DNA of 64,000 bases from Cetorhinus maximus (taxonomy: Eukaryota): the NCBI RefSeq assembly GCF_964194155.1, contig NC_135903.1, positions 1,054,001 to 1,118,000 of the forward strand, given 5' to 3'. Within the stretch, counting starts at the first letter, position 1. The number at the start of each line of letters is the position of its first letter. Positions 1-64,000 of the stretch are shown here, one piece after another. The notes beneath the pieces were generated by a model. That model was not told the origin of the DNA and did no database searches. It saw only the letters and a program-made list of their open reading frames with translations. The translations under genes and the position numbers were made by a program.

Positions 1-1191
1 AAGCTTTATTTTCATGCTGACTTGCTCACTTAATATGTTTGTTGAATGTTTTATCCCAATTTATGTTTCACATTTAATGGAGTTGGCAGAGATTTCTGAA
101 TCTGAACCTAGGCCTCTTGTTCATCTCTGAGGCTGAATGCTTTCATTTGTGCTTTATTATTTCCTGCACAATGTATCTACTGACAGTTAGTATTGTTTTA
201 TTGGGCAATAAAGCAAACCCCAAACTGTTTATAGATTCTTGCCTGATTAATTAGTTTACAGGGTAAATTGCAGAGCCGAAGGTTACTGAGAGGACTAAGC
301 AAACCCTAGCTGAATTGGGCAATTGTGGAGTATTGGGCCGGACTGTACAGGCAAAGGGTGTGTAAATTAAAGAGATATATGGTTAATTGATGGGATATTT
401 AATTGCCACATGATTCTAAATAGGGGTATCTGTTCACTTGTCTCTCTCAATCCTCTCTTCTTTTTGTTTGCTATATTTCAAGTTGGTTGGTTAGATTTAG
501 CCAAGGTGCCAACATTTTGTATGGATTCTCTCCAGTGACCTCTTTCAACTGAGTAAATTGCACATCAGCGTGTGTCAACCCATAAAATATGATGTCAGCG
601 TCTGGGGAATTCTTTAAAAACACTTAACTTGAAGGAGCCTCGAAGCAAGCAATGCTTTAGAACATATGACCCAAGAATGTAGAAGGACTGAGAGACAGGA
701 ATTGATCTCTGTTGGTAACAGAGGCTACATAATAATTCAGACGACTGTGAGTTCCTCTTGAGGAAAAGCAGTACTGCAGTAATGTATGTTCGTTTTATTT
801 GTATTTATCCATCACTGCCTGCTTTCTGTCTCTACATCTTTCAGCCTAGTCTGTACAAGTTCTAACATTCAGACACTACCAGAAAAGTAAGAACAATTGA
901 ATAATTGAACATCATCTTGTGGTAGTACCTTTGGGAAGTCAGAGCATGAGATGACACTAAGTAAAACAGGAGCATTTTAAGTTCACAAGTTTTGTGAGAA
1001 ATTTTTCAGCATGTGAGAGGTAATTTTCTCCTAATTTTGATCAAAATATTTTATCTTCTGATTCAGGTCCTTTCTAGCAAATCTTCACACACTTTCTTTT
1101 GGGGATTAGTGGGGAGGTGGTGGAAGGATTCCTGGCTGATTATCAGTCCATTGAACCATGTCATGAATGCTCCTTCTGTGGCCAGCAAGTC

Positions 1192-1258
1192 CTGGTGTGG
1201 AACTTGAACCTGGAGCTTCTGGCTCAGAGGTAGGGAAAGCTACCAATGCACCACAAAG
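1192..1258 (-). mobile_element. tRNA-derived SINE head fragment
   Basis: Reverse strand reads TGGTGCATTGG (A-box-like) ... GGTTCAAGTTCC (B-box-like); no complete cloverleaf seen. Confidence 0.55.
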
Positions 1259-1440
1259 GCCTATTCCTCCTGATTCAGTAAGAATGTCGATTGTGAGTCT
1301 TAATTCTTGCAGCTCATAAATCTCAATGTTAACACAATCCACCTGGTGGTACAGGGCAGGTTTTGCATGGATACGTTTCACACTGCACCTGATTTTATCC
1401 TCCATTAGTTCTGATGGAATGTGATTATGGGCATTAATAA

Positions 1441-2590
1441 GAAAGACTTGCATTAATTCACATCTTTCATGATCTCAGAATGTCCCAGAGCTTCACAACC
1501 AATGAGCAACTTCTTGAAGTCACTATTATAATGCAGGAAACAAGGCAGCCAATTTGTGTGCAGCAAGTTCAAAATGTGATAATCACTGGGTAATTGGGCC
1601 ATAACTTCCAAACCCTGACCCCCCACCTTGTATTGAGGGCTACCCCAAAAATGCACTGGGGAATCCCCTTCGGAATTTTGCCGGTAAAGTTTGCACGGCA
1701 ATTGCCCAGAAGTGCAAACTTCCCCTGGGCAATTGCCCTGCACTGGGAAATCATCAAAAAATGTGATTTAAATCGTAAACTTCGGATGGTTCTGATTGGG
1801 TTACATCAATAGTTCCCCAGAAGAAGTTAGAACAATTAAAACGTCTTCAAACTTCTGGGTAACTATTGTACAGACCCACAGGACTCCCCAACACCGTCCC
1901 CCTCCCCACCCCCCCACCCCCCCTGCAGGCCCCTGACCACCCATCCCACCCACAAGGGACTGGATGCCCCCACCCTGTGGGGACTCTTTCTCCCCTCCTT
2001 GTCAGACCCAACTCTCTCACCCCATTGCCCTTCCTACACCCCTCATCCAGGCCCAAACTAACACAACCCAACACCTCCCCCACCGCCACCCGCCCCCCCA
2101 CACCTCTCAAAGCATCAACTCCACAGCTAGTGCCTGCCATAAAAAAGAGGGTGTGACTTCCTTCCCTTCAACTGAGTTGCCCTTTGACGCCAGGCCCAGG
2201 GGACACTGCAGTACCTGGTTCTCACCCAGCCTGAGTCAGAAGGTCGGGCGAGACAGGATGGAAAATAAATTTTGGCTAAAAAAACCTAGGAGCAGAATGT
2301 CAATCCGACTCAGATTACCACTCCAAGGAAGTTCAGGCCCAATCTGTTTGATGTTAATTAATAAATATTGACCAGGACATCATGGATGGTTTCTCGCTCT
2401 TCTTTGATATAGTGCTATGGGATCTTTTACATTCGCCTAAGAGGGTAGATGGACCTCAGTTTAACATCTCCGAAAGGTGGGACCTCCACCAATGTAGCAT
2501 CCACTGCACTGGACTGTCAGCCTAGATTTTGTGCTCAAGTCCTGGAGTGGGACTTGCACCCACAACCTTCTGACTCAGAGACAAGAGTTG
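1441..2590 (-). mobile_element. Deu-domain (SacSINE1-like) tRNA-derived SINE split by a MITE
   Basis: 1441-1595 is the reverse of the tail at about 50660-50822, and 2341-2590 is the reverse of the head and body at 50378-50650; the halves are collinear across the 1596-2340 insert. Confidence 0.75.
1596..2340. mobile_element. PIF/Harbinger-type MITE (family 1)
   Basis: Imperfect TIRs GGGCCATAACTTCC / GGAAGTTCAGGCCC; flanks ATT/AAT (degenerate 3-bp TSD); interrupts a SINE; interior 1801-1870 matches 28265-28332 in reverse. Confidence 0.75.
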
Positions 2591-3544
2591 ACATTTCTGG
2601 GGCTGTGAGAATTGTGGGATTAAAACTATTAAATCTAACTGGTTTTGATTTTTAATTATCCAATTCTATAGGCCTCCTTCACATGGGTGTTGACTCACAG
2701 CACAAGCCAAGCTACAGTGAAGACCACATCAGAAGAAGCAAGAAATTATGCAGAAACCACAAAAAAAAGCAGCCGTTACCTTGGTATAAACAGTTAAAAA
2801 TGCAACACTAAAGAAAATAAATTGAGTTTGCTAATGTCGGCTTTATTTGGAAAAATAGCATTGATAATAGCTTAAAACCTCAGAGCATACATGAACAACC
2901 CCATAACTCAGACTCAGTCACTACCACACATCTTGCAACTCGCTGAAGACCTTATCAGATGGCTGCTTTCATTGATCTTTCACTTTTTCCTTCCATTGGT
3001 ATAGTTTCCCTTTCTCTGAAATGACCTTCGGTGAATTTTTTCTCTCTCGTGTTTTGTTTTTCCTTCAAGTACCTCTATTCAGCCCTGAAGTCAAAAATTG
3101 CATTATTAAATTACGTAACTAGACTCCCTCCATATTGTCCAATGTTCCTTAACTTACATCCTGTAGCATACAATTTTGGCACCCTTGTTCTCTCAATGAT
3201 AAATCAAGATTCTATTATAACTTCAAAATTAGGTACAAATTTGTGATGGAAAACTGAGGCCATAATTCACTTGTATCTTTTGTAACCTTCATCAACTATA
3301 CATATTGGAGTATGTGTAAACAACATTCAATGCACTAGCACTTCTGTTTTAACTTTGTGGTTAGGGAGATCAAGACAATGCACTTATGCATTTTATAATG
3401 TATAAATCTAACCACCGCGCTGCTTAGAATTTGTTCCTGATATCATCTCCCATCTGCTGTGCGAGCTCTCAAATCTGACTGATTCTAGTGGTGACAGTCT
3501 GGGATGGTGTGAGATGTACATGCATCCTTTGAGGGGTCACTCGT

Positions 3545-4640
3545 CACTCCTCCTCTGCTACAATCAGGCCCATGAGCTGACTACAGCCCCAGTGAGCAGA
3601 CCATCAGAGTATTCAAGAAGAACTCCTGCTGTCTGATCTGGTCTGATACTTTCTCCAGACTGTGCTGAAGAAAGTTATGCCACACTGTTGTGACCTACTG
3701 TTGTGGTTTGCTGAATGCTGCACAAGTGTTCTCTGCAATGGGGACTATGTAGAATCCACACCAGGTGATGAGTGAGAGGTTGCATCTTTGCTACACCTCC
3801 CTCAGTTCTTGCAGTCTCTCTTTTGCTGTGTGCAAGCTTGTCCTGCAAGACAAGGAGGAATGGTTAATGTGTGGCCTGTGAAAGGGTTTTGAGAATGTGT
3901 GAAGGCAGCTTGCTGCTCAAAGGAAGAATCAGCCATTTGCACAAGAAGCAGAAATTGTTGCGTAAAAGAAAGTGGCCACAGTGTGAGATATTAAAGAACA
4001 TGAGAGAAATTTAGGACTGAATCCAAAACAAAATAAAAGCAGAAGGTTGTTTGTGCCAATTTTGAGGGCAGTAGCAGGTGTTGAGTGTGAGCAGAAGGTG
4101 ATGTAATGCAGTGTCCTGTTGTGTTTGAAAGAAATCTTGTGTAGCAGGAAGGGAATTAGTTTGCTAGCAAAGAGAGCAGTGTTGCAGAGTAAAGGAGATG
4201 TGAGGACCTTGACAATCTTGGCAGCACATCAGGTCCTGGGAATGGTACTGCTGGCACTGATCCACTCAGTCACCCCTCTCTCTCGGTCTCTTGACTAACT
4301 GGTGTGGTACCCACCTACCTCTTTCCTGGCCCTGCCTTGCTCAACAAGCACCTCCACGGCAACACCGGAAAATCTGGACGTTGTGATTGTCAGCAGAAAC
4401 TCTTTTTCTGCACGACTGTTTTCAAGAGAGCAAGCTGGGTTTAAGAAGTGACAGACTCCTTGAAGTTCCCACACTTCCAATGAACTAGATGCCTCTGAGC
4501 AGTATGATTAACGCAGGCAGCTTTCCACTCTAATTTAAATAGGCTCAATCATGCAAAATGGAACAGGCCTCCGGCTCATAATCAGGTGGGTGTTCCATTA
4601 TCCGCCTCCCGCCCATGCTGTACATGAAAATGAACCTGTT
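3545..4640. mobile_element. Highly decayed, internally deleted Harbinger element
   Basis: Plus strand near 3558-3650 gives YNQAHELTTAPV/EQTIRVFKKNSCCLIWS (one frameshift), resembling the transposase C-terminus near 40500-40580; minus strand 4200-4390 gives SRFSGVAVEVLVEQGRARKEV ... VTEWISASSTIPRT, Myb/SANT-like. Confidence 0.5.
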
Positions 4641-5633
4641 GGTTGAATCTGCCTGCCTGTCTTAAGCGCTAATGTTGTTGAGAAAGCCCAATCTGTAATG
4701 ATTACACCCTGAGCTTTAGGCCTTGGATGTCCACCTAGGTTATTCATTTCAGGAAGTTTTGGTTGCTGCATCTCAGCTTTGATCTTAATTTCTTATTTGA
4801 CCTTTATAATGGTTTATACTTTCCCAAGGCTTCAACTTGTTAGTTAAAAGATGAAACAAGCCCAGCTTACTCGAATGTAGACAGCGAGTAAGAGTGAGAG
4901 AGAATTGATTGAGCTTTAACAGAATCTGTAGGTGTTGCCTAGTGGGGAAATGCTGCTCTCCTTTTCTGTCCTGCTGATTGTTTCTGTTTGAAGTTCTGAA
5001 AGCTTTAAATGAATTTATTTAGACTGCAAATGAATTAACTAATCTGCAAAAGTGTTCCTGATGGAAGGTCTGTCCTTGCCTGATAAAGGAAATTTAGCAA
5101 AGTATCTAAAACTGTGCAATGCTGCTAGGCATTATTTTAATCTAGTCCAATTCTATGTTAAATCCAAATGAACATAAAGTGGTAATAGTTGGTGCTCGGC
5201 TATATATATGGTATCTCATGAATGTTTGAGATGTATTGATTATACTCAGGTCTATATGATCTCAGGTTGGCTTGCTGTCAAGGAGGCCAAGGAGCATGAA
5301 CTGGGGATTCCTTTAGTCTCTGCAAACTCTTCTCTTAACCAGCCATTTTGTGGACAGTTTCCTGTTGTTCCTCTATGTGCAGTGTTGGGTCAGAGTTGGG
5401 AACTCTCAAGTTAACGAAGCAATGAACACCACAGGATGTGAGATGTTAGAGATGGAGTATCACAATGAATGTCATGAATTCAGTAAAGGGGCATACCAGG
5501 AAAATCCTGCATGTGTTCCTTCATAGGAATTAAATTAAAAGAATATCTTTTAAAAGCACCAGCAGCAAGTGGAAAAGAAACCATTGAGGAAAGAAGTAGA
5601 GGAACAGAGGAAAGTTAAGAAGTGATATGTACA

Positions 5634-7802
5634 TTTTTGAAATTCATTTACGGGATGTGGGCATTGCTGGCTAGGCCAGCATTTATTGCCCATCCCTAAT
5701 TGCCCTTGAAAAGGTGGTGATGAGCTGCCTTCTTGAACCGCTGCAGTCTATGTGGTGTAGGTACACCCACAGAGCTGTTAGAGAGGGAGTTCCAGGATTT
5801 TGACCTAGCGACAGTGAAGGAACGGCGATATATTTCCAAGTCAGGATGGTGTGTAACTTGGAGGGGAGCTTGCAGGTGGTGATATTCCCAAGTGTCTGCT
5901 GCCCTTGTCCTTCTAGATGGTAGCGGTCATGGGTTTGGAAGCTGCTATCTAAGGAGCCTTGGTGAGTTTCTGCAGTGCATTTTGTAGATGATACAGACTG
6001 CTGCCATTGTTTGTCAGTGGTGGAGGGAACGAATGTTTGTGGATGGGGTGCCAATCAAGCGGCTGCTTTGTCCTGGATGGTGTCCAGCTTCTTGAGTATT
6101 GTTGGAGCTGCATCCAGCTCATCCAGGCAAGTGGGGAGAGTATTCCATCACACTCTTGACTTTGCCTGGTAGATGCTGGACAGACTTTGGGGAGTCAGGT
6201 GGTGAGTTACTCGCCGCAGGATTCCTAGCCTCTGACCTGCTCTTGTAGCCACTGTATTTAAATGGCTAGTCCAGTTCAGTTTCTAGTCAATGGTAACCTC
6301 TAGGATGTTGATAGTGGGAGATTCAGCGATTGTTTGCTATTGAATGTCAAGGGTGATTGTTAGATTCTCTCTTGTTGGAGATGGTCATTGCCTGACACTT
6401 GTGTGGTGTGAATGTTACTTGGCACTTGTCAGCCCAAGCCTGGATATTGTCCAGGTCTTGCTGCATTTGGCCATGGACTGCTTCAGTATCTGAGGAGTCG
6501 CGAATGTTGCTGAATATAGCCCAAAGCCTTTGCAGTATCCAGTGCCTTCAGCAGTTTCTTGATGTCACGTGGAGTGAATTGAATTGGCTGAAGACTGGCA
6601 TCTATGATGCTGGGGATCTCTGGAGGAGGCCGAAATAGATCATCCACTCGGCGCTTCTGGCTGAAGATTGTTGCGAATGCTTCAGCCTTATCTTTTGCAC
6701 AGATGTGCTGGGCTCCTTCATCATTGAGGATGGGAATATTTGTGGAGCTTCCTCCTCCAGTGAGTTGTTTAATTGTCCACCACCATTCATGACTGGATGT
6801 GGCAGGACTTCAGAGCTTAGATCTGATCCGTTGGCTGTGGAATCACTGAACACGGTCTATCACTTGCTGCTTATGCTGTTTGGCACGCAAGTAGTCCTGT
6901 GTTGTAGCTTCACCAGGTTGACACCTCATTTTTAGGTGTACCTGGTGCTGCTCCTGGCATGCCCTCCTGCACTCTTCATTGAACCAGGGTTGATCCCTGG
7001 CTTGATGGTAATGGTAGAGTGAGGGATTTGTTGGACCATGCGGTTACAGATTGTGGTTGAGTACAATTCTGCTGGTGTTGATGGCCCACAGCGCCTCATG
7101 GATGCCCAGTCTTGAGTTGCTAGATCTGTTCAAAATCTATCCCATTTAGCACGGTGGTAGTGCCACATAACATGATGATGAGTATCCTCAATGTGAAGAT
7201 GAGATTTCATCTCCACAATGACTGTGCAGTGGTCACTCCTACCGATACTGTCATGGACAGATGCATCTGCGGCAGGCAGGTTGGTGAGGATGAGGTCCAA
7301 GTATGTTTTTTCCCTCTAGTTGCTTCCTTCACCAGCTGCTGTAGACTGAGCCTAGCAGCTATGTCCTTAGGACTCAGCCAGCTCGGTCTGTAGTGGAGCT
7401 ACAGAGCCATTCTCGGCAATGGACATTGAAGTCCCCCACCCAGAGTACATTCTGCACCTTTGCCACCCTCAGTGCTTCCTCCAAGTGGTGTTCGACATGG
7501 AGGAGCACTGATGCATCAGCTGAGGGAGGGCGGTACGTGGTAATCAGCAGGAGGTTTCCTTGCCCATGTTTGATGTGATGCCTTGAGACTTCATGGGAGT
7601 AGATGTTGAGAATTCTCGGGGTAGCTCCCCCCACACTGTAAACCACTGTGCTGCCATCTCTGCTGGGCCTGTCCTGCAGGTGGGACAGGACATACCCAGG
7701 GATGGTGATGGTGGTGTTTGGGACATTATCTGTGAGGTATGATCCCGTGAGTATGACTATGTCAGGCTGCTGCTGGACTATTCTGTGAGACAGCTCTCCC
7801 AG
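5634..7802 (-). mobile_element. CR1-group LINE (family A), ORF2 remnant with RT core deleted
   Basis: APE endonuclease motifs in ORF 7374-7823 (QPDIVILT, IPGY, YRPPS, VGDFNVH); linker EWWWTIKQL...; RT C-terminus QQDLDNIQAWADK; 3' tail shared with many fragments in this window. Confidence 0.88.
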
Positions 7803-10344
7803 TTTACAAGGATCCACTTCCAATGAATGACTTCCAGACCTTTTCAGCAGTATTGAGGCCTAGCAAAAACTGAGATAAAATAAAGGGACTTGGGAGATGA
7901 TGCTACATGGAAATGGGAGACAGAGTGAGAATCTCCTGAGATTGCCAAGGGAAGAGATCCCATTCAGGGGCAGATAGATAGTAAGTGGGAGAGAAGCCCT
8001 CTTGGACATTCAGTTGAGGGAAGGGAGATAGAGACATATAGGCCAGGATATTCTCCACATGGGCACAACCCGAAAGCTAGACCTGAAAATGGGCCCATCC
8101 CTGTGCCTGTTCTGCCCTTGTCCAGTTACACTCTAACATCCTGCCCGAATTATGCCCGAACAGAAAGCAAACTCGGGATCAGCCCCAAAAAATGTTGAGC
8201 TAACAGCATTTATTCCTTCCTTAAGTATGAAAATTAAAGTTTCAGCTCATTTAGCCATCCTTCATCCACATCAGGACTGTAGTCGGGGAAGCTTTTCAAT
8301 TTTTAATGTGACATTTTATGTTATAAAATTGCATTAAAAGAAACAGAAAATACAGAGCAAATCTCAGTGGGGATTTTTTTTTTAAAAACGCACTCCAAAG
8401 CCTGCAATAAAACACCAGAAAAAATATTTTGTCTTGTGCTAAGCCTGGAAAAGTGATAATTTGGAGAGTGATTCTGTCCAAGCTTAATAACAGAAATCGC
8501 TCAAAAAAGGCATTATAAATCAAGTGGTGGGGGGAGGGGTGAAGCAATTATTATGGGTAAAGATGAATTTGGCAGAGGGATTGTTAGGTGATGTAAAAGA
8601 TCATGGAGTTTGGACATGTATTACTTGCATGTGTAACTCACTTGTGTTTGAAGTTTAGTGACCTTTTAGGCCATACTCGTGTTGCACCCACATTACTCCA
8701 GTCTCAGAGTGCAAACAAGTAGCTAGTTCCAGGGCATCTAGTTGAAATTTGGGGTGGGGTGGAAGACAGAGGATGTGACTCCTTTTGAATGGATGTGGGA
8801 AGAAAGTGGGATGAGTACCGTGCTGTGGGGTATAGGGGGAGGGAGAAATACTTATGTGGAGGGAAAGGTGAAAAATGGGGAAACCTTATTGAGTAGGAGG
8901 AGGATGCCGGAAAAAAAAGAGGGAGAAATTCTGTCATGGGTTGTCACAAAGCGACGTATTAATGTATATAATGTATAGAAACTTAGGAGATTCACTCACA
9001 TGCTGTTTTACTGTGGTGCTGCCCCTGTAAACAATGCAATGTTCTGACTCGCCCATTAGTGAAAAGGGATGGTTTCTGTCAGATCATTGGACAAGTAAAA
9101 TGTTTATAATGGCAGAAGATGGAACAGATCTCTGGTTTTGGCATGCATTTGTTTGGATTTGTCAAATGATTAAGTTACTCAACTATGAAAAGGGTAATTG
9201 TGAAGTAAGTTTGTGTTTAGTATCCATGTAAGTATATTCATGTTACAATAATAGTGTAATCTAGTGTTAGCAGCAATACAACAAAGGGAATAATATTTGC
9301 TGAAAGCTATCACTAACACTCAGCTCCACACACACAAACCTAACATTTAACAGCCATGATAAGAAACATTGAATTTACTGTGAAACTGTGTTTATCTATC
9401 CAACACCAGCGCGACCTTTATCACACCTCGGAGTTCACATGTGCAAAGCATATGGTTAGTCTCACATCTGATTGGCTCAAGGATCCCATTCATAAAACAG
9501 TGACTAATCGGGTAGGGAACAAATAACGAGCAACTTTGAAAACCACCAATCAAGAATCAGTAGCAACCATCTAACAATAAAATATATGCAGAGGAGGAAA
9601 CCAGGAACCAATGATATCAATGAAAATATATCTCAAGATCCTTTTGGCTACAATGTTGTTTACTCAGCCAGCCATCTATACACAGATGATATTATGTATG
9701 AAAAGACTGTTTATTGGCATAACCTGTACAAGATAAAATACATTGCAAAAAGTACTTTAAAAAACAAACTACAACATTTACCAACTTGTGTTGAAAATGT
9801 GTTAATTTCTTAGTTTTTCCCTCGAAGACCTAATATCCCCCAGGGACTTGGGGCTTGAGTTTGCTCCTGTTATGATTTCCCATTAATCAACAATTGGGTT
9901 TTATGCTGCTGATACAGTTACTATTGGAACCCTTGCTGTGGTCACTTTCTGACCCCTTGCCATGGTTGTTTTCTGGCATAATGGTGCAGTCTTGGCTTCT
10001 CGATCATGACATAGCAACAGCTATTTTCTGACCCATTCTGCAAGTGTGGCTGATACAGGTCATCCTGTTGCAGTCTTAGTCTAGTGCTCTCTGTTTCTCC
10101 CCCTCGCCACTGCGTACCCCCCCAAAAAACTCCATTGTCTCACAGTGACACAAGAACACCTACCAGTAAAATATGAAATTATTGGTATTTTGAGGTATCT
10201 TTAAGCCTTTGAACAAAAGGGGTACATGCAAAAAGAAGAAACTATTAGATTTATTAACCCTCTTCCATCCAAAGCATCATATCCTATTCCTACTCCTACA
10301 ATATCTCCCCAATTATGTAACCTTGAGTGGGAGATGAGCCTAAT

Positions 10345-10740
10345 GTCAACGTGGCTCAGTTGGTAGAGCTCTCGCTTCTGGGTTAAAGGATTATGGGTTC
10401 ATGCTTTTGGCTTCACTGATAAGCTGACACCTGTATCAACACCTGAGGAAATACAGTATCACTGGAGATGCTGTCTCACTGATAAGATATAAACTGATGC
10501 ATTATCCACCTGTTCTATTGGTTAATGTAGACTTGACAGTTTGTATGCCACTGGTTGAAACAGGGAATAGAATTGTCCTGTAGCTCTGGACAACATTCCT
10601 CCCTGACTCAACAATATTTTTAAAAAAAAGTTGTGGTTCAGTTTATTCTGTTTCTGGGACATTACTGATCCAAAATGACTCTTATTTGCCCGTAAAGCAG
10701 TTACTGTGCTTTGAAAAGAAATTCACTTTATGATGAGGCA
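10345..10740 (+). mobile_element. Diverged Deu-domain SINE
   Basis: Head GTGGCTCAGTTGGTAG...GGGTTCATG, then body collinear with 50378-50822. Confidence 0.6.
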
Positions 10741-10744
10741 TTTC

Positions 10745-10870
10745 ATTGAATCTTACAGCAAAGAGGGAGGCCATTTGGCCTACAATGCCTGTGCTGGCTC
10801 TTTGAAAGAGCTGTTCAATTAGTTCCTCTCCCTTGCTCTTTCCCCATTGCCCTGCAAATGTTTCCTTTCA
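10745..10870 (-). mobile_element. CR1 LINE 3' end fragment
   Basis: GGAGGCCATTTGGCC ... matches the reverse of the CR1 3' UTR at about 25490-25590. Confidence 0.6.
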
Positions 10871-10883
10871 ACATAAGGTGCTT

Positions 10884-11059
10884 TTTTAAAATATTCGTTC
10901 ATGGAATGAGAGCGTCTCTGGCTAGGCCAGTATTTATTGCCCATCCGTAATTGCCCTTGTTTGAGAGCATTTAAGAATCAACCACATTGCTGTGGGTCTG
11001 GAGTCACATGTAGGCCAGACCAGGTAAGGATGGCAGATTTCTTTCCCTAAAGGACATTA
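10884..11059 (-). mobile_element. SINE family B, 3' part
   Basis: Matches 45097-45275. Confidence 0.75.
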
Positions 11060-11084
11060 GGGCTGTATAAATATTTCTCCCAAA

Positions 11085-11385
11085 CTTATGATCTGCACCA
11101 CCAAGAAGAACAGGGCAGTAAGTACCATTTTCAAGGTCCATTCCAAGTAGCACACCATCCCAAGTTGGCAATATATTATCCTCCCTTTAGCTTCACTGGG
11201 TCAAAATCCTGGAACTCCTCCCCCTAACTGCCCTGTGAGCGTACTTACACCACACGAACTGTAGTGGTTCACAGTAGGAATTGGACATGATGCTTTGGCT
11301 GACCATCACCCTCTCAAGGGGGCATTTGGCATGGATAATAAATGCTGGCCTCGTCAACAATGCCCGTGTCCCATGATTGAATAAG
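11085..11385 (+). mobile_element. LINE family A 3' end fragment
   Basis: Reverse-complement similarity to 5640-5930; ends AATAAATGCTGGCC...CCCATGATTGAATAA. Confidence 0.7.
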
Positions 11386-11825
11386 AGAAAGTACTTCTTT
11401 ATTATTAAATAGCCTGGAGTAAGATAGCCAAGATGCTCAAGTTCTGATGCTTCCTCCTAACTCCCATTGTCTCTATTTTCTCCATCCTGCATTGAAAGCC
11501 TGGATCCAAATGATACTGATAAATTGGACGAGCTTAATTCTTGTGGTTTTTAACATCGTCCAATTTGGTTACAGACTTGTAGATTGCTTCTAGAAATCCA
11601 TTATTTTTACCCTGACCTCAATGATAAAAATCCATTACCTTTCTTTAATTGCTTCAAAGTACACTGATGGATAATCGATTCTTTTTGTATTTTATTGACT
11701 TTTAAATGGCTTTCATATCCATTGTATAAGCTGGACTGAACCGGACAGCAGTTCTAAATCACTTTTTGATTGTTGGTTGAATTTCGAGGTGGGTCAAGAG
11801 TGTTTTGTCTGAAGTATTTTTTTTA

Positions 11826-12240
11826 AAACTGCATTTTTTGGTGTAAAAGTAGTGTTTTTGAGACCAAATTTTAGGCAAAAAGCAGGTGGTTGATTTATAA
11901 GTGAGTAATATTTTCAAGGGGTCAAAATTGTTTCACGCTGGGGCTGAGGGAGTATGTGTGACCCAGTCGGTGCCATTTTGGAACAGCCTCTTCCGCTTTC
12001 CCGCCTGACTCTCCAGCTCACAGTTCCTTTCACTCAATTCCTCCCTCTCACCGCCCCTCTCCTGAGCCGTTCCTCACAGTGAGAGTTTGGGAGAGAAAGC
12101 GGTGAGCAGGAGAACTGGGCAGGAAAGCGACAAGCGGGAGAGAGTCAACCTGTGGGAAAGGCTGTGAGTGACTGGTAAATAGAGTTAGTTGGTGGGTGGG
12201 GGGGCTGCTGTCGGGTGGAGGGCAACTTATAAATGAGATT
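11826..12240. mobile_element. Possible decayed Tc1/pogo-like MITE
   Basis: Ends weakly resemble TACCGTATTTTTCGGCGTATAAG-type termini and GACTTATAnnnGAG motifs; a similar terminus fragment lies at 14608-14635. Confidence 0.25.
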
Positions 12241-12654
12241 GACTATTATTCGAGCATATGCAGTACACATTTTTAAGGGACACTTTTTTTTCTTCCCCAG
12301 TTAATGGAAACATGAAAGTGACCTTCATGTACATTTTATCACTGGGATTGGAAGCATTTTGAGAGAAGTTTTGGAGTCTGTCTGTCCAAGTAATACTGCT
12401 TTGAGGTTCCTCATGAGTGCATAACATTCATAACACTTTTATTGTTTGAAGATGTTGTATTCAGATCAAATATATTTCTTTTAAAAACTTGAACACTCAG
12501 TTTCCCCCCGCCCTTCTCTTTTCACGTAAAGGAATCTGTAATTCTTTTTCTTATCCCTCTCATTTGTAGATTTTTCATGTTTTGCTGCAACTGCATCCAC
12601 CCTCAAGCTGCACTTTCCCTCATCCTATCCATTTACCACTCCAAGCTGAACTTA

Positions 12655-12995
12655 AGAACATAAGAAATAGGAGCAGGAGTCGGCTATATGGCCCCTCGAG
12701 TCATTCAATAGGATCATGGCTGACCTGATCTTGGCCTCAATTCCACTTTCTTGTCTATTCCCTGTAACCCTTGGCTCCCCTATAAGAATCTACCATCTCA
12801 GCCTTGTATATATTCAATGCCTCAGCCTCCACATCTCTCTGGAATTCCAAAGATTCATGGTCCTTTGAAAGAAGAAATTCCTCCTCATCTTCATCGTGAA
12901 TAAGCGATCCCATATTCTGAAACTGTGCTCAGTTCTGGATTTCCCCCAGGAGGAGAAACATCCTCTCAGCATCTACCCTGTCTAACCTCCTCAGC
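12655..12995 (-). mobile_element. CR1 LINE 3' end
   Basis: AAGAACATAAGAAATAGGAGCAGGAG tail; collinear with 53535-53890. Confidence 0.8.
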
Positions 12996-13264
12996 TGTCT
13001 CACTATCATCCACCATATTTTGCTTTTCGTCAAGGGAAAGAAGATGGTCCAGCCTCTGAGGTGCCCCATGATTTTCCCATGCAAGGTACATTTAATCAAG
13101 AAGCGCTACATTCACCCAATCAGAACTGGTATGGATCAGATAGCGATGGCTCCTGGCTTTTCCTCTTGCAAAGATCTGTTCGTAGAGTGTATAATTCGGA
13201 TGTAGTCACTCAGCAACGCTATTGGCCTCCATTCCTGTTTTGAGTATTTTCACATTGCTGGTGT

Positions 13265-13445
13265 CATAGGAATAGGAGTAAGCCATTCAGTGCCTCTTAC
13301 CTGCTCAGCATTTCATTCAGGACTCCGTTTTCCCACCATATCCCCCGAGACCCTTGCCAAACAAAACAATGACCGTATCAATCGCAGTCTTGAATTGTCC
13401 CGCATCCACAGCTTTTATGAGGGAGAATTCCAGATTTCTATTACA
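13265..13445 (-). mobile_element. CR1 LINE 3' end fragment (diverged)
   Basis: CATAGGAATAGGAGTAAGCCATTCAG ... TCCACAGC...GAGAATTCCAGA, as in 53535-53750. Confidence 0.6.
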
Positions 13446-14163
13446 AGAGCTTAAGAACAACCTTGCCATTACTACTTTATACTGTAATGCAAAACTCAGA
13501 CCAGTGCCACTGTTAAAATCAATATCTGCATTGGTTTTACTGAATGCAGAAACAAGATTTGTTGCTGAGAGTGTTGATTTGGAGCTTTTCAGGTTTGTTA
13601 TTTGTCGAGCTGATCAATGTGAATGCCTCATGGAAGCTGCTGACCTGTCTGCCATAAAGCTTTTTGCCAAAGTCAGAATTGTGACCTGCGTAAAAATTGC
13701 AGTTCCATTATTTATGAAATGGTAGCTTGTTTCCTTTCACTGTGTTCTGGCTGCCAGTTGTTAGATATCAAAAACCACTTCCTTCCATTGATTTTAAAAT
13801 ATTAACAGCAGGAAGCTGCAGAGTATTTGGAGTATTGAACCTTGCAGAGTTGTACAGTGGCTCTGGTGCCTGATGTATTTGTAGCAAATTGATCTCAATA
13901 CAGGAAACATATGCCAGTTGTACACAATCTCATGCCTAAAGGGATTGAAATGAAATTGGCAATCACATGTTAGCATGGACTGGATGGCACAGAGAGATAA
14001 ATTTGGGGAGCGGGAAGTGGAGAGTGACAGACTATAAGAAAGGAGCCAGCAAGTTAATACCATTATGCTTTAGGGAATTTGACCCTAGGACTAAAAATTG
14101 GGTCGTGCCCATTTTTTGGGGTGTGCTTATGGGTCTTTGCAGTAATTATGTTTTTTTTTAGTG

Positions 14164-14372
14164 TGTAATGTATCTTAAAGGAAAGATCACATGATCTATA
14201 GTAACTAATAGGAGAGCAGCGCGGGCTACCTCTAGACGGTTTAGAGGTAGAGATGGAGTTGGAAGCACATGTAGTTGCTGCTGAGTATATTGTAAATAAA
14301 CAATGTTTCCACTTAAGAAGTGTCTGCAGATCAACCCTATTACTAATAGTGCAACTCGGCCACCCTACAACA
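14164..14372 (+). mobile_element. Putative small solo LTR
   Basis: TGTAA...TACAACA termini, internal AATAAA; shares CACATGA, GGAGTTGG and the terminal TACAACA with 36471-36736; TSD not clean. Confidence 0.45.
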
Positions 14373-14759
14373 GGCGTGTTGAGGTGGGTGGTTGCACATG
14401 TGAGATCCATCAAATTGACTAGCCATGGGGAACAGTGCAAAGCACAATCAGAGATTAGGCTCCTGTTGCTGTTCTTTGGCCCCTCTGGGCAAAATCAATC
14501 TGGGCAAACCAGGCATTGGGCCTTTTATTTCACATACAAAAAGAATAGCAGCAATTTCAGGCGTGGGCACTTCAAGCTGATACTGTGACCTTTAGCAACA
14601 TGACAGATACCGTACTTCCGGCTTATAATACGCATGCTGTTTTCTCCATCTATGTTTGAGGCTTGGGCAGCTGAACAGCGCCTGAAAAATGTAACTCTGT
14701 CATGAGTAAGCTAAATAAAAAAATGTATATAATTTAAGCACATATTTTTGATTTACATG

Positions 14760-15165
14760 ATTTACCAGAATGGTTCCAGGGATGAGCGATTTTAGCTACA
14801 AGGTTGGAGAAGCTGGGGCTGTTCTCCTTGGGGCAAAGGTTATTGACTAGAGATTTGATAGCGGTGCACAGATTATGACAGGTTTAGATAAGGTAGTCAA
14901 AGTAAAACTGTTCCCATTAGTTGATGGTACAAGGACTAGGGGCACATAGGTTTTAGGCAGGAAGCGGAGGGGGGATGTGAGGAAGAACTTCTTTACGCAG
15001 CGAATGGTCATGACTTGAAACCCACTGTCTATGAGGATGGTGAAAACAGGTGATGAATGACTTCAAAAGAGCACTTGCAGGGCTACTGAGATAGAGCAAT
15101 GGAATGGGACTGATTGGACAGCATGAGCATGATGGGCTGAAAGATTACCTCTTACGCTGTAATGA
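14760..15165 (+). mobile_element. CR1 LINE 3' fragment
   Basis: Degenerate ORF2 C-terminus (FTRMVPG, TRGH, RKNFFTQR) followed by the 3' UTR. Confidence 0.8.
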
Positions 15166-15487
15166 CAATGACACTCCCATTTCCCTAGGAAATTCTAGCA
15201 CCCAAAGTAATATTTAAAGTAGTGACTTAGCATATTTTTGGAGTAGGGTCATGCAAGGTGATGCATGTTAGTGTAAGTCAAGTAGCTAATGGCAACTGCA
15301 CAAGCTTACAGAAGTCTAGGGATGCTGCTAAACAAAGGTGTCAAGTCTTAATATGGGTTAGTTATTATAAAGTTGCACATTTTTGTAAGCCAGTTTTTGT
15401 AAGTCATTATACCATACTTGTATTATAAGAAAAATATGTGAAGATTGTGTAAAAGACAAGATGTTTAATGAACACCAACATTTGTGA

Positions 15488-16680
15488 CAAAAACAAAAAT
15501 TGCTGGAAAAACCCAGAAGGTCTGACAGCATCTGTGGAGAGGAAGACAGAGTTAATGTTTCGAGTCCGAATGACTCTTCATCAGAACTAAAGAGAAATAG
15601 AAATGTGGTGAAATATAATCTGTTTAAGGGGGGTGGGACAGGTGGAGCTGGATTGAAGGCCGGTGATAGGTGGAGGCAAAGTAGAGATTGCCAAAGATGT
15701 CATAAACAAAAGGACAAAGGGGTGTTGATGGTGGTGATACTGGCTAAAGGAGGTGCTAATGGTGACATTAAGGGTAGAAAGCAGGATGAGCAAGTGACAG
15801 ATAGCCCTAGTGGGGGTGGGGTGGGGGGAAGGGATCGAAATAGGCTAAAAGGTGGAGATAAAACAATGGATGGAAATAAATTTTAAAAATAATAATAGAA
15901 ATAGGTGGGAAAATAAAAATATATAATAATTATTAGAAAAAAAGGGGATGAAAAAGGGGGTGAGGATGAAGGAGAGACATCATGATCTGAAGTTGTTGAA
16001 CTCAATATTCAGTCCGGAAGGCTGTAAAGTGCCTAGTCGGAAGATGAGGTGCTGTTCCTCCAGTTTGCGTTGAGCTTCACTGGAACATTGCAGCAGGCCA
16101 AGGATGGACATGTGGGCATGAGAGCAGGGTGGAGTGTTGAAATGGCAAGTGACAGGGAGGTCTGGGTCATGCTTGCGGACAGACCGAAGGTGTTCCGCAA
16201 AGTGGTCACCCAGTCTGCGTTTGGTCTTTCCAATGTAGAGGAGACAGCACTGGGAGCAGCGAATGCAGTAGACTAAATTGAGGGAAGTGCAAATGAAATG
16301 CTGCTTCACTTGAAAGGAGTGTTTGGGCCCTTGGACGGTGAGGAGGGGGGAAGTAAAGGGGCAGGTGTGGCACCTTCTGTGGTTGCATGGGAAGGTGCCG
16401 TGGGAGGGGGTTGAGGTGTAGGGGGTGATGGAGGAGTGGACCAGGGTGTCCCAAAGGGAACAGTCCCTATGGAATGCCGACAGGGAGGTGAAGGGAAGAT
16501 GTTATTTGGTGGAGGCATCATGCTGGAGTTGGCAGAAATGGCAGAGGATGATCCTTTGAACACAAAGGCTGTTGGGGTGATAAGTGAGGACAAGGGGGAT
16601 CCTATCATGGTTCTAGGAGGGAGAGGAAGGTGTGAGGGCGGATGCGCGGGAGATGGGCCGGACATGGTTGAGGGCCCTGT
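15488..16680 (-). mobile_element. Penelope-like element (Neptune-type), 5'-truncated, with GIY-YIG endonuclease
   Basis: ORF 15980-16309 LVYCIRC..C..LYIG.T...RL....EH...PSGLN; upstream Cys motif GTFPCNHRRCHTC; flanked by the 12-bp direct repeat CAACATTTGTGA (15476-15487, 16681-16692). Confidence 0.92.
15545..15587 (-). ncRNA. Minimal type I hammerhead ribozyme core in the Penelope terminal repeat
   Basis: Minus strand: CTGATGA-A-GAGTC-ATTCG-GACTC-GAAACA-TTAACTC-TGTC; conserved core, 5-bp helix II, 3-bp helix III, GUC site; helix I not clearly seen. Confidence 0.7.
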
Positions 16681-18075
16681 CAACATTTGTGAACCTTGTA
16701 CATCCATATGAATCAGAATTAGAGCCAACATTTGGCCCAGTGCTATGTTTTGTTTTTAAATGAACTGTTTAAGCACAATTTGAGTTCCTTTCATTATCTA
16801 ATGAAGATGACTGTTTGAATTCCCTCACTAGATGAATGGTACCAGTTCTTCGCTGGGCTGTTCAGTGAGCAGTGGAGAAAAAGGGAGGAAGATAAATTCC
16901 CCAGGCTCTCTGTTCTCCTTCCATTCAGTCTGCACACAGCAGCACACTTTTAATGATGACCTATGGAGTGCAAATGTAGAGAAGACCACAGCGCAAGCAT
17001 TCCCAGGCCTACAGCTGTCGGAAGAAATGCATTCATATGGACCATGGGAGTTCAGCAGGAATATGAATAAATAAAACAGTCAGTCTGGGGGACTGTGTGT
17101 ACCACAGTGAGTCACAAATGCTGTTAAGATATGTTAATGGTGATTTCATTTAAATCAATTGTTCTATAGTTCAGGTGCAAAATGCAGTTGATTAAAAGGC
17201 TTCCATTTTCATCGTTGAAAAAATGCTAATTGTTATTAAAGCACCTCTTTATAAATATTAATATTAATGAGGTATTAAATCTAATGTTGGTATACTTTAT
17301 CCGGATTGCACTTTGTCTCTATTGATGCGCATATAACTTGTGGAAATAACCTGCATTTTACTTGGAGTTTCCTTTGCCATTCAGTTTGCCAATGAATTAT
17401 TTCAAATTTAGTTATGGATCAAGTGATGGAGGGGCAGTAAATAATTCCTTCACATTCAGCCTCTCATTCTGTTTCAACCCTTTCTCCTTTGACCTCAGAA
17501 ATTTTAGAATGAGCTCAAATTAAATTCAATGATTAAAGGATTATGGAATCTGTTAAGAAAGACATGGGTATGGTGTGGTGACTGACAGGGCCATTGTATT
17601 GTGTCACGCAGGGCTAAGGCACAACTATGGGGATAGGTGGAAGAATGGCACCTCCTGATACAGTGACTGACCTTATCTATGCCTCTGTTTTTCAATGATT
17701 CATCTCTGGGTGAAGATCTCATCCATGTGCTCTTTTCCTCTTGTGTATTTGTGCCACTTTCCAACAGGCGTCTCTATAAAGGGTCCATTTATAAATGGAG
17801 CATTGAGAATAATAATCCTGAGGCTATGGGCTGGGGCGACCCCGGCAGATTCACTGTTTGAGGTTGTCTGGGTGCCAGTCCTGTGTTTAGTTGAATCAAA
17901 AGGGGCAAAACATCACAAAGCCCAAGGAGGATATCAAAATCAAACAAAAAAAAAAGCAGTTTGCAAATGTAACAGAGTTTACCAAGATGCTGAGCGCTGT
18001 TCCATGTCACAATGCGTTGCTGAACCAGCTCCCTGCACCATTGATTAGCTTGTTTTGAAGCTTTCATTTTCCCAC

Positions 18076-18166
18076 ATGGAGCTGTCGCTGTCAAAAGGAG
18101 GCGGCAAACGGAAACAAGTAACTTCCCTAGAGGAACAGATGAAAATTGTGAAGGGAATCAACCTGG
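18076..18166 (+). CDS. Candidate short first coding exon of an unidentified host gene (MELSLSKGGGKRKQVTSLEEQMKIVKGINL, phase 1)
   Basis: ATGG start, 30 open codons, donor TGG|GTACGT; lies in about 2 kb without recognisable transposons; no downstream exon identified. Confidence 0.35.
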
Positions 18167-18633
18167 GTACGTGTTTCCTGGTGGCCAGTTGACGAGTAGA
18201 ATTTGCCCTAGGGGACAGGTTGGCTGCCTGTTCATCCTCTCAAATGGGCAATTGTGTATGGTGGGGGGGTGGGGGGGTGGGGGGCAGGGAATAACTTGGT
18301 GAAGGGAAAGAAAAAAATAGTAAGGAACTTGGAGAGATCCTCTTCAGAGAGAGGGCAGCCTCTAGACGCTGTTGTGGCATTTCAGCTAGTTGTAGAGTTA
18401 CTTGACATCTGGAACAGCAATTGGGAAACAAACTGTGAATGCCAACACAATTATTCATTCCATTTTCAGCAGGGAAGGTGAGAGTCACTATGACTGGGGC
18501 TGTGGGACTCGCCAATCTTTTTTTCCCTATTAAGGTATTTATTAAATTGCTAATCATGTGGAGGATTTAAATTTGGAGAATTTAATGGATCTTCAGCGAT
18601 AAGGTGGGGTGAGTTGAGCGTGAAAGAGGTGTT

Positions 18634-18648
18634 TGTGTGTGTGTGTGT
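18634..18648. repeat. (TG)n microsatellite
   Basis: About 7 TG units. Confidence 0.8.
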
Positions 18649-18854
18649 ACGTGTGTACATGCAATTGAGAGATTGCAGGTCTGTGGTAAGTAAGATTGTT
18701 TTAATGAGCCATAATTTTGTCGTTGCTGGCAGCAAGTAGAAATTGTCAGAGTAGTTAATTAGATTGAGGTCATTAAACACTTAAGAAACACAAAATCCAG
18801 AGACTGAAAGACAAGTAAACACAGACTGAATTAGATTTTAAATGGAGCGAGGCA

Positions 18855-18970
18855 CAACAACAACTTAGATTTATATAGTGCTTTTAACACAGTAAACTGT
18901 CCCAAGGTGCTTCAACTGAGTGTGATCAAACAAAATTTGACACCAAGCTACGTAAGGGGGTTTTGGGATA
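18855..18970 (-). mobile_element. L2-like LINE 3' end fragment
   Basis: ACAACAACTTAGATTTATATAGTGC...GTCCCAAGGTGCTTCA; same family as 35080-35290; tail related to the Deu-SINE tail. Confidence 0.55.
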
Positions 18971-19474
18971 AATTGTACAGATTAACCTGCAGGAAAGTGG
19001 AGTCGCACCTACTTCCCTTCATGTCCCATTCATGATTCTGCTCCTTTTGATCATGTAGGATATGAAACTATAAAAATATTGGCCTTGTTCAAAACGCAAG
19101 GACATTGTTATGGGGACATCAGCACCTCACCACCGGACAATGATGCTTATAGAACATCTGCACAGTCCCTTGAACGTCATTGATGAACTTGAATTAAATT
19201 ATCAAGCATGTGTCTTGGATACAGAAAGCAATTTTTTATAATGCACATGGGAATAAAAATCCTGCTCTGAAACTTGTTAGATACCACCTAGCATCTTTTA
19301 CTGGCTCTATTAGGTGGTGACTTCTCTGAAGTAAAATGACTTGGAGTTTTTTTTTAAAAGGTGCAAGAATTCTTTATGAGAGTATTAAAATTATGAGACT
19401 GCAATTAAAGATGCTTAAAGGAAACCAATAAAAACCAGCCATGCTTCAAATAAACTGGGGGAATAGTGTTTGGA

Positions 19475-19849
19475 TTTTTTTTGTATTTGTTCATGGGATG
19501 TGGGTGCCATTGGCTAGGCCAACATTTGTTGCCCATCCCTAATTGCCCTTGAACTGAGTGGCTTGCTAGGCCATTTCAGAGGGCATCTAAGAGTCAACCA
19601 CATTGCTTTGGGTCTGGAGCCACATGTAGGGCAGACCAGGGAAGGACAGCAGGTTCCCCTCCCTAAAGGGCATTGTGAACCAAATGGATTTTACTGACAA
19701 TCAACAATGGTTTCATTAGACTTTTAATTCCCGATTTTCATTGAATTCAAATTCCACCATCTGCCATGGTGGGATTCAATCCCCTGAGTATTACCCTGGG
19801 TTTCTGGATTACCAGTCCAGTGACAATAGCGCTACGCCACCACTTCCCC
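19475..19849 (-). mobile_element. tRNA-derived SINE family B, near full length
   Basis: Minus strand begins GGGGAAGTGGTGGCGTAGCG (A-box-like), has TTGAATCCC (B-box-like) and ends with the LINE family A tail; collinear with 45097-45469. Confidence 0.85.
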
Positions 19850-19989
19850 TCAAACAATAAATCTGCATTCACAAGATGATTACTCATGAGGAAGACCAAT
19901 GGGCCCCTCTAAACTCCGACATCTGGAAAGATCACAAAGTCTCGTCATTTGTACCATCTGATTTGTCTCCATCCTTCCACCTGGAAGAG

Positions 19990-20700
19990 ACTATTCCATA
20001 TATTGATCACTTTGTGAAAATAGTTTCCTGATATCAACCCCAAAGTTACCTTGTACTAGTTTGAAATTGTGTTCCCTTGTGCTACTCTAACAATTTATCT
20101 TTGATTTATTTTTTCCCCATATTCTGGTAACTATCTTCTATACCTCTGCAAGTTCCACCTTACCAGCCACAAAAGCTCTAGTTTTTCCCATCATTCCTCA
20201 TAACTCAGACCTTCGATGCTGGAGATCAGACTTGTGTCTCTTCTTCAAATTGCCTCCGGCATTTAAATGCTTCTATTGTGTCACAGTGATCGGAACAGGA
20301 TGCAATACTCAAGGTGCAGTCTGACCAGTACACTGTACAGCTTCATGATTTATATTCTATTGTTATTTCTTTCTCTATAGCTGAATGTTCGGTTGGCTTT
20401 GTTTGCTGCATTCATGGTTTGGATGTTTAGTCTACAAAGACTCCTCCATTTCCTTCAACCTAATCCTTAGCTGTATTGCCTATTTTTCTTTCTTTGCAAT
20501 TGGTCTGCATTAGATTTCACCTATCACTGCCTTCCAACTTTGAGCATTCTCTTCTGATTCCACTTCCCATTTGTAGGAATTTGCATTGAGTGTCTGGATC
20601 CAGGCCATTAAAGTAATTTGGAAATAGTTGTGTTCTACCCTTCAACCAAATTCACGTTTACTCACGGAGTTTACCCTGAATCCCCGTAGCTTTGAGTGTA
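19990..20700 (-). mobile_element. Old, decayed CR1-type LINE fragments
   Basis: Patches such as GATGCAATACTCAAGGTGCAGTCTGACCAG (reverse: LVRLHLEYCI). Confidence 0.45.
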
Positions 20701-20788
20701 ACTAATATACTAAACCTTTATACATCACTGGTTAGGCCTCAGCTGGGGCATTGTGTACAGTTCTGGGCATCATGCTTTCAGTCAGATG

Positions 20789-21148
20789 TAGGGTTGCCAA
20801 CCTTCCAGGATTAGCCTGGAGTCTCCAGGAATTGAAGATCAAACTCCAGGGCAGTGCTGTGTGCAACCCTGGAGAAAAATCATTGGGACATTAAAAATGA
20901 TTTTTTTTTTGTCATTTTCTTTGAATATTTCTCTTTACCAGCTATAAAAGCATTGAAAATGGGAAATAAAAGGCTGTTTGGCCAACAGTCAACACTCAAT
21001 TAGGTAATGAGTCTTTTTGCTTTCCAATTGGTATAGGAAGGCAGTGCGTCACAAGGATGGATGTGTTGGCCAACTAATGGCACGAGCGTGAGGGCAAGTC
21101 ACGTGATGAAACCTCTATGAATACATTTAATCACTGTTGGCAACCCTA
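20789..21148. mobile_element. hAT-type MITE
   Basis: Perfect 13-bp TIR TAGGGTTGCCAAC / GTTGGCAACCCTA; flanks GTCAGATG vs GTGCAATG (5/8, degenerate 8-bp TSD); interrupts the CR1. Confidence 0.8.
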
Positions 21149-21360
21149 GTGCAATGTCAAGGTCTTAAAGAGGGTGCAGAAGAGATTTAATAGGATGATC
21201 CCAGGGCTGAGGAACTTCAGTTATGTGGAAATATTGAAGAAGCTGGGATTATTCTCCTTGGAGCAGAAAGGTTTAGAGGAGATTCAAAATTATGAATAAT
21301 GTGTTCAAAATCATGAATGGTTCTGAAAGAATAAATGAGGAAAATCTGCATTCAGTGGTA

Positions 21361-22235
21361 TAAGTATAGGTAACCAGAGGGACACAGATTTAAGTATAGG
21401 TAACCAGAGGGACACAGATTTAAGTATAGGTAACCAGAGGGATACAGATTTAAGTATAGGTAACCAGAGGGACACAGATTTAAGTATAGGTAACCAGAGG
21501 GATACAGATTTAAGTATAGATAACCAGAGGGACACAGATTTAAGTATAGGTAACCAGAGGGATACAGATTTAAGTATAGGTAACCAGAGGGACACAGATT
21601 TAAGTATAGGTAACCAGAGGGACACAGATTTAAGTATAGGTAACCAGAGGGATACAGATTTAAGTATAGGTAACCAGAGGGACACAGATTTAAGTATAGG
21701 TAACCAGAGGGACACAGATTTAAGTATAGGTAACCAGAGGGACACAGATTTAAGTATAGGTAACCAGAGGGATACAGATTTAAGTATAGGTAACCAGAGG
21801 GATACAGATTTAAGTATAGGTAACCAGAGGGACACAGATTTAAGTATAGGTAACCAGAGGGACACAGATTTAAGTATAGGTAACCAGAGGGACACAGATT
21901 TAAGTATAGGTAACCAGAGGGATACAGATTTAAGTATAGGTAACCAGAGGGACACAGATTTAAGTATAGGTAACCAGAGGGATACAGATTTAAGTATAGG
22001 TAACCAGAGGGACACAGATTTAAGTATAGGTAACCAGAGGGACACAGATTTAAGTATAGGTAACCAGAGGGACACAGATTTAAGTATAGGTAACCAGAGG
22101 GACACAGATTTAAGTATAGGTAACCAGAGGGACACAGATTTAAGTATAGGTAACCAGAGGGACACAGATTTAAGTATAGGTAACCAGAGGGACACAGATT
22201 TAAGTATAGGTAACCAGAGGGGACACAGATTTAAG
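21361..22235. repeat. 30-bp minisatellite, 29 copies
   Basis: Unit TAAGTATAGGTAACCAGAGGGA(C/T)ACAGATT; 28 units fill 21361-22200, then a 31-bp unit; 8 units carry T; one G>A change in unit 6. Confidence 0.99.
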
Positions 22236-22494
22236 AAAATTGGCAAAAAGAAAATGAGTGTCAAGGGGAGAGCATTTTTTTAGGTCGTGTGTTGTAACCT
22301 GGAATTGAAAAGGTGGTGGAAGCAGATTCAATAATAACTTCCAAAAGGGAATTTGATAAATACTTGAAGGGAAAACATTTACAGGACTTTGAGTATAAAG
22401 CAGATGAGTGGGACTAATTGAGTAACTTTATCAAAGAACAAGCAGAGAGATAATGAACAGAATTGCTTCCCTGTGCTGTGTCATTTAAAAAATG

Positions 22495-22782
22495 TTTTTG
22501 ATGGGATTTGGGTGAGCATTTGTTACCCATCCCTAATTGCCCTTGAATTGAATGGCTTATTTCAGAGGACAGTTAAGAGTCAACCACATTGCTGTGGATC
22601 TGGAGTCACACGTAGGCCAGACCAAGCAAGGATGGCAAAGTTCTATCACTAAAGGGCATTAGTGAACCAAATAGGTTTTTAGGACAATCAATGATTTATT
22701 AATTGAATTTAAATTCCACCAGCTGCTGTGGTGGGATTTGAACCCATGTCCCCAGGGCATTACCCTAGGTCTCTGGATTACC
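22495..22782 (-). mobile_element. SINE family B, partial
   Basis: Collinear with 45097-45430. Confidence 0.8.
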
Positions 22783-23059
22783 TTGTAAAAGCCTATCGTG
22801 TGGATCTTGGTCAATTTCTTTTGCAAATCCAGGTAGAACAATATTTTTAGTATTTCCATGGACCAGCAAGGTGTAATTTCCTCAATGTTCAGGAGCCTGG
22901 TCAGACAGAAATTTTTCCTCTGAATCCATGTTGAGTGCTGTATTCTAAGTTATTATTGTACAGATAATGCTGAAGATAGATTTTGTTACCTTCCACGATG
23001 GATGTGTTAGTTACCCGTGATTGTCTCATCACCCTTTCTGATGAATATTGATCATTATT

Positions 23060-23230
23060 AATTCCCTCAAACAACGTCATTGAATTGCTATATCTGGTCA
23101 TTATCTCATTGCTACTTGCTGCGTGCAAATTGGCTGATGCATTTCCTATATTTCAAAACTACTTTGTTGGCTGGAATATGCTTTGAGATATCCTGAGGTT
23201 GTGAAAGAGGCTATGTAAGTGCAAGCGCTT
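23060..23230 (+). mobile_element. Deu-domain SINE 3' part
   Basis: GTGCAAATTGGCTG...CCTGAGGTTGTGAAAG...GCTATGTAAGTGCAAG tail. Confidence 0.7.
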
Positions 23231-24162
23231 TGATGTATAATTAAGGCCTTTATTGGCTGTAACTATGCTTCTCTTCCTTTTGTCCTGTTATACTCGAGTC
23301 CTAGCTTTGAAATCATTTCTTTGAGTTGGATGGAATGCTATAAGGAAATATGAAACATTGCACCCTATTGGTTAATTGGCCTTCATCATTATTTATAAAC
23401 TCTTCAGTTCTTTTTTTGAAATTCACAGGAAACACATAAGTTATGAGAATATCTGAAGGGTAATGTGGCTGGAAAGGGTTCCGTTTCATCACAGTTGCAT
23501 TTATACAGGGCAGTGTCAACATTGCAGATTTGTCTCAAAAGATGTATTAGGATGTTATTGCTAGAAGAGGCTTCACTGTTGTTTTCAGTAAAAACAGAGA
23601 TCCTCAGCTTCTAAACGCACTGCTGGGATCGGGAGGGAAGGATGTGCAACATAGTGAGACATTCAACATGGCAGCTGAGCTGCAAAGCAATCTGCTCAGG
23701 AGTTGAGCCTGTAGGGTTCAGACCTAATGCATGAACATACGGCAGAAGCCCTGTGGCACTCAGCTATTCTGCCAGCGTCTCTGAGTCACAGGATTAAGAA
23801 AGAAATTCTCAGAGCAGTTCTACTATTAACTCTCACTTTGAGGTTACAGTAAATTCAGAGATAGACAATAAAGTAGGTTTGCTTGAAATTAGAATGGTGA
23901 CCTCATTTTTTAAGGCTTCCTTTAACCCTGTGTCAGCAGCTTAAGGTCAGTTGTGTCTATTTGTGAATTCATGTGAATCATTGAGATCACCTGAATATGT
24001 TGTTTTAAAATGTTTGTGTATTTGGCCCAAAAGCTACAGGCCACTGGAAAACGAATGCAGTTACTGTGTGGACCTCGTGATCAGAGCCAACAATTATTAC
24101 ACTATAGCAACAGCCCATTTGGTCCAAGAACTCTGCTGACATTTTTCTTCACATGAACCAAT

Positions 24163-24470
24163 GGGGCCAGATTTTCATGCCTCTGTCCATGTTGAAATGG
24201 TGGTGGAAGGGTTTTAAAAATGACGGGTAGGGCTGGATTTTGGGATTTCCACCCCCGTTCCTGCTTCTGGCAATTTTTGCCAGCGTGTGATGCGGGTATG
24301 GATAGCGAGCCCAAACACAGCACCCACACCCTTCCTGGCTTCATTGGGATGGGCACTTCCAACACCTCGCAATTTTGGAGTCTGGCTGGTTTTTCCAGGA
24401 GATGTGGTTCACAGCTTCGCAGAAGAGTCATGAACCATGGGGAGACCCTAGTCAGGAATAGGGAACCAAA
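24163..24470. mobile_element. Probable Harbinger-type MITE fragment
   Basis: Starts GGGGCCAGATTTTC, similar to the other GGGC-type TIRs; GC-rich interior; no partner TIR found. Confidence 0.4.
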
Positions 24471-24530
24471 AAAACAAGCAGGCATTCAACATTCCCTTTG
24501 AAAAACCTTTTCTCCTCTTACCTTCTCATA

Positions 24531-25592
24531 AAGGTGGTCGATGGATGCCCTTGCAAATGGAAAGTTGTCTCAAGTAGTGTTCCACAGGGCTCGGTGTTGG
24601 GACCCTTGCTGTTTGTGTTATATATTAACGATTTGGACATGGGGGGCATGATGGGGAAATTTGCAGATGACACGAAGATTGGCCGAGTAGTGGATAGTGT
24701 AGAGGATAGCCATAATCTCCAAAACGATATCGATGGGTTGGTGGAGTGGGTGGTAAAGTGGCAGATGGATTTTAACATAGAGAAGTGTGAGGTCATACAT
24801 TTAGGGAGGTCAAACAGCTACAGGGATTACACAATAAATGGGAATATACTAAGAGGGTTAGATGATGTGAGAGATCTTGGCGTACAAGTACACAGGTCCC
24901 TGAAGGCAGCAGTTCAAGTAGACAAGGTTGTAAAGAAGGCATATGGAATGCTCTCCTTCATTGGCAGAGGTACAGAATATAAAAGTAAGGATATAATGTT
25001 GGAATTGTATAAAACACTGGTGAGGCCACAACTAGAGTATTGTGTGCAGTTCTGGTCACCACATTACAGGAAGGACGTAATAGCTCTGGAGAGAGTGCAG
25101 AGGAGGTTTACAAGAATGTTGCCAGGGTTAGAAAAGTGTAGCTACGAGGAGAGATTGGATAGGTTGGGGTTACTTTCCTTAGAACAAAGAAGGCTGAGAG
25201 GTGACTTGATTGAGGTGTACAAAATTATGAGGGGAGTAGATAGAGTGGACAGGATAAAATTGTTTCCCTTGGTGGAGAATTGTAGAACTAGGGGACATAG
25301 ATTCAAGATAAGTGGCAGAAAATGTAGGGGGGACATGAGGAAGAAGTTTTTTTTACGCAGAGGGTAGTGGGTGTCTGGAATTCGCTGCCCAAGTTGGTGG
25401 TAGAGGCAGAAACTCTAAACTCTTTTAATAAGTACCTGGATCTGCACCTTAAGTGCTGTAAGCAGCAGAACTATGGGCCGGGTGCAGGAAGGTGGGATTA
25501 GAAAGGGCACCTGGGTGTCCTCGGGCTGGCATGGACAAGATGGGCCGAATGGCTTCCTTCTGTGCTGTAACTTTTCTCTGGTTCTATGGTTC
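24531..25592 (+). mobile_element. Young 5'-truncated CR1 LINE (RT C-terminal half)
   Basis: Uninterrupted frame with VPQGSVLGP, YINDL, FADDTK, LVRPQLEYC, TRGH; poly-T slip near 25350; tail GGTTCTATGGTTCTA; possible TSD TAAAG (24529-24533, 25593-25597). Confidence 0.95.
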
Positions 25593-26239
25593 TAAAGCTG
25601 TCAATCAAAGACAGGCAATGAAGGTCCCACTGAAGACACTTTTAATTCACTTCATGCCTCTTAATGTTGTCTATATAAACAATCAGGCATTGAAAAATCA
25701 CTTCAAAGAAAGATCAAGTTATTGCAAGGTAATAAAGCAGTCAATCAAACAAAGCTTGCAATCCTCTTTGCAGCTGTGTAAATAATTCCTGCTGGACTGA
25801 GTCTATAAATCATTCTTGGAGCTCAACCAAGCATTCATAATGACACCATTTGGTGAAACAGATACCTGTCCATTTGTTCTGCATGGTTCTGTTAATACAG
25901 TTGCCAGATGGCCTCACTGACAGCACAAAACTCTAGTTACAGCCCAATTAATCCAATACACAAATTCAACATCACCCCTTTAGTTTTGTATTGTATGTTT
26001 CTAGGTTTTAAAAAAGCAAGGATTTTATTGCCATTTTTATGGTCTTATCAACTCAGTTATATATTTGGGAACCTTTTGTATGTGCTCTTTTACTCTTTTC
26101 TCTATTGTTCTGAATTCTAAAATGTACTGTATCACATTACTGTTGCCAATATTAGCAGGCAATTTGTTTGACATTCCTCTGTCTAGCATTTTAGCTGAAG
26201 TGTTAACCCATTTAATGTTTACATTGGAGAAAGAAAAAG

Positions 26240-26505
26240 AAGAAAGAAAGACTTGCATTTATATAACACTTCTCACAACCTCCGAATGCCCCAAAGTGCT
26301 TTACAGCCAATGAGGTACATTTGAAGTGTAGTCACTGTTGTAATGGAGAAAATGCAGCAGCCAATTGGTGTACAGGAAAGTTACCAAAACAGCAATGAGA
26401 TAATGACCAGATTATCCATCAGTTAAGGGATTATATCGGCCAGGACACCAGGGAGAAATGCCCTGCTCTTCTTTGAAATCATCCCATGGGGCCTTCTCTG
26501 CCACC
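26240..26505 (-). mobile_element. Deu-domain SINE 3' half
   Basis: AAAGACTTGCATTTATATA... is the reverse of the tail of 50378-50822. Confidence 0.8.
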
Positions 26506-26797
26506 TTTTTTTATATATTCATTCACAGGATGTGGGTGTCACTGGCAAGGCCAGCATTTATTGCCCATCCCTAATTGGCCTTGAGAAGGTGGTGGTGAGC
26601 TGCCCCTCTTGAACCGTTGCAGTCCCTATGGTGTAGGTGCACCCACAGTGCTGTTACAGAGGGAATTCCTGGATTTTGACCCAATGAGAGTGAAGAAATG
26701 GTGATATAGTTGCAAGTCAGGATGGTGAGTGGCTTGGAGGGGAACTTGCAGGTGGTGATGTTCCCATGTATCTGCTGCCCTTGTCCTTCTAGGTGGT
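26506..26797 (-). mobile_element. LINE family A 3' end
   Basis: Closely matches 5640-5922. Confidence 0.85.
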
Positions 26798-26880
26798 AAA
26801 GAGGGCAGACAGGGCTTTGGCTTAATCTCTTGTCCATAGGGTAGGGCCGCTGTTAAAATAGCAGACAGGAATGACATATG

Positions 26881-27552
26881 GGGCAGAAATGTCTCCCCAT
26901 CGGGGGGGTTGGGCGGGGGCGGGCGCGAATCCGATTGGGAACATGGTGCCATTTTATGTGGGCTGGTCAATTAAGGCCCGCCCAGCGTGACGCTCACCTG
27001 GAAGTGCTGAGCGCTCCCTGTGCGGGCAGGGGGGGGATTCCCTGAGTTGCTCCCTGCGCTCTTTCGCACATGTGCGCAAAAGAGCTCCGAGGTCTGTGCC
27101 TCAGGGAGATCGGTTTAATGTGTGTAAACTTAAATAAAGGGAAATAAAAACTTTTAAAACGTGTCCCCTCGTGTGGCACTGTCACATGAGCTGTGAAATG
27201 TGAAAGAATTATTTTTAGAATTTTTATTGGCTTTTAAAACACTTTATGAAACCTCATCCCGCCTGTGGATGAGGTTCCATGAAAAATGCAAAGGCCGCCT
27301 GGGCTCTTCGCCTGCCCGACAACCTTAAGGTTGGACGGGCAGCTGATTTAATTGATTTAATTAGTTTTAAACAGGCCTTAATAGGCCTTTGACAGTTCGG
27401 CAAGCGTAAAGCTGACTTGGCCGTGTGCCCGCCAAACTGAAAATCTCAATGACGCACAGTGAGGTTGGGGCGCTCGCCCGATGTCACCGCGCTTAATTTT
27501 ATCCATTGGCGAGCGAGCCCCACCCCCGCTTGCCAAGCGGAGAATTCTGCCC
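26881..27552. mobile_element. PIF/Harbinger-type MITE (family 2)
   Basis: TIR GGGCAGAAAT / AATTCTGCCC; perfect 3-bp TSD ATG; internal hairpin 27246-27280; collinear with 28564-29236. Confidence 0.85.
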
Positions 27553-27812
27553 ATGAATGCATTTGATCGCTGATATCACCAACAGTCATTTCTAGGCTCA
27601 CATCTTTTAGAGTCAATAAAAGGTTTTCATTGCCCCCATGGACTTTATTGTGTAGCAGTTTATTGTGCATAAAAGAGAACATTAATGGGAATGGCCTGTT
27701 ACATCAGAGGGGTGTGGGAGGAAAGGTCTGGGGTGGGGGATGGACGGCAGCACTGAAACAATTGTGCCTTCACATTCAGTTGAATATTACATTCTCAACT
27801 CTGTGACTGTAA

Positions 27813-28521
27813 GGGCTGAATCTCCTGTGGGGTGGCGATCACCATCAGATTGCCACTCCGTTCCTAGCTTCTTACCGTAGGTGGAGCTCTACATTTATTG
27901 CCTGGACTTTTGACCTGGGCCTCCTGAGAAATGTGGAGAGTTGCTGCTTTTGGAGGCTTTCCATGTAGTGCAGGAGCGTCGGGGGGAATGAAGCCGCACC
28001 CTCTTTTATTATAGCACTAGCTGCCTTAAATCAGTAAGTTTAAATGTCCCAGCCACATTGACAAGCCAGGCAAGAAGCTAAGTATTTAAGGTAAGTGGGT
28101 GAGGGGGTGGGATGTGTCGGGGAATGGGGGTGTGGTGGTGTTAGGTTGGTCGGGAGGGTGGGTAGTTGGGGTTCAGGTGGGGGGAATCGCCAGGGTGGGG
28201 GGTAGTCTGGAGGGTTGGGAGTGTAGTCGGGAGCGCAGAGGGGTTTTAGGTGTACCTGGTCAGTGGTATAGTTACCAAGAGTTAGAAGTGGTTTTAGTTC
28301 TTCTAATTTTTCCTGGGTAACTATTCTGTTAAGTAAGTTAGAACCATCTGAAGTATTTGACTTTAAATCTGAGTTTCAGAGGGTTCCAGGCGCAAGGTAG
28401 TTGCCCAACGGAAGTTGAAACTTCCCGGCAATTCCCATGCAGTCCTTGTGCGGGGGTCTCTGAGGAGTCCCCCAGTGCATCTCCCAGGATATGACCCTCT
28501 GGGGAATGGAAGATCTGGGCC
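27813..28521. mobile_element. PIF/Harbinger-type MITE (family 1, inverted relative to 1596-2340)
   Basis: Ends GGGCTGAATCTCC / GGAAGATCTGGGCC; G-rich tract mirrors the C-rich tract at 1895-2105; shared internal ATAGTTACC...GGTAACTAT inverted repeat. Confidence 0.7.
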
Positions 28522-28563
28522 ATTCAGGTTAAGATCTGTACAATTCAGCAATGCATACACTAT

Positions 28564-29236
28564 GGGCAACATTTTCCCCCCATCGGACGGGGGGGAGTGC
28601 AGGAGCGGGCATTGGTAGGCGGCCCTCCGAATGGCGCCCCCGGTTGGGCATGTGCTGCCATTTTTTGTGGGCAGGTCAATTAAGGCCCACCCAGCGTGAT
28701 GTCCGCACGGAAGCGGTGTGTGCTCCCTGTGTGGACATGGGGGTGGGGGGGAAAGGCAAATGTGGAAGTGTGCTCTGATCTTCCTGGGACTAAGTGCTGC
28801 CTCAGGGAAATCAGTTCCCAAAGTGAAAAAGTTTTCGAAAATTTCATTTACCATCCATGTCCCCTCATGTGACAACGTCACATGAGTTGGGACATGGACA
28901 TAACTTTAAGTAAAAATGAATCTTAATTTTTAAATTCAGTCATGGAACCTCATCCCGCCCGTGGATGAGGTTTTATGCTTTTTCAGGTGGTCACCAGTGC
29001 TCCCGACCTGCCCACCGACGTTAAGGTTGGACAGGCAGGTCCACTAATTACTTTAGTTGCTTTTTGAATGGCCTCAATAGGCCGTTGACAGATTGGCGGC
29101 CGCACACCTGACTCAGCTGCACCCCCGCCGACCTGAAAATGCAAATGATGCGGGGTGACATCGGGAGTTCCGCCTGACATCATTCCGCGTTAGCGAGCGG
29201 GTCAAGTCTCCGCTCACTGACAGGAAAATTCTTGCC
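28564..29236. mobile_element. PIF/Harbinger-type MITE (family 2)
   Basis: Ends GGGCAACATTTTCC / GGAAAATTCTTGCC; TSD TAT/TAT; collinear with 26881-27552. Confidence 0.85.
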
Positions 29237-29734
29237 TATATTGCTGGCCTACTTAGGAAGTCTGCAGTCTGAAGTAAATAGCAAGGCAATGACATTCAGT
29301 TGCCTCAGGAAGTTCCATCAGAATCTTAACCCATGAACCATGACTGGTTGCCTTCTCTTCTTGTTATATTAATGCCCGGGTCAGTACTGCCTTCAGTGAT
29401 GTAAAGCTGTATAAACTGTTGCAAAAGGGGTGGTTTTTTCAGTAGTGCCATTGAGAAACCCCCAGTTACGCTTTTAAGCCTGTTTAATGAATACCTCATT
29501 TATACAAGGGCACTTTTGAGTAGATTTCTGCAACAAATGCTTTTTTAAAAACTGCAGCTTTTCATTATATTACCTTAAAAGTAACCATGAGGCAGAATTT
29601 TCAGGCCCAGCCGAGGTGTAAAAGCGAACGGGACCTGAAAATATTGGTGCCACAATGGCTGGATTCCTGGCACTGTTCCTGGCGTCGGCCATTTTGTATG
29701 TGTGTAGATGTTGGGTCAAGACAAGATTGAGGTA

Positions 29735-30075
29735 CATTGTCAACCCTCCAGGACTGCCCAAAGATTAACCTCCAGGACAATTAATCTCCAGTGCACTGCT
29801 GCGAGCAACCCTAGAGAAAGATCATAGGAGCATTTAAAAAGATGTCTTAAATGAATTTCTTTAAACACATTTGTTTATTGGTTAGGAAAGTATTGAGTGG
29901 GATAAAACGCTGATTGACTGACAGCCAAGAATCACCCAGCTGGGCTAATGGAGAGTCTATTCACTTGCACCAAGAAGATAGACATTTTGGATAACCAATG
30001 AGAAGAGTGCTGGGTCGGGGTCATTGGGGCAGGTTGTTATGCGATGAAACTTCCGGAAAGATGACCAACCAACTA
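29735..30075. mobile_element. Decayed copy of the hAT MITE at 20789-21148
   Basis: Shared blocks AACC(C/T)TCCAGGA, GCAACCCT(A/G)GAGAAA and GATGAAAC in the same order; TIRs eroded. Confidence 0.6.
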
Positions 30076-30116
30076 CTCAAGAATAGAATAACCTGCCAAC
30101 ACTTGGTTAGCTGGAA

Positions 30117-30550
30117 TAAATACAAAATGCTGGAATAACTCAGCAGGTCTGGCAGCATCTGTGGAGAAACAGTTGACATTCCAAGTCAAATGACTCGGGC
30201 AGGAATGTGATTATGCTGTCGAAAAGGGGTGGGGGGGTGGGGAAGATCAGGTGGAGAAAACAGGAAAGTCTACTAATATTCGTTACAAGCCCACCAACTC
30301 CCACAGGTACCTCGACTACACTTCCTCAAACCCTGCTTCCTGTAAGGACACCATCCCACCTGACCCTAGCTTCCCACTTTTTCGACAGCATAAAACCCAT
30401 CATGTTTCTACTTCTCTGCAGTTCTGAAGAAGAGACATATCGGACTCGGAACATTAACTCTGTCTCTCTCTCTCCACAGTTGCTGCCAGACCTGCTGAGT
30501 TTTTTCAGCATTTTCCATTTTTATTTCAGATCTCCCACATCTGCAATTTT
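30117..30550. mobile_element. Rearranged Penelope remnant: inverted terminal repeats around a short coding fragment
   Basis: Minus-strand terminal repeat 30117-30260; plus strand 30269-30358 encodes STNIRYKPTNSHRYLDYTSSNPASCKDTIP; plus-strand terminal repeat 30400-30550 with a degenerate hammerhead core. Confidence 0.8.
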
Positions 30551-31344
30551 TAATGAATTTTTAATTCATCGGATTAACTGGACTTTCAAGGAATGCACTA
30601 GTTAGTGCCTGTGGAACGATCCTCTAGCAGATGATAATGTCTTGTTGAAAGGTAAAGTGTAAAAGGAAAATTTTGGCAATAAAAATTGGAAGCTTTGTTT
30701 ATCCTCTCATCTTTTTTCTTCTATATTGACCGTTGTAGTAACTTAAACTTGGGTGTGCTTCAAAAGACAATGGTGGTCTTGCCCAAGTAGTCCTACCTGA
30801 TACGTGTGTTTGGGCAGTGTTGGGCTCACCTTGAGGTCATAGCTGAACCTGGGATTGTTGCATCCACAGATGCACTTTGCAGCAAGGGTCGATAAATACG
30901 GTAAAGGAACCAGAATGCTGGTTACTTGGTGTTACTCCACTATCCCTGGTGACATATTGAAGTCAATTGCCTTTTGCCCATGTCTGACCAGATTGAGATT
31001 GGCTAAGGGTTCAGGGTTCAAACCTGGAACCTTTCTGATTTTTTTTTTCGTATGAGAAGGAATCTATATATTTGAGCGTAAAATCACCAGGGGATCTTAG
31101 CCTGGAGCATTGCTCCAAATATCTGAAACCTAAATTAATCAGTTGACTTGTGTTACCGAGGGGGTTTAATTTAAAACAATCCTGATTTCTCCTCTTGCCA
31201 CCCATCCATAAACAGAAAAGTGTTTTTTAATTTTTGATTTTCTCTCTTTTTAAGTGGTGCCATATTTTCTACAACCCCGCATTTTGGAGTGACCCAATCC
31301 TCTATTAATAACAACATCGCAAACTTGAGACAGGGTAAAATCAG

Positions 31345-32497
31345 AGATAAAAACAAAAAGCTAAAAGCTACTGCGGATGCTGGAAATCCAAAACAAAAAC
31401 AGAATTACCTGGAAAAACTCAGCAGGTCTGGCAGCATCGGCGGAGAAGAAATCAGTTAACGTTTCGAGCCTTCATGGCCCTTCGGCAGAACTGAAGCATA
31501 GTTAGAAGAAGGGAGAAATATAAATTGGTTTAAGGTGGGGGGGGTGGGGGGGGAGAGAGAGACACATTGAGGGTGTGGTGATTGTGGAGATGAGCAGATA
31601 ATCAAAAGATGTCACAGACAAAAGGGTCAAAGAGGTGTTTTGTCTGAGAAAAGTGCTAATTAAGAATGGAGGACAGGATATTCAAAGTACAGCTCTAGTG
31701 GGGGTGGGGTGGAAAGGCTAAAGGTTTTAGTTTTAGATTTAAAAATAATGGAAATAGGTGGGGAAAGAAGAATCTATATAAATTATTGAAAAAAAAATAA
31801 AGCGGGGGGTAGGGTGGGGGGGAAGAAACGGGGTGGGGATGGGGGGAGGGGGAGTTTAAGATCTAAAGTTGTTGAATTCAATATTCAGCCCGGAAGGCTG
31901 TAAAGTACCTAGTCGGAAGATGAGGTGCTGTTCCTCCAGTTTGCGTTGAGCTTCACTGGAACAATGCAGCAAGCCAAGGACAGACATGTGGGCAAGAGAA
32001 CAGGGTGGAGTGTTAAAATGGCAAGCGACAGGGAGGTTTGGGTCTTTCTTGCGGACAGACCGCAGGTGTTGCGCAAAACGGTCGCCCAGTTTGCGTTTGG
32101 TCTCTCCAATGTAGAGGAGACCGCATTGGGAGCAACGAATGCAGTAGACTAAGTTAGGGGAAATGCAAGTGAAATGCTGCTTCACTTGAAAGGAGTGTTT
32201 GGGCCCTTGGACGGTGAGGAGAGAGGAAGTGAAGGGGCAGGTGTTGCATCTTCTGCGTGGGCATGGGGAGGTGCCATAAGTGGGAGTTGAGGAGTAGGGG
32301 GTGATGGAGGAGTGGACCAGGGTGTCCCGGAGGGAACGATCCCTACGGAATGCCCTCAGGGGGGGTGAAGGGAAGATGTGTTTGGTGGTGGCATCATGCT
32401 GGAGTTGGCAGAAATGGCGGAGGATGATCCTTTGAATGCGGAGGCTGGTGGGGTGATAAGTGAGGACAAGGGGGACCCTATCATGTTTCTGGGAAGG
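31345..32497 (-). mobile_element. Penelope-like element (Neptune-type), 5'-truncated
   Basis: Open frame from about 32495 to 31856: DRVPLVLTYHP...AFRRDRSLRDTLV...PCPRRRCNTC...LVYCIRCSQCGLLYIGET...PSGLN; terminal repeat at 31360-31495. Confidence 0.93.
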
Positions 32498-33576
32498 TTT
32501 ATTTTACATGCACTCAAAATGCAAGGAGGGGGTGTTGCTACGTAACCCCAGTATGTTCACACAATAAGGGAAAGAAAGAGGTACAGGGCAAAGACCATGG
32601 GAAAAAAATATTCTTGTTTTACGTGTGTCTAGAGTCCAGAATCAAAAGTCCAATGGTATATTCCCTCAGAGAGGTTGGCAGGCTGAAGCTAATGCTTCAC
32701 TTTTCTAGTAACACTGACTTCCACAAGGGGAGAAGCATGTAGAGATGAATTAATCTTGTAGGAGCCGCTGGTACAGAAATTCTGATGTTCCAGTAGAAAG
32801 ATTGTAGAGAAGGGGCAGGCAATTTAAACCTGGACAGCGCTCTGGTTCTGCTGCTGCTTGGTTGATGGAAGATGGCAGACAGTGGTAGGCTGCTAGCCTG
32901 GAGTCCGATTTTATACAGTGACTGGAGATGGAATCTGAAAGCTGTATAATTAAGGCACTTCAAACAGCTCAAGTGACATGGTGGTTTCAGGTAGAGCCAT
33001 TCCGCTAAATAATGTATTTTAAGGCCTACTCATTAAAACCCATTGATCAGGTAACTGTAGAACCATTAGCACAATACTGGAGATGAGGAGTCACAAATAG
33101 CTTTGTCTTTGTCCAGTGCTGGCTGGGGCAGATGTCTCATCTACTAGTCCATTGTCTTGCCTTGGCTGGAATGTTGATACAAGTCACGTTCCAGGAAGCT
33201 GTTGAGTTTGCCTTTGTTGGTTGGAACTGCTCAGAGTTTTACAGAACTACCAGCATGAGACTAGCTGCAGCCATTTTATCAGCCCAGCAATTGTCCTTTT
33301 TAAAGAAAATAATTTAAACAAGAGAATCTGGAAGGGAAACAAATTTCTTCTGGATTTTTTTTTCTTCATGCCTTCTTGGCATGTTACTTGTTAGTGAGCA
33401 AACTGGTCAGTAAAACATAACCCCTGAGAAGGTCACTATTATAGGCAATGGACTGAAATGCGGTGATTGCTCAGCTCAATAACTAAGCGACCCGGAGATA
33501 CATATATGTATAATTTTATAGAAGGCTGATGCTATTGCAGTGATTTTAAAATAGCCTAATTTCTGGCACTTATTGG

Positions 33577-33824
33577 ACTGATAGAGGTGAATAGTGGAGC
33601 TAGATTTTTGAGATCTTCAGCAGAAACCTTCATTGCTGATGAACAAATCCGAGCTTTCCCAATGGCCAAGTAGGTAAAGGCACTGTCTGGCGTAACACAA
33701 ACATGTACCAGGCTCGGATCTTGATCAGTGTGTCGGGGAATTAGTACTTGAACTCAACTGGGACAGCAGTTGACAGTAGCAACCTTGTGCTAGGGAAGGG
33801 AAAATACCTCCGCCTGATTCCTAT
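33577..33824 (+). repeat. 248-bp local direct duplication, copy 1
   Basis: Matches 34373-34620 with 6 substitutions by my count. Confidence 0.95.
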
Positions 33825-34025
33825 TTGTAATTCAAGCACTTGTTCTATTTATAGATTGTGGATTGCTGTTCTTCATAAATCCCCACTTCTTAAATTCTCT
33901 ACTTCAGAGTAAACCTGTGAGGCTTTTCAAAAAGTATTTTCCTGTCTGACATGAGGCAGTGTACATTAAACCTAACTGTTGCTAACAAAGGTATTTGGGA
34001 ATGCTGATCTTTAAAAATATATGTG

Positions 34026-34031
<6 letters not shown>

Positions 34032-34060
<29 letters not shown>
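34032..34060. repeat. (TA)14 microsatellite
   Basis: Read directly. Confidence 0.97.
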
Positions 34061-34063
<3 letters not shown>

Positions 34064-34372
34064 AAGGTGTGGGCAACAATAGCAAGGCTACACTTATTGT
34101 CATCCTTGTTGCCCTGAGGTGATGGTGGACTTTCCTGCTGTAGAACCCTGTGTGCTGCTGAAGCATTTCAGAAGGTGTTAAAAGTCAGCCACAGTCTCGC
34201 TGGGTTTTGGTGAGATACTGACGCTGTCCAGGCAAATAAGGTCTTGCAATTAAAATCTACCAGACTTTACATTGTGGAAGGTTGGACTGTTTACTGTCTG
34301 CCTCATGCATTACATGCACAGCCACTGGATGGGAATTAAAATCGGGGCTTCAGAGTCTGACCAACACTGTGC

Positions 34373-34620
34373 ACTGATAGAGGTGAATAATGGAGCTAGA
34401 CTTTTGAGATCTTCAGCAGAAACCTTCATTGTTGATGAACAAATCCGAGCTTTCCCAATGGCCAAGTAGGTAAAGGCACTGTCTAGCGTAACACAAACAT
34501 GTACCAGGCTCGGATCTTGATCAGTGTGTCGGGTAATTAGTACTTGAACTCAACTGGGACAGCAGTTGACAGTGGCAACCTTGTGCTAGGGAAGGGAAAA
34601 TACCTCCGCCTGATTCCTAT
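34373..34620 (+). repeat. 248-bp local direct duplication, copy 2
   Basis: Matches 33577-33824. Confidence 0.95.
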
Positions 34621-34789
34621 CTGCAAGACCCCGATGGTGCCTGTGAGCAGACATTTGGTGAGGACAGGATTTGGCTCCGCTATGGAACTCTACACAGTAG
34701 AATAGTCAACTGGTGCACATGCACACGACCTCTTGGGAGAAGTCATGGCAGAGCTGAAGCATGGTGTCTGCAGCAAGAGTCAGGTCAGT

Positions 34790-35075
34790 GCATCAGTAAC
34801 TAGAGGGCATAAGATTTTATTAGCAAAAGAATAAGGTTAGAGTTTTGTTTTGCAGAGACGGTTGCTCGGATATGGAATGCTCTGGAAGGAGTGGTGGGAA
34901 CAGAATCCATAACAGTTTTTAAAAGGGAGATAGATAAATATTTGCAGATGAAAAAATTAAAAGGTTACAGAAAAAGGGCAGGAGTGTGGGATTAAGTGGA
35001 TAGCTCTTTTGGAGAGATGGCAGAGGCACAATTGCTGAATGATGACATCCTGGGGCTGTAAAAATTCTAGGGTTC
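34790..35075 (+). mobile_element. CR1 LINE 3' fragment
   Basis: GTAACTAGAGGGCATAAG (VTRGH) and ATGGAATGCTCTG (WNAL), then the 3' UTR. Confidence 0.7.
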
Positions 35076-35079
35076 TGTA

Positions 35080-35290
35080 CAACAATGCCAACTTGCATTC
35101 ATATAGCATCTTTAACATAGTAAAAATCTCCTCAAGGTACTTCACAGGAGTGTGATCAGGTAAAACTTGACAGAGTCTTGACTTGAGATATTAGGACAGG
35201 AGGTCAGAGGTTTGGTCGAAGAGGTGGGTTTTAAGGAATGTCTTAAAGGAGGAGAGAGAGGTGGAAAGGTTTAGGGAGGAAGTTCTAGAA
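35080..35290 (-). mobile_element. L2-like LINE 3' end fragment
   Basis: Same tail as 18855-18970, extending into AGGTGGGTTTTAAGGAATGTCTTAAAGG. Confidence 0.6.
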
Positions 35291-36470
35291 TGTAGAAAAA
35301 AACTGTATGAAAGGACAGGGAATAGTTTTAGAGAAAAATATGTCAACAGCATGTCGAGAAGTAATTTTATCTTTCTAAGCTTTAGAGGAACGCACCTGAT
35401 ATGGAATATTATAAACTATGTTTATAAGCTACACAGACACTGTGAAGTACCGGACTGTTTTACACCTCCCTAAAAGCACAACTATGCTTATGATGGTGGA
35501 ATTTCTCTTGAAAACCTAACATTTCTGATTACAATGCGACTAAAACACATTCACGAAGGAGAGGAAAACTATTTAATTGTGCAATAGCTGCTGAGATTTT
35601 AAATAAGAGAAAACAAACCTGCAAGTGTTTGTGTGCTATAGGTTGAAGTGGGAGTTCACCATCTGCTGTGATTTATGTAGGAGGCTCCCCTGCAGTCGGC
35701 TGACTTCAGGTTATCATTTGTGTGGAAACAGAATATCCTGGCATCTAATTTATTTATGGTAATAAACTGGGGCTTCATTATAGCTTATTGTTTCACACTG
35801 AGGTGTGGTGGAGGAGAATATGAATGTGATGTTGAAATGGCAGCTGTTTTTAGAGAGTCACAGCAAAGGAGACCATTACCAACATCAATTTATGGGCATT
35901 GGATCTGGAAATGCCAGGAAAATGTTACAACTAGGAGAGCAGCAATCCATCGATAAGGCTTTTTTTAAATGTTTCCTTGATTGATTCATTCTTCCATAAA
36001 ATACCCAATTAATTGATGGGATTTCTGGCTATCTGAAAATGCCAGCACTGCTATCTAGAAACACCTTTTTGAAAAATTAAGATTGTTTGCCTTATTTTCT
36101 TCGCATCCCCCCCCTAGTTGGAGGCTGTCTGAACAGCACTGTATTTATAGGTCAGGACTTGCAGGGAGCAGGACTCGGGACCTTTGGGAGAGCGCCTGCT
36201 AGCTTTGTAGACAGGCAGAGATTCAGCAGAGCAAGTGATCAGGCAGACTACCAGGTGCCAGCAGCAAGCCTGCCCTATAGGCCAGGCAATGGGATCACTG
36301 CAGAAAGGAGCTGCTCCCAAGCCTCTGGCTGGACTGACTCCCTGAGATGACATTACAATCCTGAAATTACTTGTCTTTCCTGTCACTTTGTTCAGGTTTA
36401 GAGCTACTTTTGCCAACAGCTGGCCTGATCTGTACCAGTTGATGGGATGGTGTTCCCAGTGTATGGTTCC

Positions 36471-36736
36471 TGTAGTAAAAGGGTATCTGGCATAGCATAA
36501 GTTAATGTGGGACTGGGAATCAGTACCGCATAGAGTGTGATGTAAAGAGACACATGACCTGAGAAAGTTGTGGGCTGGACAGAGACCTGTGCAGACACAT
36601 GGAGTTGGCTCCTAGCTTGGGCTATGCCATGTGTACATGTACATAGTTATGTGTTATCAATAACGCTTAATGTTCAACCATACAAGACTCAGAACCTCCT
36701 CGTGAGACTTACTGAACAGACATACAACATACAACA
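36471..36736 (+). mobile_element. Solo LTR (266 bp)
   Basis: TGTAG...TACAACA termini with perfect 5-bp TSD GTTCC (36466-36470, 36737-36741). Confidence 0.75.
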
Positions 36737-37719
36737 GTTCCCAATGATTGAACAGCTATGAAGTAATGATGAACAGTCAATTTACCAGTAAAGCTTGCAG
36801 TTAATATATATTAGGACACACTGCCCAAAGCATAGTCCTCCAATTTTCAGGTGGCTGAATTTTCTGCCTGTCTGAGTCAATAGATTCTGATATCAGGTGT
36901 GAAATGATGTGCAACATTTATAGCTTAAAACTATCTTTCAGTTACATTCATGATAGGTAAAGAAAAACAAGAGAGACTAGCATTTAGTCTGTGAGGTTGA
37001 CTTCAATAAACAGGGATCGATATTAACAATCCATGTAATGTTGTAACCTCTTGCATGAGGCAATTCTTGTGCAAATTGTGGTAAAGTTAATTGGAGTGAA
37101 CACTGGAGTCAATTATTCCCAGCATTTGAATACTTGTTTTGAGAGTTAAATAGTTTGATAGCCTTGGGAGAGTTTTGCAGTTGTAAAACCTCCCCCTCAG
37201 CCTTGTTGAATGCCTTGTTCAAGTACTCAGATGTTGGCTTTCAAATGATTTCTGCACTACTTTATCTAATTCACTGGGCTCAGCGGCTGCCAAATATCAA
37301 CACTATCTGGGAGGAGGACAAACTATCTTAAAATGTATTTGGACAATAGGGCAAGTTTAGCAGATGTTTTCTTTCTTTTATGTGATTTTTTTAGCTCACT
37401 GATTTAATACCAATACAAGTGCACACACGTAGTCATTGCTTCTGTATCATCATACTCCAGTGTTTAATCCTCATTGGCAGTGTGCGCCTATCTGTCCCAC
37501 TATACCCAGGAGCGGGGCAGCTCAGGACAATAACCTTCCTGCTGAAAGCCACCCTCATATCAAGATGTAAATCTTTTGGTACATTTTGTTCTCAAGATCT
37601 ATGAGATGCTATATTTGGAATTGTTAGTGTAATGCAACACTTTGCCAAAAGCAACAAACCTGAGATGGTCTGTTAGCCCATTGTAAGGCAGTCCTGTACC
37701 TTACACATTAGTGCAGTAT

Positions 37720-38058
37720 TGCATTGTCATTCTCACCTTTTGAGTTAGGCAAGCTCTGAATTTGAACTTAAGCATGCAATCCAGATTGACAGAATGGTGC
37801 AGTTCCGAGGAAGTACTATATTATCGAAAGTGTCATGAAACAGATGAGACATTAAGATTTGGAGCTCAGTGTGAATGCTGAAGTACCTATGACGCTACTT
37901 GAATAAGATCCTGAACAGGTATTCCATTTCCTTGCCACTGTGAGACCTTGCTGTGTTCAAAATGGTTGCCACACTTACCTACTGTGCAATCACTGCTCAT
38001 GCTATAATGAAGTGCTTTGATATGTTTCTGAGACACATGAGATACAGTAGAAATTGAA
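37720..38058 (+). mobile_element. Strongly diverged Deu-domain SINE
   Basis: Blocks GTGCAGTTCCGAGGAAGT, AGATGAGACATTAA and AAAATGGTTGCC in the order seen at 50378-50822. Confidence 0.5.
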
Positions 38059-38204
38059 AACGCTTTTGGTCTGTGGTGCTAACAACTAATGGTGATCTAG
38101 GAATTTGTATCCAAGTCAGCTGGTAGTGCAGTCAATTGTTAAACTGAAGTAGTTGTGTGATTAAGACCCATCCATAGGATGTGATTTATCAAATGCCCCC
38201 AACA

Positions 38205-38469
38205 TATGAAGATATGAACATAAGAGTTAGGAGCAGGAGGAGGCCACTTGGCCCTTGGAGCCTGCTCCGCCATTCGGTAAGATCATGGCTGTAACCTCAC
38301 AACTACCCCTGATAACCTTTCACCCCCTTGGTTAGCAAAAATCCATCTACCTCGGCCTTGAAAACATTCAAAGACTTGCACTGACTTTTGAGGGATGGAG
38401 TTCCAAAGACTGACTCCCCACTGAGTGAAAAAATTTCTTCTCATCGCTATCTTAAATGGGTGACCCCTT
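38205..38469 (-). mobile_element. CR1 3' end, target of the Harbinger insertion
   Basis: RRNFFTQWGVSLWNS on the minus strand; the CR1 resumes at 43578-43598 (ACTTTTAAACAGTGACCC). Confidence 0.85.
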
Positions 38470-39650
38470 GGGCGGAATCGTCTGCCCCCATTGGTGGCGG
38501 GCGTGAGTGGACAGTTCGGTGAGAAGGCCAAAAATCGGTTTCACGCTGTCATGAAACTAGTTTGTGACCTTCTGCTCCGCCCGTCAATGGCGGGTGGTGT
38601 TTCCTGTCGGGAACTTAATTTTAATGTATTTGCATCTCATTATTGTGCCCTCCTACCGGAATCATCCCCCAACGTCAAATTTACCGCCCACATTGGCGTG
38701 ACTTCAGAACAGTGAGCTTCACAACCACCTTTACAAGACTTGCACCTGGTGAGCTGAACTGCAAGGGTCACTTGGAGGTGAGTGCACCCAACCTTGTGCA
38801 GCGCTCGCAAGCATCGCCCATAGGACATCATGAAAGAAGCATTGCGCATTTTGGGTGTGGGGGGTGGTGCAGGCAAGTCGCTTTTTCCCAGTTGGATTTC
38901 AGTGTGGTGCCAGGGCAAGGGCTTCAGTGTGGGTGAGGCCAGTGAGGGCAGGCAAGGCAGCACAGACTGTAGGAAGTACACCAGCACATGCCGGGTATGG
39001 GGGAGGAAGGGAGGGTGAGGGAAGTGACCATGCACTTGGAAAAGCTTGTCAGAAGTGAACATTCTTCCACAGCTGAGACCGTTCAGCACCAGCTCCATTG
39101 ATGCGCTTGGAATTGGGCCTCTGAGGCATTTCTACCCACTCAAGCAATGCAAAAGCATCAAAGTGCCAACAAAAGGTTCCAGAGCTTTTCACCCCCCAGG
39201 TGCAGGCTGTAAATTAATGTGCATTTTAGGGGGCAGCTGAACAATTGTTTGACTGGGCAAGTTGTAGAATCCCCCTTGTTGAAAGTCAGTCACTGGTGGA
39301 GGCGCTTAGAGCCCTTGAAATGTCTTTATTAAGGTTTGGATCAGTATCCCTCATGGTTCAAGCTACCAGTGCAGCTTTGCAGTGTGGGTTAGGAGGAGGC
39401 CTGCACCTGAGCTGAGAGCATGTCATACAGTCCAGTGGCTGAAGCTGCCGCCACTCGGCCAAGTGGAGTGGAGCGGAGGTGGGTGGGGTTCTGGACAGCC
39501 ATGAAGCGACCTACACACTAGCCCTTTAAGTGGTGGCCAGCACTCTCCTGCATACTTTAAGGGGCCTTCAGACCAAGAGAGGTTCTTAGGACACAAATGC
39601 TAACCCACACGTCTCTCTCTTTGATCCCGCAGGAGGAGATTGTCAGAATC

Positions 39651-40874
39651 ATGGAGCCTGATTTATTGGTATGCCTCATGGCTTACAGAGAGTAGAGAAG
39701 AATGCAGAGGAGGTGCCGGGCTCAGCAAAGGGAGAAGCACCTCTCTTAAGGTGAAGGGGTGGCAGGACCTGTTGTGTATGCAGCTGAATATCTACAGAGA
39801 GAGTTGCTTGTAGGTGCCTTGCTGGACCCAGGGTCTATAGACGGTGCCTGTCATTCCTGCAGATAACTGAGAACCAGTGCTGCCAAAGACTGCACGTGTC
39901 TAGGGAACTGGTCAGTCACATATGCCGCCTGCTGCGAGATTTAGTGCCACGGGGACAGGGAGGACCATCCACTGCCAGTGGCCATGAAAGTGACCACAGC
40001 GCTCAATTTTTATGCCAGTGGCTCCTTCCAGGGCTCAACGGGTGACCTGTGCTGGATCTTGCAGGCCTCCGTGCACAAGTGTATCCAGGAGGTGACAGAC
40101 ACCATCTTCCCAAAAGCACAGAATCAGATCATGAAAACCAGGAAGCAAGACTCTTGGGGTTCACGCAGATATCTGGTTTGCCACAGGGTGCAGGGTGCCA
40201 TCAACTCCACTCACGTGGCACTTAGATCTCCGTCCTAACAAGCAGCCCAGTACGTCAACCGCAAGGGTTTCCACTTGCTGAATGTTCAGCTGGTGTGCAA
40301 CCATCTCAAACACATCCTAGACCTCTGCGCACAATTTCCAGGGAGTGTCCATGACTCCTACATCCTCAGCAGGTCACAGATCCCTGACATCTTCCAGGGT
40401 CCACAGAGGCTGCAGGGATGGCTCCTCAGGGACAAGGGCTACCCGCAGAGGACATGATTGATGATCACCATGCAGCAGCCTCAGACTGCAGCAGAGCAAC
40501 AGTATAACAAGGCTCATTACGTGACCTGGACTTTGGTGGAGCAAACATTAGGCCTCTTGAAAATGAGGTTCCGGTGCCTCAACGGGTCCAGTGGAGCATG
40601 TCAATACAGTCCCCAGAGGGTGTCGCGCATCATTGTCACTTGCCGTGCTCCACACATCCTGGCATTGCAACAGGGGGAGGACCTGGACAAGGAGGAGATG
40701 GAAGAGCTGCATGTCTCCTCCGATGAGGAGGATGTCGAAGGAGATGATGGTGATGAGGTCCTCAAAGGTGAGGATGCCAACGGTGAGGCCATTGCACTGA
40801 CCAGATGAGGCTGGCATGCTAGGGAGGCCCTCATAGCCACAAGATTTGTGGAGGATGATGACAAGATGCAGTGA
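39651..40874 (+). pseudogene. HARBI1-like Harbinger DDE transposase, disrupted
   Basis: ALNFYASGSFQ, VQGAINSTH (first catalytic D replaced by N), [26 protein letters not shown]...VEQTLGLLKMRFRCL; several stops and frameshifts; splice acceptor at 39631-39632. Confidence 0.92.
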
Positions 40875-41590
40875 AGACAGTCCTGACATCCTCATCTTGT
40901 ATCTGTGAACATTTAACTCCTGTGTGGCTGATGGCAGCGCACATACCCTCAGGCTCATGTCATGGAGATGCAGCGGAGGCCCCAATAGTGGCTGGATTCC
41001 ATGAGGATGATGACGACATGCAGTCAGCACACTCCATAGATCTTCACCTAGCCTCTGTGCATGTCTGACTCCTGTCTGGCTGAGGGGAGCTCTCTTGCAC
41101 TCTGCGATCAGGGCCATATCATGGATACACAGCCGTGAAACTTTAAATGCACCTGATCCTTTGCCCACCTTCAGCACCTGACCCCTTCAGGAGCACAGCG
41201 GCACCGGTCACAGATGCTGAAGAGATGGGGGCCAGCCCCACCTCAAAGGTGCTGAGAGCACACAGAGAGAATGACGGAACTCAGTGACGCCTGTCCACGA
41301 CATTCTGGCAGCAATGACCAGTACCACTGAGGTGCGGGCATCAGTAATGTGTCCAGTGAGTGTGAAGCCGGACTATCACTTTGGTCTGAAGGTTACACAC
41401 TGCACAGGGAAGAGGCCCTGGACTGAGACACCAGCCTTTATCTTATGCAGGAACCAAGGTTTCACATCTAAGTGACACGAACATTGTTCATCATAAAAAG
41501 GAGCCATAGGCAGGGAGACATTCTTGGGAGTTTATTTACAATAGTGAACAGTATGTACAAGTGATTAACACCCATCCCCAGGTTGTGCAA

Positions 41591-43302
41591 CTACAACATC
41601 TCAACCTTCCTAATCCTGCCGCCACATCTTGGTGCTCCCTGGACATCCACAGTGGAGGTGGAGGCAGCCTGCTGACTGCTACACCCTGTCTGTGATGACC
41701 TTGCCGGGTGACCTCCCGGGGGCTGAGACCTGGAGGGCCCTAGCCTACTTTGGGTGTCCTGCTGTGGGCCAGCTGCTTGGCCTGTGGAGCTGGAGCTGCG
41801 GGGTGGGGGGGTCACAGGAAGAGGGGCTTTAGATCGGCCTGACATTCCCAGAATCACCTGCGTGGATGGCCCCAGGTTGTCAAGCTGCTGACCCTCCTCC
41901 CTACGGGTGCCTGACTGCCCCTGGCTGACTCCTTGAGGAGAAGGAGTAGCTGGAGTGAGATTGAGTTGCTCGGCACCCCTCTTGCGTGGACACTGTTAGA
42001 GGCCACCTATGGCGTCAGCGATGGAGTTCAGCCCGTGCAGCAGTGCAGGCGCGATGTCCTTGGCCATGGTCTCCATGGTGGCCGCCATCCTGCCAGTGTT
42101 GACCTCGGTACGTCAGCATGCCAATGCTATCACCTCAGACTGAAGACGGACAGACTCCATCGTCCCTTGCAATCTGAGGAGTGCACCAGACATCCCTTCC
42201 TGATATTCCCGTGATTGACTTTGCAGCTGCACCTACTGGTTGAGGACCAAGTCCAGAGGCTCATCTTCTGACTCGGACTCAGCAGATTCCTTGCCTCCAA
42301 CAATCCTCTGAGTGCTGGTGACCAAGGATATCCCTGCCTCCACCTGCTGTGGAGTGCTCACCAGATTGTGATCCCGAGGCTGCTCCATATCTAGGTCCCA
42401 CCATGATATGTGTCACTGCACTGGTGGAGGGTGTGAGTGAGGGCCGTGACGGGTCTTCAATGGTGCTGCCCTCAGGGTCCTCATCCGAGGTGCTCTCAGC
42501 GCTAGGGTCAAGGTCAAGGTTGCCTGAGGGCGACATGTCAGATGTGTCTAGGACAGAAAGTGGAGATTACTAGTGCTTGGCAGCTGTGTTGAACACACAA
42601 CAGTGGACTTAGAGTAGCGTAGAGAGAGGGATGATGTGGTGCAGGAACCTCATGTGGGTGTTTGCCACTAAACTCACTGTCACCACAGGAATGGTCCACA
42701 TCCTCTCCGGCTGACTGCAATGCACGACTCTTGAATGGAGTGAGCACCTTGATGTCTGGCATTCCACCCCTGGTGTGGGATGTCTCCCATCGATTGTGCA
42801 CAATCCTGCCCTGCACAAAGACAGATGGAGAGAGTGTGAGCAAGGAACATGTCAGGGCAAATGAAAAGGAAGCCAGGCATGCGTGTGTGCTGAATGAAGC
42901 CATGGACAGGATGAGAAGGCAATCTCCAGAGGAGATGAGGTCAGATGGAGATGTGAGGGGGTGTGTGTGAGAGAGTGAGCGGTGATGCCCTGTGAGATGC
43001 CAGTGAATGTGTGTTGGGCTTGTGAGTGGTTGAGTTGAGATTGATGAAATTGTTGAATTACCCTGGCAGAATAGATGAGATCACTCATCTTTTTTTGCAC
43101 TGGATGGCCGACCTCTTGTGTGCAGCTTTGGCACTGACCACCTCTGCCACCGCCTCCCAAGCTGGAGTGGTGAGACTGATGGGCCTCCTGCGGCCAGAGT
43201 GGGAATAGAGGACATCACGGCGGGCCTCCACAACGTCCAGAAGGCGTCCCAGGGATGTGTCACTGAATCCAGGGCTGCACTCTTCTTGCCTTTCAGGGCC
43301 AT
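41591..43302 (-). pseudogene. Harbinger Myb/SANT-like DNA-binding gene, spliced and disrupted
   Basis: ATG at 43302; WEAVAEVVSAKAAHKRSAIQCKK; donor at 43061; acceptors at 42811 and 42548; stop at 41591; AATAAA at 41531-41536 on the minus strand. Confidence 0.78.
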
Positions 43303-44340
43303 GTCTTTACCAGAGCAGTCCTGGGTTGCAAGCATTGAAAAGTGTGCACATGGCTGCAGTTTAAATATGGCGCCCGGCTAGAGGAAGCAGTGAGGTAACT
43401 GCATGGCAGACAAATCAGAGGCTGCCCACCAGCGATCCGGCCTGTTTCTCGCGTCTGCACCATTTGAGGTGGGAAGGGGACAATATGACACGAAATCCTG
43501 CCATTGCAGCTGGAGGGTAAAATGTCTTTTTTCACACCCACTACCACACTCAGTGCAAATCTGGGACGATTCCGCTCCCTACTTTTAAACAGTGACCCAG
43601 TGAGGCTTACTGCTTTGCTGATGTACTGACTATCTCTTGACTCTTTCTAAATATCTAATGTTTGAGCATAAAATCTCATTGTGCAGTGGCTTTTGCTTTT
43701 CCACAGCTTTAAACCCCACGTCCATGAATAAACTTGTCACTCAGCTCATTTTAACATTAATCGCTCTTGAGATTTTAAGCACCATCATCTGCCCTTTGAC
43801 AGAGGCAGTAACATCTTATATTTGAATTGCATTCTCGACAATGACAGAAGCTCCCACTTTTCCAACAACCTACACTTACTGCAGAGAATGCAGCTCTCAT
43901 ACTTGGTTTTAAGCGCCACTGATATTTTTATCTTTCAATTCACACAATTTCAAATTGAATGCTAGCCACTTGCTGAAAGCAGAGCACCAGAGGTTATTGT
44001 CAGTTTGCTTTCTGACTAGTTGATAGGGCTGATACCACCAACTAAAACATGACTATCCGCATCCCTGTGGGATTTTTGTCAGTAGTGAAACAGTGGATGG
44101 GAAACAGTTTGAGATGTGCAGCTCTGAGCTGCCTATGTTCAGCCAGCATATGGTGCTGAAGAGGCTCCTCATGATCTCTTGAAAGCAGATAACAGCTCCT
44201 ATCAGTCAAGTAAAAAACAAACGGCTGAGAAAATGGAAGTGAATTAGTGCTGGGAGCTCGAGAATTTCCTTTGAAGGGGATTGGACCCCAGCTGTGAGAT
44301 CATGTCTTTTCCTGTCCATTTACTTTTTATCCTTTCTAAT

Positions 44341-44530
44341 ATAAAAACAGAAAATCCTGGAAACAATCAGCAGGTCTGGCAGCATCTGAGTTCACTGAGT
44401 TCTGATGAAAGGTCATCGACTGAAACATTAACTCTCTTTCTCTCCATAGATGCTGCCAGAACAACTGAGCTTGTCCAGCATTTCCTGCTTTTATTTCAAA
44501 TTTCCAATAACCGCAGTATTTTGCTCTATT
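44341..44530. mobile_element. Fold-back Penelope terminal-repeat mini-insertion with hammerhead core
   Basis: Arm 44341-44388 is inverted against about 44448-44495; plus-strand CTGATGA-A-AGGTC-ATC-GACT-GAAAC at 44402. Confidence 0.82.
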
Positions 44531-44897
44531 CTTTCCGTCTAGCCATAGTAGGAATTTCTGAGTTCTGGCCGGAGCACTTGGGACAAGTGTATTTAAGTTG
44601 TCTCAGTTGTCCTTTTTATCAGAATTTGGAGTTAATAGTTGATGTCACGTTAGACGGTGTCAGCTATGGCTCAGCTGGTATTATCTGAGACACAAGATTC
44701 TGGGTTCAAATCCCATGTTAGAACTTAAGCACAAAATTGAAAGCTGACACTCCAGTGCAGTACTGAGGGAGTTCTGCACAGTTAGAGGTACTGTCTTTTG
44801 GATGAGATGTTGAACTGAGGCTCTGTCTGCCTCCTCAGCTGGATGTATAAGATCCCATGGCACTACTTCACAGAAGAGCAGGGGAGTTCTCCCTGGT

Positions 44898-45069
44898 AAA
44901 AGCAAAATACTGTGGATGCTAGAAACCTGAAATAAAAACAGAAAATGTTGGAAAAACTCTTTAGCTCTGAAGAAGAGTCATGTGGACTCGGAACATTAAC
45001 CCTGTTTCTCTCTCCCCAGATGCTGCCAGACCTCCTGAGTCTTTTTCAGAATTTTCTGTTCTTATTTCT
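44898..45069. mobile_element. Fold-back Penelope terminal-repeat mini-insertion
   Basis: 14-bp TSD GAGTTCTCC(C/A)TGGT (44884-44897, 45070-45083); core CTGAAGA-A-GAGTC-ATGTG-GACTC-GGAAC at 44967. Confidence 0.87.
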
Positions 45070-45096
45070 GAGTTCTCCATGGTGTTCTGGCCAATA

Positions 45097-45469
45097 TTTT
45101 TTTTATTCATTCATAGGATGTGAGCATATTGCCCATCCCTAATTGCCCTTGAGAACTGAGTGATTTGTTAGGCCATTTCAGAGGGCATTTAAGAGTCAAC
45201 CACATTGCTGTGGATCTGGAGTCACATGTGGGCCAGACCAGGTAGAGACAGCAGATTTCCTTCCCTAAAGGATGTTAGTGAACCAGATAGGTTTTTCTGA
45301 CAATTGACAATGGTTTCATGGTCATCATTAGACTTTCATTTCCAGAATTTTCATTGAATTCAAATTTCGCCACCTGCTATGGTGAGATTCAAAACGGGGT
45401 CCCCGGAGAATTGTCCTGGGTATCTGGAGTACTAGTCCAGTGACAATACCACTACACCACCGCCTCCCC
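45097..45469 (-). mobile_element. tRNA-derived SINE family B, full length
   Basis: Head GGGGAGGCGGTGGTGTAGTGG...TTTGAATCTC; LINE family A tail. Confidence 0.87.
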
Positions 45470-47409
45470 ACTTCCTCAATCAACAACACCAAAACAAATT
45501 ATCTGGCCATTATCACATTGTTGTTGATGGGAGCTTGATGTGTGCAATTTGGCTGCTATGTTTCCTATGTTACAACAGTGACTATTCTTCTAAAAAAAGT
45601 ATTTCATTGGCTGTAAAGCACTGAGACATCCAGCCGTTGTGAAAGGCTCTATATCTCCGTACAGATATGTAAATTCGTGTGTGAGCCCCAGCCAGCGACC
45701 ACGTTCTCAATTTATTAACAAAATCATTGGCAAGTGTTGCCCCAACACTTTTGATATACTCTTAATACTTAGGGAAGGCAGTTTTTTCCAGCTATGTGAA
45801 TAAACATTTGCATTCTGACTGGATGGATGAGATACAGCAGAGAAATATTCACTAATTTTTGATGGAAAATAAATGGGGAGCAAAGGGAACAACATCAAGA
45901 AAGGAATGACTATTGCGTTGAGCTTTAGACCATAAAATCAGACAGCACAGATGCATATTAAGCAAAATGCGCATGCACTGGTTCTTAAAAGAGCAATCTA
46001 ATCAGTCCTACACCCCCTCCTTTTTTACGCACAATCTTTCAACTGTTTCCTTTTCAATATATTGAATTCCTTTTTGAACATTACTATTGAATCTTAACTA
46101 AATCCGAAGACTTGCAATGCATATGGTTTATGTTAAATAAACAGAACTGCTATTTTCTGCTCCCAAGCTTAAATCAAGAAATAAAATTCTACAAAGAGAT
46201 TTTCCGACCTTGGCACTTGCCTTTTTAGACAATCTTCCTCTAGGGCCTGGACATTTTCATTGCAAGTTGTGAGGCCACAAGAAACTGACATCAATTTATT
46301 ATCAAAACCATTGGCATGCTTCTTACTTCATTTCTTTCTTCAACTCTGGCCTTGTGTCTGTTCCCACTCTTAGTCCATTCCCCTCCCTGTCCTTTATTCC
46401 CCAGATGATTGCTGCACTCCCTAGGCTCTACCTCAGGAAGCAATGCCAGGAGATGTCAGTGTCTATAGTTCACCTGATATCTTTGCTGAAGGTCTTTTAA
46501 TAGGAAAAATATTGAAGCCAGACTGAAATTTTCCAACAAGGACATGAGGGTTGACAGTTAAGGACATGAAAAGAGTGGTGTTGGATGAGAGTTTCTGAGA
46601 GAGTCTGGGGCAGAGACTGAACATACTCTGACAGAGTTTCCAGCAATATAAACTCCAGGACGTTGAGAGCTAGACAGAACTTAAGCCAAAGTAGTCATTA
46701 CTACTGTTTGCATGACACTACTGTTATTAGCTCGAAATAAATACTAACTCCAGCCAAATACATTGAGGCCAGAGAATATTTTAAAGACAAATGGTTTACT
46801 TGCTAGACGCTCAACAAGAAAAAATTATTTCAAGCTTTGCCTTTTATTTTCAAATATTTCACTCCCATTAAAAGTACCCCATGTACTATGCTATTGAGTC
46901 AGACATAACCAGGAAGCTCTGATGTTTTCTTCCTGGTTACTGATGAATTAACAGGTCTAAATTGGTGAGATGTAATGACTTTCCAGCCCATGGATACTAA
47001 GAGTGAGGTCGGGGGCGGGTGGGGGTTGTGGGAGGAGAGGTGAGGGGGTGTGGAAATGGAGACGGTGTTTCTGTGCCCGAATGGCTGTCTGGTGATCCCC
47101 ACTGGAACATGCCCAGATGTGACTTCAGAGTGAGGAGTGGCTTCATTGTGAAACACTCATATTTAACAGCCTGTCAGCACTCTGTTTAGACAATGATGTG
47201 AAGAATGGCCTCTTGGCTGAGGTACAAGATGATGGGTTGAACCCATGAAACTACAACTATGAATGTTTGTTACATCAGGAGAAGAGAAAAAAGGGGGTGT
47301 AGTGAGATGGAGACTCATTTTCAACAATGGTCAACTCATGTGAAATACCGGTGCACTGCAAATTCCAATCATTGGCAAACTTTTGTTGCTTTCTTTTGTT
47401 TGTGAGGTA

Positions 47410-49350
47410 CAAGTCTGGGGAATTAATAGTGGAAAATATGAAAACGGTGGAAGAATTGAACAGGTATTTTGTATCTGCCTTCACTGTAGACAGTACAAAT
47501 AACATCCCAGAAATAAGTGTGCATCAAGAGGTGAAAGGGAGGGAGTAACTTAAAACAATTGCAATCACCAGGGAAAGGGGACTGAGAACATTGTTCTAAC
47601 TAAAAGCTGACAAGTCCCCAGGTCCTGATGGACTTCATCCTAGAGTCTTAAAAGAAGTAGCTGCTGAGTTAATAGGTGCGTGGTTTTAATTTTCCAAAAT
47701 TCCCTAGATTCTGGAAAGGCCCCATCAGATTGGAAATTAGCAAACGTAACTCCTCAAGATAGGAGGGAGGCTGAAAGCAGGAAGCTACGGGACAGTTAGC
47801 GTGACAAATGCTGGAGTGTATTTTTCAAGAAGCTATAACAGGGCACTTGGAAAACCTCAATGCAATCAGAGTCAACCTGGTTTGTGAAAGGGAAGTCATG
47901 TTTGACAAAGTTATTAGAGATTTTTGAGGAAGTAACAAGCAATGTGGATAAAGGGGAACCTGTGGATGTGCTGTACTTAGTTTTCCAGAAGGCATTTGAC
48001 AAGGTGCTGCTTCAAAGGTTACTACACAAATATGAACTTATGGTGTAGGGGGTAACATATTAGCATAAATAGAGATAAAAACAGAAAATGCTAGAAAAAC
48101 TCAGCAGGTCTAGCAGCATCTGTGGAGAGAGAAACAGTTAATGTTTTGAGTCTGTATGACTCTTTTTCAGAGCCAAAGGTGCTGCCAGACCTGCTGAGTT
48201 TTTCCAGCATTTTCTGTTTTATTTCATATTTCCAGCATCTGCAGTATTTTGCTTTTAGCTTAGCATGGATAGAGGATTGGTTAGCTAACAGGAAACAGAG
48301 AGTAGGCATAAATAGGTATTTTTCGAGTTGGCAAAATATAACAAGTGGAGTGCCACAGGGAACAGTGCTGGGCCCTCAACTACTTGCAATCTATATTAAT
48401 GACTTGGATGATGGGACTGAATGCATAGTTGCTAAATTTGCTTTTGACACAAAGGTAGGTAGGAAAGTAAGTTGTGAAGAGGACATAAGGAGTCTGCCAA
48501 GGGTTATCGAAGGGTTAAGTGAGTGGGCAAAAATTTGACAAATGGATTATAATGTGGGAGAATGTGAACTTGTTCATTTTGGCAGGAAGAATAAAAAAAC
48601 AACAAATTATTTAAATGGGGAGTGATTGCAAAGGTGCAGAGGGATCTGAGTGCCCTGATACACGAACCACAAAAAGTTAGTATGCAGGTACAGCAAGTGA
48701 TTAGGAAGGCAAATGGAATGTTGTCATTTATTGCAAGGGGAATGAAATATAAAAGTAGGGAAGTTTTGCTACATTTGTATAAGATATTGGTGAGAATACG
48801 TTTAGAGAACTGTGTATAGTTTTGTCCTCCTTACTTAAGAAAGGACATAATTGCATTAGAAGCAGTTCAGAGAAGGTTCACTCGACTGACTACTGGGCTG
48901 AGGGGGTTATCCTATGAGGAAAAGTTGGGACTGCATCCATTGGAGTTTAAAAGAATGAGAGGTGATCTTATTGAAACATATAAGATCTTAAGGGGGCTTG
49001 ACAGGATGGATGCTGAAAGGATGTTTCCCTTTGTGGGAGAGGTTAAAACTAGGGGACACAATTTAAAAATAAAGGGTCTCCCATTTAAGACTGAGGTGAG
49101 GAGAAATTCTTTTTCTCTGAGGGTTGAGAGTCTGTGGAATTCTTTTCCACAGAGAGCAGTGGAGGCAGCACCATTGGATATTTTTAAGGCTGAGTTAGAT
49201 AGGTTCTTGATTGACAGGGAGTCAAAGGGCAAAGGGGGTAGGAAGGAATGTGGAGTTGAGGTTACGATCAGATCAGCCATGACCTTATTGAAAGGTGGAG
49301 CAGGCTCAAGGGGAGCCTAACCCTGCTCCAAATTCAGATGTTTGTATGTA
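47410..49350 (+). mobile_element. CR1 LINE ORF2 remnant with 3' UTR
   Basis: KSPGPDG, GKSCLTKLLE, FQKAFDKV, GVPQGTVLGP, YINDLD, TRGH, WNS; many stops and indels; interrupted at 48067-48259. Confidence 0.93.
48067..48259. mobile_element. Fold-back Penelope terminal-repeat mini-insertion in a CR1
   Basis: Perfect 7-bp TSD TTAGCAT (48060-48066, 48260-48266); about 45-bp inverted arms (48077-48121, 48177-48220) enclosing a degenerate hammerhead core. Confidence 0.9.
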
Positions 49351-49492
49351 CTACTTTTCCCTCTTTTTGTTCAGTTCAGTTGCACCAGTCACCTTTCACA
49401 GATGAGAGGACAAACTGCTCCCCACTCTAATCCCATTTTGAAACTGGCGTTTTGGAAGTGCACAGAACAGTCTGGGAGAGCGCACACTCTGA

Positions 49493-49713
49493 GGGCAGAA
49501 TTTTACATCCTGCTGGTGGGCACGTGCCCAACCCGATTGGGCGTAAGATTGCGCGAGATGACGTCGGCCGAGTGTCCTGATGTCATCGCGCGATATTTTG
49601 CTCGGTGTTAATTGGCCAGCCAGCGTGAAATTGCGGTCGGGGGCCGATTGTGGTCGGGGGTCCATTTCCCAGCCGCTCCCGGGCCAACCTGCCAAGGTTA
49701 AAATTCAGGCCCC
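49493..49713. mobile_element. Short Harbinger-type MITE related to family 2
   Basis: Ends GGGCAGAATTTTAC / TTAAAATTCAGGCCCC; TSD TGA/TGA; left 110 bp resembles the reverse of 27430-27552. Confidence 0.78.
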
Positions 49714-50377
49714 TGATTTTGTGTCTCTTTTTTTCTCCAAATCTCTCCAGGAGAAGCATTTGACTTCCAATTTGTACCTCCCAGTGGATCATGGCTGGTG
49801 TAATGGTCCGTGTAAGGGAACCCACACCTCATTAATCCATTGCGCTAGAGCTTGATGTCCCCATTGACCGACTGTTGTATAATTTCTTCATTCAATTAAC
49901 AAGTAGGCTGTTTTTTAAGAATAAAGAAGTGCTAAATCAGGTTATATTATAGGGTGTGTGGTCAGTCCCTGGATTGTATGCAAGTGGACAGGTATATACA
50001 AATACAAATGGCATATACAGATACAGTCTGTTCAATATTTTAATATAACAGCTCTGGCAGGACATTGGCGATGTAACTCTTGGCATGAAACTGGTTAAAA
50101 AGAAACATTTCTTTACATAACTTTTCATTGTGCAATTGTTGATGGTGGAAACAGAATTTTAACAGTTCTACCAAGTCTTGCTAATTAAAGGAACACCATT
50201 TCCTTGCCATTTAATTGTTTAGTGTTTTGTTTTTAAGTTACTATAATTTGATGGGCTGTAAGAATTAATAGCCCTCCAAAGCATTACTTTACTGAGTGCA
50301 GACTATGGTCTAGAACCCTGGTCAAATCTGAACAGGATAAAAAAATTTCACTTAACAGGAACGATATTGGTAAAAGC

Positions 50378-50822
50378 ATCAGCTGTGGCTCAGTTGGTAG
50401 CATACTCATCTCTACTCAGTAGGTTCCAGGTTCGGGTCCCAGGACTGGAGCATGAAAATCAAGGCTGACACTCCAGTGCAGTATTGAGGGAGTGCTGCAC
50501 TGCTGGAGCTGTCATCTTTCAGATGAGCTGTTAAACCAATGCCCTCTCAGAGGTAAAAACTCCCATGGCAATATTTCAAAGAAGAGCAGAGGAGTTAATC
50601 CTGGGGGCTTGGCCAATATTTACCGCTCAATCAACATCACTACAGCAAATTATCCATCAATATCACATTGCTGTTTGTGGGAGCTTGCTGTCTGCATATT
50701 GCTGCTGTGTTTCCTACATTACAGCAGTGACTACACCACAAAAAGCACTTCTTTGGTTGTAAAGTGCTTGAGATGTCTGGTGGTTGTGAAAAGTGTTATA
50801 TGAAATGCAAGCTTTTCTTTTT
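50378..50822 (+). mobile_element. Deu-domain (SacSINE1-like) tRNA-derived SINE, full length
   Basis: A box TGGCTCAGTTGG, B box GGTTCGGGTCC, core GCTGACACTCCAGTGCAGTATTGAGGGAGTGCTGCACTG, tail GTGAAAAGTGTTATATGAAATGCAAG. Confidence 0.85.
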
Positions 50823-50849
50823 AAGTCGTTTGGTAGTACAGAGCTTGAC

Positions 50850-51278
50850 TATTGCTGAAAAAAGAGACGTCTAAGTTTTTTGTCTTGCATTCACCAGGAT
50901 ACTTGCAAGAATACCAATATAAGGGGGAAAACAACAATTTATACTGTATGTGAAGAGAGTGCTAATTGGTTGGCAAGTAGTGTTGCCATGGAGAATGCAC
51001 CACTAACGGCAACTGACAGTTAACTGCCAAGCATTGTTTGACATTTAAACCAGGCAGCTTGACCCTGATTGGTGAAGGCATTGCCCTGAGGAATGAGTTA
51101 GTGAATGCCTGTCACTTATTTTGTTTAGCTGAAACAGGCGCAATGTATGTACATATTCCTTCTGTCTGCAAAGAGCAGGCCCTAGTATATTAAATTATGC
51201 AGCTTCCTGTACACACAAATACACCACATTGTGAGCCCGATGGACAATCTTAAATTGGCTCTCAACATAAGTTTTAGC
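50850..51278 (-). mobile_element. 3' end of a second, distinct Penelope-like family
   Basis: Minus strand encodes QFKIVHRAHNVVYLCVQEAA*FNILGPALCRQKEYVHTLRLF (resembles a GIY-YIG C-terminus), followed by a decayed hammerhead-like core at 50897-50865. Confidence 0.65.
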
Positions 51279-52019
51279 CTTTCTTTTTAACAGAGATGGT
51301 TATTAACGTAAGATGGTTTTGAATTTTCTCTTTTGAGAACAGAGTGAGCTGTTTAGTGTGCATTGCATTGTCCATCAGTGTATTTGTTTCACTGCATAGG
51401 ACTGCAGCCTAATCAAGAAATCACCTTTGGAAACACATTACCCTTTCTATAGGAGCAGTGCTGAATCACAAACTGTTAGCATGTCCCTTGAAGCCCTAAC
51501 GAGAATTTCTAGATGATTGTCTTCGATGGATCTTTTTTCTGTCTTGAACATATTGTTCTCCTATCTCTATATAAAAAAAATTAGGAATGTCACACTTTGC
51601 AGTTGTAATTTGATGTTTTTAAAAGCAGATGAAAATTGCAAAAAAAATAATATTCCACTATTGTTCTTATGTGGAGCAGAACCAAGCAGCGGCTAGTCTA
51701 AAGAAACTTGTAGCCTCTGGTTGACCTCCAGACTGATTTAGAACACTTACCTATGTGGACCATCTGAGAAAATGGCTTAAAAAAGACAGGTTAGTAGATA
51801 AACATCGCCACTGTGGTTGAAACCTTAGACTATCTGCATAATTTCAGCAGCATCTAGTTAGTGTAAATAACCCCGGTACAGTTTAGCTGTTTACTTTATG
51901 AAAGCCTCAAATCTTCCATTAAGGTGAGGCATGCCTCCATTTTGAAATGCATGCTGGACGCTACACAGATGGGAGTGCTAAAACAGCATGGATTTTGGCA
52001 CTTTTTAATGACTTCCCTG

Positions 52020-52250
52020 AATGTGGGTGGTTCTAAGGCCACGTTTATTGTCTATCCATTGCCGCACTGAGAAGATAGGGTTGGCTGCCTCCTAGAAGCA
52101 CTGCAATTCTTCATTGTGTCTGGGGGGGGATTCCAGGATTTTGACCTAGTTCCAAAGAAGGATATTGTCTATGCCCAAGTGAGGATAATGTTTGAGAAAC
52201 TTGGAGGTAATGGTTTCCGTGACGTTACAGCTTCTTAGTCCTTTCAAGGT
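52020..52250 (-). mobile_element. Diverged LINE family A 3' end
   Basis: ATGTGGG...AAGGCCACGTTTATTG...TTCCAGGATTTTGACC, as in 5655-5880. Confidence 0.6.
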
Positions 52251-52684
52251 TGGAAAACCAAGATTTTTCCAGACTTTTCCTTGGAACTCAGCTCTCCTCT
52301 GCTAAGGACTTTGCTCTTTTCTGAGTGATCTTTGAGGGTTCCAATGTCTTGAGTCTCTGAGCAGAATGAGACATAGTACGCAAGATGTAAGCATGTGGCC
52401 ACATGTGGTCATGAACTCTCATTAAAATGATGAACAGCTATTTTCAGTGCTTCAGTGCTAAGCAAAATCATTATGCCTGGACATTGCACCAAACAACAAC
52501 TGACCAAAATTTGGAAAGACATTTTACAACCTTGTGGAAGATCATTAACTCGCTGCATGGGGAGTAAAACTAGTATTGAGGATCTGCCACTCATTATAGA
52601 ATTAACCTGAATTTCATTTCTGTTGATGTTCCAGTGGTAATGAAAATTGGGCAGTTTGCATAGCAGACAACTGATCCTCATTCA

Positions 52685-52783
52685 ATAAAAACAAAAATAC
52701 CTGGAGAAACTCAGCAGGTCTGACAGCATCTGCGGAGAGGAACACAGTTAACGTTTCGAGTCCAAATGACTCTTCATCAGCTG
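52685..52783 (-). mobile_element. Isolated Penelope terminal-repeat fragment with intact hammerhead core
   Basis: Minus strand CTGATGA-A-GAGTC-ATTTG-GACTC-GAAAC-GTTAAC-TGTGTT; matches 15488-15585. Confidence 0.82.
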
Positions 52784-52824
52784 GTTAATAATCTCCCCTT
52801 TATTTCTGAGTTGTTTAGCAGAAA

Positions 52825-53310
52825 GTAGCTTGTATTTCTATAGGGCTTTTTATGACCTAAGGACACCCCAAAGCACTTCACTTCACTCTTTGAAGTATAG
52901 TCTCTGCTGTAGTGGAGGTCAGTTAGCTCAGTTGGCTAGATGACTACGGTGTGGTACTGAATGATACCAATGGTGTGGTTCATTCCCCATATCAGCTGTG
53001 GCAGTCCATGGAGGGTCACCTCCTTGTCTCCCCCCATGCTTGATTTAGAGTGATCCCCCTCATAGAGTGATGCCTACGGGCCCCCCTGGCCTATGGTTAA
53101 TTAACCTTACCTTATTACTGTTGGAAACATAGCAGCCAATTTCCACACAGCATAGTCCCACGATAGCAATGAGATAAAGGATGAGATCGTCTGTTTCAGT
53201 GATGCTGGTTGAGAGAGAAACATTGACCAAGATACTGAGGAGAGCTCCCCTACTCTCCTTCATGTGCCATAGGATTTTTAGGCCTACCTGAGAGGGCAGT
53301 CAGGACCTTC
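52825..53310 (-). mobile_element. Deu-domain SINE 3' half interrupted by another tRNA-like SINE fragment (about 52915-53100, plus strand)
   Basis: Tail 52825-52910 resumes near 53120; the insert begins GTCAGTTAGCTCAGTTGG (A-box-like). Confidence 0.6.
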
Positions 53311-53534
53311 ACTTCTCAATATTTACCAATGGTCATTATAAGTGGTTTAATATTTGTACAGGCAAGCTAATATTTGAAGACATGCTAATATTTGCAGGGT
53401 TTCCCTGATGCACAAAGATTTGAAGACCATTATATTAGGTAATCTCAACATTCTGCTGTTGATAAGCTTGGTCTATTACTGTCTTCACCCCCAAATGATC
53501 TTTAACACCACTTCGGGGTGATGTACGCAACGTT

Positions 53535-54215
53535 ATGAACATAGGAACATAGGAGCAGGAGTAGGCCATTCAGCCCATCGAACCTGTTCTGCCATTCAAT
53601 ACGAACATGGTTGATCAACCACTTCAATGCCTTTTCCCACATTATCCCCATATCCCTTTATGTCATTGGCATTTAGAAATCTGTCAATCTCTACCTTAAA
53701 CATGACTGAGCTTCCACAGCCCTCTGGGGTAGAGAATTCCAAAGATTCACAACCCTCTGAGTAAAAATATTTCTCCTCCTCTCAGTCCTAAGTAGCTTCC
53801 CCCTTATTTTGAAATTGTGTCCTCTGGTTCCAGACTCCTCATCAAGGGGAAACATCTTACCTGCATCTACCCTGTCTATCCCTTTAGGTATTTCGTAGGT
53901 TTCAATGAGATCACTTCTCATTCTTTGAAACCCTAGAGAATAGAGGCCCAGTTTGCCCAGTTTCTCTTCATAGGACAGTTCCCCCATCCTGAGAACAAGT
54001 CTGTCGAACCTTCGTTGCACTCCCTCAATGTCAATAATATCTTTCCCAAGGTAAGGGGACCGAAACTGCACACACTACTCCAGGTGCAGTCTAACTAAGG
54101 TTCTATACAATTGAAGCAAGACTTCACTACTCCTGTACTCAAGCCCTCTTGCAATAAAGGCTAACATTCCATTAGCCTTCCTAATTGCCTGCTGCACCTG
54201 CATGTTAGCCTTCAG
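53535..54215 (-). mobile_element. CR1 LINE 3' fragment
   Basis: ORF 53691-54071: EGVQRRF, LSYEEKL, TRGH, FTQRVVNLWNSLP; tail GAACATAGGAACATAGG. Confidence 0.92.
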
Positions 54216-55037
54216 TTTGAAAGTTTGTGTTCTTGAAGAGAAGAGATACACATACCAATAGCTTTTAATTTATTCTACTTATTTTCCCAACTAACTGCAT
54301 CAACTTGAGTGGGAAATGTGGGGGGTCCCTTCACTGAAATGTAAGGACCTCTTGCATTGCCCCAGTGAAATCAGCTCAAAGGTATTCAGATGAATGCAAA
54401 GTGGATCTCACTGACTCCGTTTGAGGAAATAGTGACTTTTACCATTTTGTGTGAGTTTGCAAACAGTCACCTATGGACCACATTAAGTCCTGAAACCTGA
54501 TTAAAATTTGAACTTGAGACACGCAATAGGAACATTAACTTCAAAATGATGACTCATATGTGCACCCATCCAGCTTTGGACACCGAGTCTACACCGTTGC
54601 TTAAATAGATGCATTTTCTTATTCTTTTGAATTTAAAATAGAAAACTTTCTTCACCCCAAAGTTCATTCCTCCCCAACTCTCTGACTGGGACAGACTCCT
54701 TGCTATAGTACAGTATGATGGATACTGGTCAATTGGCTGTTATTCTTGTCTGAACCTTGAAAGGGAGGAATGCCTAGACATCTTTACTGGGGTTCCTTGA
54801 TATCACCAGTTAGTGTTTGAGTACCACCAGAGATGGGTGATTGTGGGTACCAATATAAGAAGCAGGCAGTGAACAGTAATAACAATTGCAATGTCTTAAC
54901 ACCTCCACAATGTGACATTAACAAATTCATCTAAATAAATATAACATTAATTTAAAGAGAAGGAAAACTGAATTATTTACTTTGTCCTCAGGCCAACATT
55001 GAAATGAAACCACAGTAAACAGCGGAGTTCCTTTATT

Positions 55038-55205
55038 ATAAAAGCAAAATACTGTGGATGCTGGAAATCTGAAATAAAAACAGAAGGCGCGGGAAAAACT
55101 CAGCATGTCTGACAGCATCTGTGGAGAGAGAAACAGTTAGCATTTTGAGTCCGCGTGACTCTTTTTCAGAGCTCTGTTTTTCCAGCACTCTCTGTTTTTA
55201 TTTCA
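55038..55205. mobile_element. Fold-back Penelope terminal-repeat mini-insertion
   Basis: TSD GAGTTCCTTTATT / GAGTCTCTTTATT (11/13); short inverted arm 55176-55205; degenerate hammerhead core with helix II GAGTC/GACTC. Confidence 0.82.
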
Positions 55206-55864
55206 GAGTCTCTTTATTGGTTTCATTCTAAGGTTTTGCTTTGAATATGTTGTCTAGTACTCTTTGCTTTTGTGATTTTATATTACCTGACCTTGAAAGA
55301 AAAAAAATGACAGCATGGGTTAACTGGAGAAGATTTGTAATCAATGACAAAGACTTTTTTGTAAAGGTGTCCTCGCAACATCTAAATTAGGGATTTTATG
55401 AATTCGCTGTTGAGCAATATTATCAGCGAATTAAGGTAGAGCTACAAAGAATATTATCATACACTTCAGGAGATTTCCCAGTGTTTACCCAACTAAGAGG
55501 ATGAGTCAGCAGCCTGGGGCTAAGTCATGTGGCCTGACCCTAGAAGGACCCATCAACAGCCTTGGGATTCTCCGTTTGAGATTCCTTAAGGCTGGTTGGG
55601 GGTTGGTGGTGATGGAATGGCCTCTGCCCAGTACCACCATCTTACAGAATAACAGGAACCTGGAACTGCTAGTGTGGGAATCATTGCCAAGTACTTCTAC
55701 TGCAACATTCTGGGGCGCTTATTGTGCCCCAAACTACTATTCCACCATGTTGCTCAGAATTTACAGTTACTATAAACTTGTGTTTTGTGGTATTTCACCA
55801 TTCAGATGACATAATTTATTCTAAGAAGGGTCCTTTGGTGAAAACTGGGAATATTTTGAAATGA

Positions 55865-56550
55865 TTTTTAAAATGTATTCTTTCACGTGATGTGGGCACC
55901 ACTGGCTAGGCCAGCATTAATTGCCCACCCTTAATTCCCTTGAGAAGCTGGTGGTGAGCTGCCTTCTTGAACCATTGCAGCCCATGTGGTGTAGGTACAC
56001 CCACAGTGCTATTAGGAGGGGAGCGCCAAGATTTTGACCCATTGACAGATGGAACGGCGATATAGTTCCAAGTCAGGATGATGTGTCGCTTGGAAAGGAA
56101 CTTGCAGGCGGTGGTGTTCCCATGCATCTGCTGCCATCATTAGTAAACATCCCCACTTTTGACCTTATGATGGAAGGAAGGTCATTGATGAAGTAGCTGA
56201 AGATGGCTGGGCCAAGGACACTACCCTGAGGAACTCCTGCGGTGGTGTCCTGGGACTGATGTGATTGACCTTCAACAACCACAACTATCTTCCTTTGTGT
56301 TAAAATTGACTCCAACCAGCAGAGAGTTTTCCCCCAACTCTCATTGACTCCAGTTTTGCTCGGGCTCCTTCATGCCACACTGGGTCAAATGCACTTTCAC
56401 CTCACCTCTGCACTTCAGCTGTTTTGTCCACATTTGGACCAAGGCTGTAATGAGGTCAGGAGCTGAGTGGCCCTGGCAGAACACAAACTGAGCATCAGTG
56501 AGCAGGTTATTGGAGTAAGTGCTGCTTGATAGCACTGTCGACAACATCTT
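55865..56550 (-). mobile_element. LINE family A fragment: RT core fused to the 3' end
   Basis: LLTDAQFVF, GVPQGSVLGP, FINDLP, MFTND, then a jump near 56135 to the 3' end matching 5640-5900. Confidence 0.88.
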
Positions 56551-57689
56551 CCAGCACTCTGATGATTTTGTGATGATTATCACTTTGAATAATGAAGGGT
56601 TTATGATGATCTCATCATAACTCAGGAGTCCATGTTAGGATTTAAATGAACTGATAAAACTGTTTTTTTTTTATTAACTGAAGATTTATATTCTGCAGTA
56701 CAGTGGAGGGTTATAAAAAGTGAGGAACTCTGTGGTCAGTGGGTAAATGTATGAGCAGCTTTTATGACTCTTTGACATGTTTACAATACTTAGGAGACCT
56801 GATAGCCATTAATGGGAATGTTTATTTCAATGCATCAGGTTGTAAAATAAAATTATTCAGCAGAATCCTCCTCACTACATTCTGATCCTTGTCGCTTTTG
56901 CACCCATTAGTGTGCTGCATATCACAAGACGATGATGACCGGCCCCTAGTGGGTTCAAAGATTTAATCGAATCATCTAGGACTGACTGTGCATTATATTT
57001 CTTTTCCTGAGTGTTCAGAAAAGCCTTTTAATGAGGAACCAAACTCAGTGGTATAGTATGCTTCGCATGAAATGACTCACATTTTTCCCCCCATTTAATT
57101 ATTGTGATCTTTGCTCAGCTGTCTCTTATCTGTGTCTGTGGCACACTCTGTACTGATCATTAATGTCATAAAAATAACTGGGTTGTAGATCACGGGACGG
57201 GGAGTGCTTGCAAGTCCTCATAACCATTATGGACAGAAACATTGAAGATTTAAAAGTTTGATTGGGCAAATTTTTTAAAAATCTATTAATTTTCAAGTGG
57301 AGTGATTCTTGCAGAAAAAGAGCATTCGTTTGGATTGCAATAATAATTTGAGAGCACTTGCTGTTTATTTTTAAAAGATGGATTCAGTTTATCAAAGACT
57401 TGTTGATTATGGTCACCATCTGTGTTATCTGTCTGCAATTATTGCACTTAATGTACTTGCCCGAATTGGCTGAACACTTACCACCCTTGATCTCTGTAAC
57501 GCCCCAAGCCTCAAACCATCTCTCGTGTACTTAATTTCTGTAACTGTACCCATTTATAACTAACAACAGTGCCGTGTTGAAGTGTGTGTTACATTATCTG
57601 ACTTAATTAGTCCTCTTGGGTTTCATTACGTTGGGTAACTGATAGAGCTGTGAATTCAGAATTCTTGTGTAAGTCCGCCCAATGACTTA

Positions 57690-58130
57690 GCATCGTACAG
57701 CACAGAAGGAGACAATGCGGCCCATTGCATGTCTTTGAAAGTTACCCCAAACCTCTGTTTTTGTTTCCCCTTAGCCCTGCAAATTTCTCCTTTTCATGTG
57801 TACATCCGATCCCCCTTTTTTTTGAAAGTTTAGATTAAATCTGCTTCCACCGCCCCTTCATGCTGTGCATTCCAGATCATTCTCATAACCGCTCGCTGAA
57901 TAAAAAAAATTCTCCTTATTCTCCCCCACCCTGGATTTTTTTTCCAATTATCTTAAATCTATGTCCTCTGATTATCAAGCCTCCAACAGTTGAAACCTTT
58001 CCACCTATCTCCTTTATCATTACTGCTCGTAATTTTGAACAACTCAATTAAAGCTGCCCTTAACCTTCTGTACTCTAAGGAGAACGATCCCAGGTTCTCT
58101 CATATCTCCACATTGAAGCCCCACATCCCT
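57690..58130 (-). mobile_element. CR1 LINE 3' fragment (diverged)
   Basis: TCTTAAATCTATGTCCTCTGATT (reverse: IRGHRFK); 3' UTR GTACAGCACAGAAGGAG. Confidence 0.7.
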
Positions 58131-58254
58131 AATTCACAATTAAATAATAAAACTAATAGTAAAGGTTTTGTGCAAGAAATCGCTCTACAAAACAGATCGA
58201 TAGCACTGTCAAAATATCAGCATATTGTATGGTCCAATTCCACTCCAGGGCATG

Positions 58255-58600
58255 AGCATATAATCTAGGGTTGACACAGTAACTCAGTGCAGAAGGAGTA
58301 CTGCATTGTTGAAGGTGCCACCTTTGGAATGAACTGTTAAACTAAGATTAATACCTTCATGTTCAGGTAGATTTTTTATATTCATTTGTGGGATGTGGGC
58401 CAGCATGTAATGTCCATCCCTAAATGCCCTTGAGAAGTTGGTGGTGAGTTGCAGGGAGTTCTCCAGGTTCATAGCCACCATTGCTCCCGCGACCATCCCC
58501 CAACAACAAATGACCTAGTCATTCATCTTACTGCTGTTTCTGGGATCTTGGTATGTTCAAAATAGTGGCTGCATTTTCAGAAATTCAGTTGTGCATGAAG
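58255..58600 (+). mobile_element. Diverged Deu-domain SINE containing a LINE family A tail (about 58372-58452)
   Basis: AGCATATAATCTAGGGTTGACAC...CAGTGCAG...GTACTGCATTGT core; the tail resumes after the insert. Confidence 0.55.
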
Positions 58601-58774
58601 ATTTTTATAAATACTTTCTCAGAATATGGGTGTCACTGGCAAGTCAGCATTTGCCTCCACCCTAGTTGCCATAGGGATGATGATGAAGAGCCGTCTTGAA
58701 CAGCTAGCGAAGGTGGTCTCATAATGTCACAAAGTTCTGGGATTTTGGCCCAGTGACAATGAAAGAATAGCAAA

Positions 58775-59645
58775 GCATTAGGAACAATGTATATCTTTAA
58801 GTTTAATTTACATTTGTATTTGTGTGTCGAGAAAGGTGGAACATGGTTCTAGTTTCATTTAGAGTTTTTGTTGATGAGCGTGGTGCCCAGAAGACTGGAG
58901 GCCTTGTTTGTATACCTGCATTTTTAATGAGCTTTTACAACCCTTGAAGTGAAGAGAAGGGTTACAAAGGCATTAGTAGCTTAGTGAATTTAGAAAAAAA
59001 CAAAGTGGAAAAAAGTGTGCTGTTGCCAAGCAACAGGGGTCCTGGGACACACACAGACACGTGGAAGGACCGAAGGGCAGTTCAGTCAGTGCGTATATGC
59101 CAAAGAGTCAAGGCAGAAGTTCTAAACTCTCTGGTAAGAAATCCTGCAAGACTGCAGGGGTTTAGGGAACTCCTTTGTTCACCCTGAAGTTGAAGTAATA
59201 GTGAGTTCAGATTGTGCTTTTTTTGGGGGGGGGTATTTCTGGGAGAGGTATCAGCTGGGGAAAAGCTTCTAGTGAATGCTCAGAAGTCCACCAGAAGAAG
59301 ACCATTTGCACTGAGCCAGCCCAAATAAGAAGCCTTGGTGCTGAGATGGTAGGAAACCTTCCCTGAGGTTTTGTGTCTGTAAGGGTATTGCTAGGATAAA
59401 AGGAACAGTGTGAGTTTGAATCATTTTTCTGGTGTTTGTTTTGAAATCCTTCCAACCTTTCTGTCTAGTGTAATAAAGTTCATTTTTCTTGTTTAATAAA
59501 CATTTTATTCTTTGTGGTAAAAGTACACTGGAAGATTCTTGTGAATGTGTTCAGTAACTGACCTCCAAAAAGTTAGGATCTATCAAGCCAAGTTTCATTC
59601 TGGGATCTGACTTGTACAGTATTACCATTAGCTGGGATAGTCAAA
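58775..59645 (+). mobile_element. LTR-like insertion within a LINE family A fragment
   Basis: LINE A similarity stops near 58770 and resumes near 59655; the insert has two AATAAA (59472, 59495); TG...CA ends and TSD not resolved. Confidence 0.4.
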
Positions 59646-59949
59646 AAAAGTGCGTAAGGATCAGGATGACCTGGAGGGGAGCTCTGAGCTGATGGTGCTT
59701 CCATGTACCAGCTGCCCTTGTTCTTTTAGATGGTGAGGTTGTGGTTTGGGAGGAGCTAGCAAAAAAGCATTGGTGACTTGCTGCAGTACAGCCTGTAGAC
59801 AGGACCTACTGCAGCCATGGCATGCTGGCAGTGAATGAAATGGATATTTAAGTGCTTCTGCGATGCTCCTGAGAGATGCTTTGCTCTTTCAAAGAGCCAA
59901 CGCTGGCATGATGGGCCAAATGCCCTCCTTTTGTGCTGTAAGATGCTAT

Positions 59950-60120
59950 GGCTGGGATTTACTGCTCCAGGCCTGTGGTGGGGGGCTGGAAGCGAGGATG
60001 TTGGCCGCCGCGGCTCCCAGTGGGAAATCACGTGATGCTGGGCTGATTAGTTATGCAGCCGGGGATTTCCCGACGATGTTCGAGCGGGCACACCCCCAAC
60101 CCCCACATCATATCTGGGCA
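59950..60120. mobile_element. Probable Harbinger-type MITE end truncated by a Penelope insertion
   Basis: Starts GGCTGGGATTTAC; CpG-rich; no second TIR. Confidence 0.35.
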
Positions 60121-60124
60121 CCCA

Positions 60125-60562
60125 ATCCGGGTGGGGTGAAGGAATCGAAAAACGCTAAAAGGTAGAGATAAAACAATGGATAGAAATACATTTAAAAATA
60201 ATGAAAATAGGTGGGAAAAGAAAAATCTATATAAATTATTGAAAAAAACAAAAAGGAGGGGGAAAAATCAGAAAGGGGGTGGGGATGGAGGAGACAGTTC
60301 ATGATGTAAAGTTGTTGAACTCAATATTCAGTCCGGAAGGCTGTAAAGTGCCTAGTCGGAAGATGAGGTGCTGTTCCTCCAGTTTGTGTTGAGCTTCACT
60401 GGAACAATGCAGCAAGCCAAGGACGGACATGTGGGCAAGAGGGCAGGGTGGTGTGTTGAAATGTCAAGCGACAGGGAGGTCTGGGTAATGCTTGCGGACA
60501 GACCGAAGGTGTTCTGCAAAGCGGTCACCCAGTTTGCGTTTGGTCTCTCCAATGTAGAGGAA
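60125..60562 (-). mobile_element. Penelope fragment (GIY-YIG C-terminus and 3' UTR)
   Basis: Closely matches 15830-16243; LYIGETKRKLGDRFAEH...PSGLN. Confidence 0.9.
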
Positions 60563-60849
60563 ACTGCAACTTCATATAATGGGAAAACCTCTGCAGTGTG
60601 ATGGCACTTGAGTCAACAAGCTAAGTGTGCACAGAGGTGCTGTGAGGGGAGAAATAAACTAGGAAAACAGTCATGATGCAGTCAGTCATGAGTTTAGAAA
60701 GGTATGAAGTGTTCACTAATGTATCAAGTTAACTTAAACTGCTCTGTTCTCATTGTTCCACTTAAGTGCAGTATAACACTGAGTTTACCTTTTCTCTTTC
60801 CACAATCTCTTTACCTAATTTATCTGTTTTCTTTAACTTGCTCTCTTCC

Positions 60850-61205
60850 TGAAGGTGCTGAACCTAGATATGATTCCGCAGACACAGAGTTCTGATGCCT
60901 CTCACAAGCATCCATTCATCATATGCACTAGCAGAGCGTGTTGGTGTGCTCTCTGGCTGTGCAAAGCATCACAAGCCTGCCCTTGCCCCATGCCTGAACG
61001 CATTCACTTGCCAGCGAACAGCAATCAGGATAGTGACCCCTTCTGAGTTACTTGTGCTCTCTATCCCAGGGCACTGAGGCCAATTGTGAAGCCTGTGCCA
61101 TATGTCCGGCTGAGATCAGCTAACTGTGCACGGACCGTACATGGAAACAGGGCCTTCCTCGTCTGAATGATTCAGCTGTTCACCCTTTTAAACGAAGTGA
61201 GCTTT
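60850..61205 (-). mobile_element. Old SINE-like repeat
   Basis: Minus strand ...AGTTAGCTGATCTCAGCCGG...CAATTGGCCTCAGTGCCCTGGG shows weak similarity to 34450-34790. Confidence 0.35.
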
Positions 61206-62670
61206 TGGGAGCTCTATGAATATTGCCTTGCCCATAAAACGCAACCTTCAGTATTTGTCTGTTAGAAAAGAGCAAGATTTGAATACGTGTGAAGGTAACA
61301 TGGAGCCTCCCACATTTACAGCTTTGTTTTATATAATGAAATAAACAGTGACTGTTTTTTTTAAGCTGGAGACAAAATAATTAGGGTAGAGTCACAGCCT
61401 TTCACCATTTGATGCTTGGAATAAAGGGCCGATTATATTTGCAATGATCAGCTTTGACAGTAACTCTGTGGGAACTGAATTCACTTCCTGAATTTTAACC
61501 AAGTTCATATGTCCAGCTACATGAGAGAGGAACCAGTCTGGTTGCTTAGCAAATGAAAGATTGCTGCATGGTCAGTATGGTTTCATGATTGTGAGGTAAT
61601 TCCACTGTTGTGGGGGGTGGTGAAAGAAAATAAAAATTAAATAGCTTCTCCTGTTAGCGCTAATAAAATTGCAGCTAATAAAATTGGGAATTAGAGCACC
61701 AGTTCCTTTTTATGTTTTTTTTAAATAGTAAATTCCAGTCAATGCCTGAAGCTAGTTCTTCAATATGGATTACACTGAAAGAACTGAGGGAAGGTCTCGG
61801 TCTGGGGTAAACTGGAGAATACCAATTGGATTCAAAGTTGGAACCAGATCAGACAATGTAGAAGGAACACTTTATACAAGTGTATAGCTGGTGTTCTCTA
61901 ACTCAGGATTACCATCACTTTCAAAAGCAGTTTATAAACACCCATTCTGAAGTGGACCAGATGCAGTTTTTCTTTTGCGGTTATTGCCGGACTCCCTGCT
62001 TTTAGGACACACTGGTCCTGATCCAAAAGCTTTCCTCATGCATTTGAGATGCTTTAGACACTGTTAATAAATAGCATTCCCAATATTCAGATTAAACAGT
62101 GAGGGCAGAGTGACTGTGTGATCTGACCTGAGGGTTTCACAGAGGTAGAGCAGTGTGTCAGCCATAAAGACGTTTTGCAATACAACCATTGCAAAGATGT
62201 CCATGAGCCCAGCCAAAACAACTGTTTCCATATAAATATGAGCATTAGTATTAGTGCAGTGTATGGATAATGAAACCAAGCGACCTGCTTTGATCTATTT
62301 TAAATTCAATTAGTGACTATTTCGATTGGAGTCCTGTGTTATGGGGCTATGTGCTGATGTTGATGCCCTACACAAGCCACCTCCCACCTTGCTTCATCTC
62401 ACCGAATTAACTTATTAAAATTCAGGTGTAGATTAAACCCATGCTCTTTCAGTTAATGGTGGCTTGCCTTTCCAAAATAAATTAAACATAAAAGGTAAAT
62501 AGAAAATAAAAAAGGATAATTGTCTCTTGGTATGGTTTTCCTGGGGTTAAACCTGAGCAACAATGTACTAATTGCCAATTAAGGCCAGCTTTACAGCTAC
62601 ACCACAAACCTTATTGATAAATGGTAAACTGCAACTAGGTCAATGTTTTGGAGTTTATACCTGTACTGTC

Positions 62671-63124
62671 TTTTTTTAAATTCATTATGGGATGTGGGCG
62701 TTGCTAGGCCAGCATTTCTAATTGACCTTGCTCAGAGGGCATTTTTTTTTTAAAGAGCCAACATGGAGTCACATGTAGGCCAGGCCAGGAAAGATTGGAA
62801 GATTCCCTTCCAACAATTGGCAGTGGGTTCATGGTCATCATTAGATCAGATTTTTATTGAATTCAAATTCCACCATCTGGAGGTGTCAGCTGTGGCTCAG
62901 TTCATAGCACCCTCGCCTTTGAATCAGAGGGTTGTGGGCTCATGTCCCACTCCCGGAAACCAAGAACTGTGATTGTACTCGAAAGAATTGCAATCTGTGA
63001 CTGTTGGTAACTCGAAAGAGTTTCCACCATCTGCCGTGGCAGGATTCAAACCCGGGTCCCCAGAGCATTACCCTGGGTCTCTGGATTCCAAGTCTGGTGG
63101 AAATATCACTATGCCATTGCCTCC
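62671..63124 (-). mobile_element. SINE family B interrupted by a 142-bp insert
   Basis: 62671-62879 and 63022-63124 are collinear with 45097-45469. Confidence 0.82.
62880..63021 (+). mobile_element. Short chimeric SINE-like insert (tRNA head plus unrelated tail)
   Basis: Perfect 12-bp TSD TTCCACCATCTG (62868-62879, 63022-63033); head as in 50378-50445; tail with two CTGTGA...CTCGAAAGA repeats. Confidence 0.78.
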
Positions 63125-64000
63125 TCACAATTGGCTTGGTTTCTGTGTAATGCTGTGACAAACTGAGGACCTCTTGTGACGAACAGTTATTTTTATTGTG
63201 ATAATGAGATAATTAAAAATGAAACTGGCTGATAAATGTTGTATTTAACATCCTAAATCCTTATCAGAAAAGTTAGCGCTGACATGGTGACTGAAAAGGA
63301 TAATCTACATCTTCCAGAATCAGCTGCGTATGGATTTAAGTAGCCTAATATTGAATAATGGCAGTGCTAATCTGAGGTTTCTCTCGAAATGGCTGCAGGG
63401 CAGCTTGTCTTTGTGTGTGAGTTTCAGTGCTCGGCAATGGGAAACCCAGTCATGCACAGCAAGCAGGCCATCTGATTAGCTGTGATTGAGTATCGCTGTG
63501 GTGCAGTGTTCCCCTTACATTTCCCCACTGACAAAACTCCACATCAGCCAGAAAAAACACTAAAACTGAGCTTTCATATACTTGTAACTTCACTAAGCGA
63601 TTATTCTCAGTTACTGCTGAGTCTTTTTTCCTTTTGGGGACTGTCTGTTCCATGACTGTGGTCCCATTGCGTTCCCATTTTCATGTTGCATGACAATGTT
63701 ACTTTGGGATTTCTTCCCTCACAATGAAGCAGCGAGCAGAACAATTTTCACACATTGCTATTGGAATTTGGAAATATACAAGACCAAGGATGAACAATAT
63801 GGCCAACTGCCTGTGTCTGGGCAGTAACTTCACATAGCTCTATTATTTTTTCCCCAGATACATGCACAACTATCTTTGTAGTAATATTAGTTCACCACCT
63901 CTGTGCAAAGTTCCAAGTTTGAGGTTTTGCTCTCTTGCTGTACGGTCTTGTGAATGTGCTCAACTTAATTTATCTAGTCCATACCCATAGGATCTTAACC

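What the first reader, a model, noticed from the sequence alone, without database searches (positions are those of the whole stretch)
15545..15587. Hammerhead ribozyme cores scattered through the window in Penelope terminal repeats
Seen: minus strand CUGAUGA-A-GAGUC(AUUCG)GACUC-GAAACA(UUAACUC)UGUC has the conserved hammerhead core and a GUC site. Related cores occur near 30424 (+), 31488 (-), 44402 (+), 44967 (+), 48170 (-), 52780 (-) and 55169 (-); those at 15584, 44402 and 52780 keep both CUGAUGA and GAAA. Helix III is only 2-3 bp with a near-palindromic (G/A)UUAAC loop. Known: Penelope-like elements carry minimal type I hammerheads proposed to act as dimers. Inference: about 8 cores in 64 kb implies a very large genomic load of potentially self-cleaving RNA. 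Caveat: I cannot see a convincing helix I.
Basis: partly seen in the sequence, partly recalled or inferred. Interest (0 to 1): 0.7.

Follow-up and report, generated by a model that had tools for sequence, protein, structure and literature searches.

The report
Decayed Penelope hammerheads, cut site reassigned
These eight motifs are real, mostly damaged copies of a known miniature hammerhead RNA motif carried at the ends of a very abundant Penelope-type jumping gene; it is predicted to cut only as a pair and at a different site from the one first proposed, and most scattered copies are likely inert leftovers.

Summary
All eight cores exist, plus a ninth truncated one. They are terminal-repeat (pLTR) ends of an RT + GIY-YIG Penelope-like element with intact 924-codon copies elsewhere in this 4.0-Gb genome. 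The motif is the published loop-less minimal hammerhead: helix I AGUU/AACU, helix II with compensatory changes, helix III from the AC|GU palindrome in a dimer, predicted cut after GAAAC-GUU/GUC. Helix I forms in this register in 144 of 162 copies and in 0 of 91 at the downstream GUC. The 15584 copy lost G16.2 by CpG decay; 0 of 8 window copies keep both a canonical core and helix I. About 0.3 million cores are estimated genome-wide, but only 22,348 keep the canonical core pattern. Inserted copies show no core-specific conservation (4.2% vs 5.4% mismatch), and none of 72 mapped 5' ends lies at the cut site. A 'large load of self-cleaving RNA' is therefore not supported. The interesting residue: younger subfamilies (57,807 copies) replace the conserved A6 by U or C. 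This scan noted both the motif and the A6 change many times before, on other DNA of this and other genomes. Cleavage is untested.

The parts
15550..15588 (-). Minimal type I hammerhead, focal copy: helix I 5' strand 15588-15585, C3-A9 15584-15578, bulged A 15577, helix II 15576-15572/15566-15562, G12-A15.1 15561-15558, C15.2 15557, position 16.2 15556 (A here, G in the family), U16.1-U17 15555-15554, predicted cut 15554/15553, helix I 3' strand 15553-15550
   Evidence: matches the consensus in PMC4209133 Fig. S3
15489..16753 (-). 5'-truncated Penelope-like copy: end of ORF (residues 665-924 of the intact ORF, 75% identity, two stops), 3' UTR/pLTR and hammerhead; older A6 subfamily
   Evidence: nearest relatives 94% DNA
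15545..15547 (-).
31342..32554 (-). 5'-truncated young copy with GIY-YIG endonuclease (open frame 31856-32503), hammerhead at C3=31488 with A6C core, otherwise intact, and 3' tail
30104..30548 (.). Inverted insertion unit: core at 30424 (+; A13G, G16.2A), truncated opposite-strand copy 30196-30104 lacking CUGANGA, and a 91-nt RT piece 30268-30358
44335..44522 (+). Stub with inverted 5' arm (44335-44390); core at 44402 of the old AGGUC helix II type (G16.2A, one base missing in helix II)
44898..45084 (+). Stub with inverted 5' arm; core at 44967 (A13G, G16.2A)
48053..48261 (-). Stub with inverted 5' arm (48173-48261); core at 48170 (G8A, G12A, G16.2A)
52684..52781 (-). Stub starting at C3; the only canonical intact core in the window, but the 5' strand of helix I is missing
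55040..55210 (-). Stub with short inverted 5' arm; core at 55169 (G8A, G12A, C15.2U, U16.1C)
60129..60568 (-). Fragment of the same element (ORF residues 836-924 and 3' UTR) without the hammerhead end

Best explanation
The cores are copies of the loop-less minimal type I hammerhead motif in the terminal repeat of an RT + GIY-YIG Penelope-like retrotransposon; the motif likely cuts, slowly and only as a strand-swapped pair, in transcripts of intact tandem elements, while the scattered genomic copies, including the one at 15584, are likely inert. Shown: fold register, association with the ORF, same-strand motif pairs 3.3 kb apart around intact ORFs, decay of copies. Inferred: the 5' half of one motif (helix I 5' strand, CUGANGA, helix II, GAAAC) pairs with the GUU/GUC-AACU strand of the second motif through the ACGU palindrome and cleaves after position 17, probably helped by the element's protein as reported for the anole element. 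Also inferred: the element RNA starts about four bases before C3, so complete reverse transcription of short uncut RNA gives the many 100-190-nt stubs, and CpG deamination then destroys G12, C15.2 and G16.2 in most copies.
For: Register: helix I at 3 or 4 of 4 bp in 144 of 162 copies. Helix II 95.8% paired, with both-side changes at 3 of 5 pairs (5, 5 and 10 of 90 sequences); position 17 varies between U and C. The published consensus has the same anatomy, including C-G-U-U with no loop. Carrier: PF01541 upstream of 31488; PF00078 + PF01541 in a 924-codon frame; that frame in 13 of 20 fetched loci, same-strand motif pairs around an ORF in 8 of 20. Decay: core CpG positions 44/188 mismatched; non-CpG core 24/566 against low-variation flank 140/2570, p=0.30. 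5' ends: 24 of 72 at -7..-1 of C3, 0 of 72 at the cut site. Published min-HHRs are inactive as monomers and weak as dimers; the anole HHR cleaves only with protein and is not needed for insertion in vitro.
Against: No cleavage was measured and no RNA ends could be seen (only assembled contigs). Helix I shows almost no both-side change (1 sequence in the four inner pairs), and an AGCU subfamily breaks one pair (12 of 90 unpaired). The focal sequence folds no better than shuffles (z=0.06). The youngest intact elements sampled carry A6C, which lowers Mg2+-dependent cleavage in other hammerheads, so the present function may not be cleavage. Not all copies are isolated: 15 of 56 have a same-strand core within 3.5 kb, and 9 ordered enzyme-substrate pairs with non-A6 cores look complete within 3.5 kb. 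Against all 52 flank columns the core is better conserved (4.2% vs 11.4%), though that includes subfamily differences.
Confidence: 0.72

Rival explanations
1. The motif no longer cuts in the active lineage; it is kept as a structured 5' end (promoter/initiator, protein-binding or packaging element) of the element RNA.
For: A6 is U or C in 57,807 pattern matches against 22,348 with A6; non-A6 copies are less diverged (flank 0.032 and 0.020 vs 0.077, p=2e-5). No 5' end at the cut site in 72. Naiad PLEs spread without canonical HHRs; HHR mutants did not impair insertion in vitro.
Against: The other core bases, both core CpGs, a non-G at 17 and both helices are kept in the youngest copies, with compensatory change in helix II; natural C6 hammerheads still cleave.
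Confidence: 0.17
2. The dispersed copies form a large load of active ribozymes that cut host transcripts, through neighbouring copies or in trans.
For: About 80,000 copies keep every core base except possibly A6; 9 complete-looking same-strand pairs within 3.5 kb in 780 kb; family sequence is present in runs guessed to be RNA.
Against: 0 such pairs with canonical A6 within 3.5 kb (3 within 10 kb); opposite-strand neighbours are commoner (22 of 56 vs 15 of 56); each half pairs by only 2+4 bp; 0 of 8 window copies complete; published dimers are weak.
Confidence: 0.07
3. Monomeric hammerhead with a 3-bp helix III, a UUAACUC loop and cleavage at the GUC at 15545.
For: In this copy ACA/UGU can pair and a GUC follows; some downstream GUH exists in 91 of 162 copies.
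Against: No helix I in 0 of 91; the C-G pair of that helix is broken in 41 of 90 sequences; the A-U third pair arises from the copy's own CpG decay.
Confidence: 0.02

Closest known systems
[quoted passage not shown]
   Same: U-rich lead-in, short helix I, CUGANGA plus one unpaired base, G10.1-C11.1, palindromic 15.2-16.2 with no loop III, NUH site (CGUU and CGUC both listed), mostly single copies from truncated elements, some opposite-strand pairs.
   Different: Copy number (about 0.3 million cores estimated, 22,348 canonical pattern matches) exceeds their 4,000-9,000 in coelacanth and frog, by a different method. All 56 representatives in their Fig. S3 have A6; here younger subfamilies have U6 or C6. 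No cartilaginous fish is among the 56.
PAc (Poseidon) hammerhead of Anolis carolinensis (Frangieh et al. 2024, PMC11167929)
   Same: HHR in the pLTR near the ORF start, tandem arrangement, optional 3' tail.
   Different: There the ORF starts inside stem II; here the first ATG of the long frame is about 185 nt downstream of C3. This ORF has a CX4CxxC linker motif, which PMC8557442 assigns to Neptune/Nematis and not to Penelope/Poseidon.
Natural A6C hammerhead of phage Bcep176 (PMC3088659, PMC7151607)
   Same: C at core position 6.
   Different: That is a single monomeric bacterial-phage ribozyme with measured low Mg2+ and good Mn2+ activity; here C6 is in 22,943 pattern matches of a loop-less dimer-type motif, untested.
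Non-LTR retrozymes (PMC7229834 abstract; bioRxiv 10.64898/2026.07.22.740005)
   Same: Short type I HHR-bearing repeats derived from PLE pLTRs.
   Different: Retrozymes are head-to-tail tandem arrays; the window's short copies are solo stubs or head-to-head inversions and no tandem array of them was found.

Membership tests
min-HHR of metazoan PLEs | Core C3 U4 G5 A6 N7 G8 A9 ... G12 A13 A14 and NUH | tested here: met
   Met by the family: 22,348 exact matches. Not met by the 15584 copy at 16.2, nor at position 6 by the U6/C6 subfamilies.
min-HHR of metazoan PLEs | Short helix I closing the motif (type I) | tested here: met
   144 of 162 copies; inner four pairs formed in 85, 85, 78 and 89 of 90; little covariation.
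min-HHR of metazoan PLEs | Helix II with G10.1-C11.1 and one unpaired base after A9 | tested here: met
   95.8% paired, compensatory changes at 3 of 5 pairs; an old subfamily has A-U at the first pair.
min-HHR of metazoan PLEs | Palindromic 15.2-16.2, no stable monomer helix III | tested here: met
   A-U in 85 of 90; C-G 64, U-G 10 of 90.
min-HHR of metazoan PLEs | Located in both pLTRs of a PLE | tested here: met
   Same-strand pairs about 3.0-3.3 kb apart around the ORF in 8 of 20 loci.
min-HHR of metazoan PLEs | Self-cleavage as a dimer | not testable with these tools
   Only assembled contigs were available.
EN+ Penelope-like element | Single ORF with RT and C-terminal GIY-YIG | tested here: met
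   PF00078 at 408-577 (above cut-off), PF01541 at 827-862 (20.9 bits, below the 22.6 cut-off; 25.3 bits for the window fragment); DKG and YIDD motifs.
EN+ Penelope-like element | Partial tandems, inverted 5'-truncated copy, optional 3' tail | tested here: met
   described in PMC8557442.
Neptune/Nematis clade | CX2-5CxxC linker between RT and EN | tested here: met
   Motif at residue 790; definition.
Neptune/Nematis clade | RT phylogeny groups with Neptune | not tested
   No reference PLE RTs were fetched.
Non-LTR retrozyme | Head-to-tail tandem units each with an HHR | tested here: not met
   Window copies are solo or inverted.
Rfam hammerhead families | Covariance-model match | tested here: not met
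   No hammerhead family among 12 matches at E<=10; the motif lacks helix III, so this lowers Rfam membership only.

The most novel reading that the evidence does not exclude
The most recently active lineage tuned its hammerhead down rather than losing it: A6 became U and then C while every other core base, both CpGs and both helices were kept. The motif sits at the extreme 5' end of the element RNA as an attenuated, protein-licensed switch that cuts only in full-length tandem transcripts. The graded A6/U6/C6 series, each with more than 20,000 genomic copies, would be a natural test of why Penelope elements keep hammerheads at all.
Probability: 0.3. Interest if true: 0.55.

Novelty: new member of a known kind. 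Interest (0 to 1): 0.24.

Why it matters
As a motif this is ordinary: it was described in 2014 across animals, and this scan has logged it in at least 32 genomes. The check corrects the fold and shows that copy number is a poor proxy for active ribozyme load, since CpG decay, 5' truncation and strand geometry remove most copies from play. What could matter is the A6-to-U/C shift in the younger subfamilies, which makes the open question of the hammerhead's role in Penelope transposition testable with natural variants.

Tried and rejected
In one search the outer A-U pair is a gap in 71 of 90 rows partly because my cut-outs end there, so only the C-G pair count is informative. 2) Rfam: no hammerhead hit. 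3) A shared -1 frameshift between RT and EN in the U6/A6 lineage: it appeared in most relatives, but those were retrieved with the window copy, which has a private insertion plus a shorter C-run; copies picked by the ribozyme pattern or at random were in frame or varied in length. Rejected as query bias on a homopolymer. For the same reason the absence of full-length frames among those 150 relatives (longest 660 codons) is weak evidence that the A6 lineage is extinct. 4) RNA ends and splicing: 22 runs listed, all assembled contigs; 4 laid, all only guessed to be RNA; no end pile-ups and no joint at the AG before helix I; uninformative. 5) The pyrimidine tract + AG before helix I as a splice acceptor: not excluded, but stubs share no upstream exon sequence, so a start site is preferred. 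6) Folding energy: not discriminating. 7) PDB search with the ORF: 0 hits. 8) Lunse et al. 2017 is not held; known only through passages of PMC6765202. 9) A pseudoknot from loop II, raised in an earlier scan note, was not tested.

Full report
Observation. A profile built from the eight finds a ninth, 5'-truncated copy at 30196-30104 and several inverted arms. Rfam gives no hammerhead match among 12 hits at E<=10. The window is G000:C26:1054001-1118000 in a 3.99-Gb genome. That the host is a shark is my recollection of similar repeats and the wording of earlier scan notes; I did not test it.

Carrier element. The 15584 and 31488 cores end 1.2-kb 5'-truncated copies that carry the C-terminal part of an ORF; the frame at 31859-32503 matches GIY-YIG (24 frames scanned). 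A search with that frame gave 150 scored matches, mostly 98-99% identical. I fetched 20 of them chosen for long frames: 13 hold a 924-codon frame and 8 hold same-strand motif pairs about 3.0-3.3 kb apart around an ORF. That frame has RT and GIY-YIG domains, DKG and YIDD motifs and a CX4CxxC linker, which PMC8557442 gives for Neptune/Nematis. Partial tandems, inverted 5' copies and optional tails are the known PLE pattern.

The fold. In the family the bases after GAAAC are GUU or GUC followed by AACU, and AGUU precedes CUGANGA. I aligned 90 of the 121 distinct sequences, leaving out 31 by eye, mainly those that had lost the 5' strand by truncation or were heavily decayed. Helix II is 95.8% paired with both-side changes at 3 of 5 pairs; helix I is 88.7% paired but varies almost only on one side; A15.1-U16.1 forms in 85 of 90 and C15.2-G16.2 in 64 of 90. 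The shuffle control there ignores relatedness and is not a probability. The anatomy equals the consensus of PMC4209133 Fig. S3, where C-G-U-U and C-G-U-C without a loop are common. Folding energies do not discriminate (z=0.06).

Load. Exact genome-wide counts: 3,827 for one subfamily pattern (control 0), 22,348 with a canonical A6 core (control 9), 57,807 with U6 or C6 (control 37), of which 22,943 are CUGCYGA (control 0). In 78 unselected 10-kb stretches there were 88 hits (0 reversed). Of 87 hits re-scored, 57 span the core, 7 have a canonical core, 24 if position 6 is free, and 6 and 21 also keep both helices. That extrapolates to about 0.29 million cores (0.22-0.38) and 36,000 canonical ones (14,000-74,000). 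The window's 9 copies are not above the 6.6 expected (P=0.23). In the window 1 of 8 has a canonical core (52780, which lacks the 5' strand of helix I) and 1 more is intact but for A6C (31488). Over 63 copies, non-CpG core positions mismatch at 24/566, low-variation flank columns (41 of 52) at 140/2570 (p=0.30), all 52 flank columns at 372/3261, core CpG positions at 44/188. So copies decay without core-specific protection, while subfamily founders kept the structure. Geometry: 15 of 56 cores have a same-strand neighbour within 3.5 kb and 22 of 56 an opposite-strand one (lower bounds, 10-kb stretches). Complete-looking enzyme-substrate pairs within 3.5 kb number 9, none with A6; 3 with A6 within 10 kb; in the window one pair at 1.3 kb (C6) and A6 pairs only at 14.6 kb or more.

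Ends. Of 90 copies mapped, 72 have 5' ends between -100 and +59 of C3: 24 at -7..-1 and 0 at the predicted cut (+30..+32) (nominal p=2e-15, but inverted pairs share junctions and old copies drift rightwards). Several stubs have target-site duplications next to that point. I first read the upstream pyrimidine tract and AG as a splice acceptor (note), as in D. virilis. An earlier scan note suggested a transcription start; stubs share no upstream exon, so I prefer that reading. The likeness to an initiator motif is recalled. RNA data could not test it.

Position 6. Flank divergence is 0.077 for A6 (35 copies), 0.032 for U6 (16) and 0.020 for C6 (10), p=2e-5, two G6 copies aside. On a tree of 49 upstream regions the 32 C6 rows form one side of a branch (100/99), with U6 and A6 interleaved beyond it; the tree is midpoint-rooted, its bootstrap had not settled, and C6 rows were over-sampled by my query. 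Best identities among the C6 loci are 97-100% against 91-95% among relatives of the 15584 copy. All 56 published representatives have A6. A6C lowers Mg2+ cleavage but leaves Mn2+ cleavage in two other hammerheads. Searches showed no paper on a shark PLE hammerhead or on a position-6 variant in PLEs; most subscription papers and bioRxiv supplements are not held, and the retrozyme preprint includes one chondrichthyan.

Mechanism. Shown: register, carrier, tandem pairs, decay, end positions. Inferred: in a transcript of an intact tandem element the first motif's 5' half pairs with the second motif's GUH strand through the ACGU palindrome and cuts after position 17, slowly and probably with protein help. 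Published min-HHRs were inactive as monomers and weak as dimers; the anole ribozyme cleaved only with protein and was dispensable for insertion in vitro. Solo and inverted genomic copies lack a partner and lose core bases at CpGs, so most would be inert.

Papers seen: PMC4209133 parts 1-2 of 4 and supplement parts 1-2 of 3; PMC11167929 parts 1-2 of 4 and passages; bioRxiv 10.64898/2026.07.22.740005 part 1 of 5 and passages; passages only of PMC8557442, PMC7151607, PMC3088659, PMC6765202 and PMC6155905; PMC7229834 listing only; Lunse et al. 2017 not seen.

Prior scan notes. 263 findings in at least 32 genomes hold the same key words and 45 in this genome, several on the A6 change and the stub start point. 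I had recorded both before looking. They are unchecked and are not counted as support.

Verdict. Real, known kind, fold corrected, load overstated. Interest 0.24; the A6 series is the part worth a bench test.

Noticed in passing
window 21361-22235: Tandem array of a 30-bp unit, 29 copies, 97% matches; gives open frames on both strands with no test done.
   Followed up: no
window 24462-25367 (+) and 7374-7859 (-): LINE fragments: RVT_1 and endonuclease/exonuclease/phosphatase Pfam matches.
   Followed up: partly
window 5634-5922, 10885-11086, 19477-19855, 22517-22773, 26509-26798, 45096-45392, 55869-56153: Other dispersed repeat families; 19749-19855 and 22729-22773 give weak tRNA-like Rfam matches, likely SINEs (recalled).
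   Followed up: no
L100, L105, L051, L046, L059, L078 (unselected stretches); G000:C1 pairs: Tiny head-to-head palindromes whose centre is at the 5' strand of helix I.
   Followed up: partly
ORF residues 753-757; window about 16490-16510: A C-run between RT and EN varies in length among copies and is a frameshift hot spot.
   Followed up: yes
window 44967, 48170, 55169; L007, L102, L089: A subfamily has AGCU instead of AGUU in helix I without a compensating change, leaving a C-A mismatch.
   Followed up: partly
L124-L140: The youngest copies have a U-G wobble at the pair next to the cut site in addition to C6.
   Followed up: partly
window 33574-33830 and 34370-34626: 257-nt direct repeat, 96% identical, around an (AT)n tract.
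   Followed up: no
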